IMG/VR virus record: IMGVR_UViG_3300048576_000566
Span: 1 to 48,447 of that record
DNA length: 48,447 nt
Source of the DNA: a virus
Lineage: Duplodnaviria > Caudoviricetes
Direction: 5' to 3' (one strand)
This document shows positions 1 through 48,447 of this stretch, piece after piece (within the stretch, counting starts at the first letter, position 1; every line of letters begins with the position of its first letter). The position numbers were made by a program, and so were the translations under genes. A model generated the notes under the pieces. The model did not search any database and was not told the DNA's origin. It saw only the letters and a list, made by a program, of their open reading frames with translations.

Positions 1-465
1 TCAGCGCGTCGACGCCCATTCGGCGCGCAGCGGCTCCGCATCCTCCCTGCCGTCCAGCCAGCGGGAATAGGCGGCGGCGTCGAAGGGCACCGGTACGATG
101 GTGTGGAACATGCCCAGCAGCCCCGCGCAGACCGACTGCTGGATGCGCCACATGACCGGTTCGCGGTGCGGCAGGGACGCCCAGTCTTCTTCCCGCTCGT
201 ACCACAGAATGATGATGGCCTCCGGCACGCCGCCCTTTTCCCGGATCTGCCCGCGGATGTTGTCGGCCGTCGCCGCCAGCGCGGTCGACCGCCATTCGAC
301 CAGTTCCCGCATGCGCTGCGCGACGGCTTCCGGCAGCGGCTCGGAACCGTCCTCCCACGCCTGCCACTGCCGTTCGGTGACGGCCGGCGCCGCGACCCAG
401 CGTGCGGCTTCCCCATGGGAGAAAAACAGAAGACGGCGGAGGGCTTGCAGCGTGGTCGGGGTCAT
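1..465 (-). CDS. Host-side HTH/DUF1870 (YdiL/Aca2-like) family protein
   Basis: 154-aa ORF; N-terminal LQALRRLLFFS..EAA..V...VTERQWQAWEDG..P.P resembles XRE-HTH/DUF1870 proteins; lies outside the left att site. Confidence 0.55.
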   Translation of the reverse strand: MTPTTLQALRRLLFFSHGEAARWVAAPAVTERQWQAWEDGSEPLPEAVAQRMRELVEWRSTALAATADNIRGQIREKGGVPEAIIILWYEREEDWASLPHREPVMWRIQQSVCAGLLGMFHTIVPVPFDAAAYSRWLDGREDAEPLRAEWASTR

Positions 466-615
466 GATGTTGATTTCACGTGCTATCCGGGCAACATTGC
501 CCTATGATCGCGCCCGGGCGATGATGCCGGACGATCAGATTGGTCCTGCGATCGGATATGATCCGGGGATCAACACCGGGGAGACACATTTTTGACAGGA
601 ACTATCAAAAACGAG

Positions 616-649
616 AAAAGAAAAAGGGGCTGCAGCGAGTGCAACCCCT
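616..649 (-). terminator. Rho-independent terminator of the host tRNA-Asn, displaced by integration
   Basis: Minus strand AGGGGTTGCA-CTCGC-TGCAGCCCCT followed by a T-run, 10 nt beyond the duplicated tRNA CCA end. Confidence 0.75.
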
Positions 650-659
650 CGTGTCACTT

Positions 660-672
660 TGGCTCCCCGACC
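660..672. repeat. Left attachment site core (duplicated tRNA-Asn 3' end)
   Basis: TGGCTCCCCGACC identical to 48406-48418. Confidence 0.9.
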
Positions 673-738
673 GAGGCTTGCTAAGAACCGCAAGTATAAC
701 ATTATTCATGCCTAAACGCTTCTGCTTAGCCGCTTGAG

Positions 739-786
739 CGACAAACCTCTGCCTGTTTCTGTCTAGACCTCCAGATAACACTCGCC
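739..786 (+). promoter_or_regulatory. Putative activator-dependent late promoter, copy 1
   Basis: 38/48 identical to 12610-12657; GACA-N16-TGTC dyad; precedes the first late operon. Confidence 0.6.
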
Positions 787-814
787 GACGTGGGAAAGTG
801 CGTCGGAGGGTAGT

Positions 815-1009
815 GTGTCGTCTGTTGTTATCCCTGATCTGTTTTCGCTGAACAGCGTTATCGATTATCTCGTAGCGCATCGGGATCAATTCCCGGAGCA
901 CGGGGAATACAACATCGAAATGCGCAATTGCCTGCTGGCAAAGCCCCCCCAGCATCTCACCCATGACGATCAGACACGTACGGTCATTTTGATCGGCGTG
1001 TCAGTTTGA
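815..1009 (+). CDS. Small hypothetical protein
   Basis: 64-aa ORF, GTG start after a GGAGG SD, directly after the late-promoter motif. Confidence 0.45.
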   Translation: MSSVVIPDLFSLNSVIDYLVAHRDQFPEHGEYNIEMRNCLLAKPPQHLTHDDQTRTVILIGVSV

Positions 1010-1034
1010 ATGTGGAATGAAATCTGGAGGTCTC

Positions 1035-1514
1035 ATGAAACACCTGCGTATCGTAGTCTTCGGCCTGATCGCTGGACTGATCGGGTTGGCCAACGCCGCT
1101 ACAATCCACGTCCCCGACAGCTTCCTTTACGACACCGTCCGCGGCCAGATCGTCTTCGGCAGCGACACGATTAAGTGTGGTCTGGCGCCGTCGAGCTACG
1201 TCTACAACCGTGCGACGCACAGCAAGCGCAGTGACGTCACCGAGATCACCGGCACCGGTTATACCGCCGGCGGTCAGGCGGTGACGCCCACGGTGACCAA
1301 CGACACGACGAACCACAAGCTGATCATCGGCATCCCTCAGATCGTCTGGACCGGCTCGACGACGATCACCGCTCGGCAGCTGTACTGCTACAAGTCGACG
1401 GGCACGGCCAGCGCTGATCCGCTGATCTTGTTCGCGGATTTCGGCGCTGACGTCTCAAGCTCGGGCGGCACGTTTACGGTCAATGCCATCACCATCGAAT
1501 ACACGCATTTCTGA
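1035..1514 (+). CDS. Virion-appendage-like beta-rich protein with Sec-type signal peptide
   Basis: GGAGG SD; MKHLRIVVFGLIAGLIGLANA/A signal peptide; Thr/Gly-rich mature part with GTGYTAGG motif typical of phage fibre-base proteins. Confidence 0.65.
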   Translation: MKHLRIVVFGLIAGLIGLANAATIHVPDSFLYDTVRGQIVFGSDTIKCGLAPSSYVYNRATHSKRSDVTEITGTGYTAGGQAVTPTVTNDTTNHKLIIGIPQIVWTGSTTITARQLYCYKSTGTASADPLILFADFGADVSSSGGTFTVNAITIEYTHF

Positions 1515-1523
1515 GGATTTGGC

Positions 1524-3887
1524 GTGGCGACTCTCACGTCGACCGAGCTGGGCGCCTCGGGCCGGTACATCAATTTTGGTAGCGCGGCCGCGCTGGATGA
1601 CCTCGGCAGCCAGACTATCATCGTCTACGCGCGTCCGACCGGCGCCGGCGGCGGGGACAACGCCTACCTGTACAGCAAGGGCGGATCAACGGGGCTGACT
1701 GGGCCGCGGCTGTTCATCCAGCACAACAGCGGCAGTCCGAAATTGCTGTTTGGCGCGAATTCCGCAAACTCGTCTGGGAAACCATACAACAACAGCGTGG
1801 CGGTAGCCGGGGCTGTCGCTTACAACGCTTGGCAGTACTTCCAGGTCTGCTGGGACGGCACAATTAATGCCCATGGAATCAAGACGTATATCAATGCTGG
1901 TACTTCGCCGACTGGCGTCTCCAACGACAATGGTGATGGAGCCATCACCAGCGACGCGGCGAACAACGTCTACCTGATGAACCGAGAAGACCTGGCACGT
2001 AATTTCGTCGGGGACTACGGTTGGTGCGCGGTCTGGGATCGCGAACTGTCGAATGAGGAACGAGCTACGGTCCGCTCCACTGGCCCGCTGGATGTGCCGA
2101 GCGGACTGGTTTTTCTCGCTGTGAATCAGGCCGATTTAGGACCGCATGAGCTGCCTGTGGTCGGCCGTTCGGAGTACGTCGCCGGCGCGCTGCCGCCGAA
2201 CACGGCCCTGGGGGGTTCGAACGACGCGACGGTCTCGGGCGGTACGGGAACGGGTGCCGGCGCCGGCAGCGGCGGAAATGCCATCGGCGGGACAGACTCC
2301 CCGAACGGCGAGGCCTCGGGCGGAACGGGCGCCGGGACGGGGACCGGGTCCGGCGGCGACGCCAGCGGCGGCGCTCAGACACTGTCCATGATGCACGCCG
2401 GCGACGGCTTCAACACGCATCCGACGAACTCGACCGTCACGAATCCGAGCAGCACAACGCCCACAGTGCTGATCGTGCCACGCACACAGCATGTCGTGAC
2501 GCCAGGCCCCTGGGTTGAGGACAAGACCGTCTGGCGGAATTTCCAGTTCAAGCTGACGGGCGCGCAGGGCAAAACGCCCTCGTTCCGCGTCTCGATCCTG
2601 TCCTACACCGTCACGATTTTTTCGGCCTGGCGCCCCTGGTACTCCTACGACAATGTGAACTGGACGCAGTGGCCGTCGGCGACAACCCTGAACGGCAACT
2701 ATCGAGAGTTCGGCGGCGTCACCTTCACCGCCGATACCGTCTACATCGGCTTCATGCCTGGCTATCCGATCGCGCGGGCGAAGTCGCTGATCGACTGGCT
2801 GGTGGCGAATCATCCAGACTACATTCACCCCTTGCGCTCAACCGGCCCTGACTGGGTGGCGCAGACCCTGCCCGCGCAAACCGACGAACTCGGAAACACG
2901 GTCCCCGCACAGCCGTTCTACACCTACGGCATATGGGACCGGGTGGCCCGTCCGGACGATGGAAATCCGAAACGGACCTGTCTTCTGACCTGCGGCATGC
3001 ATCCTGGCGAGACCGTGGCGGACTGGATGTTCGAGGGGTTTGTGAAGTTCTGCGTCGGGGAGGACCCGGCGGCGCTGCTGCTGCGAAAGAATGCCGAGTT
3101 GATCATCTACCCGAAGATCAACCCACCTGGTAGCTACGGAGGGCACTGGCGCGGCCAGTGGGAACCGACGGCGCTGACGAAGAACTCGAACCGCGACTAC
3201 TCGAATTTCTACGGTGTCACGCCGTTTCAAATGCCATCCTCGCGCGCCGTGCGGGACTCGCTGCTGCTGGACGCCGCCGGCCGGCACATCACCTGTGCGC
3301 TGGACTTCCACGGCCAACAGGATGATCCGAGCGGACAGCCTGCCGCCTACTGGTTCCTCGACAGCACTACCGATGCCACGTATGCGGCGAATTGGCAGGC
3401 CCGGATGCGCGTATACAACTCCAGCTACACCCGCCAGGCGGCCGATCTGCGTTCGTCTCTGCAGACCTGGATTCACGATACCTACAGTTGCCAGCACTCC
3501 TACACCCCTGAGGCCTACGAGCAGCGCCTGTGCTCGGCCGGAACGGCGGACTACACCGCAGTCGGCGAGCACTTGGCCAAAGCCCTGGCGGCAACCTTCA
3601 CCGCCTCGCCGGCCGGCGAGGCGCGATTCATTGGCAAATCGGCCGTGCTCGATTTTCAGAACGCCCCGGCCGATGGCCCGCTGTCGGCCTCGTTGTGGTC
3701 CGGAGTCCCCGGCCATGGCGGCGCACTGCTTTCCGCCGAAAAGACTGGCAGTTCCGGCGGGATGGTCGCACTCGATGCCTCGGCGGCCGACGGATCTTCG
3801 GTCTTCGTGTTGCTGACCGACGACGGCGAGACAGCCGGCACGACGCGCAGTTTCGCCGCCACCGTCGACGTCAGCGTGTCGACATGA
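1524..3887 (+). CDS. LamG/ConA-like domain + Gly-rich linker + M14 zinc carboxypeptidase-like protein
   Basis: N-terminal LamG-like pattern ending VWDRELSNEE; M14 motifs GMHPGE, INPPG..NSNRD, LDFHG, YTPE. Confidence 0.75.
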   Translation: MATLTSTELGASGRYINFGSAAALDDLGSQTIIVYARPTGAGGGDNAYLYSKGGSTGLTGPRLFIQHNSGSPKLLFGANSANSSGKPYNNSVAVAGAVAYNAWQYFQVCWDGTINAHGIKTYINAGTSPTGVSNDNGDGAITSDAANNVYLMNREDLARNFVGDYGWCAVWDRELSNEERATVRSTGPLDVPSGLVFLAVNQADLGPHELPVVGRSEYVAGALPPNTALGGSNDATVSGGTGTGAGAGSGGNAIGGTDSPNGEASGGTGAGTGTGSGGDASGGAQTLSMMHAGDGFNTHPTNSTVTNPSSTTPTVLIVPRTQHVVTPGPWVEDKTVWRNFQFKLTGAQGKTPSFRVSILSYTVTIFSAWRPWYSYDNVNWTQWPSATTLNGNYREFGGVTFTADTVYIGFMPGYPIARAKSLIDWLVANHPDYIHPLRSTGPDWVAQTLPAQTDELGNTVPAQPFYTYGIWDRVARPDDGNPKRTCLLTCGMHPGETVADWMFEGFVKFCVGEDPAALLLRKNAELIIYPKINPPGSYGGHWRGQWEPTALTKNSNRDYSNFYGVTPFQMPSSRAVRDSLLLDAAGRHITCALDFHGQQDDPSGQPAAYWFLDSTTDATYAANWQARMRVYNSSYTRQAADLRSSLQTWIHDTYSCQHSYTPEAYEQRLCSAGTADYTAVGEHLAKALAATFTASPAGEARFIGKSAVLDFQNAPADGPLSASLWSGVPGHGGALLSAEKTGSSGGMVALDASAADGSSVFVLLTDDGETAGTTRSFAATVDVSVST

Positions 3888-4408
3888 TTCAGCCAGTCCT
3901 CGGTGCGCAGTTCGTATCTGGCGCGCCGCTTTTGTTCTATCAATTTCTTGAGGCCGACGGATCTGTTGTAGCCGAAGGAGGCATCGGTACCGGGCTGAGC
4001 TCCGGATGGGGCGGCGATGCCCACGGGCAGATCAGCGGTACGGCGATGGGCGGCACCGGCACCGGAAGCGGCACCGGCAGCGGCGGAGACGCCGCTGGGG
4101 CGGCTGGCGGCTCGGCCACGGCGTCCGGCGGCACGGGCACCGGCCACGGATCGGGATCAGGCGGCGCCGCGGCCGGACAGATCAACGGCGTTGCGTCCGG
4201 CGGCACGGGGACTGAGTATGGATCAGGGTCCGGCGGCGATGCCATCGGCGGTACCGCAGATGCGGTAGCCAGCGGCGGCACGGGCACTGGCCACGGCAGC
4301 GGATCAGGGGGTTCTGCGTTCGGATCAGGCAACCAGCAGTTCGTCCGCCCGCCCCGCTCGCGCCTAGTCGTCGTCCCCTTCGAAAACCGACGAGTGAGGA
4401 TCCAATGA
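3884..4408 (+). CDS. Gly-rich repeat (fibre-like) protein
   Basis: ATGA overlap with upstream stop; four repeats of (A)SGGTGTGxGSGSGG. Confidence 0.65.
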   Translation: MIQPVLGAQFVSGAPLLFYQFLEADGSVVAEGGIGTGLSSGWGGDAHGQISGTAMGGTGTGSGTGSGGDAAGAAGGSATASGGTGTGHGSGSGGAAAGQINGVASGGTGTEYGSGSGGDAIGGTADAVASGGTGTGHGSGSGGSAFGSGNQQFVRPPRSRLVVVPFENRRVRIQ

Positions 4409-4695
4409 TCGGCGATGGATTTGTGTGCGACCAGGACGGCTACTACATCGAGGTGAAGGCCGGTACGACAGTCGACTACGGGTTTTTCTGGCGCGACTGG
4501 CTTACCGGCCGTGCGATCCAGTCGAGCACGTGGGAGGTGCCGTCCGGGCTGACCAAGGTTTCCGATGGCCATGACGATATCTCGACCTCGGTCACCATCA
4601 CGGCGAACAGCCCCGGCACCTACGTGATCGGCAACACGATCCAGGCCGAAGATCTGGCCCCGAAGCGTACCTTCCGCATCATCGTGGAGGCCTGA
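4405..4695 (+). CDS. Small beta-sandwich fibre adaptor-like protein
   Basis: 96 aa with DYGFFWRDWL..I.SSTW pattern seen in phage fibre-adaptor proteins; ATGA coupled. Confidence 0.55.
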   Translation: MIGDGFVCDQDGYYIEVKAGTTVDYGFFWRDWLTGRAIQSSTWEVPSGLTKVSDGHDDISTSVTITANSPGTYVIGNTIQAEDLAPKRTFRIIVEA

Positions 4696-5636
4696 TGGCG
4701 CGCCGCTCGCAGCCGATGGACGACGTCACGTTCCGCTGCGGCGTCTGCCGGCACGTCTTCAACGCGCGCCCGTCCGAGGTCGTCGACGCGCCCGAGCGCG
4801 AGCATCATCCCTGGGACTATTACGCCGCGTGCCCGGTGTGCGACGCGCGCGCCGGGCAAGCCTACTGGGAAAAGGCGCTGCTCAAGGCCTGGACGGCCGC
4901 CACCGGGCCGAAGACCCCCGAAGGCCTGGCCGCCACGGCCAAGAACCTCGAAGGCCACCCGACGCCGGAGGAAGCGCGCCGCACCCGTTTTAACGCCATG
5001 AAGCATGGCTTGGCCGCCCGCACGGCAACGTATTTCCCGGCCAAGCCGGACGGCTACGCTTTCTGCAAAGCCTGCGACATCGACCGCGACTGGTGCGCCG
5101 ACCAGCCGGCGTGCGCCAGACAGACGCAGCTGTTCATGCAGCACCACGCCGCGTTCGAATCTGGCGATCCGAAGCACCTCAAGGGCATCTACGCCGACCT
5201 GCAGGGCGCGATCATGGCCGTGCTGCAGCAGATCCTGCAGACCATCATCGCCGACGGCGTCAAGATCACCTGCCCGCAGTGGTACACCGACAAGGAAACG
5301 GGTCGAGTCATCATCGCCGAGTACATCGACGAGAACGGCAAGCGCCGCGTGCTCACCGAGATCGAGGCGCACCCGTTGTTCAAGCCGCTCGGCGAGCTGC
5401 TCTCGCGCAACAGCCTGTCGCTCGCCGACATGGGCATGACCGCCAAGGTCATCGAACAAGAGGAACAGGAAATGGGCCGCCTGCAGGCGCAGGACGACGC
5501 CCGCCAGGCGCTCTCCGACTTCTCCAGGCAGCAGGCCGATTCCCTGGCCGCCTTGCGCGCCATGATGGAGCGCGCCCAGGAAAACCGGAAGAACGACCCG
5601 ATCCTGATCGAGTACCAGAAACAGAACGGAGGTTGA
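4695..5636 (+). CDS. Putative terminase small subunit with Cys-rich zinc-binding motifs
   Basis: Directly upstream of TerL; CxxC pairs; GPKTPEG...NAMKHGL motif. Confidence 0.6.
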   Translation: MARRSQPMDDVTFRCGVCRHVFNARPSEVVDAPEREHHPWDYYAACPVCDARAGQAYWEKALLKAWTAATGPKTPEGLAATAKNLEGHPTPEEARRTRFNAMKHGLAARTATYFPAKPDGYAFCKACDIDRDWCADQPACARQTQLFMQHHAAFESGDPKHLKGIYADLQGAIMAVLQQILQTIIADGVKITCPQWYTDKETGRVIIAEYIDENGKRRVLTEIEAHPLFKPLGELLSRNSLSLADMGMTAKVIEQEEQEMGRLQAQDDARQALSDFSRQQADSLAALRAMMERAQENRKNDPILIEYQKQNGG

Positions 5637-5740
5637 TGTGTGCAAATTTCATATCTGCTTTTGGCGTCATCCGATATTGTGGTTCAAGCAGGAATGGCAC
5701 CTGTTCATCATGCGCAGGGCATTGAAAATAAAGCTGTAGA

Positions 5741-7390
5741 ATGCCGCGCGTCACCGCCGCCGAACGCATCCAGATCGCCAGCCGGGCCGAGGCGGCGATC
5801 ATGAAGTTCGCCCGCGCCGACCCGGAGACGGGGCTGCGGCCGCACGCCCTATGGCACAAACACGTGCACAACGTGACGCTCGACCCCGTGCAGGTGCTCA
5901 AGATGGTCGAGATGGACCAGCACCCGAACACCATCGACGTTTCCTGCCGGCGCACCGGCAAGACGGCGGGCAAGGAGATGTACCTGCTCGAGCACCTGGC
6001 CACCATGCCGCACCAGGATCTCGGCGTCGTCGCACCGCGCCAGCAGCAGGCGCAGAACAACCTCTCGTATCACCTCGACGCCCTCCAGCGCTCCGAGATG
6101 CTGGCCAGCTACATCGGCTACAAGAACGGCCGCAAGCAGAAATCGGACACCAAATATGAGTTCGCCAATGGCAGCGGCGCCTCGGCCTACGGCATCATGA
6201 GCCAGATCGACGGCGATTCGCTGACCGCCGCCTCGCTCGAGGAAACCGACGACATGCCGGCCGAACGCCTGCTCTCGCGCTTCCTGCCCATGCTCGGCGC
6301 CGCGCGCCGGCTCGGCGTCGATCCGGGCGCCGCCAGCTTCAAGCCGCAGATCCGCATCACCGGCGTGTTCAAGGGCGCGGACGTGCTGCAAGCGCTGCTC
6401 GACTCCGGGCAGTACAAGCTGCTGCCGGCGGTCGACGTCTACCTCGGCATCGAACTCGGCATCCTCAACGAGAAATTCATGCTCGAGATGCGCGCGCAGT
6501 TGCCCGAGGGCGAGTTCATCCGCCAGTTCCTGTGCATGAACATCGGCAGCCAGAACTTCATCTGGGAAAAGCACATCCGCCGCGCCCTGGCCCTGGGGCT
6601 GCAGGCCGGCCTGCAGCTGGCCGGGCCGCTGCCGGGGGCACGCTACAAGAAGCGCGGCCTCGTCTCCCTCGGCTACGACCACACCGGCCACGGCGAAAGC
6701 CTCACCGCGTCGAAATCCGCGCTGGTCGTCACCGAGCAGATCGGCGCCTTCGTCACCTTCCCCTACGTGCGCACCTGGCCGGCCGGCACCGACGACAAGG
6801 TCATCGAGAACGACCTCTACGCCCTGTACGACTACTTCCGCCCGGACGTCGCCATCGGCGACGCATTCGGCGTCGGCATGCTCACCAGTCTCAACGACCG
6901 GCTGTTCAAGGGCGGGCTGACCGACATCGACCGGCGCACCATCGGCGACGGCCAGAGCACCGCCAGCACCTGGGGCGAATGGCCGTTCGCCCCGCTGCGC
7001 TTCGAAGGCATGGTCAAGCACAGCATGGCCAGCGCGCTGAAGGCCATATTCCACAACGGCAACGCCGCCATCCCCTACGTCGACACCGGCGCCGACGCCG
7101 TGCGCGACGACGCAAACGTCGTCTGGACGCCGAAAGAGATCTGGAGCGACAAGGAAGCCGCCGCCGACTGGCTGCTCTTCTGCCGTCAGCTCGGCAACAT
7201 CAAGACCGAGGAGACCCGGGCCGGCTATCTCAGCTTCAAGATGGCCGAGCCGCGCCTCGGCGACGACCTGTTCGACGCCGCCATGGCCGCGAACTGGGGT
7301 CTGGTCACCCGCGGCGCCGACCTCGTCCCGGCAGTGATCGGCGCGCGCACCCAGACCCGCGAGCAGCTGCTCGGGAGGCGCGCCGCATGA
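5741..7390 (+). CDS. terL: Terminase large subunit
   Basis: Walker A SCRRTGKT, Walker B-like SLEETDD, nuclease motifs LGYD and GDDLFDA. Confidence 0.85.
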   Translation: MPRVTAAERIQIASRAEAAIMKFARADPETGLRPHALWHKHVHNVTLDPVQVLKMVEMDQHPNTIDVSCRRTGKTAGKEMYLLEHLATMPHQDLGVVAPRQQQAQNNLSYHLDALQRSEMLASYIGYKNGRKQKSDTKYEFANGSGASAYGIMSQIDGDSLTAASLEETDDMPAERLLSRFLPMLGAARRLGVDPGAASFKPQIRITGVFKGADVLQALLDSGQYKLLPAVDVYLGIELGILNEKFMLEMRAQLPEGEFIRQFLCMNIGSQNFIWEKHIRRALALGLQAGLQLAGPLPGARYKKRGLVSLGYDHTGHGESLTASKSALVVTEQIGAFVTFPYVRTWPAGTDDKVIENDLYALYDYFRPDVAIGDAFGVGMLTSLNDRLFKGGLTDIDRRTIGDGQSTASTWGEWPFAPLRFEGMVKHSMASALKAIFHNGNAAIPYVDTGADAVRDDANVVWTPKEIWSDKEAAADWLLFCRQLGNIKTEETRAGYLSFKMAEPRLGDDLFDAAMAANWGLVTRGADLVPAVIGARTQTREQLLGRRAA

Positions 7391-7635
7391 GTTACGCCAA
7401 GGTCAAGGGCCGCACGCCCTCATTGTTCGACGCAAAACCGGAAGTGCGCCGCCCGGCCCCCCCGGCCGCGCCGATCGACGAAGCCGAGCACGCGCGCATC
7501 CGCGCCAACGTCGACGCCGTCAAGGCGTACCTGCCCGAGTTCTGGCCGTTCATCAAGGAACTGCACGCGGCCGGGCTGATCGACGGCCTGCGCGCCATCG
7601 TGCGCGTCGACACCCACCCCCTCAAGGAGTCCTGA
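7387..7635 (+). CDS. Small hypothetical phage protein
   Basis: 82 aa, ATGA overlap with terL stop. Confidence 0.6.
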   Translation: MSYAKVKGRTPSLFDAKPEVRRPAPPAAPIDEAEHARIRANVDAVKAYLPEFWPFIKELHAAGLIDGLRAIVRVDTHPLKES

Positions 7636-7636
7636 C

Positions 7637-9634
7637 ATGGGCCTGCTACAACGCGCCTTCGGCGCACTTAAAAGCGGATTCACCCTGCCCAACGAACCGG
7701 CTGACCGCTCGAGTGAAAAAGGCAAGCGCCCCACCCCGGAGAACTCGCTCAAGTACCTCTACCGCACCCTGTGGGTTGATCCCGACCTGCGCCAGGCCAT
7801 CCTCGATATCCGCGAGATGGATCGCCTCGACGGCCGGGTCAAGCGCATCCACAACCGGCTGGCGCGCGACACCGTCAAGGGCGGCCTGGTCCTGCAGCAG
7901 GCGGAGGACAACCCGCGCATCGCGCAGCTGTGGGACGACTTCTCCCGCCGCCTGCAGATCGACCGCGCCGAAAAGCTAAAATCCGACGCCCGCGGCCTCG
8001 TCATGGAGGGCAATCTGCCGCTGCAGGTCGTGCTCGACGACGCCCGCAACGTCGTCAACCTGATCCGCATGCCCTCGGAAACGATCCTGCCCAACGTCGA
8101 CGACGCCGGCCGCTTCAAGGACATCACTCGCGCCTACCTCCAGTTCGACCTCGCCACTGGCACCGAACTGGCCGCGTTCCCGCTGTGGCAGCTGTTCCTC
8201 TGCCGCTTCGACCCGGACAGCTTCGACGACATGGGCGCCCTCGGCCGGCCGTTCCTCGACGCCAACCGCTCGGTATGGCGCAAGCTCCGCATGACCGAGG
8301 AAGACCTCGTCATCCGCCGCCGCACCCGCGCCCCGCTGCGCCTGGCGCACTCACTGGAAGGCGCCACCAAGGACGAACTTGATGCCTACCAGAAAACCAT
8401 CGAGAACCGCCAGAACGAAATCACTACCGACTTCTTCCTCAACAAGAAGGGGGGCGTCACCGCGGTGCAGGGCGACAGCAACCTCGACCAGATCGAGGAC
8501 GTCGTCTACCTGCTCGACACCTTCTTCTCCGGCTCGCCGCTGCCCAAGGGCCTGATGGGCTACACCAAGGACATGGCGCGCGACATCCTGGAAGACCTGA
8601 AGCGCGACTACTACGAGGAAGTCGATTCTGTGCAGGACACCCAGGCCTACGCCTACGCCCACGCCTTCCGCCTGCAGCTGCTGCTCAAGGGCATCAACCC
8701 GGACAGCGAGGATTTCACTGTCGGCTTCGCCGAGCGGCGCACCGAGACGCCGAATCAGACCGTCGACCGAGGCCTCAAGCTGAAGGCCATGGGGCTGCCC
8801 GAAGGCATGGTCTGGGAAGAGCTCGGCTACGACGCCACCTACGTGCGCCAGCGCCGCGACTACGAGCAGAAGCACTACGACCCGTACCCCGACCCGAACG
8901 CCATCAAGTCGCCTGGTACGCCGGCGGTCAAGGTCACCCCCGGCAACGCGCCGAAGGGCGAGAGCATGACCAGCATGGGCAATAGAACGGCCTTATCCGA
9001 GTTCATATTGCTCTACGATGCCGATCAGCCTAGAGTGCCTGCGGGCAATTCAACAGGGGGACAGTGGGTGGGCGACAACCAGGAGAAGGAGTCCGACAAA
9101 CCGAGGATCAGGCTTACGGAGAAGACGGGCTTTTACGGCATGAATATTAATGTCCGGCCCCATGGCTTGGTAGATGTGGAATGGCCTGGTTTCGGCTTCT
9201 CCGACGCGCAGATTCGGGAAAAGACGAGCCTGGCCGTCATGGAACATTTTCGAGAGAAACTGCCGGAAAATACCTTCTGGCGATTTACTAACTCCGATAA
9301 CGAGATCGATCTGATCCAGCAGGGCGTGCTTCGTCCATCGAGGAATCATGCGGATAATTTCTTCGAAAAAGGGCTTTCCGTTGCGGAGGGCGCTCACTAC
9401 AGCATTCAGGGCTACAAATACGGCTACCTGATTCAAGGAAATGTGATCGGGTATGGGTCGGACGGGGAGCCTATCCTTGATCTGAAGACCTTGAAACCGG
9501 CCTCGAAACTGAAAAAATCCGCTGATATTGCGGTAGAAGACAGAAAACGGACTACCGAGCGCCTGAAAAAAGAGGGATGGACCGATGAACAATTCAGGAT
9601 GACGGTAGGCAAGCACGCAGATATCCTGAAATGA
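7637..9634 (+). CDS. Portal protein with ~215-aa lower-GC C-terminal extension
   Basis: Follows TerL; first ~450 aa portal-like in size and composition (GRPFLD motif); codon usage shifts near 8980. Confidence 0.75.
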   Translation: MGLLQRAFGALKSGFTLPNEPADRSSEKGKRPTPENSLKYLYRTLWVDPDLRQAILDIREMDRLDGRVKRIHNRLARDTVKGGLVLQQAEDNPRIAQLWDDFSRRLQIDRAEKLKSDARGLVMEGNLPLQVVLDDARNVVNLIRMPSETILPNVDDAGRFKDITRAYLQFDLATGTELAAFPLWQLFLCRFDPDSFDDMGALGRPFLDANRSVWRKLRMTEEDLVIRRRTRAPLRLAHSLEGATKDELDAYQKTIENRQNEITTDFFLNKKGGVTAVQGDSNLDQIEDVVYLLDTFFSGSPLPKGLMGYTKDMARDILEDLKRDYYEEVDSVQDTQAYAYAHAFRLQLLLKGINPDSEDFTVGFAERRTETPNQTVDRGLKLKAMGLPEGMVWEELGYDATYVRQRRDYEQKHYDPYPDPNAIKSPGTPAVKVTPGNAPKGESMTSMGNRTALSEFILLYDADQPRVPAGNSTGGQWVGDNQEKESDKPRIRLTEKTGFYGMNINVRPHGLVDVEWPGFGFSDAQIREKTSLAVMEHFREKLPENTFWRFTNSDNEIDLIQQGVLRPSRNHADNFFEKGLSVAEGAHYSIQGYKYGYLIQGNVIGYGSDGEPILDLKTLKPASKLKKSADIAVEDRKRTTERLKKEGWTDEQFRMTVGKHADILK

Positions 9635-11478
9635 TCGAGCAGGCCGCGATCAAGCGCGCCACCCTGGCCGCGCACCGCGCCGTCGAGGAACTCGATTCCG
9701 CTTCGCTGAAGGAGCTGAAGCGGATCTACGCGCAGGCCGCCGAGGACGTCGCCGCGCAGATCCGCGCGCACGCGGGCGGCGACGACACGGTCACCCTCTA
9801 CGAACTGCGCTCGCTGCTCGACCAGCTCGAAACCCGCCTGCGGCAGCTGTCGGTGGACCGCAACGCCGTCGTCGACGCCGGCCTCGACCTGGCCGCCCGG
9901 CTCGGCGCCCAGCCCTTCGCCGCCTCGGTCGACAGCCCGGCCGCGATGCGCGCGGCCGACGAGGCGCTGCGCTTCGTGCGCAACTTCGTCGCCGAGGACG
10001 GCCTGCAGCTCTCCGACCGCATCTGGCGCCTCGACCGCGGCGCGCGCGACACGCTGGTGAATGCCATCGAGCAGGCCGTCATCCAGGGCCACGGCGCCGC
10101 CGAGGCCGCACGCGATTTCCTCTCGCGCGGCCAGCCGGTGCCGCTCGACGTGCAGGCCCGGCTCGACTCGGCCAATGCCCCGCGCCTCGCCCGCGGCGCC
10201 GTCGACCAGCTGCTCACTGGACAGGGCAACCCGCTCGACAACGCCATGCGCCTGATGCGCACCGAACTCAACCGCGCGCACGGCGAGGCCTACATGATGT
10301 CCGGCGAGGATCATCCCGACTTCGCCGGATGGCGCTTCCTGCTCTCGCCGGCGCACCCCGAGCCGGACATCTGCGACCTCCTGTCCGCGCAGAACCTGCA
10401 CGGCCTCGGCCAGGGCGTCTATCCCTCGCGCGAAAAATGCCCCTGGCCCGCGCACCCCAACACCCTGTCGTTCCTGGAGATCGTGTTCAAGGACGAGATC
10501 ACCGACGCCGACCGGCAGGGCCAGGAAACGCCGCTGCAGGCCCTGGCGCGGCTCACCGCCGCGCAGCGCGCCGGCGTGCTGGGCCAGGCCAAGGCCGCCG
10601 TATACAACGCCGGGCAGCTCACCCAGGGTATGATCCGCGCCCCATGGCGGGCGGTGAAGAAGCGTATCGGCCAACCCCCGCCGCCGGCCGCGGCCAAGGC
10701 GCTGCCGAAAGTGCAAAAACCACGGAAAGACCACCTCGCGCTCGACGAGATCATCGCCCTGGGCAACACCCGCGCCGACGCGCTGATCGCCCGGGCCGCC
10801 GCCAGCGGGCGGCTCGGCGAGGCGCTTCCCGGCACCCTCCTTCAAGCCCTGCGCGCCGCCCGCACCATCGATGCCGAGGCCAAGATCGCCAACGGCGGCA
10901 AGGGCGCCGACCTGGTGCGCGCCGTCTCCCGCCTGTTCCCCGACGACTGGACGCAGGCCGCCGACCGCTTCGGCCCGCTCTACGTGCGCGGCACCGCCGG
11001 CCGCGCCTGGCACATCACCCTGCCCTCCGCCAGCGCCGGCCGTACCTTCTCGCTCAAGGGCTTTCGCTTCGTGGCCCAGGGCAACGACGGGTTGATCGCC
11101 GCCCGCGACTATAAATCCGCCCTGCACGAGTACAGCCACCGGCTGCAGCACGCGCTGCCCGCGCTCGACGACTATTTCCAGGATCTCCACCAGCGGCGCA
11201 CCGCGGGCGACCCGCTGAAACGGCTGCGCGATTTGATCCCCGGGTCCGGCTATGCTAGTAATGAGGTCACCCGGGAGGACAAGTACATCCACGTCTACCA
11301 GGGCAAGATCTACTCGGGCGGCAATCGCTACCTGGGCAAGCACGGCGCCATGGAAGTCATCACCATGGCCTTCGAAAGCGTCTTCGGCAACCGCCCCGAC
11401 GTCGTCGAAAAGCTGGTCCGGGACGACCGCGAAATGTTCAACCTGGTGCTGGGGGTGCTCTTCCACTATGTTCCGTAG
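9631..11478 (+). CDS. MuF-like minor head protein with C-terminal HExxH (zincin-like) domain
   Basis: LSDRIW, RLMRTELNRAH, DICD, PAHPN MuF motifs; C-terminal ALHEYSHRLQH...MEVITM. Confidence 0.75.
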   Translation: MIEQAAIKRATLAAHRAVEELDSASLKELKRIYAQAAEDVAAQIRAHAGGDDTVTLYELRSLLDQLETRLRQLSVDRNAVVDAGLDLAARLGAQPFAASVDSPAAMRAADEALRFVRNFVAEDGLQLSDRIWRLDRGARDTLVNAIEQAVIQGHGAAEAARDFLSRGQPVPLDVQARLDSANAPRLARGAVDQLLTGQGNPLDNAMRLMRTELNRAHGEAYMMSGEDHPDFAGWRFLLSPAHPEPDICDLLSAQNLHGLGQGVYPSREKCPWPAHPNTLSFLEIVFKDEITDADRQGQETPLQALARLTAAQRAGVLGQAKAAVYNAGQLTQGMIRAPWRAVKKRIGQPPPPAAAKALPKVQKPRKDHLALDEIIALGNTRADALIARAAASGRLGEALPGTLLQALRAARTIDAEAKIANGGKGADLVRAVSRLFPDDWTQAADRFGPLYVRGTAGRAWHITLPSASAGRTFSLKGFRFVAQGNDGLIAARDYKSALHEYSHRLQHALPALDDYFQDLHQRRTAGDPLKRLRDLIPGSGYASNEVTREDKYIHVYQGKIYSGGNRYLGKHGAMEVITMAFESVFGNRPDVVEKLVRDDREMFNLVLGVLFHYVP

Positions 11479-11815
11479 CGTTCGCCTCGAACCGCTCACC
11501 ACCCACGAGCGGCCGCTCGTCTTCGAGTGGGATACGGACTCCGGCAGCGTGCGCGGCCGGGACGCCGCCCGGGTTCGCGCCTTGGCCGAGGATGCGGCGC
11601 GCGCGCGCACGATCCTCGGCCATCCCTACCCGACCCCCTACGAGCTCGCCGACCCGCTGCGCCGCCCGGCCGAACTGGCGGTGGTGCTGGGCAACGACTG
11701 GCGGCTCGACGACTTCCTGCAGGCGGCCTATCCTGCCGCGGACGGCGACGATCTGCTGATCGAGATCGACAGCGAGGGGCAGGAACGGTCATCGGAATTT
11801 CGTCCGCTCTATTGA
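11468..11815 (+). CDS. Small acidic protein overlapping muF end (candidate immunity/partner)
   Basis: 115 aa, ATG overlaps the muF 3' end. Confidence 0.55.
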   Translation: MFRSVRLEPLTTHERPLVFEWDTDSGSVRGRDAARVRALAEDAARARTILGHPYPTPYELADPLRRPAELAVVLGNDWRLDDFLQAAYPAADGDDLLIEIDSEGQERSSEFRPLY

Positions 11816-11876
11816 TGACGTGCTACTGATCGACCACTACGTGGCATAGAACCGCGTCGGGACAAGGGAGAAAAAA

Positions 11877-12197
11877 ATGGCACTTATAAAATGCAGGGAA
11901 TGTGGGAATGAAGTCAGCGACAGCGCGAAGGCCTGTCCGAAATGTGGGGCAAAACCCCTGCAATCGAATTGGTGGATTTTGATTCTTTGCTTGGCCATTC
12001 TTATTCCGCTGGGCATCTATCTCCTCGGAAAGTCCGACCCGAAGGGAGAGGAAAAACAACACGCGCGTGATGCCATTGCGATGTGCTGGAAACAGTACGA
12101 ACGGAAATCCCTGGACCCCGCAGAAAAGCGTTTCATCGCCTCGACGTGTGAAATGATGGAACGGGACTATCAGAAGGCGTACGGTAGCCGTCCGTGA
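11877..12197 (+). CDS. Zinc-ribbon, single-TM moron protein
   Basis: MALIKCRECGNEVSDSAKACPKCG zinc ribbon plus hydrophobic helix; lower GC; own terminator. Confidence 0.75.
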   Translation: MALIKCRECGNEVSDSAKACPKCGAKPLQSNWWILILCLAILIPLGIYLLGKSDPKGEEKQHARDAIAMCWKQYERKSLDPAEKRFIASTCEMMERDYQKAYGSRP

Positions 12198-12207
12198 TTC
12201 CCCTTCG

Positions 12208-12230
12208 AACCCCGCTCCGGCGGGGTTTTT
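12208..12230 (+). terminator. Rho-independent terminator
   Basis: AACCCCGC-TCCG-GCGGGGTT followed by TTT. Confidence 0.8.
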
Positions 12231-12260
12231 GCTGGCCACCATTTCCCCTTGCCGGTAAAT

Positions 12261-12280
12261 TACTGTATAAAATTACAGTA
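12261..12280. promoter_or_regulatory. LexA (SOS) box
   Basis: TACTGTATAAAATTACAGTA fits the CTGT-N8-ACAG consensus and abuts the ATG at 12280. Confidence 0.85.
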
Positions 12281-12603
12281 TGAAATGCCGTCTTGTCGAA
12301 CTCTATACTCACGGGGTCCGCCGCGATCCTCAAGAGGTGCTGGCGGCCGAGCCGCTCGTCGGTGACCTGGTCATTGAAAACTGCCGGCGCTCGCCTCGCT
12401 GGACACGCTTGGCCGAGCTGAAGGAGCACAAGCCCGGCTACACGCGCCCGATGCTGCCGCCGCTATCCGACCCGGTGGCGGTGCGGGCCAAGCCGGGCGA
12501 CAATGGCTTCGTGCTGCGCGGATGCCAGCTCTCCGCTCGCACCGTCGACGGCGAGCCGGTCATCACCGAGTTCATTCAGGAGTGGTGGATTCGTCCCGGG
12601 TAA
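12280..12603 (+). CDS. Probably SOS-regulated hypothetical protein
   Basis: 107-aa ORF starting at the end of the LexA box; no SD, possibly leaderless. Confidence 0.65.
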   Translation: MKCRLVELYTHGVRRDPQEVLAAEPLVGDLVIENCRRSPRWTRLAELKEHKPGYTRPMLPPLSDPVAVRAKPGDNGFVLRGCQLSARTVDGEPVITEFIQEWWIRPG

Positions 12604-12609
12604 TCTCCC

Positions 12610-12657
12610 CGACATACCTCTCCCTGTTTTTGTCTTGCCCCCCGGCTGAAACTCGCC
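12610..12657 (+). promoter_or_regulatory. Putative activator-dependent late promoter, copy 2
   Basis: 38/48 identical to 739-786; upstream of the capsid operon. Confidence 0.6.
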
Positions 12658-12733
12658 CCTGACCCTTTCAGGTCGGCGCGGCGGGGGTCCAGTTCGCTCC
12701 TGCTCCCGCTGCGCGCTTTCACGCGAGGCGGGC

Positions 12734-15256
12734 ATGTCATGTAAATCACGCATCATCCGGCTGGAAGCGCCGGCCGAACGGACAGTGCGATTCCTGTCCG
12801 GACTCCATGTGCAGCTGGAGGACGGCGTCACGCGCTCCTGGGTGACCATCACCCGCACCGGCACATTCACCGATCCGCGCTATGGCAAGTTCGACATCAC
12901 GCGCGAGATGCTCCTGTCGATGGTCGCCAACTTCGAGGCCAACACCTACGGGCAGGACATCTTCGTCGACGTCGGGCACAAGCCGCAGGACGGCGCCGCG
13001 GCCAAGGTCGTCAGGCTGGCCGTCGAAGGCGACCGCCTGCGCGCGCAGGTCGAGTGGACGCCGTACGGCATCGACGCGGTGAAGAACAAGGGCATGGCCT
13101 ACCTCTCCGCCGAGTATCACGAGAATTTCCGCGACAACGAAACCGGTACCGCCCATGGATGCGTGCTCCTGGGCGCGGGGCTTGTGACCCGGCCCTGCAT
13201 CAAGCGGCTCGATCCGGTCCAGTTGAGCGAAGCGGACGCCGGCGCCAAGGGCGCGGCCGTCCTGCTGCATCCGACCCTCCTTACCGAACTTCTCTCCGAG
13301 GTCAAGAACACCATGGAAAAACATCTCAAGCAGCTGGAAGAACAACTGCGCGCCCGCAAGCTCTCCGACGCCGCGATCACCTCTATCCTGGCCGCCGCCC
13401 GGCAGGCGCTCACCGGCATGAGCGACGACGCGACGATGAAGTCGCTGTGCGACGCGCTGCTCGACGGCGCCGTGAAGCTCGCCGAAGGCTCAGCGCCGGT
13501 CATCAACATCACCGGCGGCGGCCTCACCGCCGCCGACGTCACCCGCCTCCTGGCCGAAGCCGACGCCCGGAAGGACGATGCCGCGAAGAAACTGGCCGAG
13601 ACGCTCGACGGCCACCGCAAGATCCTCGCCGACGCGATCAACGCGGCCACCGGCTTCGACGCCGAGGTCAAGGCCAAGCTGCTCGCCGACGCGGCCGAGC
13701 TCGTCACCGCCGCGATGAGCGCCGACCAGGTCAAGCGCCTGGCCGAGCACATGGTGCGCGTCGGCAACGATCTTGTCGTCGCCCGCCAGCTCTCCGCGCA
13801 GGGCTACCGCATCGCCGGCACCGCGCACATCACGGTCGACGACTCCAACTCCATCAAGGCGCTGCAGGAAGCCGTCGACAAGCGCCTGCGCCTGTCGCCG
13901 CCGAAGGATTCGGCGAACAAGGAACTGGTCGACGCCGCGCTGGCGCTCTACGACGCCGAGCACGCCGCCCAGCTGCACCGCGAGCACAAGCAGCTCGCCG
14001 GCGGCGACGGCATCATCTCCGACGTCTCGGTGCCGGCCGCCTTCGAGCGCACGGTGATCCGCGAGGCCTTGTACCCGCTCGTCGCCCTGCAGTTCGTGAA
14101 CGTCGGCACCGCCGAATTCGGCGGCTCGCTGCAGATCCCGTACAGCTACCGCGACACCACGGCCGCCGGACGCGACGCCACGCGCAAGTACGAGGGCCAG
14201 GGCATCGCCCGCGCCGGCATCAAGCAGGCGATGGATACCGCCTACCCGCTGCCGCAGAAGCTCGCCTTCGAGGTCTCGGACGAACTGCGCTACCTCACCG
14301 CCACGGGCCGCATCGATTTCGAGGCCGTCGCCGAGAACGTGCGCAACGCCGCGCGCATCATCGGCGAGGACACCGAGCGCCTGCTGCTCAACGAGATGGT
14401 CAACGCCGGCGATGAATTCGCGGTGACCACCGTGGCCACCGAGACGCTCACCTCGCAAGTCAACGGCACCAACAAGGTCTTCGTCCTGGCCAACTTCCCG
14501 GTGGTCAAGCCGCGCAAGATCTTCGACCTGCAGGGCAACCAGGTCGGCAGCACGGCCAACCCGATCACCGTCACGCTCAACAGCGTGGCACGCAACGAGT
14601 ACGACGGCACCGGTACGCAAGCCGCCGGCACCTACTGGACGATGGACTATAACCTCGGCGAACTGCGCTTCGTCACCGAGGCCGGCGTGGCGGTCGCGCC
14701 GACGAGCGGCTGGGCGCTGGTGGTCGGCTACGGCTACACCACCAACGTCTACAAGTTCGACACCGATCTCGGCTCGCTCACCGCCGGCGCCAAGTGGGAC
14801 GACTTTCTCTACCGCTACGGCCTGCGCCGCTCGGTGCTGGAAGACCAGCGCTTCTACCGCGCCAACTTCGGCCTGATGGCCGGCACCATCCACGAGATGA
14901 TCCTGCTGGCCAACCAGTACAAAGCCTCGGACGCTCGCGGCCAGACCGCGGTCAACGCCGCCGGCGACCTGGGCCCGGTCCGCAGCGTGCCGAACTACAA
15001 GAGCTTCGCCCCCGGGCTGCAGCTGGCGGACACGCGCGTGCTGATCGGCGAGCGCGCCAACACCCGCTACCGCATGGCCAAGCCCTGGGCCATGGGCGAG
15101 TTGCAGGACCAGCACGACAGCAACGGCCGCTTCACCGGCAAGAAGGAAGCGTACGGCGACCAGTTCGTCTTCCTGCACACGCCGGCGCCGCTGAAGGGCT
15201 GCTACACCAGCGTCGTGCTGTATTCCGCCACGGGCCGCGTGGCCCGCGCCGCGTAA
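12734..15256 (+). CDS. Fused prohead protease-scaffold-major capsid protein
   Basis: N-terminal Mu I-like protease (VDVGH, VEWTPYG, YLSAEY, LLGAGLVTRP); Ala-rich helical middle; capsid-like C-terminal half. Confidence 0.75.
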   Translation: MSCKSRIIRLEAPAERTVRFLSGLHVQLEDGVTRSWVTITRTGTFTDPRYGKFDITREMLLSMVANFEANTYGQDIFVDVGHKPQDGAAAKVVRLAVEGDRLRAQVEWTPYGIDAVKNKGMAYLSAEYHENFRDNETGTAHGCVLLGAGLVTRPCIKRLDPVQLSEADAGAKGAAVLLHPTLLTELLSEVKNTMEKHLKQLEEQLRARKLSDAAITSILAAARQALTGMSDDATMKSLCDALLDGAVKLAEGSAPVINITGGGLTAADVTRLLAEADARKDDAAKKLAETLDGHRKILADAINAATGFDAEVKAKLLADAAELVTAAMSADQVKRLAEHMVRVGNDLVVARQLSAQGYRIAGTAHITVDDSNSIKALQEAVDKRLRLSPPKDSANKELVDAALALYDAEHAAQLHREHKQLAGGDGIISDVSVPAAFERTVIREALYPLVALQFVNVGTAEFGGSLQIPYSYRDTTAAGRDATRKYEGQGIARAGIKQAMDTAYPLPQKLAFEVSDELRYLTATGRIDFEAVAENVRNAARIIGEDTERLLLNEMVNAGDEFAVTTVATETLTSQVNGTNKVFVLANFPVVKPRKIFDLQGNQVGSTANPITVTLNSVARNEYDGTGTQAAGTYWTMDYNLGELRFVTEAGVAVAPTSGWALVVGYGYTTNVYKFDTDLGSLTAGAKWDDFLYRYGLRRSVLEDQRFYRANFGLMAGTIHEMILLANQYKASDARGQTAVNAAGDLGPVRSVPNYKSFAPGLQLADTRVLIGERANTRYRMAKPWAMGELQDQHDSNGRFTGKKEAYGDQFVFLHTPAPLKGCYTSVVLYSATGRVARAA

Positions 15257-15276
15257 CTCCCGCCGTCCCCCGGCTT

Positions 15277-15303
15277 GCCCCGGCCTTCGGGCCGGGGCCT
15301 TTT
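15277..15303 (+). terminator. Hairpin terminator/attenuator after capsid gene
   Basis: GCCCCGGCC-TTCG-GGCCGGGGC then CTTTT. Confidence 0.7.
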
Positions 15304-15324
15304 CCCGACCGACAGGAGCGCACG

Positions 15325-15708
15325 ATGCAAAAAACCATCACCAACAACGGCTGCGGCCCGCTGTACGTGGGCGGCCGCATGATTCCCCCGGGCGAGTCGC
15401 TGGTCTTCGAGGAGGCCGAGCTGCCGCCCGAACACCGCGCCGCGCCGGAACCCGAACCCGAGGCGCCGCCGCCCGACCGCCTCGCCGAGATCGCCGGCCT
15501 CGCCGTCAAGGTCGTCATCCCGATCCTGGCCGACCTCTCCGACGAGGACCTGGCGCGCCTCAAGGCCATCGAAGAGGCCGGGCAGAAGCGCAAGTCCCTG
15601 CTCGCCGAGATCGCCGCGGTCACGCTCGACCGCGCCGCGAAGACGCTGGACGCCGCGCAGGACCCCGTCACGCCACCGCCGGCCGGCCCTGAAAGCCCCG
15701 CGGAGTAG
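15325..15708 (+). CDS. Small head-region protein
   Basis: AGGAG SD; 127 aa; C-terminal L.AIEEAG.KRKSLL motif common after capsid genes. Confidence 0.65.
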   Translation: MQKTITNNGCGPLYVGGRMIPPGESLVFEEAELPPEHRAAPEPEPEAPPPDRLAEIAGLAVKVVIPILADLSDEDLARLKAIEEAGQKRKSLLAEIAAVTLDRAAKTLDAAQDPVTPPPAGPESPAE

Positions 15709-15711
15709 GCC

Positions 15712-16335
15712 ATGTCCGGAACGATGAGCCGCGCCGACCTGGTAGCCGACCTCAAGGCGTCGCTGCACGACGCCGCCGAGGTGTTCACGGCCGCCGGCGG
15801 GGCGGACTTCGCCCGACTGCTCGACCTCGCCGCGCTGGACTTCGCGCGCCCGCGCCCGCGCACGCTGATCGGCAGCGTGCTACTCACCGCCGGCACCGCC
15901 GACTACGCCCTGCCGGACGACTTCCACGCCTACAAGACCGACCTGTGGATCGATCCCGGGCGTGCCGGCAAGCCCTGGGAGAAGCACTACGCCGGCCCCG
16001 CGCCCCGGATCGCCGTGGCCTTCATCGACGGCGTGCAGCGGCTGATCTTCTTCCCGGCGCCGACCTGGGAACAGATCGCCGCCTGGGGCAGCGCTTTCCG
16101 TTACTACTACTTCGCCCGTCACCTCATCGGCGAGGCAGCCGCTCAGACCACCCTCGACGCCGGCGACCGCGGCCTGCTGCTGCTGCGCGCCCAGGCCGAG
16201 GCCATGCGCGAGCTCGCCATGCGCAACATCGGCAAGCCCGTGGCGCTGCGCGACGGCCTCAACAGCGCGCCGCGCAACGGCACGCCCGCGGCGCTCTACC
16301 AAGCGCTGCTCGACGAATTCAGGGCGGCGGCATGA
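15712..16335 (+). CDS. Head-tail adaptor/connector-like protein
   Basis: Synteny; DYALPDDF motif. Confidence 0.6.
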   Translation: MSGTMSRADLVADLKASLHDAAEVFTAAGGADFARLLDLAALDFARPRPRTLIGSVLLTAGTADYALPDDFHAYKTDLWIDPGRAGKPWEKHYAGPAPRIAVAFIDGVQRLIFFPAPTWEQIAAWGSAFRYYYFARHLIGEAAAQTTLDAGDRGLLLLRAQAEAMRELAMRNIGKPVALRDGLNSAPRNGTPAALYQALLDEFRAAA

Positions 16336-16874
16336 CCGGCATCACCGTCAAGGTCGATCACGCCCGCGCCGTCGCCGCGTTCAGGAAGGCGCCGGAGGTG
16401 ATGCACCGGCACGTCGACGCGGGGCTCTCGCGCGGCGCGCAGGAAGTGGCAAACGAGGCCAGGACGCTGGCACCGAAGCTCTTTTCGACGCTCACCAATT
16501 CGATCTTGGCAAGCCAGGTCGGGCCGTTGCACTGGCGCGTGCAGCCGGGCGTCAATTACGCGAGAGACGTTGAGGAAGGCACTGGCCCAGCCGCAGGCCG
16601 GTCGCGGTATTACCCCAATCCCGAGGCCTTGCAGCAGTACATCATGCTCTCGCCGAAGATGCGCGGACACAAATGGGCGAAGCCCGGTAGCCGGGCTCGT
16701 GGGGAGCAGGAGCTCAATATCTGGTTCCGTGCGCGGGCGTTGGCCTGGTACATCTACGCGCACGGCACCAAACCGCAGCCGTACATGGCGCCTGCGGTCG
16801 AAGCCAAACGCAGCCGAGTTATCGACCTGGTGCGCGAAGCGGCTGCCCGTGGCGCCCGGGAGGTGATGGCATGA
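16332..16874 (+). CDS. HK97 gp10-like neck protein
   Basis: AP...STLTNSI, NYARDVEEGT and HGTKPQPYMAPA motifs. Confidence 0.75.
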   Translation: MTGITVKVDHARAVAAFRKAPEVMHRHVDAGLSRGAQEVANEARTLAPKLFSTLTNSILASQVGPLHWRVQPGVNYARDVEEGTGPAAGRSRYYPNPEALQQYIMLSPKMRGHKWAKPGSRARGEQELNIWFRARALAWYIYAHGTKPQPYMAPAVEAKRSRVIDLVREAAARGAREVMA

Positions 16875-17281
16875 CCCTCGCCGAACGCATGGAGGCCCTG
16901 GCCGCGCTGCTGGCCGAACGCTGCCCGTCGCGCCGCGTCACGCGCTCGCTGCGCGATTTCGCGGAGCGCCAGCCGGCCGAGCTGAAGCGCGGCATCGTCA
17001 CGCTGCTCAGCCTGGGCGAATCCGACTACGCCAACCTGCGCGACCGCGCCGCGATGGACGGTCGCCACCGGATGCTGCTCGTCGGCCAGATCCAGGTGCA
17101 TGAATCGGCCGACGCCCAGTCCGTCGAGGATGCCGAGTTCGCCCTGGTCGAGCAGATCAAGGACGTCATGCGCCACCTGCCTGCCGGCTTCGCCTGCTTG
17201 GAAATGAAGGCGTTCCGCCAGAGCGGCCAGATCGAGCACCCCTACGGCTGGATCGCCGTGGATCTGGAGATGCCGTCATGA
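16871..17281 (+). CDS. Tail terminator-like protein
   Basis: 136 aa, coupled after gp10-like gene; synteny only. Confidence 0.5.
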   Translation: MTLAERMEALAALLAERCPSRRVTRSLRDFAERQPAELKRGIVTLLSLGESDYANLRDRAAMDGRHRMLLVGQIQVHESADAQSVEDAEFALVEQIKDVMRHLPAGFACLEMKAFRQSGQIEHPYGWIAVDLEMPS

Positions 17282-17709
17282 GCGAACCGCTCGAACTGCG
17301 CCTGGTGCGCGACAAGGCCGGCGCGCACAGTACGCTCGGCACCCTCTACGTCGACGGCCGCCGCTTCTGCGAGACGCTGGAGGACACGCTGCGCGAGCGG
17401 CCCGGCGTGCCGGTAGCGGAATGGAAGATCGCCGGCCACACGGCCATCCCGCGCGGCCGCTACCGCGTGGTCATCGACGATTCCGCGCGCTTCGGCCGGC
17501 CGATGCTGCACCTCCTCGACGTGCCGGGCTTCACCGGCATCCGCGTGCACGGTGCCAACACCGACCGCGACGTGCGGGGCTGCATCGGCGTCGGCGCCGT
17601 GCGGCGGGGCGACGGCATCGCCCTGTGCGCCGACGTCCTCGCCCGTCTGGAAAAAACCGTCGCCCAGGCGCTCGCCGCCGGGCGCGAGGTGTGGATGGAG
17701 GTGCTCTGA
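17278..17709 (+). CDS. Putative endolysin (DUF5675-like)
   Basis: STLGTL, CETLED, TAIPRGRY, VPGFTGIRVHGAN..D..GCIGVG motifs. Confidence 0.75.
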   Translation: MSEPLELRLVRDKAGAHSTLGTLYVDGRRFCETLEDTLRERPGVPVAEWKIAGHTAIPRGRYRVVIDDSARFGRPMLHLLDVPGFTGIRVHGANTDRDVRGCIGVGAVRRGDGIALCADVLARLEKTVAQALAAGREVWMEVL

Positions 17710-17954
17710 TGGGCTGGCTGCGCGAAGCGATCAACGACGGCCGCACCGGCAAGGCCTCGAGCAAGCGCATCGTCATGCTGATGGGCGGCGCGGCCCTGTC
17801 CGTCTCGGTCGTCGTGCTCTCGGTGGCGGCGCTGTTCGGCCATCCCGTCGCCGGCGAGCTCGGCGCCGTCTCGGTGCCGCTCGCCGGGCTGGCCGGCTAC
17901 AGCTACGTCAACGGCAAACAGGTGGAGGCCAATCGTGCTGCCCCTGCTGCTTGA
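17709..17954 (+). CDS. Putative holin
   Basis: 81 aa, two hydrophobic segments after SSKR, adjacent to the lysin. Confidence 0.6.
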   Translation: MGWLREAINDGRTGKASSKRIVMLMGGAALSVSVVVLSVAALFGHPVAGELGAVSVPLAGLAGYSYVNGKQVEANRAAPAA

Positions 17955-18477
17955 CCTGCTGCGCCGCAACTGGCTGTCGATCGCCCTGCTCGTGGCCGGC
18001 GCGGCGTTCGGCGCCTGGGCGGCCTGGTCGATCCAGGGTGTACGCCTGGACGAGGCGCGCGACGACCTCGCCGAAGCGCGCCAGGCCTTCACCCGCTTCA
18101 AGGCCGCGCTGGCCCTGCAGGAAGAGGAAGAGGCGCAGCGCGCCGACGCCGCACGGCGCCGGGCGGCCGACGATCACCGGAGGTTGAGCGATGAACTGGA
18201 AAAACGGATTGCCGCGGGCGACGCGTATCGCCGCTGTGTGGCTGCTGGCAAGTGCGGTGCAGTCGTGCGCGACGTGCCCGTCGGAGGTTGTGGTCCGACC
18301 CTCCGTCTACCGGCCGCCGGCGGAACTGATGCAGGCGGCGCCGACGCAGTACCTGCTACCGGAGGACATGCGCCGGACGAACCGGCAGTAGTCGGCGACT
18401 GCGCCCGCGCCACGCTGCGGCTCAATGACCTGCAGGCCGACATCGAACGCCAGCCCGGCTACCGGAGCGCGCCATGA
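17935..18477 (+). CDS. i-spanin (Rz-like)
   Basis: N-terminal TM followed by coiled-coil; C-terminal C...L..LQ. Confidence 0.7.
   Translation: MLPLLLDLLRRNWLSIALLVAGAAFGAWAAWSIQGVRLDEARDDLAEARQAFTRFKAALALQEEEEAQRADAARRRAADDHRRLSDELEKRIAAGDAYRRCVAAGKCGAVVRDVPVGGCGPTLRLPAAGGTDAGGADAVPATGGHAPDEPAVVGDCARATLRLNDLQADIERQPGYRSAP
18191..18391 (+). CDS. Embedded o-spanin (Rz1-like lipoprotein)
   Basis: Out-of-frame ORF inside Rz; signal-like N-terminus with Cys (AVQS-C) and Pro-rich mature part. Confidence 0.6.
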   Translation: MNWKNGLPRATRIAAVWLLASAVQSCATCPSEVVVRPSVYRPPAELMQAAPTQYLLPEDMRRTNRQ

Positions 18478-18839
18478 ACGACGACGACGTGCGCTGCCCC
18501 TTCAACGCCGACGTGGTCGAGTACCGCATCCAGGCGCTCGAGAAATCGATCGAGGAGATCAGCCGGGCCGTGAAGAGCATCGCCGAGACCACCGCCAAGA
18601 TCGCCATGCTCGAGGAACGCCACAGCGAGACGCGCGAAGCGTTGGAGCGGGCCTTTTCCGCCATCTCCCGCACCCGCGACGAGATGAAGGGGCTGGAAAA
18701 GGACATCGACAAGCGCCTGCGCACGCTGGAAGCCGACATGCCGGCGGTGCGCGAGACCTCCGGTTGGGTCAAGACCGGCGTCATTTCGCTGGTCGGGCTG
18801 GTCCTGTTCGCCGTCATCAAGCTGTCCCTGCGCCTTTGA
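18474..18839 (+). CDS. Coiled-coil protein with C-terminal TM (lysis-associated)
   Basis: 121 aa, heptad-like pattern then hydrophobic tail. Confidence 0.55.
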   Translation: MNDDDVRCPFNADVVEYRIQALEKSIEEISRAVKSIAETTAKIAMLEERHSETREALERAFSAISRTRDEMKGLEKDIDKRLRTLEADMPAVRETSGWVKTGVISLVGLVLFAVIKLSLRL

Positions 18840-18850
18840 GAGGAACCCCC

Positions 18851-19078
18851 ATGACCAAGAAAACCGCATCCCCCGCCTCTGCCGCTGCCGGACAGGCGGC
18901 CTATCACGACGGCCCGCCGGAGATCGAGTTCGCCGGCCGCCGCTGGCTGCGCGGCCGCGCGCAACCGCTGACCGACGCCGAATTCGCCGCCCTGCAGGCG
19001 CGCCCCGACGCCGCGCAGTTCGGCTTCACCTTCACCGGCGACCCGCTCGCCATCCCCGCCCCCGTTTCCGAGGAGTAA
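18851..19078 (+). CDS. Small hypothetical protein before tail tube
   Basis: GAGGA SD, 75 aa. Confidence 0.55.
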   Translation: MTKKTASPASAAAGQAAYHDGPPEIEFAGRRWLRGRAQPLTDAEFAALQARPDAAQFGFTFTGDPLAIPAPVSEE

Positions 19079-19081
19079 GAC

Positions 19082-20305
19082 ATGGCCCAAGCCATCGGCG
19101 CGATGATGCAGCTCCTGCTGCAGCGCGAAGCCAGCTTCCGCGTGCGGCCCACGCCCGCCGCCGCGTTCAAGCTGCCGTTCACCAAGTACAACCTGGGCCG
19201 CGACCCGCAGAAGGTGCGCGACCCGTCGATCTCGTCCTCACCGCTGCCCGGCAAGTCGGGCCTGGGCGATGCCATCGTGCAGGGCAGCATCGAGTCCATC
19301 CTCGACCTGCGCAGCATCGGCCACCTGCTGGCCCTGCTGCTCGGCGTGCCCACCACCGGCAAGGCGGTGACCAAGCAGCCGACCAACGTCACCGGCGTCA
19401 CCGCGCAGTACGCGCAGAGCGCCACGCCCGCCGGCGCCGGCACGCTGACCTTTGTTTCCGCCGCCAAGACGCTGGCCTGGAAGGCCCAGGGCGACGCCAC
19501 CGCCGGCACGGCGGTCGACGTCTCGGCCGGCGGCACCTACACGCTGCAGTCCGGCACCGCCTCGCACGCGCTGACCGTCACTGTCAATACCGGCGCGCTG
19601 GCCTCCGCCGACAAGTCGGACACCGACATCGCGGTGAGCACCACGCTCAAGTGCCACGTCTTCCCGATCAATCTCGGCGTGCGCCCGTCCGCCCTGCTCG
19701 AGCTCGGCCACCTCGACACGGGCACGTACTACCGCACGCTCGGCGCCAAGATCAACAAGTTGTCCTACGACCTCACCGCGCGCGAGCAGAACATCACCCT
19801 CGACGTGCTGGCCGGCGACGAGACCGAGTACGCCACCGCCCACGACGCCGCGCCCACGGCCTACGCCAGCGTGCGCGCCTGCGGCTCGGGCGGCGTGATC
19901 AGCAACGGCGTCGACGCCACGCTGGGCACCATCGTCAGCGGCACCATCGAGATCAACAACAACATGACCGGCTATCCGCTGGTCGACGGCCGCGAAGGCT
20001 ATGGCCTGATGGACCAGGGCGAGCTCAACATCGGCGGCAAGATCAAGACCATCTTCGACGGCGCCGGCGCCTACCAGCTCGCGCGCACCAGCACCAGCAC
20101 CCGCCTGCGCGTCGGCTCGACGTCGGTCGACGGCGCCGACACCTTCGCACTGTACTGGGACATTCCCAACACCGAGCTGGTCGAGCAGGCCGTGCCCAAG
20201 GAAGGCAAGTCCGGGCTCTTCGTCGAGCTCGACTGGTCGGCGCACCGCGACACCGCCGGCAGCCTGCCGGTGGTCACCCTGATCAACGACGTGGCGGGGT
20301 ACTGA
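19082..20305 (+). CDS. Major tail tube protein with beta-rich insertion
   Basis: 407 aa; precedes chaperone and tape measure; IEINNNM motif. Confidence 0.75.
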   Translation: MAQAIGAMMQLLLQREASFRVRPTPAAAFKLPFTKYNLGRDPQKVRDPSISSSPLPGKSGLGDAIVQGSIESILDLRSIGHLLALLLGVPTTGKAVTKQPTNVTGVTAQYAQSATPAGAGTLTFVSAAKTLAWKAQGDATAGTAVDVSAGGTYTLQSGTASHALTVTVNTGALASADKSDTDIAVSTTLKCHVFPINLGVRPSALLELGHLDTGTYYRTLGAKINKLSYDLTAREQNITLDVLAGDETEYATAHDAAPTAYASVRACGSGGVISNGVDATLGTIVSGTIEINNNMTGYPLVDGREGYGLMDQGELNIGGKIKTIFDGAGAYQLARTSTSTRLRVGSTSVDGADTFALYWDIPNTELVEQAVPKEGKSGLFVELDWSAHRDTAGSLPVVTLINDVAGY

Positions 20306-20306
20306 C

Positions 20307-20654
20307 ATGCTGAGCATCGGCGACATCATTCCCCAGGTTTGGGTCCCGCACGAGGACACCGGCACGCGCTACCTGATCCAGCCGCTGCAGCCGCGCGACG
20401 GCCAGCGTCTGCTCCAGGCTGCCCGCAACAAGAAGACCGGCGAGATCGACCACGTCACCTACAACGGCCTCGTCGCCGAGCACATCGTTCGCGACTGGGA
20501 CGGCGTCGGCGACAAGGGCGTGGCCACGCCCTGTACGCCGGAGGCGCGCATCCGCTTCGGCGAGCGCTTCGGGCGCATCGTCGGATTCCTGATCGAAAAG
20601 GCCGTCGATCCGGTCCTGTTCAGCGATGAGGCCGAAGCCGGAAAAAACGCCTGA
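20307..20654 (+). CDS. Tail assembly chaperone (gpG-like)
   Basis: VRDWDGVGD motif; ends in slippery GGA AAA AAC. Confidence 0.75.
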   Translation: MLSIGDIIPQVWVPHEDTGTRYLIQPLQPRDGQRLLQAARNKKTGEIDHVTYNGLVAEHIVRDWDGVGDKGVATPCTPEARIRFGERFGRIVGFLIEKAVDPVLFSDEAEAGKNA

Positions 20655-20959
20655 CCGCTCGCGCCCGCTGGGAATTCAGCGGCGGACGCGAGTACGTCGA
20701 GGCCATCAGGAAGTCCGGGCGCCCGGTGCACCCGGACGACCTGCCGCCGGAGCTCGCCTGGGAAAAAGGCATCTGGTGGCTGTACCTGCGCGTGCAGACG
20801 CAGTGGCGCGTCACGGCCTTCGGCCGGCGCACCGGGCTGGACTACGGTCCGGCCATCGCTATCATCCGCGCGCTGGGCTGGAACCTGCCCTTCGCGCTCG
20901 AACTGCTGCAATGCGTCGAACGGCAGGAGCTGACGGACGGGGAGACGTCTGATGGTTGA
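20642..20959 (+). CDS. -1 frameshift extension of tail chaperone (gpT/DUF1799-like)
   Basis: A AAA AAC heptamer at 20642-20648; -1 frame open to 20959 and contains TQWR...GLDY. Confidence 0.8.
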   Translation, partial: KKRLTARARWEFSGGREYVEAIRKSGRPVHPDDLPPELAWEKGIWWLYLRVQTQWRVTAFGRRTGLDYGPAIAIIRALGWNLPFALELLQCVERQELTDGETSDG

Positions 20960-23111
20960 CCCGATCCGCGTCGATATCACCGCCGGCGTCACCGGTCTCG
21001 ACCAGGGCTTCGACCACGCCGAGAAGCGCACGCAGGAATACGCCACCTCGGTGGCGAAATCGAGCGGCGAGATCACCGCCGCCTCGCGCAAGGCGGCCGA
21101 GGCGCTCGGCCAGGTCGGACGTGAAGTGGTCAACGGAGATTTTTCCCGGATACCGGCATCGATCGGCGAGGCGGCGCTGGCTGCGCCGGAACTGTCCCTG
21201 CGCCTCGTCGGCCTGCTCAGCCCGTTCGCCGCCGTGGCCACCGCGGCCGCGCTGATGGGCAAGGGCTTCTACGACGGCAACAAGGAAACCGTCGCGCTTT
21301 CCAACACCCTGATCACCACCGGCAACGCCGTCGGCTCGACCGTCGACCGCCTCTACGATCTGTCCGGCGAAGTCGCCCGGGTGCTCGACGACGCCAAGAG
21401 CGAAACCACCGCGGCGCTGACCCAGCTGGTGCGCGCGGGCGGCGTCGCCGAGGAAACGCTGAAGGTGGCCACCCGGGCCGCGATCGATCTGGAAAAATCC
21501 GGCATCCAGGCCGTCGCCAAGACCGCCGAGCAGTTCGCCGCCCTGGGCAAGGACCCGGTCGAGGCATCCTACCGCCTCAACCAGCAGTACAACTACCTCA
21601 CCGCCGCCATCTACGCCCAGATCAAGGCCCTGACCGACGAGGGCCGGCAGCGCGACGCGGCCGCGCTGGCGCAGCGCACCTTCGCCGAAGCCGCCGAGAC
21701 CATGGCCGCCGGCGTCAGCAACAACCTCGGCCTCCTCGAACGCGGCTGGAACGCCGTCACCTCGGCGATCACCCGCGCCAAGTCGGCGCTTATGGACCTC
21801 GGCCGCGCGCAGACGCTGAGTGAACAGATCGCCGAACTCGACAAGCAGATCGCCATCGCCGAGAAGGTGAACAAGGTCACCGAATCGAACGCCGCGTTCA
21901 AGGGGTTTTTCGGCAACACCGCGCAGCTCGAACAGTTGCGCCAGCAGCGCGCCGGGCTGCTCGCCGCCCTCGCCGCGCAAGAAGAATCGACGGCATCGGT
22001 CCAGGCCTGGAACGCCGCCCAGCAGGACGGCATCGCCAAGCTGCGCGAGAAGGAGGAGACGCGCAAGAAGGCACATGCCGCCGAGATCAGCGACGGCCAG
22101 CGCCTTATCGAGCAGCTGCAGGGCCGGCTCTACACCGCCGAGCGCCTGACCGAGGTAGAAAAGCTGCAGGCCCAGCTCGCCGACGGCAAGTACGCCAAGA
22201 TCACCGCCGGCGAGACCGACATCGCTCTCTCCCTCGCCGCACAGATCGACCAGCGTGAACTGATCCGCCAGCAACTCGACGACGAACTCGCCGCGGTGAA
22301 GAAGGTAAGCGCGGAATACACCGCGCAGGAACGGCAGCTGCAGCAGCTGATCGGCGCCACGCCGACCGGGAAGACCCAGGATCGCCTGCAGAAGGAAGCC
22401 CTGGCGGAATCTGCCCTGCTCTCCGGACAGATCGACCGGAAGACCTTCGACGAGATCCTCGAGAACCTGCGCGAGGTCAAGAAGGAAGGGAAGGACACCT
22501 TCGGCGAGCTCACCTCCGCGATCAACCAGTGGGGCAAGGCCTCGGCCGATGCCATCGTCGATTTCGTCGTCGACGGCAAGGCGTCCTTCACCGACCTCGC
22601 CAATTCCATCATCAAGGACATCGCGCGCATCGTCGTGCAGCAGAACATCACCACGCCGTTCGCCAAGTCGATCGCGGAATTCGACTATTCCGGATTTTTC
22701 GCCGGGCTGTTTTCCGCCAACGCCGACGGCGGCGTCTATCGCTCGCCGGGGCTCTCGGCCTATTCGGGGACGATCGTCGATCGGCCGACGTTTTTTCCCT
22801 TCGCAAAAGGGGTCGGCCTCATGGGCGAGGACGGTCCCGAAGCCATCCTGCCGCTCAAGGAGGGCAAGGACGGCAAACTCGGCATTGCCGGACCGGCGGG
22901 CGGCAACGTCCAGGTGATCATCAACAACACCGTGCCCGGCGCCCAGGCCACCCAAAGCACGCGCCAGGACGGCAACGGCGACACGATCATCGAGGTGCTG
23001 TTCGCGCAGGTCGAGAACCGCATTGCCAGCGGCATTACGCGCGGCAGCGGCGTGCTGGCCTCGTCTCTGGAACAGACCTACGGCCTCAACCGCGCGGCGG
23101 GAGCCTTCTGA
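20952..23111 (+). CDS. Tape measure protein (lambda-like)
   Basis: 719 aa, Ala-rich helical; KDPVEAS..LNQQYNYLT and GLMGEDGPEAILPL motifs. Confidence 0.9.
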   Translation: MVDPIRVDITAGVTGLDQGFDHAEKRTQEYATSVAKSSGEITAASRKAAEALGQVGREVVNGDFSRIPASIGEAALAAPELSLRLVGLLSPFAAVATAAALMGKGFYDGNKETVALSNTLITTGNAVGSTVDRLYDLSGEVARVLDDAKSETTAALTQLVRAGGVAEETLKVATRAAIDLEKSGIQAVAKTAEQFAALGKDPVEASYRLNQQYNYLTAAIYAQIKALTDEGRQRDAAALAQRTFAEAAETMAAGVSNNLGLLERGWNAVTSAITRAKSALMDLGRAQTLSEQIAELDKQIAIAEKVNKVTESNAAFKGFFGNTAQLEQLRQQRAGLLAALAAQEESTASVQAWNAAQQDGIAKLREKEETRKKAHAAEISDGQRLIEQLQGRLYTAERLTEVEKLQAQLADGKYAKITAGETDIALSLAAQIDQRELIRQQLDDELAAVKKVSAEYTAQERQLQQLIGATPTGKTQDRLQKEALAESALLSGQIDRKTFDEILENLREVKKEGKDTFGELTSAINQWGKASADAIVDFVVDGKASFTDLANSIIKDIARIVVQQNITTPFAKSIAEFDYSGFFAGLFSANADGGVYRSPGLSAYSGTIVDRPTFFPFAKGVGLMGEDGPEAILPLKEGKDGKLGIAGPAGGNVQVIINNTVPGAQATQSTRQDGNGDTIIEVLFAQVENRIASGITRGSGVLASSLEQTYGLNRAAGAF

Positions 23112-23112
23112 G

Positions 23113-23451
23113 ATGCCCTGGACGCCGCCGCCGCCTCTGCGCGCCGCCTACGAGATCGCTCCGACCGACCCGTGCCTGCGTACCGACATGGAAGTCGGCG
23201 CCGCCCGCGTCCGGCGCCGCACCGCCGCCCGCATGGATGTGGTGGCCATCGAGTGGAAGCTCACCCCCGGCCAGATGGTGGCGTTCCGCGACTGGTACGA
23301 CACGGATCTCGGAGGCGGCGTGGCCTGGTTCACTGTCGATCTGGACCTCGGCGCCGGTATTGTTTCCTGCGAGGCGCAATTTGCCGAGATGTGGAAGGCC
23401 ACGCGCCCGGGCCTGATGTGGTCCGTCAAGGCGTCGGTCAAGGTGCGCTGA
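23113..23451 (+). CDS. Distal tail protein (gpM-like)
   Basis: RTDMEVGAARVRRR, F.DWY..L.GG..WF pattern; follows TMP. Confidence 0.7.
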   Translation: MPWTPPPPLRAAYEIAPTDPCLRTDMEVGAARVRRRTAARMDVVAIEWKLTPGQMVAFRDWYDTDLGGGVAWFTVDLDLGAGIVSCEAQFAEMWKATRPGLMWSVKASVKVR

Positions 23452-23957
23452 TGCCCGATCCGACCCTCTCCCAGGCGATCAAGGAGGCCTACGCCTCCGC
23501 GCCGTCGGACGTGATCGTCTATCACACGCTGACGATCGATCACCCGAACTTCACCCAGCCGATCTACGTTGTGCGCGATACCGTCGATCTCGTCGCGCAC
23601 CTGGAGACCGACGTGCAGGTGACGTTCGTGCGTTACGCCTTCGACCTTGTGAAACCCGAAGTCTCAGCCACCGGCGTGCCGCAATGCACGATCACCATCG
23701 ACAACGTCAGCCGCGAGATCCTGGCCAACATCCAGTTGGCGTTGCAGAGCTTGAACAAGATCACGATCACATACCGCGAGTACCTCTCGACCGACTTGTC
23801 CGGCCCGCAGAACGACCCACCGCTGACCATGACTGTGCTGTCGATCAAAGCCGATGTGTTCCGCATCACCGCGACGGCCGGCTTCCCGGACCTCGTGAAC
23901 AAGAAATTCCCGGCGCAGGAATACACGTCGGAACGATTCCCGGGGCTCGTCTCATGA
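23451..23957 (+). CDS. Tail tip protein (DUF1833-like)
   Basis: TLTIDHP, ITIDNVSREI, TYREYL, FPGL motifs. Confidence 0.75.
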   Translation: MPDPTLSQAIKEAYASAPSDVIVYHTLTIDHPNFTQPIYVVRDTVDLVAHLETDVQVTFVRYAFDLVKPEVSATGVPQCTITIDNVSREILANIQLALQSLNKITITYREYLSTDLSGPQNDPPLTMTVLSIKADVFRITATAGFPDLVNKKFPAQEYTSERFPGLVS

Positions 23958-24349
23958 GCCACTGGGCGGGACAGTACATCGGCCGGCCGTGGATCGAGAA
24001 AGAGCACGAGTGCGGACACTTCTTCTGCCTCGTGCAGAAGGAGCGGTTCGGCCTGGACGTGCAGGTGATCGACGCCGACGCGCTGAGCCTGCGCTCGTGC
24101 ATCCGCGCGCTCAACGGCGAGCATCCCGAGTTCGCGAACTGGGTTGAGGTCGAGGCGCCGCGCGAGGGCGACTGCATCCGCATGAGTCATTCGAAGCACC
24201 CGCACCACGTCGGCATGTGGGTCGACGTCGACGGCGGCGGCGTGCTGCATTGCGTCGAGGGCGCCGGCGTGGTGCTGTCCTCGCGCCAGTCGCTGCGCAA
24301 GACGGGCTGGAAGATCGTCGGCATCCTGCGCCACCGGAGCCGGGTGTGA
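23954..24349 (+). CDS. NlpC/P60-like tail assembly protein
   Basis: YIGRPW...EC, PREGD, HHVGMW, VLHC. Confidence 0.8.
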   Translation: MSHWAGQYIGRPWIEKEHECGHFFCLVQKERFGLDVQVIDADALSLRSCIRALNGEHPEFANWVEVEAPREGDCIRMSHSKHPHHVGMWVDVDGGGVLHCVEGAGVVLSSRQSLRKTGWKIVGILRHRSRV

Positions 24350-26979
24350 GCTACGCTACGCTCGTCGTCGTGCATGACCCGTACCACCCGGCGCGGCATC
24401 GCGAGGTGCGCGCTCTTGAGGCGCCCGGACCGCTCTCGGACGTCGTGCCGGAGACGACCCGGCCGCATATCCTGATGCGCAACGGCCAAGCCGTGCTGCG
24501 CAAGGACTGGGATCAGGCGGTCGAGCGCGGCGATCTCGTGGTGGTGGTGATGCTTCCGCAGGGCGGCGGCGGCGGATCGAACCCGCTGAAGGCCATTCTC
24601 CAATTGGCAGTGATGATTTTCGCGCCGGAGATCGGTGCGTTTGCCAACCTGCAATTGTTCTCTGCCGGCAGCGGGTTGGCGTTCGCGGTCTCCAACGCCA
24701 CCCTCGGCGCGGCCATCGGCATGGTGGGGGCGGCGCTCGTTAGCCCGCTGATTTCTGCCAAGCCATCGCCTTCGTCATCAAGCGCGGCGGCCGCCTCGTA
24801 TTCCTCCTCACCGACCTACTCGCTGACCGCGCAGGGCAACGCCGCGCGCCTGGAAGCACCGATCCCGGTGCAGTACGGCCGCATGCTCAGTTATCCCGAT
24901 TTTGCCGCGCTGCCGTACGTCGAGTACGCCGGCAACGAGCAGTATCTCTACCAGCTGCTGTGCATCGGCGCCGGGCAGTACGAGATCGAGACGATCCGCA
25001 TCGCGGACACGGCGATCACCAATTTCGAGGACGTCGAGACACAGATTGTCGAGCCGGGCGGCACGCTGACGCTGTTCCCGGCTAACGTCGTCACGTCCGA
25101 GGAAGTCTCTGGGCAGGAAGCGCTGACCGGCACCTGGCTGGGGCCGTTTACGGCCAATGCCGCCGAAACCACGGCGAATTTCCTGGGCGTCGACGTGGTG
25201 GCGCCGCGCGGCATCTACTACGCCAACGACTCTGGCGGCCTCAACGAAGTATCCATGACGTTCACCGTCCAGGCGCGCGCGATCGACGCCAACGGCAACG
25301 CCACCAGTGGCTGGTCAACCCTGGGCACGCATACACTGTCAGGTGCCACCGCCACGGCGCAACGCTACAGCTACAAGTATTCGATCAACGCCGGCCGCTA
25401 CGAGGTACGCCTGCAGCGCACGGACGTTAAGCAGACATCGACGCGCTACGGCCATGAGCTTGATTGGTCAGGACTGCGCGCCTACCTGCCGGAGACTCGC
25501 AACTACGGCAACGTCACGCTGCTTGCGGTCAAGATGCGGGCGACGAACAACCTCTCGTCGCAGTCATCGCGCAAGATCAACGTGATCTCCACGCGCAAGC
25601 TGCCGATCTGGAACGGGTCATCATGGAGCGCGCCGACGGCCACACGCGCGATCGCCTGGGCGCTGGCCGACGCTGCGCGCAATGCCGAATACGGCGGCGG
25701 CCTGGCGGATTCGCGCCTCGATCTCGACGGACTGCTGGCGCTCAGCAGTGTTTGGACGGCGCGCGGCGACCGGTTCGACGCACGCTTCGATACTCTCGGC
25801 ACGCTGTGGGATGCGCTGACCCAGATCGGCCGGGCCGGACGTTCCAAACCCTACATGCAGGGCGGGTTGCTCTACGTTGCGCGCGACCAGGCCGTTACCG
25901 TCCCGGTGGCGATGTACTCGATGCGCAACATCGTCAAGGGATCGTTTGGCCTCGAATACATCACGCCATCGGACGATACTGCCGACAGCGTCTCGGTCGG
26001 CTACTACGACGCGAACGCCTGGACCACGCGTCGCGTGCCGTGCGTGCTGCCGGACAGCACGTCGAGCAAACCGGCCAAAATCGATCTGTTCGGTGTAACC
26101 AACCGGGATCATGCCTACCGCGAGGGGCTGTATTTCGCCGCGGCGAACCGCTACCGGCGCACGGTGATCAAGTTTACGACCGAGATGGAAGGTTTCATCC
26201 CCTCGTTCGCCGACCTGATCGCCGTCAGCCACGACATGCCGCAATGGGGCCAGTCGTTCGAGTGCGTCGCATGGAATCCCGGTACGCGCACGCTGCGCGT
26301 CAGCGAGCCGATCACCTGGGAGTATTCGACCAACTACGTGGCGCTTCGCCGGCGGGACGGCAGTGTGTCTGGCCCCTACGTGGTGACGCAAGGGGCTGAT
26401 CCCTATCACATCGTGTTCACAGAGACGCCGGACATCCCCCCCTACACCGGGCTGGCCGAGGAGCGTACCCAAGGCTCGTTCGGCTGGGGTGACACCTGGG
26501 CGCAACTGGCTCGCGTCGTCGCCATCCGCCCGCGCGACATGAACACTGTCGAGATCGAGGCGATCAACGAAGACCCGTCGGTGCATACCGCCGACCAGGG
26601 CGTCGTCGCGCCGCCGGTCAATTCGTCGCAACTGCCGACCTACACCGTGGCGCCGCGCGTTTTTGGCCTAACCGCGCGTTCGATGCCCGGGCACTCGGAA
26701 CGGATGATCCTGTCGTGGCAGCCGTCGCCATGGGCCAATTACTACGAGATCGAGCAGTCTGGCGATGGAATCAACTGGGTACGTTCGGGCGAACCCTCTG
26801 CATGCAACTACACCGCGACTGCGCTGTATGGCGGCGCGACGATCCTCCGCGTCCGCGCCGTCGGCCTGGAGCCGGGGCCGTGGGTGCAGGTCAATTATTC
26901 CATGTCGTCGGACTACATGTGGACCAACGATGCGAACGCCATGTGGACCAACGACAACAATCTGATGTGGAGGTACTGA
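24346..26979 (+). CDS. Tail tip/host specificity protein (gpI-gpJ-like, C-terminal FN3)
   Basis: GTGA coupled start; N-terminal ..PQGGGG element, PIPVQYG, C-terminal FN3 (LSW...YEIE...RVRAV). Confidence 0.8.
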   Translation: MSYATLVVVHDPYHPARHREVRALEAPGPLSDVVPETTRPHILMRNGQAVLRKDWDQAVERGDLVVVVMLPQGGGGGSNPLKAILQLAVMIFAPEIGAFANLQLFSAGSGLAFAVSNATLGAAIGMVGAALVSPLISAKPSPSSSSAAAASYSSSPTYSLTAQGNAARLEAPIPVQYGRMLSYPDFAALPYVEYAGNEQYLYQLLCIGAGQYEIETIRIADTAITNFEDVETQIVEPGGTLTLFPANVVTSEEVSGQEALTGTWLGPFTANAAETTANFLGVDVVAPRGIYYANDSGGLNEVSMTFTVQARAIDANGNATSGWSTLGTHTLSGATATAQRYSYKYSINAGRYEVRLQRTDVKQTSTRYGHELDWSGLRAYLPETRNYGNVTLLAVKMRATNNLSSQSSRKINVISTRKLPIWNGSSWSAPTATRAIAWALADAARNAEYGGGLADSRLDLDGLLALSSVWTARGDRFDARFDTLGTLWDALTQIGRAGRSKPYMQGGLLYVARDQAVTVPVAMYSMRNIVKGSFGLEYITPSDDTADSVSVGYYDANAWTTRRVPCVLPDSTSSKPAKIDLFGVTNRDHAYREGLYFAAANRYRRTVIKFTTEMEGFIPSFADLIAVSHDMPQWGQSFECVAWNPGTRTLRVSEPITWEYSTNYVALRRRDGSVSGPYVVTQGADPYHIVFTETPDIPPYTGLAEERTQGSFGWGDTWAQLARVVAIRPRDMNTVEIEAINEDPSVHTADQGVVAPPVNSSQLPTYTVAPRVFGLTARSMPGHSERMILSWQPSPWANYYEIEQSGDGINWVRSGEPSACNYTATALYGGATILRVRAVGLEPGPWVQVNYSMSSDYMWTNDANAMWTNDNNLMWRY

Positions 26980-26982
26980 ACC

Positions 26983-27555
26983 ATGACCACACTGCCACCG
27001 GCATCAAATGCCACCAACGCCGCGGCGACCGAAGGGGATGTGAAAACCTTCCTGACGGCTCTCCGCGATTACCTCAACGGACTCTTTGGCTCAACCGGCG
27101 TCCCGGCCGACGCACGGAACGCACTCGGCGTGTCGAACAATACAGTGGCGAAGACAGGCGACACGATGACGGGACCGCTCAGCGTTCCGGAGCTCACTGT
27201 GACCAGTGATGGCCCGCTCATAAAAATGATAGATACGGACTCCATGACAAGGTATCTGCACCATCAGGGCGGCGTCATGGGGTTCCTCGACAACACAGGG
27301 AACTGGGCATTCTATGAAGACAACAACGGCGCTCTGTGGAGCAAGGCTTATGGCGTTCTGCACAATTTTTTCTCCACTAGGAGCTATGTCGATAGCACGT
27401 TTGCTCCGAGAACCGCCTACGTTGATGTAACGGCTTTGGCTACAGTAGGTGGAGCAGCCCAAAGTCAACAGATCAGGCTGACGCGGGCAAATGGCTCTAA
27501 CAGCACTGTGTACACCTACCGCGCCATCGGAGGCGGTGATTCCGGAGGAGGTTGA
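26983..27555 (+). CDS. Short tail fibre
   Basis: ARNALG, VAKTGDTMTGPL fibre motifs; lower-GC C-terminal half. Confidence 0.75.
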   Translation: MTTLPPASNATNAAATEGDVKTFLTALRDYLNGLFGSTGVPADARNALGVSNNTVAKTGDTMTGPLSVPELTVTSDGPLIKMIDTDSMTRYLHHQGGVMGFLDNTGNWAFYEDNNGALWSKAYGVLHNFFSTRSYVDSTFAPRTAYVDVTALATVGGAAQSQQIRLTRANGSNSTVYTYRAIGGGDSGGG

Positions 27556-27557
27556 AA

Positions 27558-28064
27558 ATGCAATACGCGAGCACTGAGATCTACAACGGCGTCGAGACGG
27601 TCGTTGTTGTCTTACCTCTCTCTGTTGTGCCCGATTTCGATCCGGAGAACCCGCCGCAGGACAACACCTACGGCGTGCCGGACGAAGTGCAAATCGGGTG
27701 GGAAAAACAGGTGGACGGCACATTCGCGCCGCATGTGCCGACCAGCGACGAGATCATCGCGGGGCTATCGGCGCAGATCCAGAAGCGCCTGGATGATTTC
27801 GCAAAGACCCGGCGTTACGACAACGTGGGCTCCGGACCGAAGTACGACGATCTCACGGATGCCGAGATCGCTTCGCTGCCGGACGTTCTGCAGGCGATCG
27901 TCACGCGGTATCGCGCGGAGACGAGGTATCTGAAAGTGAAGACCGCGGAGACCTGGGCGAAGGGCGAGATCCTGACAGCGGAAGTTCTGAGCGGCGAGCG
28001 CCCGGTACCGTCCTCGATCGCCGATATCGAGGTTGACTTGCCGACGCTGGAGTGGCCGGTGTGA
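27558..28064 (+). CDS. Tail fibre assembly-like protein
   Basis: QKRLDDFAKTRRYD and C-terminal LPTLEWP motif. Confidence 0.65.
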   Translation: MQYASTEIYNGVETVVVVLPLSVVPDFDPENPPQDNTYGVPDEVQIGWEKQVDGTFAPHVPTSDEIIAGLSAQIQKRLDDFAKTRRYDNVGSGPKYDDLTDAEIASLPDVLQAIVTRYRAETRYLKVKTAETWAKGEILTAEVLSGERPVPSSIADIEVDLPTLEWPV

Positions 28065-28097
28065 GTGTTAAGCGCGTCGGGCGATCACTCCACGGTT

Positions 28098-28832
28098 TCA
28101 ATCTGCTGCTTCGCCAGAAGGCTCTTGTTGAGCAAGCGTATGCCCAATCGCCTTGTAGGTCGCGCGCTTCTCAGCGGCGAGGCTCCCGTAGATCTGGATC
28201 AACTGCTCTTCGTCGTGCGTCAGCACTCGCGGTTCCGGCTCGGCCTGCGTGAAGATCGCATGCCGGGCGTCTATGGGTTTCGCGTCCCCGAGCCAGGCAT
28301 CCCGCGCCCGTAACAGGCGGTACGATCCCGCCTGTCCCCCGTAGATTGCGGCCATCCGCTCGGTGCTGATCTGGGCCAGGCGAATCTCCCGCCCCCGCGC
28401 CATGATCGCATCGAGCCCCTTCTTGCGCACGCCGAGCAGAATCTCGGTGGCCAGATAGCGGTATGTCGTCACGCGCCCGGCGCGGCCGCGCACCTCGCTC
28501 TCCATCGGCTGGCTGAGCACGGCTGCGTGCCGTTGCCCGTCGGTCGCAATCGTCACCGTCCACGGCTCGTCGTGCAGGTGCATGTCGAGGGTCTCGGCGC
28601 ACTCATCCTCGTCGACGAAACGCCAGACTTCGAACGGCGTGCCCCGGCCCTCCGTCAGCCATTCGACGCGTACGCCTTCAATCCGCCGGATGGTGAAGAG
28701 CGTTTCCCATCCCGGCGTCGTCAGCTTGGTTTTCAGGTTCTGGATGATTCCTCGGTTGATGCCGAATTCCTTCGCCCAACCGTATTCGGTTCGGTCTTCG
28801 AGCACCTGTTTTAATCGCTGAAGAATATCCAT
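28098..28832 (-). CDS. CI-like repressor (N-terminal HTH)
   Basis: Only clear minus-strand phage gene, divergent from the early operon; HTH ending VRVEWLTEGRG; no visible S24 peptidase motif. Confidence 0.75.
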   Translation of the reverse strand: MDILQRLKQVLEDRTEYGWAKEFGINRGIIQNLKTKLTTPGWETLFTIRRIEGVRVEWLTEGRGTPFEVWRFVDEDECAETLDMHLHDEPWTVTIATDGQRHAAVLSQPMESEVRGRAGRVTTYRYLATEILLGVRKKGLDAIMARGREIRLAQISTERMAAIYGGQAGSYRLLRARDAWLGDAKPIDARHAIFTQAEPEPRVLTHDEEQLIQIYGSLAAEKRATYKAIGHTLAQQEPSGEAAD

Positions 28833-28935
28833 TTGTTAACGAAAAAAATCGTTGACATACATCTGCACGTGTACTAAATTTGAATCATTCGTTAGTTAAC
28901 GAACAAGTTTTGTGCACTGTTATGGAGATTAACAC
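28833..28935. promoter_or_regulatory. Divergent immunity promoter/operator region
   Basis: TTGACA(28852)-17 bp-TAAATT(28875); inverted TAACGA half-sites at 28834-28857 and 28888-28903. Confidence 0.75.
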
Positions 28936-29097
28936 ATGAGCGAAAAGCGTAGCGCCTCCTTGGTTACGGTCAGCCTGCCCAAAGGCGATAAGGATCGCCT
29001 CAAGGCGTTGGCCGAAAAGGAACAGCGCACCGTCTCGAATCTCGCGTGCGTTCTATTGCGTGAAGCGCTCAAGAAGCGCGAAAAGGTGGCGGCCTGA
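28936..29097 (+). CDS. Ribbon-helix-helix (Arc/CopG-like) protein in the Cro position; not in ORF track
   Basis: GGAG SD; 53 aa MSEKRSASLVTVSLPKGDKDRLKALAEKEQRTVSNLACVLLREALKKREKVAA. Confidence 0.8.
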   Translation: MSEKRSASLVTVSLPKGDKDRLKALAEKEQRTVSNLACVLLREALKKREKVAA

Positions 29098-29098
29098 G

Positions 29099-29317
29099 AT
29101 GGCCGACATGCCTGAATCCCTGCGCCGGACCGGCCTCGTGTCGATCAGCGACAACATTCCGGAAGGGTACAGCGCGGCGATTGCGCGGGATTTCGTACGC
29201 GTTTTCCGCGCGGACCTCGAGCACCGGCTGTACGGATGGACAAAGCCGGTTCCCGCCCTGACCCGTTCCCCCGTACCGCCCCGTATCCCCGTAAAGAAGC
29301 CCAGGAGCGAACCATGA
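29099..29317 (+). CDS. Small early protein, paralogue of 30437..30631
   Basis: Shares IARDFVR.FRADLE.RLYGWTKP with 30437..30631. Confidence 0.7.
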   Translation: MADMPESLRRTGLVSISDNIPEGYSAAIARDFVRVFRADLEHRLYGWTKPVPALTRSPVPPRIPVKKPRSEP

Positions 29318-29859
29318 AACAGATCTCGATGAACCTGAATTTCAGCGGCGCCATTTTGCCTGTCGTCGACAGTGAAGACGGCTTTCAGCGCGTTCCCTTG
29401 AAGCCGATTTGCGAGGCGGTGGGGGTTGAATGGGCTCGTCAGCACAAGAAGATGCAGACCCCGTATTTGGCCCGCCGGCTCGGTATCTGCGTAGAACAGA
29501 TGTACTACGCAGGTCAGACCCGCCTGATGGTTTTGATCAGGCTCGATCGCGTCGAATCCTTCCTCAACACCCTCAACCCGGAACTGATCCGTTCGGCCGG
29601 CAACGTCGACGCCGCCGATTTCCTCGAGGCCAAGCATCTGGAGTGGGATGACCTCCTGCATCTGTACGAGCTTGGCAAAGGCGATCTTTTTAAAGAGCGT
29701 TCGTCCCGCATCACCACCGTGCGCGCTTTCGTGTCGGCGCTCAAGGTGAAGAACGCGACGCCCGATCCGGTCGATCGGAAGGCAGTCTCCGCGATTCTCT
29801 CCGGGCTCGCCCGCGACCTCGATATTCCGTATCAGCAGGAGCTCGCAGGAACCGAATAA
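29314..29859 (+). CDS. Antirepressor-like protein (P22 Ant N-terminal domain)
   Basis: VPLKPICEAVGVEWARQHKKM...FLNTLNP motif. Confidence 0.75.
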   Translation: MKQISMNLNFSGAILPVVDSEDGFQRVPLKPICEAVGVEWARQHKKMQTPYLARRLGICVEQMYYAGQTRLMVLIRLDRVESFLNTLNPELIRSAGNVDAADFLEAKHLEWDDLLHLYELGKGDLFKERSSRITTVRAFVSALKVKNATPDPVDRKAVSAILSGLARDLDIPYQQELAGTE

Positions 29860-29866
29860 ACAGGGT

Positions 29867-29943
29867 GTCCGGCGAGCGCGCCAACGCTCGCCGGACGGTG
29901 CGACGGGATACAACTGGACTCGCACGCCAAGTATCCGCGTCGC
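29867..29943 (+). ncRNA. Candidate structured RNA (two hairpins)
   Basis: Perfect 12-bp stem 29867-29896; bulged stem 29900-29943; no U-tract. Confidence 0.4.
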
Positions 29944-29982
29944 GCCCGACGAAATGAAGTGGACGTCAGGGAGCGATTCACA

Positions 29983-30444
29983 ATGGATGTCTTCGAGGCG
30001 GCATACCGCGTCGCGCACGACTACAAGGGCGGCGCCGCGAACAAGGGTGGCGCGGTGCGCATGGCCCAGGACCTGGGCGAGAACCCCGGCACCTTCCTCA
30101 ACCGCCTGAATCCCGAGCAGGAAACGCACAAGCTCTGGCTCGCGACCTCGGTGCGCATGCAGGTCGTGTCCGGAGACCATCGCATCCTGCACGCCATGGG
30201 CGCCACCCTGGGCGAGGTCTGTTTCCCGGTCCCCGACCTTTCGAACGTCTCTGACGCGGCGCTCGTCGAGCTGGTCTGCCGCATCGGCGACGAGGGCGGC
30301 GATTTCTACCGGGCCATCAACGCCGGCCTTTCCGGCGCGCGCTTCTCCCGCGCCGACTACGCCCGCATCCGCAAGGAAGGTCAGGAATACATGGCCGCCA
30401 TCGCCGAGACGATGGCCCGCATCGAGGGCCTGGTCGATGACTAG
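29983..30444 (+). CDS. Phage CII-family regulatory protein
   Basis: HDYKGG...MA..LG....TFLNRLNP..ETHKL...GDHRILHA pattern. Confidence 0.75.
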   Translation: MDVFEAAYRVAHDYKGGAANKGGAVRMAQDLGENPGTFLNRLNPEQETHKLWLATSVRMQVVSGDHRILHAMGATLGEVCFPVPDLSNVSDAALVELVCRIGDEGGDFYRAINAGLSGARFSRADYARIRKEGQEYMAAIAETMARIEGLVDD

Positions 30445-30631
30445 CCCCCTCCCCGACCCGCTGCGCCGCGCCGGCCTTGAGCGCCTGACCGACAACCTGC
30501 CCGAGGGCGCTTCGCTGGATATCGCCCGCGACTTCGTCCGCATCTTCCGCGCCGACCTCGAGCAGCGCCTCTATGGCTGGACCAAGCCCGCGCCGGCGGT
30601 CACCCGGCGCCTGCCGCAGGAGGACCGCTGA
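30437..30631 (+). CDS. Small early protein, paralogue of 29099..29317
   Basis: Shared conserved core. Confidence 0.7.
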   Translation: MTSPLPDPLRRAGLERLTDNLPEGASLDIARDFVRIFRADLEQRLYGWTKPAPAVTRRLPQEDR

Positions 30632-30750
30632 TGCCCTCCCTGCGCGACTGGCTGCAGGCCCTGGCCGCCATCCTCGTCTTCTCCACGGTCACGTCGGCGC
30701 TCGATCCCGCCGCGCCGGCCGAACTTCCCCGGATCGGACAGGAGCGAACG

Positions 30751-31452
30751 ATGAACCGTTATCTCACCGAGGCCGAGCAGACCAAGCTGCTCTGGACCTT
30801 GAAGGTGCACAGCGGCGACCCGCTGGCCGCGCGCGATTACGCCTGGGTGCGCGCGCTGCGCCATTCCGGGCTGCGCATCCAGGAGTTCTCCCGCATCAGC
30901 GTCGGCGACACGCTGGCCGCGCTGCGCTCGGGCTACCTCTACATCCCGCGCGAACACCGCAAGGGCTGGAACCGCAAGCCCGCGCAGGACGGCAAGCTGC
31001 GCAAGCCGCCGAAGGACCACAGCGTCTACCTCACCGACGCCCTGCGCCGCGCGCTGCAGGATCTGCTGAAGTGCCGCTTCGAGATCACCGGCGCCGACTG
31101 CCGCGAAGTCGATCCGCTCGTCGTCTCGCGCCACGGCACGGCGATGAGCGTGCGCAACTACGAGCTGCGCCTGTCCGCCTGGGCGGTCAAGGCCGGACTG
31201 CCTCCGGGCGTCTCCCCGCACTGGCTGCGCCACACCCGCGCCATGGCGATCATGCAGGAGAGCACCGCGCGCGACCCCCGCGGCGTGGTGCAGAAGGCCC
31301 TCGGCCACGCCGACATCCGTTCCAGCGGCGTCTACACCCAGACCCCGCGCGAGGAGGTCGAGGCCACCCTTGACGCGATCGACGCCCGCGCCGCCGGCCG
31401 CATCACCCTGGCGGCCCTGCGCCGCGCGTTCTACGGGAGGGCCGCAGCATGA
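30751..31452 (+). CDS. Short tyrosine recombinase (catalytic domain only); frame also open from 30631
   Basis: SGLR, HWLRH, LGH and catalytic Y; AGGAG SD before 30751. Confidence 0.85.
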   Translation: MNRYLTEAEQTKLLWTLKVHSGDPLAARDYAWVRALRHSGLRIQEFSRISVGDTLAALRSGYLYIPREHRKGWNRKPAQDGKLRKPPKDHSVYLTDALRRALQDLLKCRFEITGADCREVDPLVVSRHGTAMSVRNYELRLSAWAVKAGLPPGVSPHWLRHTRAMAIMQESTARDPRGVVQKALGHADIRSSGVYTQTPREEVEATLDAIDARAAGRITLAALRRAFYGRAAA

Positions 31453-31916
31453 GCGACTTCAAAATCGAGGTCAAGCCGCTCGAGGACGGCAACCGCCAGG
31501 ACGATCACTGGCTCACGGTCACCACCACGATGCGCAACTCCGAGTTCGAGCGGTTCCATGCCGCCATGCAATCGGACGACTGGGAAAAGCGCCAGGCCCT
31601 GCGCAACGCCGACCTGCAGACCTGTCTCAAGTCGATCCAGGTGGCCATGAACTGGGCGATGCACCACGACTGTAGCGGCGCCGCCGTCTTCGCCCGCCTG
31701 CTGGCCAGCCTGTACAACGGCGACCGCGTGAAGATGGATGCCTCGCGCCTGGTCTTCGTGCTCGACGGCCCCAACTTGGAGCACGCGCTCAACGTCATCC
31801 GCCTGTGCTACGAGACACGCCGCGAGCCGCACACCTTCTTCGTCGACGGCGGCGATCTGTTCGAACGGATGATCGCCACCTGGGGCTTCGAGAAGCGCCG
31901 GAGGAAGGCGGCATGA
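31449..31916 (+). CDS. Hypothetical phage protein
   Basis: ATGA coupled; SGAAVFARLLASLYNG motif. Confidence 0.65.
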   Translation: MSDFKIEVKPLEDGNRQDDHWLTVTTTMRNSEFERFHAAMQSDDWEKRQALRNADLQTCLKSIQVAMNWAMHHDCSGAAVFARLLASLYNGDRVKMDASRLVFVLDGPNLEHALNVIRLCYETRREPHTFFVDGGDLFERMIATWGFEKRRRKAA

Positions 31917-31988
31917 CCACCGTGCTGCTCCTGTGGCTGGTCCTGTCCGTGCCGGTCAGCCTGCTCGCCGGCGCCTGCATCGCCCGGT

Positions 31989-32213
31989 ATGCGGGCGATT
32001 GAGGCCGCCATGGGACAGCGCGATCCGCTCGACCCCGACGACCTGCTCGAGCAGGCCCGCCGGCTCGCCAGCCGCCACAACATGTTCTTCACCCGCCAGG
32101 GCGAGGCCTTCGCCCTCTTCCGCCGCACCCCGACGCGCCCGGTCTTCCTCGGCCGGCGCTCGACCCCCTCCGCGCTGAGCCAGCTCGTCTCGCGCTGCGC
32201 GGCCTGCAAGTGA
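31989..32213 (+). CDS. Small hypothetical protein
   Basis: ORF within the early operon; start uncertain. Confidence 0.55.
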   Translation: MRAIEAAMGQRDPLDPDDLLEQARRLASRHNMFFTRQGEAFALFRRTPTRPVFLGRRSTPSALSQLVSRCAACK

Positions 32214-32282
32214 CCATCAGGAGCGAAAAACCATGATCAATGCCTTATTCATCGACCCGTCGACAGCAGGGAGGCGGAAGAC

Positions 32283-32603
32283 ATGCTGACCTTCGCCGAC
32301 GAAATGCGCGCGCTCGAATTGGCCGTAGCCGCCGAGGCCGCCCGGCGGGCCGAAGCGCTGGCGAACTCCCAACGGGACGCGATCAGCCTCGCCCGGCGGC
32401 AGGGGCTGCTCGACGCGATTTTGCAGCACGGCCCGATGACCGCGCGGCAGTGCGCCGAGGCCACCGGTTTCAGCCGGGACAGCACGCTGCACCACCTCAA
32501 CACCCTGATCGCGCTGGAGCAGGTCGTCCGCCGCAACGCGAACGGGGTACGAGTCTTCTGCCTTCACCCCGACCCCACCACCACCACCACCACCACCACC
32601 TAG
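32283..32603 (+). CDS. Winged-HTH protein ending in poly-Thr
   Basis: GPMTARQCAEATGFSRDSTLHHLNTL; (ACC)8 at the 3' end. Confidence 0.65.
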   Translation: MLTFADEMRALELAVAAEAARRAEALANSQRDAISLARRQGLLDAILQHGPMTARQCAEATGFSRDSTLHHLNTLIALEQVVRRNANGVRVFCLHPDPTTTTTTTT

Positions 32604-32611
32604 GAGCGACC

Positions 32612-33259
32612 ATGCACCAATTCACCCCTTCAGCTACCCCGCGAATCGGCACCTTCATCGACGGCGGCTATTTCGGCGGCGTCATCAACGTGAATGGCAC
32701 CCACAAGGGCTTCGTTTGGGCGCCGAAAGCGGCCGGACAGATCATCGCCAGACTCCTGTTTACCGGCAAGACCGCTCAGGGCGAGTACAGCCCCCACGAC
32801 TGCGCCGCCAACACCGCGGCCCTGATCGCCTCCGGCAGCGAAGCCGCCGAGCGCGTCGCCGCACTGGACATCAACGGCTACCAGGACTGGCTCGTCCCCA
32901 GCCGCGACGTGCTCGAACTCGGCTACCGCCACTTCAAGCCGACCGCGTATCCCAACTGCTGCTCATGGCGCGACGGCGAGAACCCCAACAGCGTGCCGCC
33001 CGGCTGGCTGTACACCGAGGACAACCCGGCGCAGACGACGCTGGAGGCTTTCAAGGCGGGCGGTCCAGAGGCGTTCGACGCCGCGTGGTACGGGTCTTCG
33101 ACCGTTTTTCCCGACGGCATGACGGCGTTCGTCCAGGTCTTCTGCATCGGCGATCAGTACGGCATCAACCTCTCGTCTGAGGTCCGCGTCCGTGCCGTCA
33201 GGCTGATTCAACTCGGTTCTTCAATCCTTCAATCCTTTATCAGGAATTCGCCCACATGA
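32612..33259 (+). CDS. DGR target protein 1 (DUF1566/CLec-like, 215 aa)
   Basis: AGGAG SD; GGYFGG, GYQDWLVPSRDVL, WYGSST and terminal RVRAVR motifs; contains VR1. Confidence 0.85.
   Translation: MHQFTPSATPRIGTFIDGGYFGGVINVNGTHKGFVWAPKAAGQIIARLLFTGKTAQGEYSPHDCAANTAALIASGSEAAERVAALDINGYQDWLVPSRDVLELGYRHFKPTAYPNCCSWRDGENPNSVPPGWLYTEDNPAQTTLEAFKAGGPEAFDAAWYGSSTVFPDGMTAFVQVFCIGDQYGINLSSEVRVRAVRLIQLGSSILQSFIRNSPT
33122..33201 (+). repeat. DGR variable repeat VR1
   Basis: Aligns ungapped to TR 34300-34379 with 9 mismatches at TR adenines and 1 non-A mismatch. Confidence 0.95.
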
Positions 33260-33750
33260 AACTGCACATCGAAAACGTCAACATCACCCTGGCCCACGCG
33301 CAACCGCCGGCCGGCCTGCTCGCCGCCCTGGCCATTGCCTCCGCCGCCAAGGCGTCGTCCCCCAGCCGGCCCGTCCCGGCCATCGGCGACAAGTGGCCCG
33401 GCCTCGCCGCCACCTACGCCGGCGTCTCGCTCTCGAAGACCGGCGACCGCCTGGTGCACCTGATCCTGTGGGACGACGATCCGCAGATGCCGCTGAACTA
33501 CGCGGATGCCGTCAAGCACGCCGAGAACGTCAAGCCGGACATGGACAGCCACCTGCCGACCCGCCACCAGGGCCTCACGCTGTTCGACAACCTGCGCGAT
33601 CGCTTCGAGACGTCTCCCTGGTACTGGCTGCTCACGAAGACGCTCAGCGGCAAGGCGGCGTTCGTCCAGCTCTTCGACATCGGCGATCAGGCCATCAGCG
33701 ACCTCTCGTCTGAGGTCCGCGTCCGTGCCGTCAGCGAGATTCCTCTTTGA
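33256..33750 (+). CDS. DGR target protein 2 (DUF1566/CLec-like, 164 aa)
   Basis: ATGA coupled to target 1; LPTR, WYW and RVRAV motifs; contains VR2. Confidence 0.85.
   Translation: MKLHIENVNITLAHAQPPAGLLAALAIASAAKASSPSRPVPAIGDKWPGLAATYAGVSLSKTGDRLVHLILWDDDPQMPLNYADAVKHAENVKPDMDSHLPTRHQGLTLFDNLRDRFETSPWYWLLTKTLSGKAAFVQLFDIGDQAISDLSSEVRVRAVSEIPL
33655..33735 (+). repeat. DGR variable repeat VR2
   Basis: Aligns ungapped to TR 34300-34380 with 10 mismatches, all at TR adenines. Confidence 0.95.
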
Positions 33751-33776
33751 CCCTTTGATCCTTTAGTCCTTCGACC

Positions 33777-34154
33777 ATGCTGCATACCGACCTGCCGATC
33801 TACAAGAAAGGGTACGACCTGCTCACCCTGGCCGCCGACGTGCACCTGAACATGCCGCGCACGTTCAAGCAAAGCCTGGGCAGGCGGGTTCATGACGAGT
33901 GTGTCGACCTGCTCCTGGAGATCGGCTACGCCAATGCCAGCCGCGGGGAAAAGCGTTGCGAGCACATCCGCAACGTCCTCCGCGGGCTGGAGGTGGTGTC
34001 GCTGATGATGCGCGTCAGTGCCGACAAAGGTTTTGTGTCCTGGAAGCTGTGGGCCAGGGCCATCGAAATGACGAACATCCTCAACAGACAGGCCGGCGGC
34101 TGGTTGAAGAAGTCAGCAACCGCGTCTGATTCATCGGGGCCAAGGCTCCCATGA
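33777..34154 (+). CDS. avd: DGR accessory variability determinant (Avd-like four-helix bundle)
   Basis: 125 aa basic helical protein, LPIYKK.YDL...PR.FK.SLG...QAGGW; position before TR/RT. Confidence 0.88.
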   Translation: MLHTDLPIYKKGYDLLTLAADVHLNMPRTFKQSLGRRVHDECVDLLLEIGYANASRGEKRCEHIRNVLRGLEVVSLMMRVSADKGFVSWKLWARAIEMTNILNRQAGGWLKKSATASDSSGPRLP

Positions 34155-35482
34155 CCGTGCGCATTATGAATCTGGTCGCACCCCTGCCTCACGAGGGCAC
34201 GGCTATGCACACCGCGGATACCGGGGAGCCCGGCTCCCGCCGGTCCGGTGCAGTTTCCCCGCCGAGCAGTCGGCGGGGCGACGTGGAAAGTGCGAACACA
34301 CGGCGTTCGTCCAGAACTTCGACAACGGCAATCAGAACAACAACAACCTCTCGTCTGAGGTCCGCGTCCGTGCCGTCAGCAGATTCATCCAACTACTCCT
34401 TCGAGCTCCTGCTCCGCGCCTATATCGATTGCCGCAAGAACAAGCGGAACACGGCCAGCGCGCTGGCGTTCGAGCAGGATCTGGAACGCAACTTGTGGCA
34501 ACTCCATGAGGAACTGACCGAGGGCAGCTACGCTCCCGGCAGATCCATCTGTTTCGTCATCACCCGGCCGAAGCCGCGCGAGGTGTGGGCAGCAGATTTC
34601 CGTGATCGCATCGTGCATCACCTTCTGCACAACCGCCTCGCGCCCTATTTTCACGCCCGCTTCATCGCCGATTCCTGCGCCTGCATCCCGGGCCGCGGCA
34701 CGCTGTACGCCGCCGAGCGCCTGGAGGCCAAGGTGCGCAGCATCACCCAGAACTGGAGCCGTCCGGCGTACTACCTGAAATGCGACCTGGAGAACTTCTT
34801 CGTCAGGATCGACAAGCGCATCCTGATGGGCCTGCTGGCTCCGAACATCGACGATCCGTGGTGGCTGCGGCTCGCCGAGGTGATCATGTTCCACGACCCG
34901 CGCCAGAACTACGCGCTGCGCGGGGACGCCCGCCTGATCGAGCGCGTGCCGCCGCACAAGCGCCTGGCCAGCCAGCCGGGGCACATCGGCATGGCGATCG
35001 GCAACCTGCCGAGCCAGTTCGGGGCGAACGTCTACCTCGACGTGCTCGACCAGTTCGCCAAGCACGTCCTGCACTGCCGCCACTACATCCGCTACGTGGA
35101 CGACTTCGTTCTGCTCCATGAATCGCCCGACTGGCTCAACGAAGCGAAGGAAAAGATGGAGGCCGTGCTGCAGGACAGGCTGCACGCCCGGCTGAACCCG
35201 AAGAAGACCGTCCTGCAGCCGGTCGCCCGCGGCATCGATTTCGTCGGCCAGGTCGTCAAGCCATGGCACCGCACCTTGCGCCGGCGCACCTTCCACGAAG
35301 CCATGTGCCGGGTTTACGAGGCCGATGACGACGACCTGTTCGCCACGGCCAACAGCTACTTCGGCCTGTTCCGGCAGGCCTCCCACAGCCACCACGACCG
35401 TGCCGAGCTGGCCAACCTGCTGCGCCGGCGCGGGCACTGCGTCAAAACCAACCTCACCAAAACCTACAGGAGATCCGCGTAA
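34151..35482 (+). CDS. DGR reverse transcriptase (alternative start GTG 34370)
   Basis: FRDRIVHH, YYLKCDLENFF, IGNLPSQ (DGR-type SQ), YIRYVDDF, GIDFVG. Confidence 0.95.
   Translation: MTVRIMNLVAPLPHEGTAMHTADTGEPGSRRSGAVSPPSSRRGDVESANTRRSSRTSTTAIRTTTTSRLRSASVPSADSSNYSFELLLRAYIDCRKNKRNTASALAFEQDLERNLWQLHEELTEGSYAPGRSICFVITRPKPREVWAADFRDRIVHHLLHNRLAPYFHARFIADSCACIPGRGTLYAAERLEAKVRSITQNWSRPAYYLKCDLENFFVRIDKRILMGLLAPNIDDPWWLRLAEVIMFHDPRQNYALRGDARLIERVPPHKRLASQPGHIGMAIGNLPSQFGANVYLDVLDQFAKHVLHCRHYIRYVDDFVLLHESPDWLNEAKEKMEAVLQDRLHARLNPKKTVLQPVARGIDFVGQVVKPWHRTLRRRTFHEAMCRVYEADDDDLFATANSYFGLFRQASHSHHDRAELANLLRRRGHCVKTNLTKTYRRSA
34300..34380 (+). ncRNA. DGR template repeat (TR)
   Basis: AAC-rich copy of both VRs; 20 adenines, 7 AAY codons in the VR frame. 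Confidence 0.93.
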
Positions 35483-35814
35483 TGGAAAACTCGAAATTCG
35501 AATCCTGGTGCATCGTCGAACTGTTCGGCCACCAGCGCATCGCCGGGCTCGTCACCGAGCAGACCATCGGCAGCAGCAGCTTCGTGCGCGTCGATGTGCC
35601 AGCCTGCGGCGACGTGCCCGAATACACGCGCTTCTTCGGCAACGGCGCGATCTACGCCATCAACCCGGTCGCCGAGCCGATCGCCCGGGCCGCCGCCGCG
35701 CAGTTCAATGCCCGTCCGGTGTCGCTCTACGAGTTGCCCGAGCTGCGTGAATTACTCGGCCAAAGGGAGTTGTCCTTCCAGCCGGACCCGGACGACGAAG
35801 GAGGGGTTTTCTGA
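35482..35814 (+). CDS. Conserved hypothetical phage protein
   Basis: WCIVELFGHQRIAG...FVRVDVP...AIYAINP motif. Confidence 0.7.
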   Translation: MENSKFESWCIVELFGHQRIAGLVTEQTIGSSSFVRVDVPACGDVPEYTRFFGNGAIYAINPVAEPIARAAAAQFNARPVSLYELPELRELLGQRELSFQPDPDDEGGVF

Positions 35815-36629
35815 TGACCACCTCCATCCGCCCCGACATCCTCACCGTCTCGGGCCACTACTTCGACTTCCTCGACCCGACGCACAACGTCGTCCAGGTC
35901 ACCGACATCGCGCACGCGCTGTCGCAGGTCTGCCGCTTCGCCGGCCACACCCGCGAGTTCTACTCGGTCGCGCAGCACAGCGTGCTGGTCAGCGACATCG
36001 TCTCCCCCGAGAACGCTCTGATCGCGCTCTTCCATGACGCGGTCGAAGCCTACATCGGCGACGTCACCCGGCCGCTGAAGAACCTGCTGCCCGAATACCG
36101 CGTCATCGAAGCGCGCCTGCAGGCCGACATCTTCCGCAAGCTCGGCCTGCCCGAGCAGATCCCCGCGGAGGTCAAGCATGCGGACCTGATCCTGCTCGCC
36201 ACCGAGCAGCGCGACCTGATGCCCGAGCACGACGACGAATGGTCCCTCATCGCGCACGTCGACCCGTTGCCGGACAGCATCGTGGCGTGGTCACCCGACG
36301 AGGCAGAAGAGTACTTCCTCGACCGGTATTGGGAGCTGACCGATCCGGACGGCCCGGCACGCATCCCTCTCGATCGACAGACTAAACCCGCATCAACGAA
36401 ATACGCCGACATGGCGCTGTGCTCGTCGCCGCTGAGCTACGACGAGGCCGTGCGGATGGAAGCCGAGCTGATGCCGCTGCTGCGCTACCTCGGCTCTCCC
36501 GGTGACTGGGGTTATGGCACTAAGCTCGGACGGTTGACCGAAGTGCTGCATGGCCTGCGCGGCGAGATCCGGCAGTCCGGCAAAGCGGCGGCGGCCCTCG
36601 AAACGAAGGATCAGGACGGTGCCGCATGA
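35814..36629 (+). CDS. HD-family phosphohydrolase (YfbR/YfdR-like deoxynucleotidase)
   Basis: DIAHALS..CRFAGH, YSVAQHS, LFHDAVEAYIGD, VKHAD. Confidence 0.85.
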   Translation: MTTSIRPDILTVSGHYFDFLDPTHNVVQVTDIAHALSQVCRFAGHTREFYSVAQHSVLVSDIVSPENALIALFHDAVEAYIGDVTRPLKNLLPEYRVIEARLQADIFRKLGLPEQIPAEVKHADLILLATEQRDLMPEHDDEWSLIAHVDPLPDSIVAWSPDEAEEYFLDRYWELTDPDGPARIPLDRQTKPASTKYADMALCSSPLSYDEAVRMEAELMPLLRYLGSPGDWGYGTKLGRLTEVLHGLRGEIRQSGKAAAALETKDQDGAA

Positions 36630-38437
36630 AACGCGACGCCTTTACCTTCGCTGCGCCGGACGTCCGCGAGATCCGCCATTTCCACCTCTTCGGCGCCATC
36701 GGCGGCGGCGCCAAGGGCTTCATGCGCGGCAAGGCGCGCGTCGGCAACATGGTCGCGCGCTCGCGCTGCATTGGCTCGGTCGACGTCGACGCCGCGGCCA
36801 ACCGCGACTTCAAGCGCCTGGTCGGCGTCGAGGCCACCACGCTGGACCTGTTCGACCGCGCGCAATACACCGCCTTCCACGGCCACGAGCCGCCGGCCGG
36901 CTGGCGCGAGGCGACGCCCGAGGACATCCGCAAGGCCGCCGGCCACGAATTCCCGCACATTGTCTTCCTCTCGGCGCCGTGCAAGGGCTTCTCCGGGCTG
37001 CTCAACGAGACCCGGAGCAAGACGGACAAGTACCAGGCGCTCAACCGCCTGACGCTGCGCGGCGTCTGGCTGATGCTCGAAGCCTTCAAGGACGATCTGC
37101 CCGAGCTGATCGTCTTCGAGAACGTGCCCCGGATCGCCACGCGCGGCCGGCACCTGCTGGACCAGATCGGCGACCTGCTGCGCGCCTACGGCTACGCCGT
37201 CGCCGAGACGACGCACGACTGCGGCGAGCTCGGCGAACTGGCCGAGAGCCGCAAGCGCTTCCTGCTCGTCGCCCGCAACACCGCCAAGGTGCCGCCGTTC
37301 CTGTACGAGCCGCCGAAGAAGCGCCTGCAGGCCGTCGGCACCGTCCTCGGCCGCATGCCGCTGCCGGGCGATCCCGCCGGTGGTCCGATGCACCGCATTC
37401 CGAACCTGCAGTGGAAGACCTGGGTGCGCCTGGCCTTCGTCGAGGCCGGCAGCGACTGGCGTAGCCTGAACCGGCTGGCGGTCGAGGACGGCGTCCTGCG
37501 CGACTACCTGATCGTTCCCGGCTACCACCACGGCTATCTTGGCGTGCAGCGCTGGGAGGAAACGAGTGGCACGATCCAGGGCCGATCGAGCCCGAGCAAC
37601 GGCGCCTTCTCGATCGCGGATCCGCGCCCGACGGCCGGCATGCTGGAATACTCGCAGTACGGCGTGATGCGGATGGAAGACACGTCGGGAGCGATCATCA
37701 ACGTCAAGTCGCCCGGGCAGGGCACATTCTGCGTCGCCGATCCGCGGCACGCCGGCCCGGCCAAGCACTCGAACGAGTTCCGCATCGTTCCATGGCAGCG
37801 TTCGGCGGTCGCCGTCACCAGCGCGCACGGCTCCGGGCAATGCGTCGCCGATCCAAGGCCGCCACAGGACCGCAAACCGTTCGGCAAATACGCCGTGGCG
37901 AAATTCAGCGGCAGCACCGGGACGGTGATCAGCAGCGATGATTCCGGCGCCTACGCCGTCGCCGACCCCAGGCCGAACGGCATCCCGCAGAAGGGCGACC
38001 ATTACCTCACTGGCGGCCACTACGGCGTCTGCAAGTGGGAGCAATCGAGCGGCGCCGTATCCTCGGCCGCCTGCCATGACAACGGCCGCTGGTCCGTAGC
38101 CGACCCTCGCCTGCCGGAAGCCAGCGACAAACTCGTCGCCGTCATCCGCGCCCTCGACGGCACCTGGCACCGGCCCTTCACCACGCTCGAACTCGCCGCG
38201 ATCCAGTCGCTGGTCGATCCGGAAGAAGTCCTGGAGCTCGACGGCCTCTCCGACAGCGCCTGGCGCGAGCGTATCGGCAACGCCGTCCCTCCGGCAGCGG
38301 CCGAAGCGATCGCCAGCACGATGTTCCATACCCTGCTGTTGGCCTGGTCGGGCGAGACCTTCATGCTCTCGGCCACGCCGATCTGGGTGCGGCCGGTTGC
38401 GGTGGCGCTCTCCGTGGCGCAGGGAGGTGCGGCATGA
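36626..38437 (+). CDS. C5 cytosine DNA methyltransferase with repeated variable region
   Basis: LFGAIGG, APCKGFS, FENVP, SRKRF, IGNAVP; five ADPR repeats. Confidence 0.88.
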   Translation: MKRDAFTFAAPDVREIRHFHLFGAIGGGAKGFMRGKARVGNMVARSRCIGSVDVDAAANRDFKRLVGVEATTLDLFDRAQYTAFHGHEPPAGWREATPEDIRKAAGHEFPHIVFLSAPCKGFSGLLNETRSKTDKYQALNRLTLRGVWLMLEAFKDDLPELIVFENVPRIATRGRHLLDQIGDLLRAYGYAVAETTHDCGELGELAESRKRFLLVARNTAKVPPFLYEPPKKRLQAVGTVLGRMPLPGDPAGGPMHRIPNLQWKTWVRLAFVEAGSDWRSLNRLAVEDGVLRDYLIVPGYHHGYLGVQRWEETSGTIQGRSSPSNGAFSIADPRPTAGMLEYSQYGVMRMEDTSGAIINVKSPGQGTFCVADPRHAGPAKHSNEFRIVPWQRSAVAVTSAHGSGQCVADPRPPQDRKPFGKYAVAKFSGSTGTVISSDDSGAYAVADPRPNGIPQKGDHYLTGGHYGVCKWEQSSGAVSSAACHDNGRWSVADPRLPEASDKLVAVIRALDGTWHRPFTTLELAAIQSLVDPEEVLELDGLSDSAWRERIGNAVPPAAAEAIASTMFHTLLLAWSGETFMLSATPIWVRPVAVALSVAQGGAA

Positions 38438-38694
38438 TCGATTCCCCCTTCTCCGCGCTCAGACCGACAGCATGGAAAACGATCAGAACGATCGTAACGA
38501 GCAGAGGAACCCGTTTTGACGTGTTCGCTGAAACCGATCATTTCGTCATGTGCCATGAGCCTGTTGGAAATACTGACACCGTAAGCGACGCAATCCTTGA
38601 CTTCGAGGATATGGCGACCCGTGGATACTGGCTTTGCCACATCCGGAATGATTACGGTGCGCACGTCATGTTCGAGAAGCGAGGCACCACATGA
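38434..38694 (+). CDS. Small lower-GC hypothetical protein
   Basis: ATGA coupled on both sides. Confidence 0.55.
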   Translation: MIDSPFSALRPTAWKTIRTIVTSRGTRFDVFAETDHFVMCHEPVGNTDTVSDAILDFEDMATRGYWLCHIRNDYGAHVMFEKRGTT

Positions 38695-39047
38695 ACCAGG
38701 CGATCTACCCGGAAACATTGGCGGAAATGACCAAGGCACGCGCCGGCGAGAAATACCGCCCCGGCAACGGTACCGAAGGCGAGTGCTTCTTTGCCGCTTG
38801 GTGCTGCAAGTGCCAGCGCGACAAGGCCATGCGTGAAGGCTGCGACGTCGACGAGTGCGATGACAATGAGCGCTGCGACATCATCGCGTACACGATGTGT
38901 TACGACGTCGAGGACGCGGAATACCCGACGGAGTGGCAGATCGGCACGGACGGGCAACCGTGCTGCACCGCCTTTGTCCCAGCGGGCGAGGCGATTCCCG
39001 AGCCGCGCTGCGCATATACGCTGGACTTGTTCGGGGGTGCAGCGTGA
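38691..39047 (+). CDS. Cys-rich hypothetical phage protein
   Basis: YRPGNGTEGE.F...WC.KC.RD motif; coupled. Confidence 0.65.
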   Translation: MNQAIYPETLAEMTKARAGEKYRPGNGTEGECFFAAWCCKCQRDKAMREGCDVDECDDNERCDIIAYTMCYDVEDAEYPTEWQIGTDGQPCCTAFVPAGEAIPEPRCAYTLDLFGGAA

Positions 39048-39253
39048 TCAAGAACCACCACACGAGCATTGCCACCCGTAAAGAGCATCGCTGCGATGAG
39101 TGCGGCCGGCGCATTCCGATCGGCGCCCGCTACTGGTCGTCTGACGATGGAGAGTGGCGCGAACACACGAATTGCGAGATGTACCGGGCGGAGCCTGTGC
39201 TTCCGCGCGGCTTCAATCAAAGGCGCACGGGAAAGAGAAGAGGTATCGCATGA
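39044..39253 (+). CDS. Small zinc-finger-like protein
   Basis: GTGA coupled; RKEHRCDECG..I..G.RY...H..C. Confidence 0.55.
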   Translation: MIKNHHTSIATRKEHRCDECGRRIPIGARYWSSDDGEWREHTNCEMYRAEPVLPRGFNQRRTGKRRGIA

Positions 39254-39603
39254 CCGTCCGCGACACGTCACGGAGGTTCCCTGTGACCAAAATCGAACTC
39301 AAAAGCTCGTGGATCGAGATTTTTCAGGACGCACCCACAACAGCGATAAGGCGGTCTCGCTGGGCGACATGGTTGCGTCTCGCTCGGGCGTCTGGTGCCC
39401 GTGATCAGGCCGTGATCTGGTCGGACGGTTCTGAATGCTGTCACGGCTGCGCCAGACGACGCGGAGGCTGGTGTCAGGCGCAGTCGCTGCCCTGCACCGT
39501 CAATCCGATCCTGACAATGCGCCACGGGATGATCGGAATGGCGTGCATGGGGCTGGGCTTTATTCCAAAGCAGATGACTCTGGCTCTCGGAGGTGCGGCA
39601 TGA
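39250..39603 (+). CDS. Cys-rich hypothetical protein
   Basis: Coupled on both sides; ends GGAA. Confidence 0.55.
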   Translation: MTVRDTSRRFPVTKIELKSSWIEIFQDAPTTAIRRSRWATWLRLARASGARDQAVIWSDGSECCHGCARRRGGWCQAQSLPCTVNPILTMRHGMIGMACMGLGFIPKQMTLALGGAA

Positions 39604-40832
39604 CCGTCCGCGACCTCTCCCTCTTCGTAGGCGGCGCCCGCCTGCAGATGACCGAGTCCATCGAGCTCACCATCCAGAGCCTGCAGGCCTACGGCCCGGC
39701 GCACGATCACTGGGTCATCGCGTGGTCCGGCGGCAAGGACAGCACGGCCACGCTGACGATCATCCTCTACCTGATCGCGGCCGGGCTCGTCCGCGCGCCC
39801 CGGCGCATCACCGTCCTCTACGCCGACACCCGGCAGGAACTCCCGCCGCTGGCCATCGCCGCCATGGAGATCATGGACTGCCTGGCCGAGCGCGGCATCG
39901 AGTTCCGCATCGTCCGCGCCCCGCTCGACAAGCGGTTCATGCCCTACATGCTCGGCCGCGGCGTGCCGCCGCCGAACAACAACACGCTGCGATGGTGCAC
40001 GCGCCAGATTAAAGTCGATCCGATGACCGCCGCCATCGCCGAATCGCTCGGCGACGGTACGGCGCTGGTGCTTACCGGCGTGCGCCAGGGCGAGAGCGCG
40101 ATCCGCGACCGCCGCATCGAGATGAGCTGCAGCAAGGACGGCGCCGAGTGCGGCCAGGGCTGGTATCAGCAGGTGCTGCCCGAGAGCAAGGGCGTGCGCG
40201 GCCGCATCGCCACGCTGGCACCGCTCCTGCACTGGCGCGTTTGCCACGTCTGGGAGTGGCTGCGCCACTGGGCGCCCCGCGCCGAATACGGCGACTGGCC
40301 GACCGAGATCATCGCCGACGCCTACGGCGGCGACGAGGCCGAGGAGGTCAATGCCCGCACCGGTTGCGTCGGCTGCCCGCTGGCTCAGGAGGAAAAAGCC
40401 CTGGAGTCGATCCTAGCCATGCCGCGCTGGTCGCATCTCGCGCCGCTGCGCGAACTCAAGCCGCTCTACCGCTGGCTGCGCGAGCCGGCGCAGCGCCTGC
40501 GTAAATCAGGCATTGAGCGCCTGAAAGACGGGTCGATCGGTAAGAACCCGCAGCGCATGGGGCCGCTCACCTTCGCCGCCCGAGCGGAAGCGCTGGAGCG
40601 CGTGCTGGACATCCAGCGCCGGATCAACGCCGGCGCCGCCGGCCGTCACGCCCCGTTCCTGCTGATCGACGACATCGAAGAGTCGCGCATCCGCGAACTG
40701 ATCGCCGCTGGCACCTGGCCGGATGGCTGGGACGGCGACGAGCCGACCGCCGACACTTTTCTGCCGGTGACCATCTACGCCAACGGCGCCGAGCAACACG
40801 ATCTCTTCGGACTGGAGGATGTTTTCCGATGA
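39600..40832 (+). CDS. PAPS-reductase/DndC-like PP-loop protein
   Basis: WSGGKDS, YADT..E, RWCTRQIK, TGVR..ES..R, RTGCVGCP. Confidence 0.85.
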   Translation: MTVRDLSLFVGGARLQMTESIELTIQSLQAYGPAHDHWVIAWSGGKDSTATLTIILYLIAAGLVRAPRRITVLYADTRQELPPLAIAAMEIMDCLAERGIEFRIVRAPLDKRFMPYMLGRGVPPPNNNTLRWCTRQIKVDPMTAAIAESLGDGTALVLTGVRQGESAIRDRRIEMSCSKDGAECGQGWYQQVLPESKGVRGRIATLAPLLHWRVCHVWEWLRHWAPRAEYGDWPTEIIADAYGGDEAEEVNARTGCVGCPLAQEEKALESILAMPRWSHLAPLRELKPLYRWLREPAQRLRKSGIERLKDGSIGKNPQRMGPLTFAARAEALERVLDIQRRINAGAAGRHAPFLLIDDIEESRIRELIAAGTWPDGWDGDEPTADTFLPVTIYANGAEQHDLFGLEDVFR

Positions 40833-41239
40833 CGAACTACCCGCTGATCCCCCTCGAAATCGTCGCCCCCCCATCCCGCGGCAGAATCGTCTACCGTGCC
40901 TTCGACCATCTGATTGCTCCCTTTGCCGGCGGCCTGTTGTTTATTCCCGTCGCGCAGGTGTTGTGCAATCTCAACGAGGTCGTCGACCGCTGCCCGCTGC
41001 CCTGGGATGAAGTCTGGTCGGTGCTGGACACGCCGGTCGAGGACGCGCGCGAGATCCTCGAGGACGGCCTGCATGCCCGCTGGCCCCAGCTCTCTATGCT
41101 ATTCACCCGCGACTGGTCCCTCGACTTCCTCGGCCTCGGCAACAGCCAGGGGCAGCGGAAAACGATCGAGCGCCTATCGCATCCGTCCGGCGTACGTTAC
41201 GTGCGGGTTGAGACCAAAAACCAGGGAGGCGACCAATGA
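40829..41239 (+). CDS. Hypothetical protein
   Basis: GGAGG SD, ATGA coupled. Confidence 0.55.
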   Translation: MTNYPLIPLEIVAPPSRGRIVYRAFDHLIAPFAGGLLFIPVAQVLCNLNEVVDRCPLPWDEVWSVLDTPVEDAREILEDGLHARWPQLSMLFTRDWSLDFLGLGNSQGQRKTIERLSHPSGVRYVRVETKNQGGDQ

Positions 41240-41496
41240 AAACAGTGGCTCGGACCATCTTCGCTGTCGTTCTTGTGTTCTTCATTTTTTGGCCCTGGCT
41301 GTTGCGCTGCCTCGATCTCGCCTGGATGGTCGCGTCCGGAAAGTGGCTGACATACGGGCACTGGTGGGACGCGCTATGGACGGATGGAACCTACAAATTT
41401 TGGCCGTTCTACGCGATCGCGATCGTTTTTGTCTCGTCCTTGATCTGGGCCGGGTTGGAATGGACTGATCGAGAGAAAGGCGAAAAGAGGGATTGA
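41236..41496 (+). CDS. Small membrane protein
   Basis: Two Trp/Phe-rich hydrophobic segments; lower GC. Confidence 0.6.
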   Translation: MKTVARTIFAVVLVFFIFWPWLLRCLDLAWMVASGKWLTYGHWWDALWTDGTYKFWPFYAIAIVFVSSLIWAGLEWTDREKGEKRD

Positions 41497-41720
41497 TCAT
41501 GCCCGAACCCTGCGATTGCCTGAATTATTGCGGCGACGATCCTTGGCTGGCGGACGGTCGTTCCTATCCGTGCGCGGAGAAGAAGCGGTCCGACGCTGCC
41601 GCCGCTCGTGCCGCTCGACGCGAGGACCGGACCCGTTCCCTCCTCGCCGAGCTCGGACACCCTGGCGATGTTCTCGGGGCACTGAGAGAACTCAAGACCC
41701 TCCGCAACTCCTGTAATTAG
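41493..41720 (+). CDS. Small Cys-containing hypothetical protein
   Basis: PCDCLNYCGDDPW motif; start may be ATG 41499. Confidence 0.5.
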   Translation: MIMPEPCDCLNYCGDDPWLADGRSYPCAEKKRSDAAAARAARREDRTRSLLAELGHPGDVLGALRELKTLRNSCN

Positions 41721-41735
41721 AACTGTGGATGCCTC

Positions 41736-44483
41736 ATGGCCTCAATCGACGACCTCAAATCCCGCATCGACCTGCACGACCTGGCCGAGAAGCTCGGCCT
41801 GAAGCGCGGCGTCGGCAAGCTGGCGAACTACCACTCGCCGGCGCACGACGACAAATCCCCGTCGCTCTCCGTCTTCACGCGCAAAGGCAGCCAGGGCTGG
41901 AAGGATCACTCGGCCGACCGCGGCGGCACCTGCATCGATCTGGTGATGTACGTCGAGGGCTGCGACACCTCGGCCGCGATCAAGCGTCTGCACGAGCTCT
42001 ACGGCATCCCGTTCGACACGCCGGCGCCGCGCGAGCAGCGCGAGAAGTCCCGCGCCGAGTTCATTGCCGACCGCTGCATGGCCGAGCGCCTCAAGGCCAT
42101 CGACTATCTCGCCGGCGAGCGCGGCATCCACGAGGACGTCGCGCGCCGCGCCATCGAGAAGGGCGCCGTCGGCTACAACGACTACGTCAGCCCCAAGGTG
42201 CCGGCCGGCGAGCACGGCCACGGCGGCCCCGCGGTGGCCTTCGTCGTCAAGACCCTGAACCCCGGCCACGTCGTTGCCGTCGACATGCGCTACCTGAATC
42301 CCGCGATCAATGGCGGCACCAAGACCCAGTGCCAGGGCGAGAAACAGGGCTACGGCTGGACCAGCGACATCAAGCGGCTGCTTGCCGCCAAAACGATCTA
42401 CCTGGTGGAGTCCCCGATCAACGCCCTCTCGATCGAGTGCTGCCACCTGTATGACTCGGCGGCCTTCGCCATCCGCGGCACCGGCAACGCCGGCAACATC
42501 GATTTCTCCTGGGCGCGCGGCAAGCAGATGATCATCGTCATGGACAACGACGAGCCCTTCCCCGAGGGCCACGCGCAGGCCGGCTTCCGGCCCGGCCTCA
42601 AGGCCGCGTGGCAGCTGCACGAACGCCTGACCGCGATGGACATCTCCGCGCTCCTGGTCGATCAGGAAGAGTGGCAATACAACGACGTCAACGACATCCT
42701 CAAGAAGGAGGGGGCCGACGTGCTCAAGCGCCACATGGTCAAGCTCGAACCCTGGCTGATCCCCGGCATGCCGGCCAGCCGCGACGGCGAGCTCTTCGAT
42801 CGCGCCGTCAAGCGCCGCATCTACCTGCCGTACCACCACGATCTCAAGTACTGGCGCTACCGCGTGCGGCCGGAGTTTACTTCCTACGTGGCCAAGGTCG
42901 AGTCGGGCGCCGAAGGCGAAGTGCAGATGGAATACACCGAACTGGCCGGTTTCCGCGTCGCCTCGATCTCGCGCGTCACCATCGCCAGCGCCACCGCGAC
43001 CATGTCCGGCGACGAGGACAGCCAGGCGCACACCATGTTCGCCGTCAGCGTGCAGACCACCCGCCACGGCGCGCAGCTGCTGCGCAAGGTGGTCGACGAC
43101 GACAAGCTGCACAACATCGACACCTGGAAGCGCTTCGGCCCGGTCTGGAACCAGGCGCAGTTCCTGCGCATGATCAACATCCTCGAGAACGCCGCCCACC
43201 TCGGCGCGCGGCACGCCGCCAACTTCGTCGGGCTGTGCTGGCGCGAGGGCCGCCTGATCGTCAACGAAGGCCCCGACTGCTACTTCACCAACCCGGACCA
43301 GCAGTGCCCGTACCACAATCTGACCTTCCCCTCAGGATCGCGCCAGGACGCGAGAAAAGTCATCGAGGCATACCAACATACGTTCGAGCGGTCCGCCGCT
43401 CTCCTGGCGCTCGTTTGGGGTCTTGGCGGGCACTTGAAGGTTTTGCTCGGTTTCTGGCCCCACATGCAGATGCAGGCCAACAAAGGGATGGGCAAGTCCA
43501 CGCTGATCAAGCGCCTCGAACGCACGCTCGGTTTCACCATGTTCTCCGGGCAGTCGCTCAACACCGAGTATCGCCTGGTCACCTCGATCTCGCACACCTC
43601 GCACCCGGTCGGCTGGGAGGAACTGTCGGCGCGCCGGCAGGAGGTCATCGACAAGGCCGTCGCCCTGCTGCAGGAGAACTACCAGTACACCGTCAACCGC
43701 CGCGGCTCGGAGATGACCGAGTTCCTGCTATCCGCGCCCGTGCTGCTCGCCGGCGAGGACGTCCCGGTGCGTTCGCTGATCGGCAAGCTCGTGCGCACCG
43801 AGCTCAAGGTCAAGGGGCCGCTGATGCCGGAGGACCTGCCGCGCTTCCCGGTGCGCGAGTGGCTGGAATTCCTGACCGGCTTCTCGCCGGCGCAGGTGCG
43901 CGGCATCTACAGCGCCTTCCGCGCCCAGTGCCTGCGCATGAGCCGCGCCACCGAGGCCGACGACGGCGCCACGCGCATGGCGGGCAACTACGCCGCGCTG
44001 CTCACCGCCTGGCGCCTGTTATGCGAGTTCGCTGACCTCGACGTCAAGCAGGGCAATTTCCCGACCGACCTGGTCGCCGGCATGAACGCCCACATCAACG
44101 AGACGAGCGCCGACCGCGAACCCTGGGTGTGGATCATGGAGACCCTGCTGCACGAGCTGGCCACCAGCAACTTCAAGGCGCCGTACCAGTGGGGCCTGGT
44201 GGCGGACCAGGAATGCCTGATCATCCGCACCAGCGACATCATGCACCACCTGTCCAGCACGCCGGCCCTGCGCGAGGCCTGGAACGCCCTGCCGATCAAG
44301 AGCGACCGCGTCTTCAAGCGCCAGCTCATGGCCGCCGAGGTGATCATCAACGACAGCGTCGAGCGCACCATCGGTACGCGCCGCGTCGCGCACATGGCCG
44401 CGATCAGCCTGGCCAGGCTGGCCGACTACAGCCTGTACGCGGCGCCCAATGCCCTGTTCGAAACGGACCTCGCCCCCGCATGA
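41736..44483 (+). CDS. Primase (Toprim)-helicase replication protein
   Basis: N-terminal H.DKSPSLSV (DnaG zinc-binding-like), Toprim LVESPINALS and MDND, Walker A NKGMGKST. Confidence 0.85.
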   Translation: MASIDDLKSRIDLHDLAEKLGLKRGVGKLANYHSPAHDDKSPSLSVFTRKGSQGWKDHSADRGGTCIDLVMYVEGCDTSAAIKRLHELYGIPFDTPAPREQREKSRAEFIADRCMAERLKAIDYLAGERGIHEDVARRAIEKGAVGYNDYVSPKVPAGEHGHGGPAVAFVVKTLNPGHVVAVDMRYLNPAINGGTKTQCQGEKQGYGWTSDIKRLLAAKTIYLVESPINALSIECCHLYDSAAFAIRGTGNAGNIDFSWARGKQMIIVMDNDEPFPEGHAQAGFRPGLKAAWQLHERLTAMDISALLVDQEEWQYNDVNDILKKEGADVLKRHMVKLEPWLIPGMPASRDGELFDRAVKRRIYLPYHHDLKYWRYRVRPEFTSYVAKVESGAEGEVQMEYTELAGFRVASISRVTIASATATMSGDEDSQAHTMFAVSVQTTRHGAQLLRKVVDDDKLHNIDTWKRFGPVWNQAQFLRMINILENAAHLGARHAANFVGLCWREGRLIVNEGPDCYFTNPDQQCPYHNLTFPSGSRQDARKVIEAYQHTFERSAALLALVWGLGGHLKVLLGFWPHMQMQANKGMGKSTLIKRLERTLGFTMFSGQSLNTEYRLVTSISHTSHPVGWEELSARRQEVIDKAVALLQENYQYTVNRRGSEMTEFLLSAPVLLAGEDVPVRSLIGKLVRTELKVKGPLMPEDLPRFPVREWLEFLTGFSPAQVRGIYSAFRAQCLRMSRATEADDGATRMAGNYAALLTAWRLLCEFADLDVKQGNFPTDLVAGMNAHINETSADREPWVWIMETLLHELATSNFKAPYQWGLVADQECLIIRTSDIMHHLSSTPALREAWNALPIKSDRVFKRQLMAAEVIINDSVERTIGTRRVAHMAAISLARLADYSLYAAPNALFETDLAPA

Positions 44484-44602
44484 TCGCCCCCCGCACCCCC
44501 CAAGAATGTCAGCTGCCGCCCCCCAGCCCTTCGGGCTCTTCCGGGAAAAGGGGGGAGCGACCAGGGCGTTTTCGGCAAAAGGTTGCCGGGCGGTGTACAC
44601 CT

Positions 44603-44905
44603 AACCCGTGGATTTCCCGGTCAACCTCGCCTAAGTCCTTGATTGTGTACAACTATGGCCCCACGGGTTGCATGCAATTTTCCACCTGTCGCGGCTCGCA
44701 TTCCACATGTTCAACTGTTTTTTCCACATGTCGATTTTTTGGCCGGTCGTGCCTTCTTCTCTCTATCTCTCTCTATTTAAAGAAGAAAAGAAGAAGAGAA
44801 GAACAGGGAGAAGAGGAGCATGCATCCACGGGTTTTCCGAACTGCCTATTTTTTAATCCACGGGTTATTCACCCGTTCCACCCCTTTTCCGTGGATACAC
44901 GTGGA
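44603..44905. other. Putative replication origin (iterons, IHF-like site, AT-rich pyrimidine/purine tract)
   Basis: Four CCACGGGTT copies (one inverted), three TTCCACMTGT copies, TAAGTCCTTGATT; directly after the primase gene. Confidence 0.55.
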
Positions 44906-44925
44906 ACGTTTTTCGATTGCAAATC

Positions 44926-45135
44926 ATGGAGATAAGCGCAATGGACACCCCCATCCACGCGTCCACCCCTTGTTCTGCGTGTGGTCTACCTGAGGACCTC
45001 GAATTCGACCTCGCTGCGCTCCTCGACGAGGATGATATCTGCCCCTGCTGTGATGGCAGCGGCGGCGACCCGCTGACCGATTTTTCCACCCCATGCGAAT
45101 ATTGTGGCGGCGAAGGGAGGCGGTGGTGGCTGTGA
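44926..45135 (+). CDS. Small DnaJ-type zinc-finger protein
   Basis: CPCCDGSG and CEYCGGEG motifs. Confidence 0.55.
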   Translation: MEISAMDTPIHASTPCSACGLPEDLEFDLAALLDEDDICPCCDGSGGDPLTDFSTPCEYCGGEGRRWWL

Positions 45136-46118
45136 TCATCGAGGACTTCCTGACCTTCAAACAGCGCAACCAGGGCCGCGGGGCCCGCACCGCGGCGGCC
45201 TACGGCGACGCGCTGCGCCGCCTGCAGCTCTTCCTCGACGGCCGCGATCTGCTGTCCGCCCAGCCCGACGAGCTCGAGATGTTCTGCGGCCCCTGGCTGC
45301 ACAAGCAGGGCGTCATGGCCGTCGCGCGCCGGCCGTACATCGCCGCGGTGCGCGAGTTCTTCAAGTGGGCGCGCCACACCCGGCGCGCCCGCGACAACCC
45401 AGCTGCCGGACTCTCATATCCGAAGACCGGCCGGAAGCTGCCGCGCGTGCTCAGCCTGGCCCACGCCGAGCGCCTGATGTGGGCGCCCGACTTCAACACG
45501 TTCAAGGGCGTGCGCGACGCCGCGATCCTCTCGGTGCTGATCGGCTGCGGCCTGCGCATCAGCGGGCTAACCGGCCTCAACCAGGGCCATCTCGCCGGCG
45601 TCGAGCACCGCGGCCAGGTCCGCATGGTCATCAAAGCCCGCGAAAAAGGCGACAAGGAGCGCCTCGTTCCCGTGCCGCGCGAAGCCGAGATGGTCCTGCG
45701 CCTCTACCTCGAGCACCCCGAGCTGAAAGACATCGACCGCACCCTGCCCGACGGCGACCAGGTCCTATTCGTCTCGACCGGCAACCGCGCCATGCCGCCC
45801 CACGAGTACATCGGCGAGGCCCGCCGCATGCATCCACGCTCGATCCGCGACATGATCCGCCAATACGGCCAGGCGGCCGGCATCCCCGTCGAGCAGCTGC
45901 ACCCTCACGCCATGCGCCACCTCTTCGGTACGGAGCTGGCCGAGTCCGACGTCGACCTGCTCGTGCGCCAGGACCTCATGGGCCACGAAGACGTCAAGCA
46001 CACCAAGATCTACACGCACCTCGCCACCCGCAAGAAGCTCGAGGACCTCGATCGAGGCGGCCCGCTGGCCAAGATCAGGACCCCGGTCAGCGAGCTGCTC
46101 TCCCGCCTGAACAAGTAG
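45132..46118 (+). CDS. XerC-like tyrosine recombinase
   Basis: N-terminal SAM-like domain; CGLR, KGDKERLVP, HAMRH, MGH, TKIY. Confidence 0.9.
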   Translation: MIIEDFLTFKQRNQGRGARTAAAYGDALRRLQLFLDGRDLLSAQPDELEMFCGPWLHKQGVMAVARRPYIAAVREFFKWARHTRRARDNPAAGLSYPKTGRKLPRVLSLAHAERLMWAPDFNTFKGVRDAAILSVLIGCGLRISGLTGLNQGHLAGVEHRGQVRMVIKAREKGDKERLVPVPREAEMVLRLYLEHPELKDIDRTLPDGDQVLFVSTGNRAMPPHEYIGEARRMHPRSIRDMIRQYGQAAGIPVEQLHPHAMRHLFGTELAESDVDLLVRQDLMGHEDVKHTKIYTHLATRKKLEDLDRGGPLAKIRTPVSELLSRLNK

Positions 46119-46369
46119 CGCCACTTCCTGGAGGATCCAGCCATGCCCGCGCCCGGGTTCTCATTGCCGCCCACAACGCACCGTGTAGGGGGTAGATGCG
46201 GAGAAAGGATAAGGGTCAATCCCTTGCGGTATGAGGCGGCGGTGTATGGTCGCACTATATAAGCAAACTCTTATCAAGATCGGGCTAAATCGATAGGCGC
46301 TTACAACTGCGCCTTTTGCCATAAAACGAAGTAGAGGCACGCAACCACCGGCATTCACAGGGGGAACAG

Positions 46370-46861
46370 ATGAACGAAAAACGAAGCTCAATCGAGGAAA
46401 ACGCACAGTTCTCCCTCTTTGAAGAAGGGGTGGGGGCTCGGCAGGCCTGCCCCCCGCCCTCCCCCCCGGGGGGTGGGTACCAGGAGACATGCACGGTGCT
46501 GAAATTTTCGGCCCGCCCGCCCGAAGCAAAAAAAAATGCCGATCCGCGCCTCGACGAGTTGGCGCGAATGGGCATTCAGCGCGTGTGGCTGGAGGTGGCC
46601 GAAGCAATCGGCGTCGACGCCTTTCTGACCGTGTGGCGCATTCTCGACGCCGAGCCGGCGTCACACCATAAGGAAGGCCGCCTGCAGCTCAATTTGAAGT
46701 TGTACCGCTCGTATCTGCGCTTCCAGCGGAACCGCTATATCGAGGCGTTGGCCAGAAAGGGGCTCAAGCCCCTCGAAATTCAGTGGCATCTAAACCGGCA
46801 ACTTCGTGAATCGGTCAGCCTCCGTCACATTTCGCGGATCGCCGACGGGGATAGACTGTGA
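46370..46861 (+). CDS. Mor/C-like transcription activator (probable late activator)
   Basis: VAEAIG.DAF...RNRYI..L...G......S.RHISRI pattern; start uncertain. Confidence 0.6.
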   Translation: MNEKRSSIEENAQFSLFEEGVGARQACPPPSPPGGGYQETCTVLKFSARPPEAKKNADPRLDELARMGIQRVWLEVAEAIGVDAFLTVWRILDAEPASHHKEGRLQLNLKLYRSYLRFQRNRYIEALARKGLKPLEIQWHLNRQLRESVSLRHISRIADGDRL

Positions 46862-48447
46862 GCATGGAGAAAAAACGATCTGCGATCATTTATGCCCGAG
46901 TCTCCACGGTCAAGCAGGCTGATGACGGACTGCCGATCAGCAGCCAGGTGGAACAGGCACAGGCGAAGGCGGCGCAGTTGGAGGCGACGGTCCTGCATGT
47001 ATTCAAGGACGAAGGAATATCCGGGCGCACTTCGAACCGACCGGCGTTTCAGAAGGCAGTCGCATTCTGCGCAACGCACAAGGTCGATTATTTCATCGTC
47101 TGGAACACGAGCCGCTTCGCCCGGAACAAGGTCGATGCCGCGAGTTACAAAAGAAACCTGAGGAGTGATGGCACGAAGGTGGTTTATGTCTCAACGGAGA
47201 TCGATTCGGAGACGGATGAGGGATGGTTCTCCGAATCGATTTTCGAGATCATAGACGAGCATTTCAGCCGGACAGTCTCGAAGGACACCAAGCGAAGCAT
47301 GATGAAGAACGCCGCCGATGGTTTCTACAATGGCGGACATGTCCCTTTTGGATATAGAACGGTCCCTGACGGAAAACGGAAACGCCTCGAAATTGAGGAG
47401 AGCGAGGCATCTCTCGTCCGCGACATTTTCAACGCTTATCTCGCGGGCGCCGGCTGCAAGGAATTATCGATGCGCTTCAATGCCGAGGGTCGCCTCCGGC
47501 GGAGAGGTAAGAAATGGAACAAGAACACTTTGGGGCTGCTGCTGAAAAACCCGGTCTATGCAGGATTCATCGTCTTCAATCGCATCTCTCGCGCTGAAGG
47601 TGTGGTCCGTCCGGAGGCTCAATGGATTTACACGAAGAGCCACCCGGAAATTGTCTCTGAGGAGGTTTTTTTGACCGTGCAAAAAATCATGGGAAGCCGG
47701 GCGCCCCGGGAGGGAGGAGGCTCACCTCACAGCCGATTCGTCTTCAGTGGATTGCTGCGCTGCGGTTCGTGCGGCGCTGCGATGCAGACGGAAAGCGCCA
47801 GAGGCCGGAGCGCCACGTACCATTACTACAACTGCCGATCTGCGATCAAAGGCGAGGGGTGCAGGAACAGGCGCGTTCCCGCCGAAGCCTTCGATGACTG
47901 GATAATCTCCGAGATACTGGACAAAATACTGACCCCGGAGCGTATTGCAGATATCATCAAGGAAATTTACGAGTTGCGTGGCGAGTGGTACCTCGAGCGC
48001 GATCGCCGGAGGGACTCTCTTGTAGCGGAGATCAGGGATGCAGAACGGCGCCTCGAGAAGTTGTACGAGACGATGGAGCGCTTTGGTAGGGATACCCCAA
48101 ACCTTGGGGATTTGACCAAACGTCTACGCGAATTGAAGGCACGGATCACAACTGCCGAAAACAGTTTAACGAAGCTGGAGGAAGAAGAAATTCCGGAGAT
48201 AGAAATCGATCAGCGCCAGATTTCTGAGGCTACGGCGTTCCTGCGCGATATGGTCGTTTCGTCCGATGACCCAGCGAAACTTCGGTCTTTTTTTTCTCAG
48301 TTCGTGGACAAAATAATACTCAACGACACTGATGTGCGCGTTGAGTATATTCAGGAAAAACTAGTGAACCAGAAAGGCTTCTCTTTGGTTCATAGTAAGA
48401 CTAAGTGGCTCCCCGACCTGGGCTCGAACCAGGGACCTACGGATTAA
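46858..48447 (+). CDS. Large serine integrase whose 3' end crosses the att site
   Basis: YARVST, DEGISG...RP, SRFARN, PFGY, NPVYAG, zinc ribbon CGSCG...YYNC...C, coiled coil. Confidence 0.95.
   Translation: MSMEKKRSAIIYARVSTVKQADDGLPISSQVEQAQAKAAQLEATVLHVFKDEGISGRTSNRPAFQKAVAFCATHKVDYFIVWNTSRFARNKVDAASYKRNLRSDGTKVVYVSTEIDSETDEGWFSESIFEIIDEHFSRTVSKDTKRSMMKNAADGFYNGGHVPFGYRTVPDGKRKRLEIEESEASLVRDIFNAYLAGAGCKELSMRFNAEGRLRRRGKKWNKNTLGLLLKNPVYAGFIVFNRISRAEGVVRPEAQWIYTKSHPEIVSEEVFLTVQKIMGSRAPREGGGSPHSRFVFSGLLRCGSCGAAMQTESARGRSATYHYYNCRSAIKGEGCRNRRVPAEAFDDWIISEILDKILTPERIADIIKEIYELRGEWYLERDRRRDSLVAEIRDAERRLEKLYETMERFGRDTPNLGDLTKRLRELKARITTAENSLTKLEEEEIPEIEIDQRQISEATAFLRDMVVSSDDPAKLRSFFSQFVDKIILNDTDVRVEYIQEKLVNQKGFSLVHSKTKWLPDLGSNQGPTD
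48356..48395 (-). terminator. Phage-supplied terminator-like hairpin downstream of the tRNA
   Basis: Minus strand CTATGAACCA...TGGTTCACTAG followed by TTTTT, 10 nt after the tRNA CCA. Confidence 0.5.
48406..48418. repeat. Right attachment site core
   Basis: TGGCTCCCCGACC identical to 660-672. Confidence 0.9.
48406..48447 (-). tRNA. 3' half of tRNA-Asn (truncated by window edge)
   Basis: Reverse complement TTAATCCGTAGGTCCCTGGTTCGAGCCCAGGTCGGGGAGCCA has the T-loop GGTTCGA, discriminator G and CCA; anticodon only partly visible. Confidence 0.85.

Follow-up and report, generated by a model that had tools for sequence, protein, structure and literature searches.

Integration of the prophage was found to exchange the C-terminal tail of its own large serine integrase in frame. 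The exchange was confirmed at the sequence level in the window, i.e., the whole 48,447-base stretch of viral DNA that was analysed (genome record G000 consisted of the window alone, with no host sequence beyond it). Recombination probably also toggles a ClpXP-type degron on the enzyme, which would turn over rapidly in the free phage and persist in the prophage. The first-pass annotation had placed the att core in frame inside the serine integrase gene, and both junctions and the reading frame were found to hold.

The window contained exactly two copies of the 13-mer TGGCTCCCCGACC, both on the plus strand and starting at 660 and 48406. These copies formed the core (660–672 and 48406–48418) that bounded a prophage of ~47.7 kb at the 3' end of tRNA-Asn. 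The integrase reading frame (46858/46864–48447, plus strand) opened with GTG at 46858; if the ATG at 46864 is taken as the start, it encoded a prophage form of 527 aa. The TGG of the core at 48406 was read in frame as a Trp codon among the last codons of this reading frame. The C-terminus of the prophage form was WLPD-LGSNQGPTD, and the reading frame ended with WLPDLGSNQGPTD and its stop codon. The antisense strand of tRNA-Asn at 48406–48447 was the source of both LGSNQGPTD and the TAA stop. At the left junction (660–672, plus strand), the 13-bp core duplicated the 3' end of tRNA-Asn at a displaced position and encoded W-L-P-D in the integrase frame. The frame from 660 onward read WLPDRGLLRTASITLFMPKRFCLAA up to the stop codon at 735–737, and the reconstructed C-terminus of the excised form was WLPD-RGLLRTASITLFMPKRFCLAA. 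The segment at 673–737 (plus strand) was the 3'-terminal part of the integrase gene, detached from the rest and encoding the attP-form tail, a likely degron with a predicted extra beta-strand. Counted from the ATG at 46864, the tail comprised 9 residues in the prophage form (527 aa) versus 21 in the excised form (539 aa).

The right junction (48406–48447, minus strand) consisted of the core and the 3' 42 nt of the host tRNA-Asn(GTT), which was truncated where the window stopped. ARAGORN called no tRNA at the right end of the window because the window stopped inside the tRNA. The final 42 nt were identical to those of locus L008, where ARAGORN called a minus-strand tRNA-Asn(GTT) of which they form the 3' part; therefore, the prophage occupies the tRNA-Asn CCA end. 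A single contig of a near-identical strain, 397 nt long and sequenced at depth 3.1 in run X3, matched 660–1040 with 4 differences, and the 13 loose letters before 660 were those of 48393–48405 in the window, which is the integrase sequence preceding the right core. The far side of this contig comprised these 13 letters only, relative to a bridging rule of 31 letters in the tool. As one contig of a near-identical strain, it supports the attP junction and is not proof of it. No contig bridged the junction from the integrase end in the four runs mapped there. The position of the attP junction, inside the 13-bp core and in frame, held by sequence, and the X3 contig and the far junctions of relatives agreed with it.

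On the host side beyond the prophage, an Aca2/YdiL-like gene was located at 1–465 (minus strand; PF08965, E 6.5e-18). A terminator-like hairpin of the host tRNA at 624–650 (minus strand), assigned by consensus match only, was parted from the tRNA by the insertion; one such hairpin was found versus 0.7 expected in shuffles, so that the terminator scans were at chance level. Inspection by eye showed hairpin-like sequences containing T runs at the corresponding position of several related far junctions. After integration, the terminator-like hairpin of the host tRNA-Asn is left at the far end, and the tRNA points into the integrase 3' end. On the minus strand from 48406 to 47707, no terminator-like match was found. 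Antisense read-through from the tRNA could help to keep the integrase silent in the lysogen.

The gene at 46864–48447 matched the Resolvase (PF00239, E 1.9e-28), Recombinase (PF07508, E 9.3e-21) and zinc ribbon (PF13408, E 5.4e-14) domains. Y12, R14, V15, S16, R86 and R89 (motifs YxRVS and RFAR) were invariant in 112 aligned rows, together with four zinc cysteines. The structure model had a long helix pair at residues 376–442, corresponding to the inserted coiled coil of the zinc-ribbon domain, and its best structural matches were the SPbeta, phiC31, Bxb1 and LI integrases. Foldseek E values against serine integrases ranged from 6e-21 to 1e-13, and the match to 9dxh had a VIA Z of 20.4 and an rmsd of 12.9 over 467 aligned residues. 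The protein thus had the YxRxS catalytic domain, the recombinase and zinc-ribbon domains with the coiled coil, and, on the right half, the att geometry of a large serine integrase. The solved integrases aligned mostly up to model residue ~497–508, and two phiC31 rows reached 520 and 524. Because the solved folds end at about residue 500, the swapped tail is an appendage, and the prophage form retains the canonical fold.

The attP inverted repeat was divided between the two ends of the window. Its left arm (48387–48399, plus strand) lay within the integrase gene and accounted for the conserved V-H-S codons, and its right arm (677–689, plus strand), which matched the left arm at 11 of 13 positions, accounted for the conserved L-R-T codons. 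In a comparison of 10 elements, the attP arms started at −19 in nine and ended at +29 in all. The T-loop of the tRNA (48426–48430 in the window) was the same motif; it ended at +24, closer to the core by 5 bp, in 10 of 10 elements. For serine integrases, a shift of 4–5 bp in the outer motif between attB and attP is given in the available part of PMC11722253. No clear left arm was found on the host side of attB. The identity between junctions spanned 10–19 bp in nine elements besides G415, and always included the initial 10 bp of the core; therefore, any crossover there yields the identical in-frame swap. Over 30 junctions, the attP symmetry peaked on the single base +5 (8.5 matches versus 2.5–4.8 elsewhere). 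Since the symmetry was centred on one base, the crossover dinucleotide was not fixed by it.

Two tail classes were found across homologues. The best 120 homologues (48–79% identity) comprised 72 proteins with attP-type tails, 40 with tails of the tRNA-antisense type and 8 unclassified, and an alignment-based scan of 80 viral loci gave the same split as the homologue proteins. The order-level genome search returned matches in 4 of 401 genomes. Among 30 loci analysed by ARAGORN, a tRNA-Asn was located at the integrase end in 15 and a tRNA-His in 1, and 4 loci with tRNA tails had no full tRNA; a tRNA was called in none of the 10 attP-tail loci. Half of the IMG/VR records with a tRNA tail were proviruses (16 of 32), and none of the 32 had terminal repeats. 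The hand-picked attP-tail records from IMG/VR (n = 37) included no provirus, five records with terminal repeats and none with the tRNA pattern. On a FastTree phylogeny of the integrase bodies, built with the tails removed from 159 of 182 rows (the 23 rows with unclassifiable tails were left out), at least 31 changes of tail type were counted, 27 of which were forced by starred branches, and this was the pattern of a reversible state. The tail labels were partly clustered on the tree, with 31 changes versus a mean of 50.5 for shuffled labels. Moreover, integrase bodies that were 85–91% identical carried opposite tail types.

The far-junction pattern was found in 9 of 35 prophage-form records. 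The tails read from these nine junctions ended in AA in seven cases and in VA in one, and the remaining one read on. In one of the nine (G212), the two junctions were on separate contigs, and in G415 both junction forms were present behind the same integrase end. The Methylobacillus record of L003 carried both junctions, at a distance of 43 kb. The other 26 of the 35 records, which may be incomplete, gave no far-junction match, and 18 more stretches (16 far ends of virus records and 2 of G153) yielded zero additional far junctions. In the four loci with a tRNA-type tail and no full tRNA (L014, L015, L022 and L026), the tRNA match stopped beyond the anticodon loop, a pattern resembling the insertion of a second element into that tRNA. 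Sub-lineages associated with other tRNAs were L056, L068, L071, L073, L090 and P0123–P0129, of which L090 was at a tRNA-His according to ARAGORN; L056 kept a KAA tail behind an altered core. In P0108, P0141 and P0144, the att region had diverged with no WLP, and the LPxRF-basic-AA end was kept.

The terminal Ala-Ala was the most consistent end of the attP-type tails. In the first homologue set (n = 72), 63 tails ended in AA and 7 in VA. After the addition of 61 more distant proteins (n = 99), 80 tails ended in AA, 8 in VA and 11 in neither, compared with a terminal AA in 15 of the 220 long background ORFs from the loci (shadow frames included). The 99 tails were 23–42 aa long; AA occurred at 6 of 1278 internal positions, and an acidic residue was present among the last five in 4 tails. 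The comparison of 63/72 with 15/220 gave a Fisher p of 2.6e-39, a value that ignores the relatedness between the sequences. In the window, 8 of the 58 listed ORFs ended in AA, several with a stop overlapping the next ATG; therefore, a lone AA end is weak evidence, and the case rests on the homologue family. Among tails that were distinct at the DNA level, 27 of 42 ended in AA, the four Ala codons were used at both places, and all three stops were used. ATGA or GTGA was present at the stop in 7 of these 27 AA tails and absent in 20. Of the 33 tails lacking the LPxRF motif, 24 still ended in AA or VA. According to this variety of codons and stops, and to the retention of AA without LPxRF, selection acts on the last residues of the protein; as far as sequence comparison can tell, the terminal AA is under selection at the protein level. 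The codon and stop usage spoke against translational coupling or att-DNA constraint as the main cause of the AA end, and both were rejected in that role.

The first-pass annotation had described the tail as an ssrA-like LAA degron. The terminal AA of this description was borne out across the homologues, since 80 of 99 attP-type tails carried it. The Leu was not the conserved part: the residue before AA was mostly basic (RAA 24, KAA 18 and LAA 6, n = 72), basic-basic-A-A was the commonest end, and LAA was in the minority. In the complete circular records (n = 5), AA was found in two (L028 and L076), TA in L085 and RGG in L046 and L049. In the latter two loci (records G447 and G450), the attP tail read on to RGG, and the core differed from the tRNA at +8; from their sequences, they are natural tag-less variants. 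The tRNA-type tails ended in Asp in 40 of 40 proteins of the first set and in 16 of 23 of the distant set. The other seven distant tails, which derived from other tRNAs, had no terminal Asp and ended in AVS, AMS, TRR and SRR.

In the available part of an E. coli C-terminal pentapeptide screen (10.1101/2024.01.29.576913), 91% of the 100 best ClpXP-dependent tags carried AA, and the tag consensus was [L/F/Y/W]-[L/A/R]-L-A-A. In the same text, a terminal Asp raised the KM about 100-fold (~800 uM for YALAD versus 8.3 uM for YALAA), and a terminal AA was not enough alone, as 39% of the AA tags were weak. The attP-form end in the window, FCLAA, matched four of the five consensus places, and the prophage-form end was Asp. 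Because its tail fits the published ClpXP tag rules, the attP-form integrase would be expected to be degraded. Some observations weigh against a degron as the main role. The 11 tails ending in neither AA nor VA, the circular records with AA in two of five, the seven distant tRNA-type tails without Asp and the clustering of tail labels on the tree fit it poorly. Furthermore, the conserved hydrophobic strand pattern, the LPxRF motif and the predicted folding of the tail exceed the needs of a degron. With these points considered, a degron toggled by recombination remained the probable reading.

A cycle is proposed for the phage on the basis of this toggling. Upon infection, the circular genome would make the 539-aa tagged integrase, the level of which would be set by the protease load of the host. 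Only a busy ClpXP or a high multiplicity would then favour integration, and re-integration would be limited in lytic growth. In the lysogen, the integrase gene ends the rightward run behind the cI/cro-like switch and would likely be silent. Upon induction, the untagged 527-aa form would accumulate and excise the prophage, and the integrase made afterwards would be tagged again and cleared. The attP tail is predicted to fold back on the C-terminal hairpin and add a third beta-strand to it, with the last two Ala residues outside the predicted contacts.

The structure of the tail was evaluated by sequence conservation and AlphaFold2 prediction. Beyond the att arm, the alternating hydrophobic columns 528, 530, 532 and 536 were 87–100% conserved, and the LPxRF motif was present in 66 of 99 attP-type tails. 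The tail of the prophage form was disordered in the AlphaFold2 model, for which the alignment mixed both tail types. In the model of P0006, a natural attP-form homologue, a strand formed at 525–531 and a helix at 534–537, and the tail block had pLDDT values of 74–78. The P0006 tail, supplied as a separate chain, docked against residues 292–506 with a score of 0.71, whereas the best of three controls reached 0.36; the docking mark was reached by 116 of 157 solved pairs and 2 of 215 mismatched pairs. The runs agreed in at least 64% of contacts, and the partner pLDDT was at least 60. The predicted contacts placed tail residues 522–538 on the strand 487–499 and the helix 337–356, and residues 539–540 were absent from the contacts. 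By alignment ends, with no superposition, these two elements map roughly to hinge 1 (D379/L380) and F532 of SPbeta. In SPbeta, the essential RDF helix packs at the hinge 1/F532 region, according to the available part of PMC11722253. On the P0006 model, the attP tail may lie at or beside the RDF site near the coiled-coil hinge. An effect of the tail on activity or direction, compatible with a degron role, is suggested by the model as a serious possibility that falls somewhat short of probable.

Another reading of these data is that the attP tail is mainly a structural switch, in which the attP form is integration-competent or RDF-blocking, the tail-less form excises or is weakly active, and the terminal AA is secondary. 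The ordering and docking of the P0006 tail, its contacts near the SPbeta RDF region and the strongly conserved hydrophobic columns speak for this reading, and the Mx8 IntP tail, as far as its description in the available sources goes, is a precedent. It is nevertheless unlikely. The prophage form keeps the fold at which most solved integrases end, AA stays terminal despite tail lengths varying from 23 to 35 aa and the loss of LPxRF, the last two residues are outside the predicted contacts, and the SPbeta equivalence comes from alignment ends. Both roles might be combined, with the attP tail acting as a degron and a built-in hinge cap: the free-phage enzyme would integrate once and be destroyed, and the tRNA-tailed enzyme would be stable, excision-competent and possibly RDF-free. 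This combination is put forward tentatively, as a possible arrangement. RDFs are unrelated to each other in sequence, according to the available part of PMC3694055. None was recognised among the integrase neighbours and flanks by profile matches, and the clustering of flank ORFs gave mainly shadow frames, with a Mor-like gene as the sole conserved small real ORF that stood out. Because RDFs share no sequence family, the lack of a recognisable RDF is no evidence.

Two further explanations concern the recombinase and the origin of the tail. The XerC-like tyrosine recombinase at 45093, two genes upstream of the integrase, or the second at 30631, might perform the recombination, with the serine enzyme as a passenger that has a swapped tail. 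In 59 of 69 loci, a homologue of the tyrosine enzyme lay no more than 3 kb away, and all five tested records without a nearby XerC-like gene held a tyrosine recombinase elsewhere. Moreover, a core of 10–13 bp in a tRNA gene and an attP symmetry on the single base +5 suit the tyrosine type, and serine integrases were not known at tRNA genes as of 2014, according to the available part of PMC4383910. This explanation is very improbable in view of the arms at −19/+29, the T-loop at +24 and the 5-bp shift in all 10 elements, which are the attP/attB geometry of serine integrases, and of the serine gene lying on the junction with invariant catalytic and zinc residues; 10 of the 69 loci also had no XerC-like neighbour within 3 kb. 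The site geometry and the invariant catalytic residues favour the serine enzyme as the putative acting recombinase. The tail might instead be a functionless by-product of DNA constraints in attP and of chance or translational coupling. The att arms and core do explain VHS, WLP and LRT, and the AA ends in the window, several of them with stops overlapping the next ATG, are in line with coupling. The conservation, however, extends 15 codons past the att arm with synonymous positions varying freely, the stop lacks both ATGA and GTGA in 20 of 27 AA tails, and the proportion of AA ends is 80/99 versus 15/220. A by-product is the least probable of the explanations, with hardly any chance of being correct. 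The preferred reading remained that of a serine integrase that acts on its own gene and probably toggles a degron on itself.

The integrase was the last gene of a rightward run, after a primase, the XerC-like recombinase and the Mor-like gene. The first gene of this run was a small gene at 28936–29097 (plus strand), which ended in KVAA and was named Cro-like from its position only. A likely CI-type repressor, distant from the att sites, was found at 28098–28832 (minus strand); its match to PF07022 (E 0.019) did not reach the curated cut-off. The repressor gene was divergent from the cro-like, antirepressor (PF10547) and CII-like (PF06892, E 6.6e-28) genes. This cI/cro/cII-like region was 19 kb from the nearer att site. 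The XerC-like tyrosine recombinase gene (45093–46118, plus strand) matched PF00589 and PF02899. The start of the integrase gene was overlapped by a conserved gene at 46370–46861 (plus strand), which is possibly a Mor-like late activator and is a candidate RDF. It had no Pfam or PHROG match, and a homologue was present in 54 of the 69 loci with enough flank. An Atlas lead based on 20% of members suggested PF08765 Mor (0.84), and the counterpart in MT855965.1 is annotated as 'middle operon regulator'.

Other features of the genome were also recorded. The second tyrosine recombinase (30631–31452) ended in RAAA, and the phage proteins at 28936–29097, 31449–31916, 5741–7390 and 12734–15256 ended in KVAA, RKAA, RRAA and ARAA, respectively; judged by these ends, protease tags may be used widely in this phage. 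A diversity-generating retroelement (DGR) with two targets was present at 32240–35482, among the early genes and not beside a tail fibre gene. It comprised a reverse transcriptase (34151–35482), a bAvd-like gene (33777–34154, below the cut-off) and a template repeat at about 34293–34387. The variable repeats at 33115 and 33648 ended the ORFs at 32240–33259 and 33256–33750, and 15 of 22 and 15 of 20 mismatches, respectively, fell on template A. A direct duplicate of 86 nt (29180–29265 and 30521–30606, 76% identical) flanked the antirepressor and CII-like genes. The early region also contained genes with similarity to C5 cytosine methyltransferases (36626–38437) and with a PAPS-reductase domain (39435–40832).

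Two known designs resemble that of the window phage. The Mx8 and SSV integrases extend across attP, according to the available part of PMC4383910. In Mx8 IntP, which was studied by Tojo 1996, Magrini 1999, and Tojo and Komano 2003 (cited in the available parts of PMC4383910 and PMC11610982), attP is likewise in the integrase gene, integration alters the C-terminus, and activity is regulated by the recombination itself. Unlike Mx8 IntP, which is a tyrosine recombinase (PMC4383910), the window enzyme belongs to the serine family; its swapped piece is a short appendage past the conserved fold with an AA end across the family, and a degron is not named for Mx8 in the available text. In the integration-dependent immunity of the BPs type, att recombination strips a C-terminal ssrA-like AA tag, and the target is a tRNA gene, as in the window phage (PMC3694055, PMC9934374 and PMC6109161, each available in part). 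The integrase level in the BPs type is controlled by proteolysis, as described there, and the same would hold for the window phage if its attP tail is a degron. The first-pass annotation had drawn this comparison; the removal of an AA tag by att recombination held, whereas the tag was on the integrase and the repressor was 19 kb away. In the descriptions available for the BPs type, attP is in the repressor gene, the integrase tag is constant, and the three-gene switch has no cII; in contrast, attP is in the integrase gene of the window phage, which has a separate cI-like repressor as well as CII-like and antirepressor genes. By the position of its tag and its repressor, the window phage is not a member of integration-dependent immunity, and the likeness is an analogy only. 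The BPs integrase is a tyrosine enzyme, in agreement with what is described for its M. abscessus relatives.

Among serine integrases, SPbeta, phiC31, Bxb1 and LI/A118 (PDB 9dxh, 9rah, 9iu2 and 4kis; PMC11722253) share with the window enzyme the domain order, the fold, the short att sites and the arms placed ~5 bp closer in attB. For these enzymes, a swappable tail, an att site inside the gene and a target in the CCA end of a tRNA are not described in the available part of PMC11722253. The Microcystis phage vB_MaeS-yong1 (MT855965.1, locus L002) has a 40% identical integrase and the same order of XerC-like, Mor-like and serine recombinase genes. Like the window phage, this isolated phage genome has an attP-type tail with the LRT motif; unlike in the window phage, the tail ends in QSAS, and the protein is annotated merely as a Pin-like invertase. 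The named relatives of the integrase were betaproteobacterial, and the Microcystis host of MT855965.1 was unexpected. VarioGold (PMC9658991) was considered as a described member and rejected, because the available part of that source gives a tyrosine integrase at tRNA-Ser. The open-licence papers and preprints searched described no serine integrase whose tail or degron is exchanged at an att site, and a prior description is possible; the main text of 10.1101/2021.11.05.467528 had no mention of 'tRNA'.

If the degron reading is true, the recombinase writes and erases its own degradation tag via its own reaction, which would constitute a one-gene feedback loop. The design of Mx8, in which the integrase gene spans attP, and that of BPs, in which a degron is controlled by att recombination, would then be joined in the serine family. 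The family also provides numerous examples of serine integrases that target tRNA genes, a target not known for them according to the available part of the 2014 island database paper (PMC4383910). The two natural isoforms, which are one short tail apart, offer a clean test of direction control without a recognised RDF. For genome engineering, integrases mined from prophages carry the tRNA-derived tail and may behave unlike the form that acts on attP.
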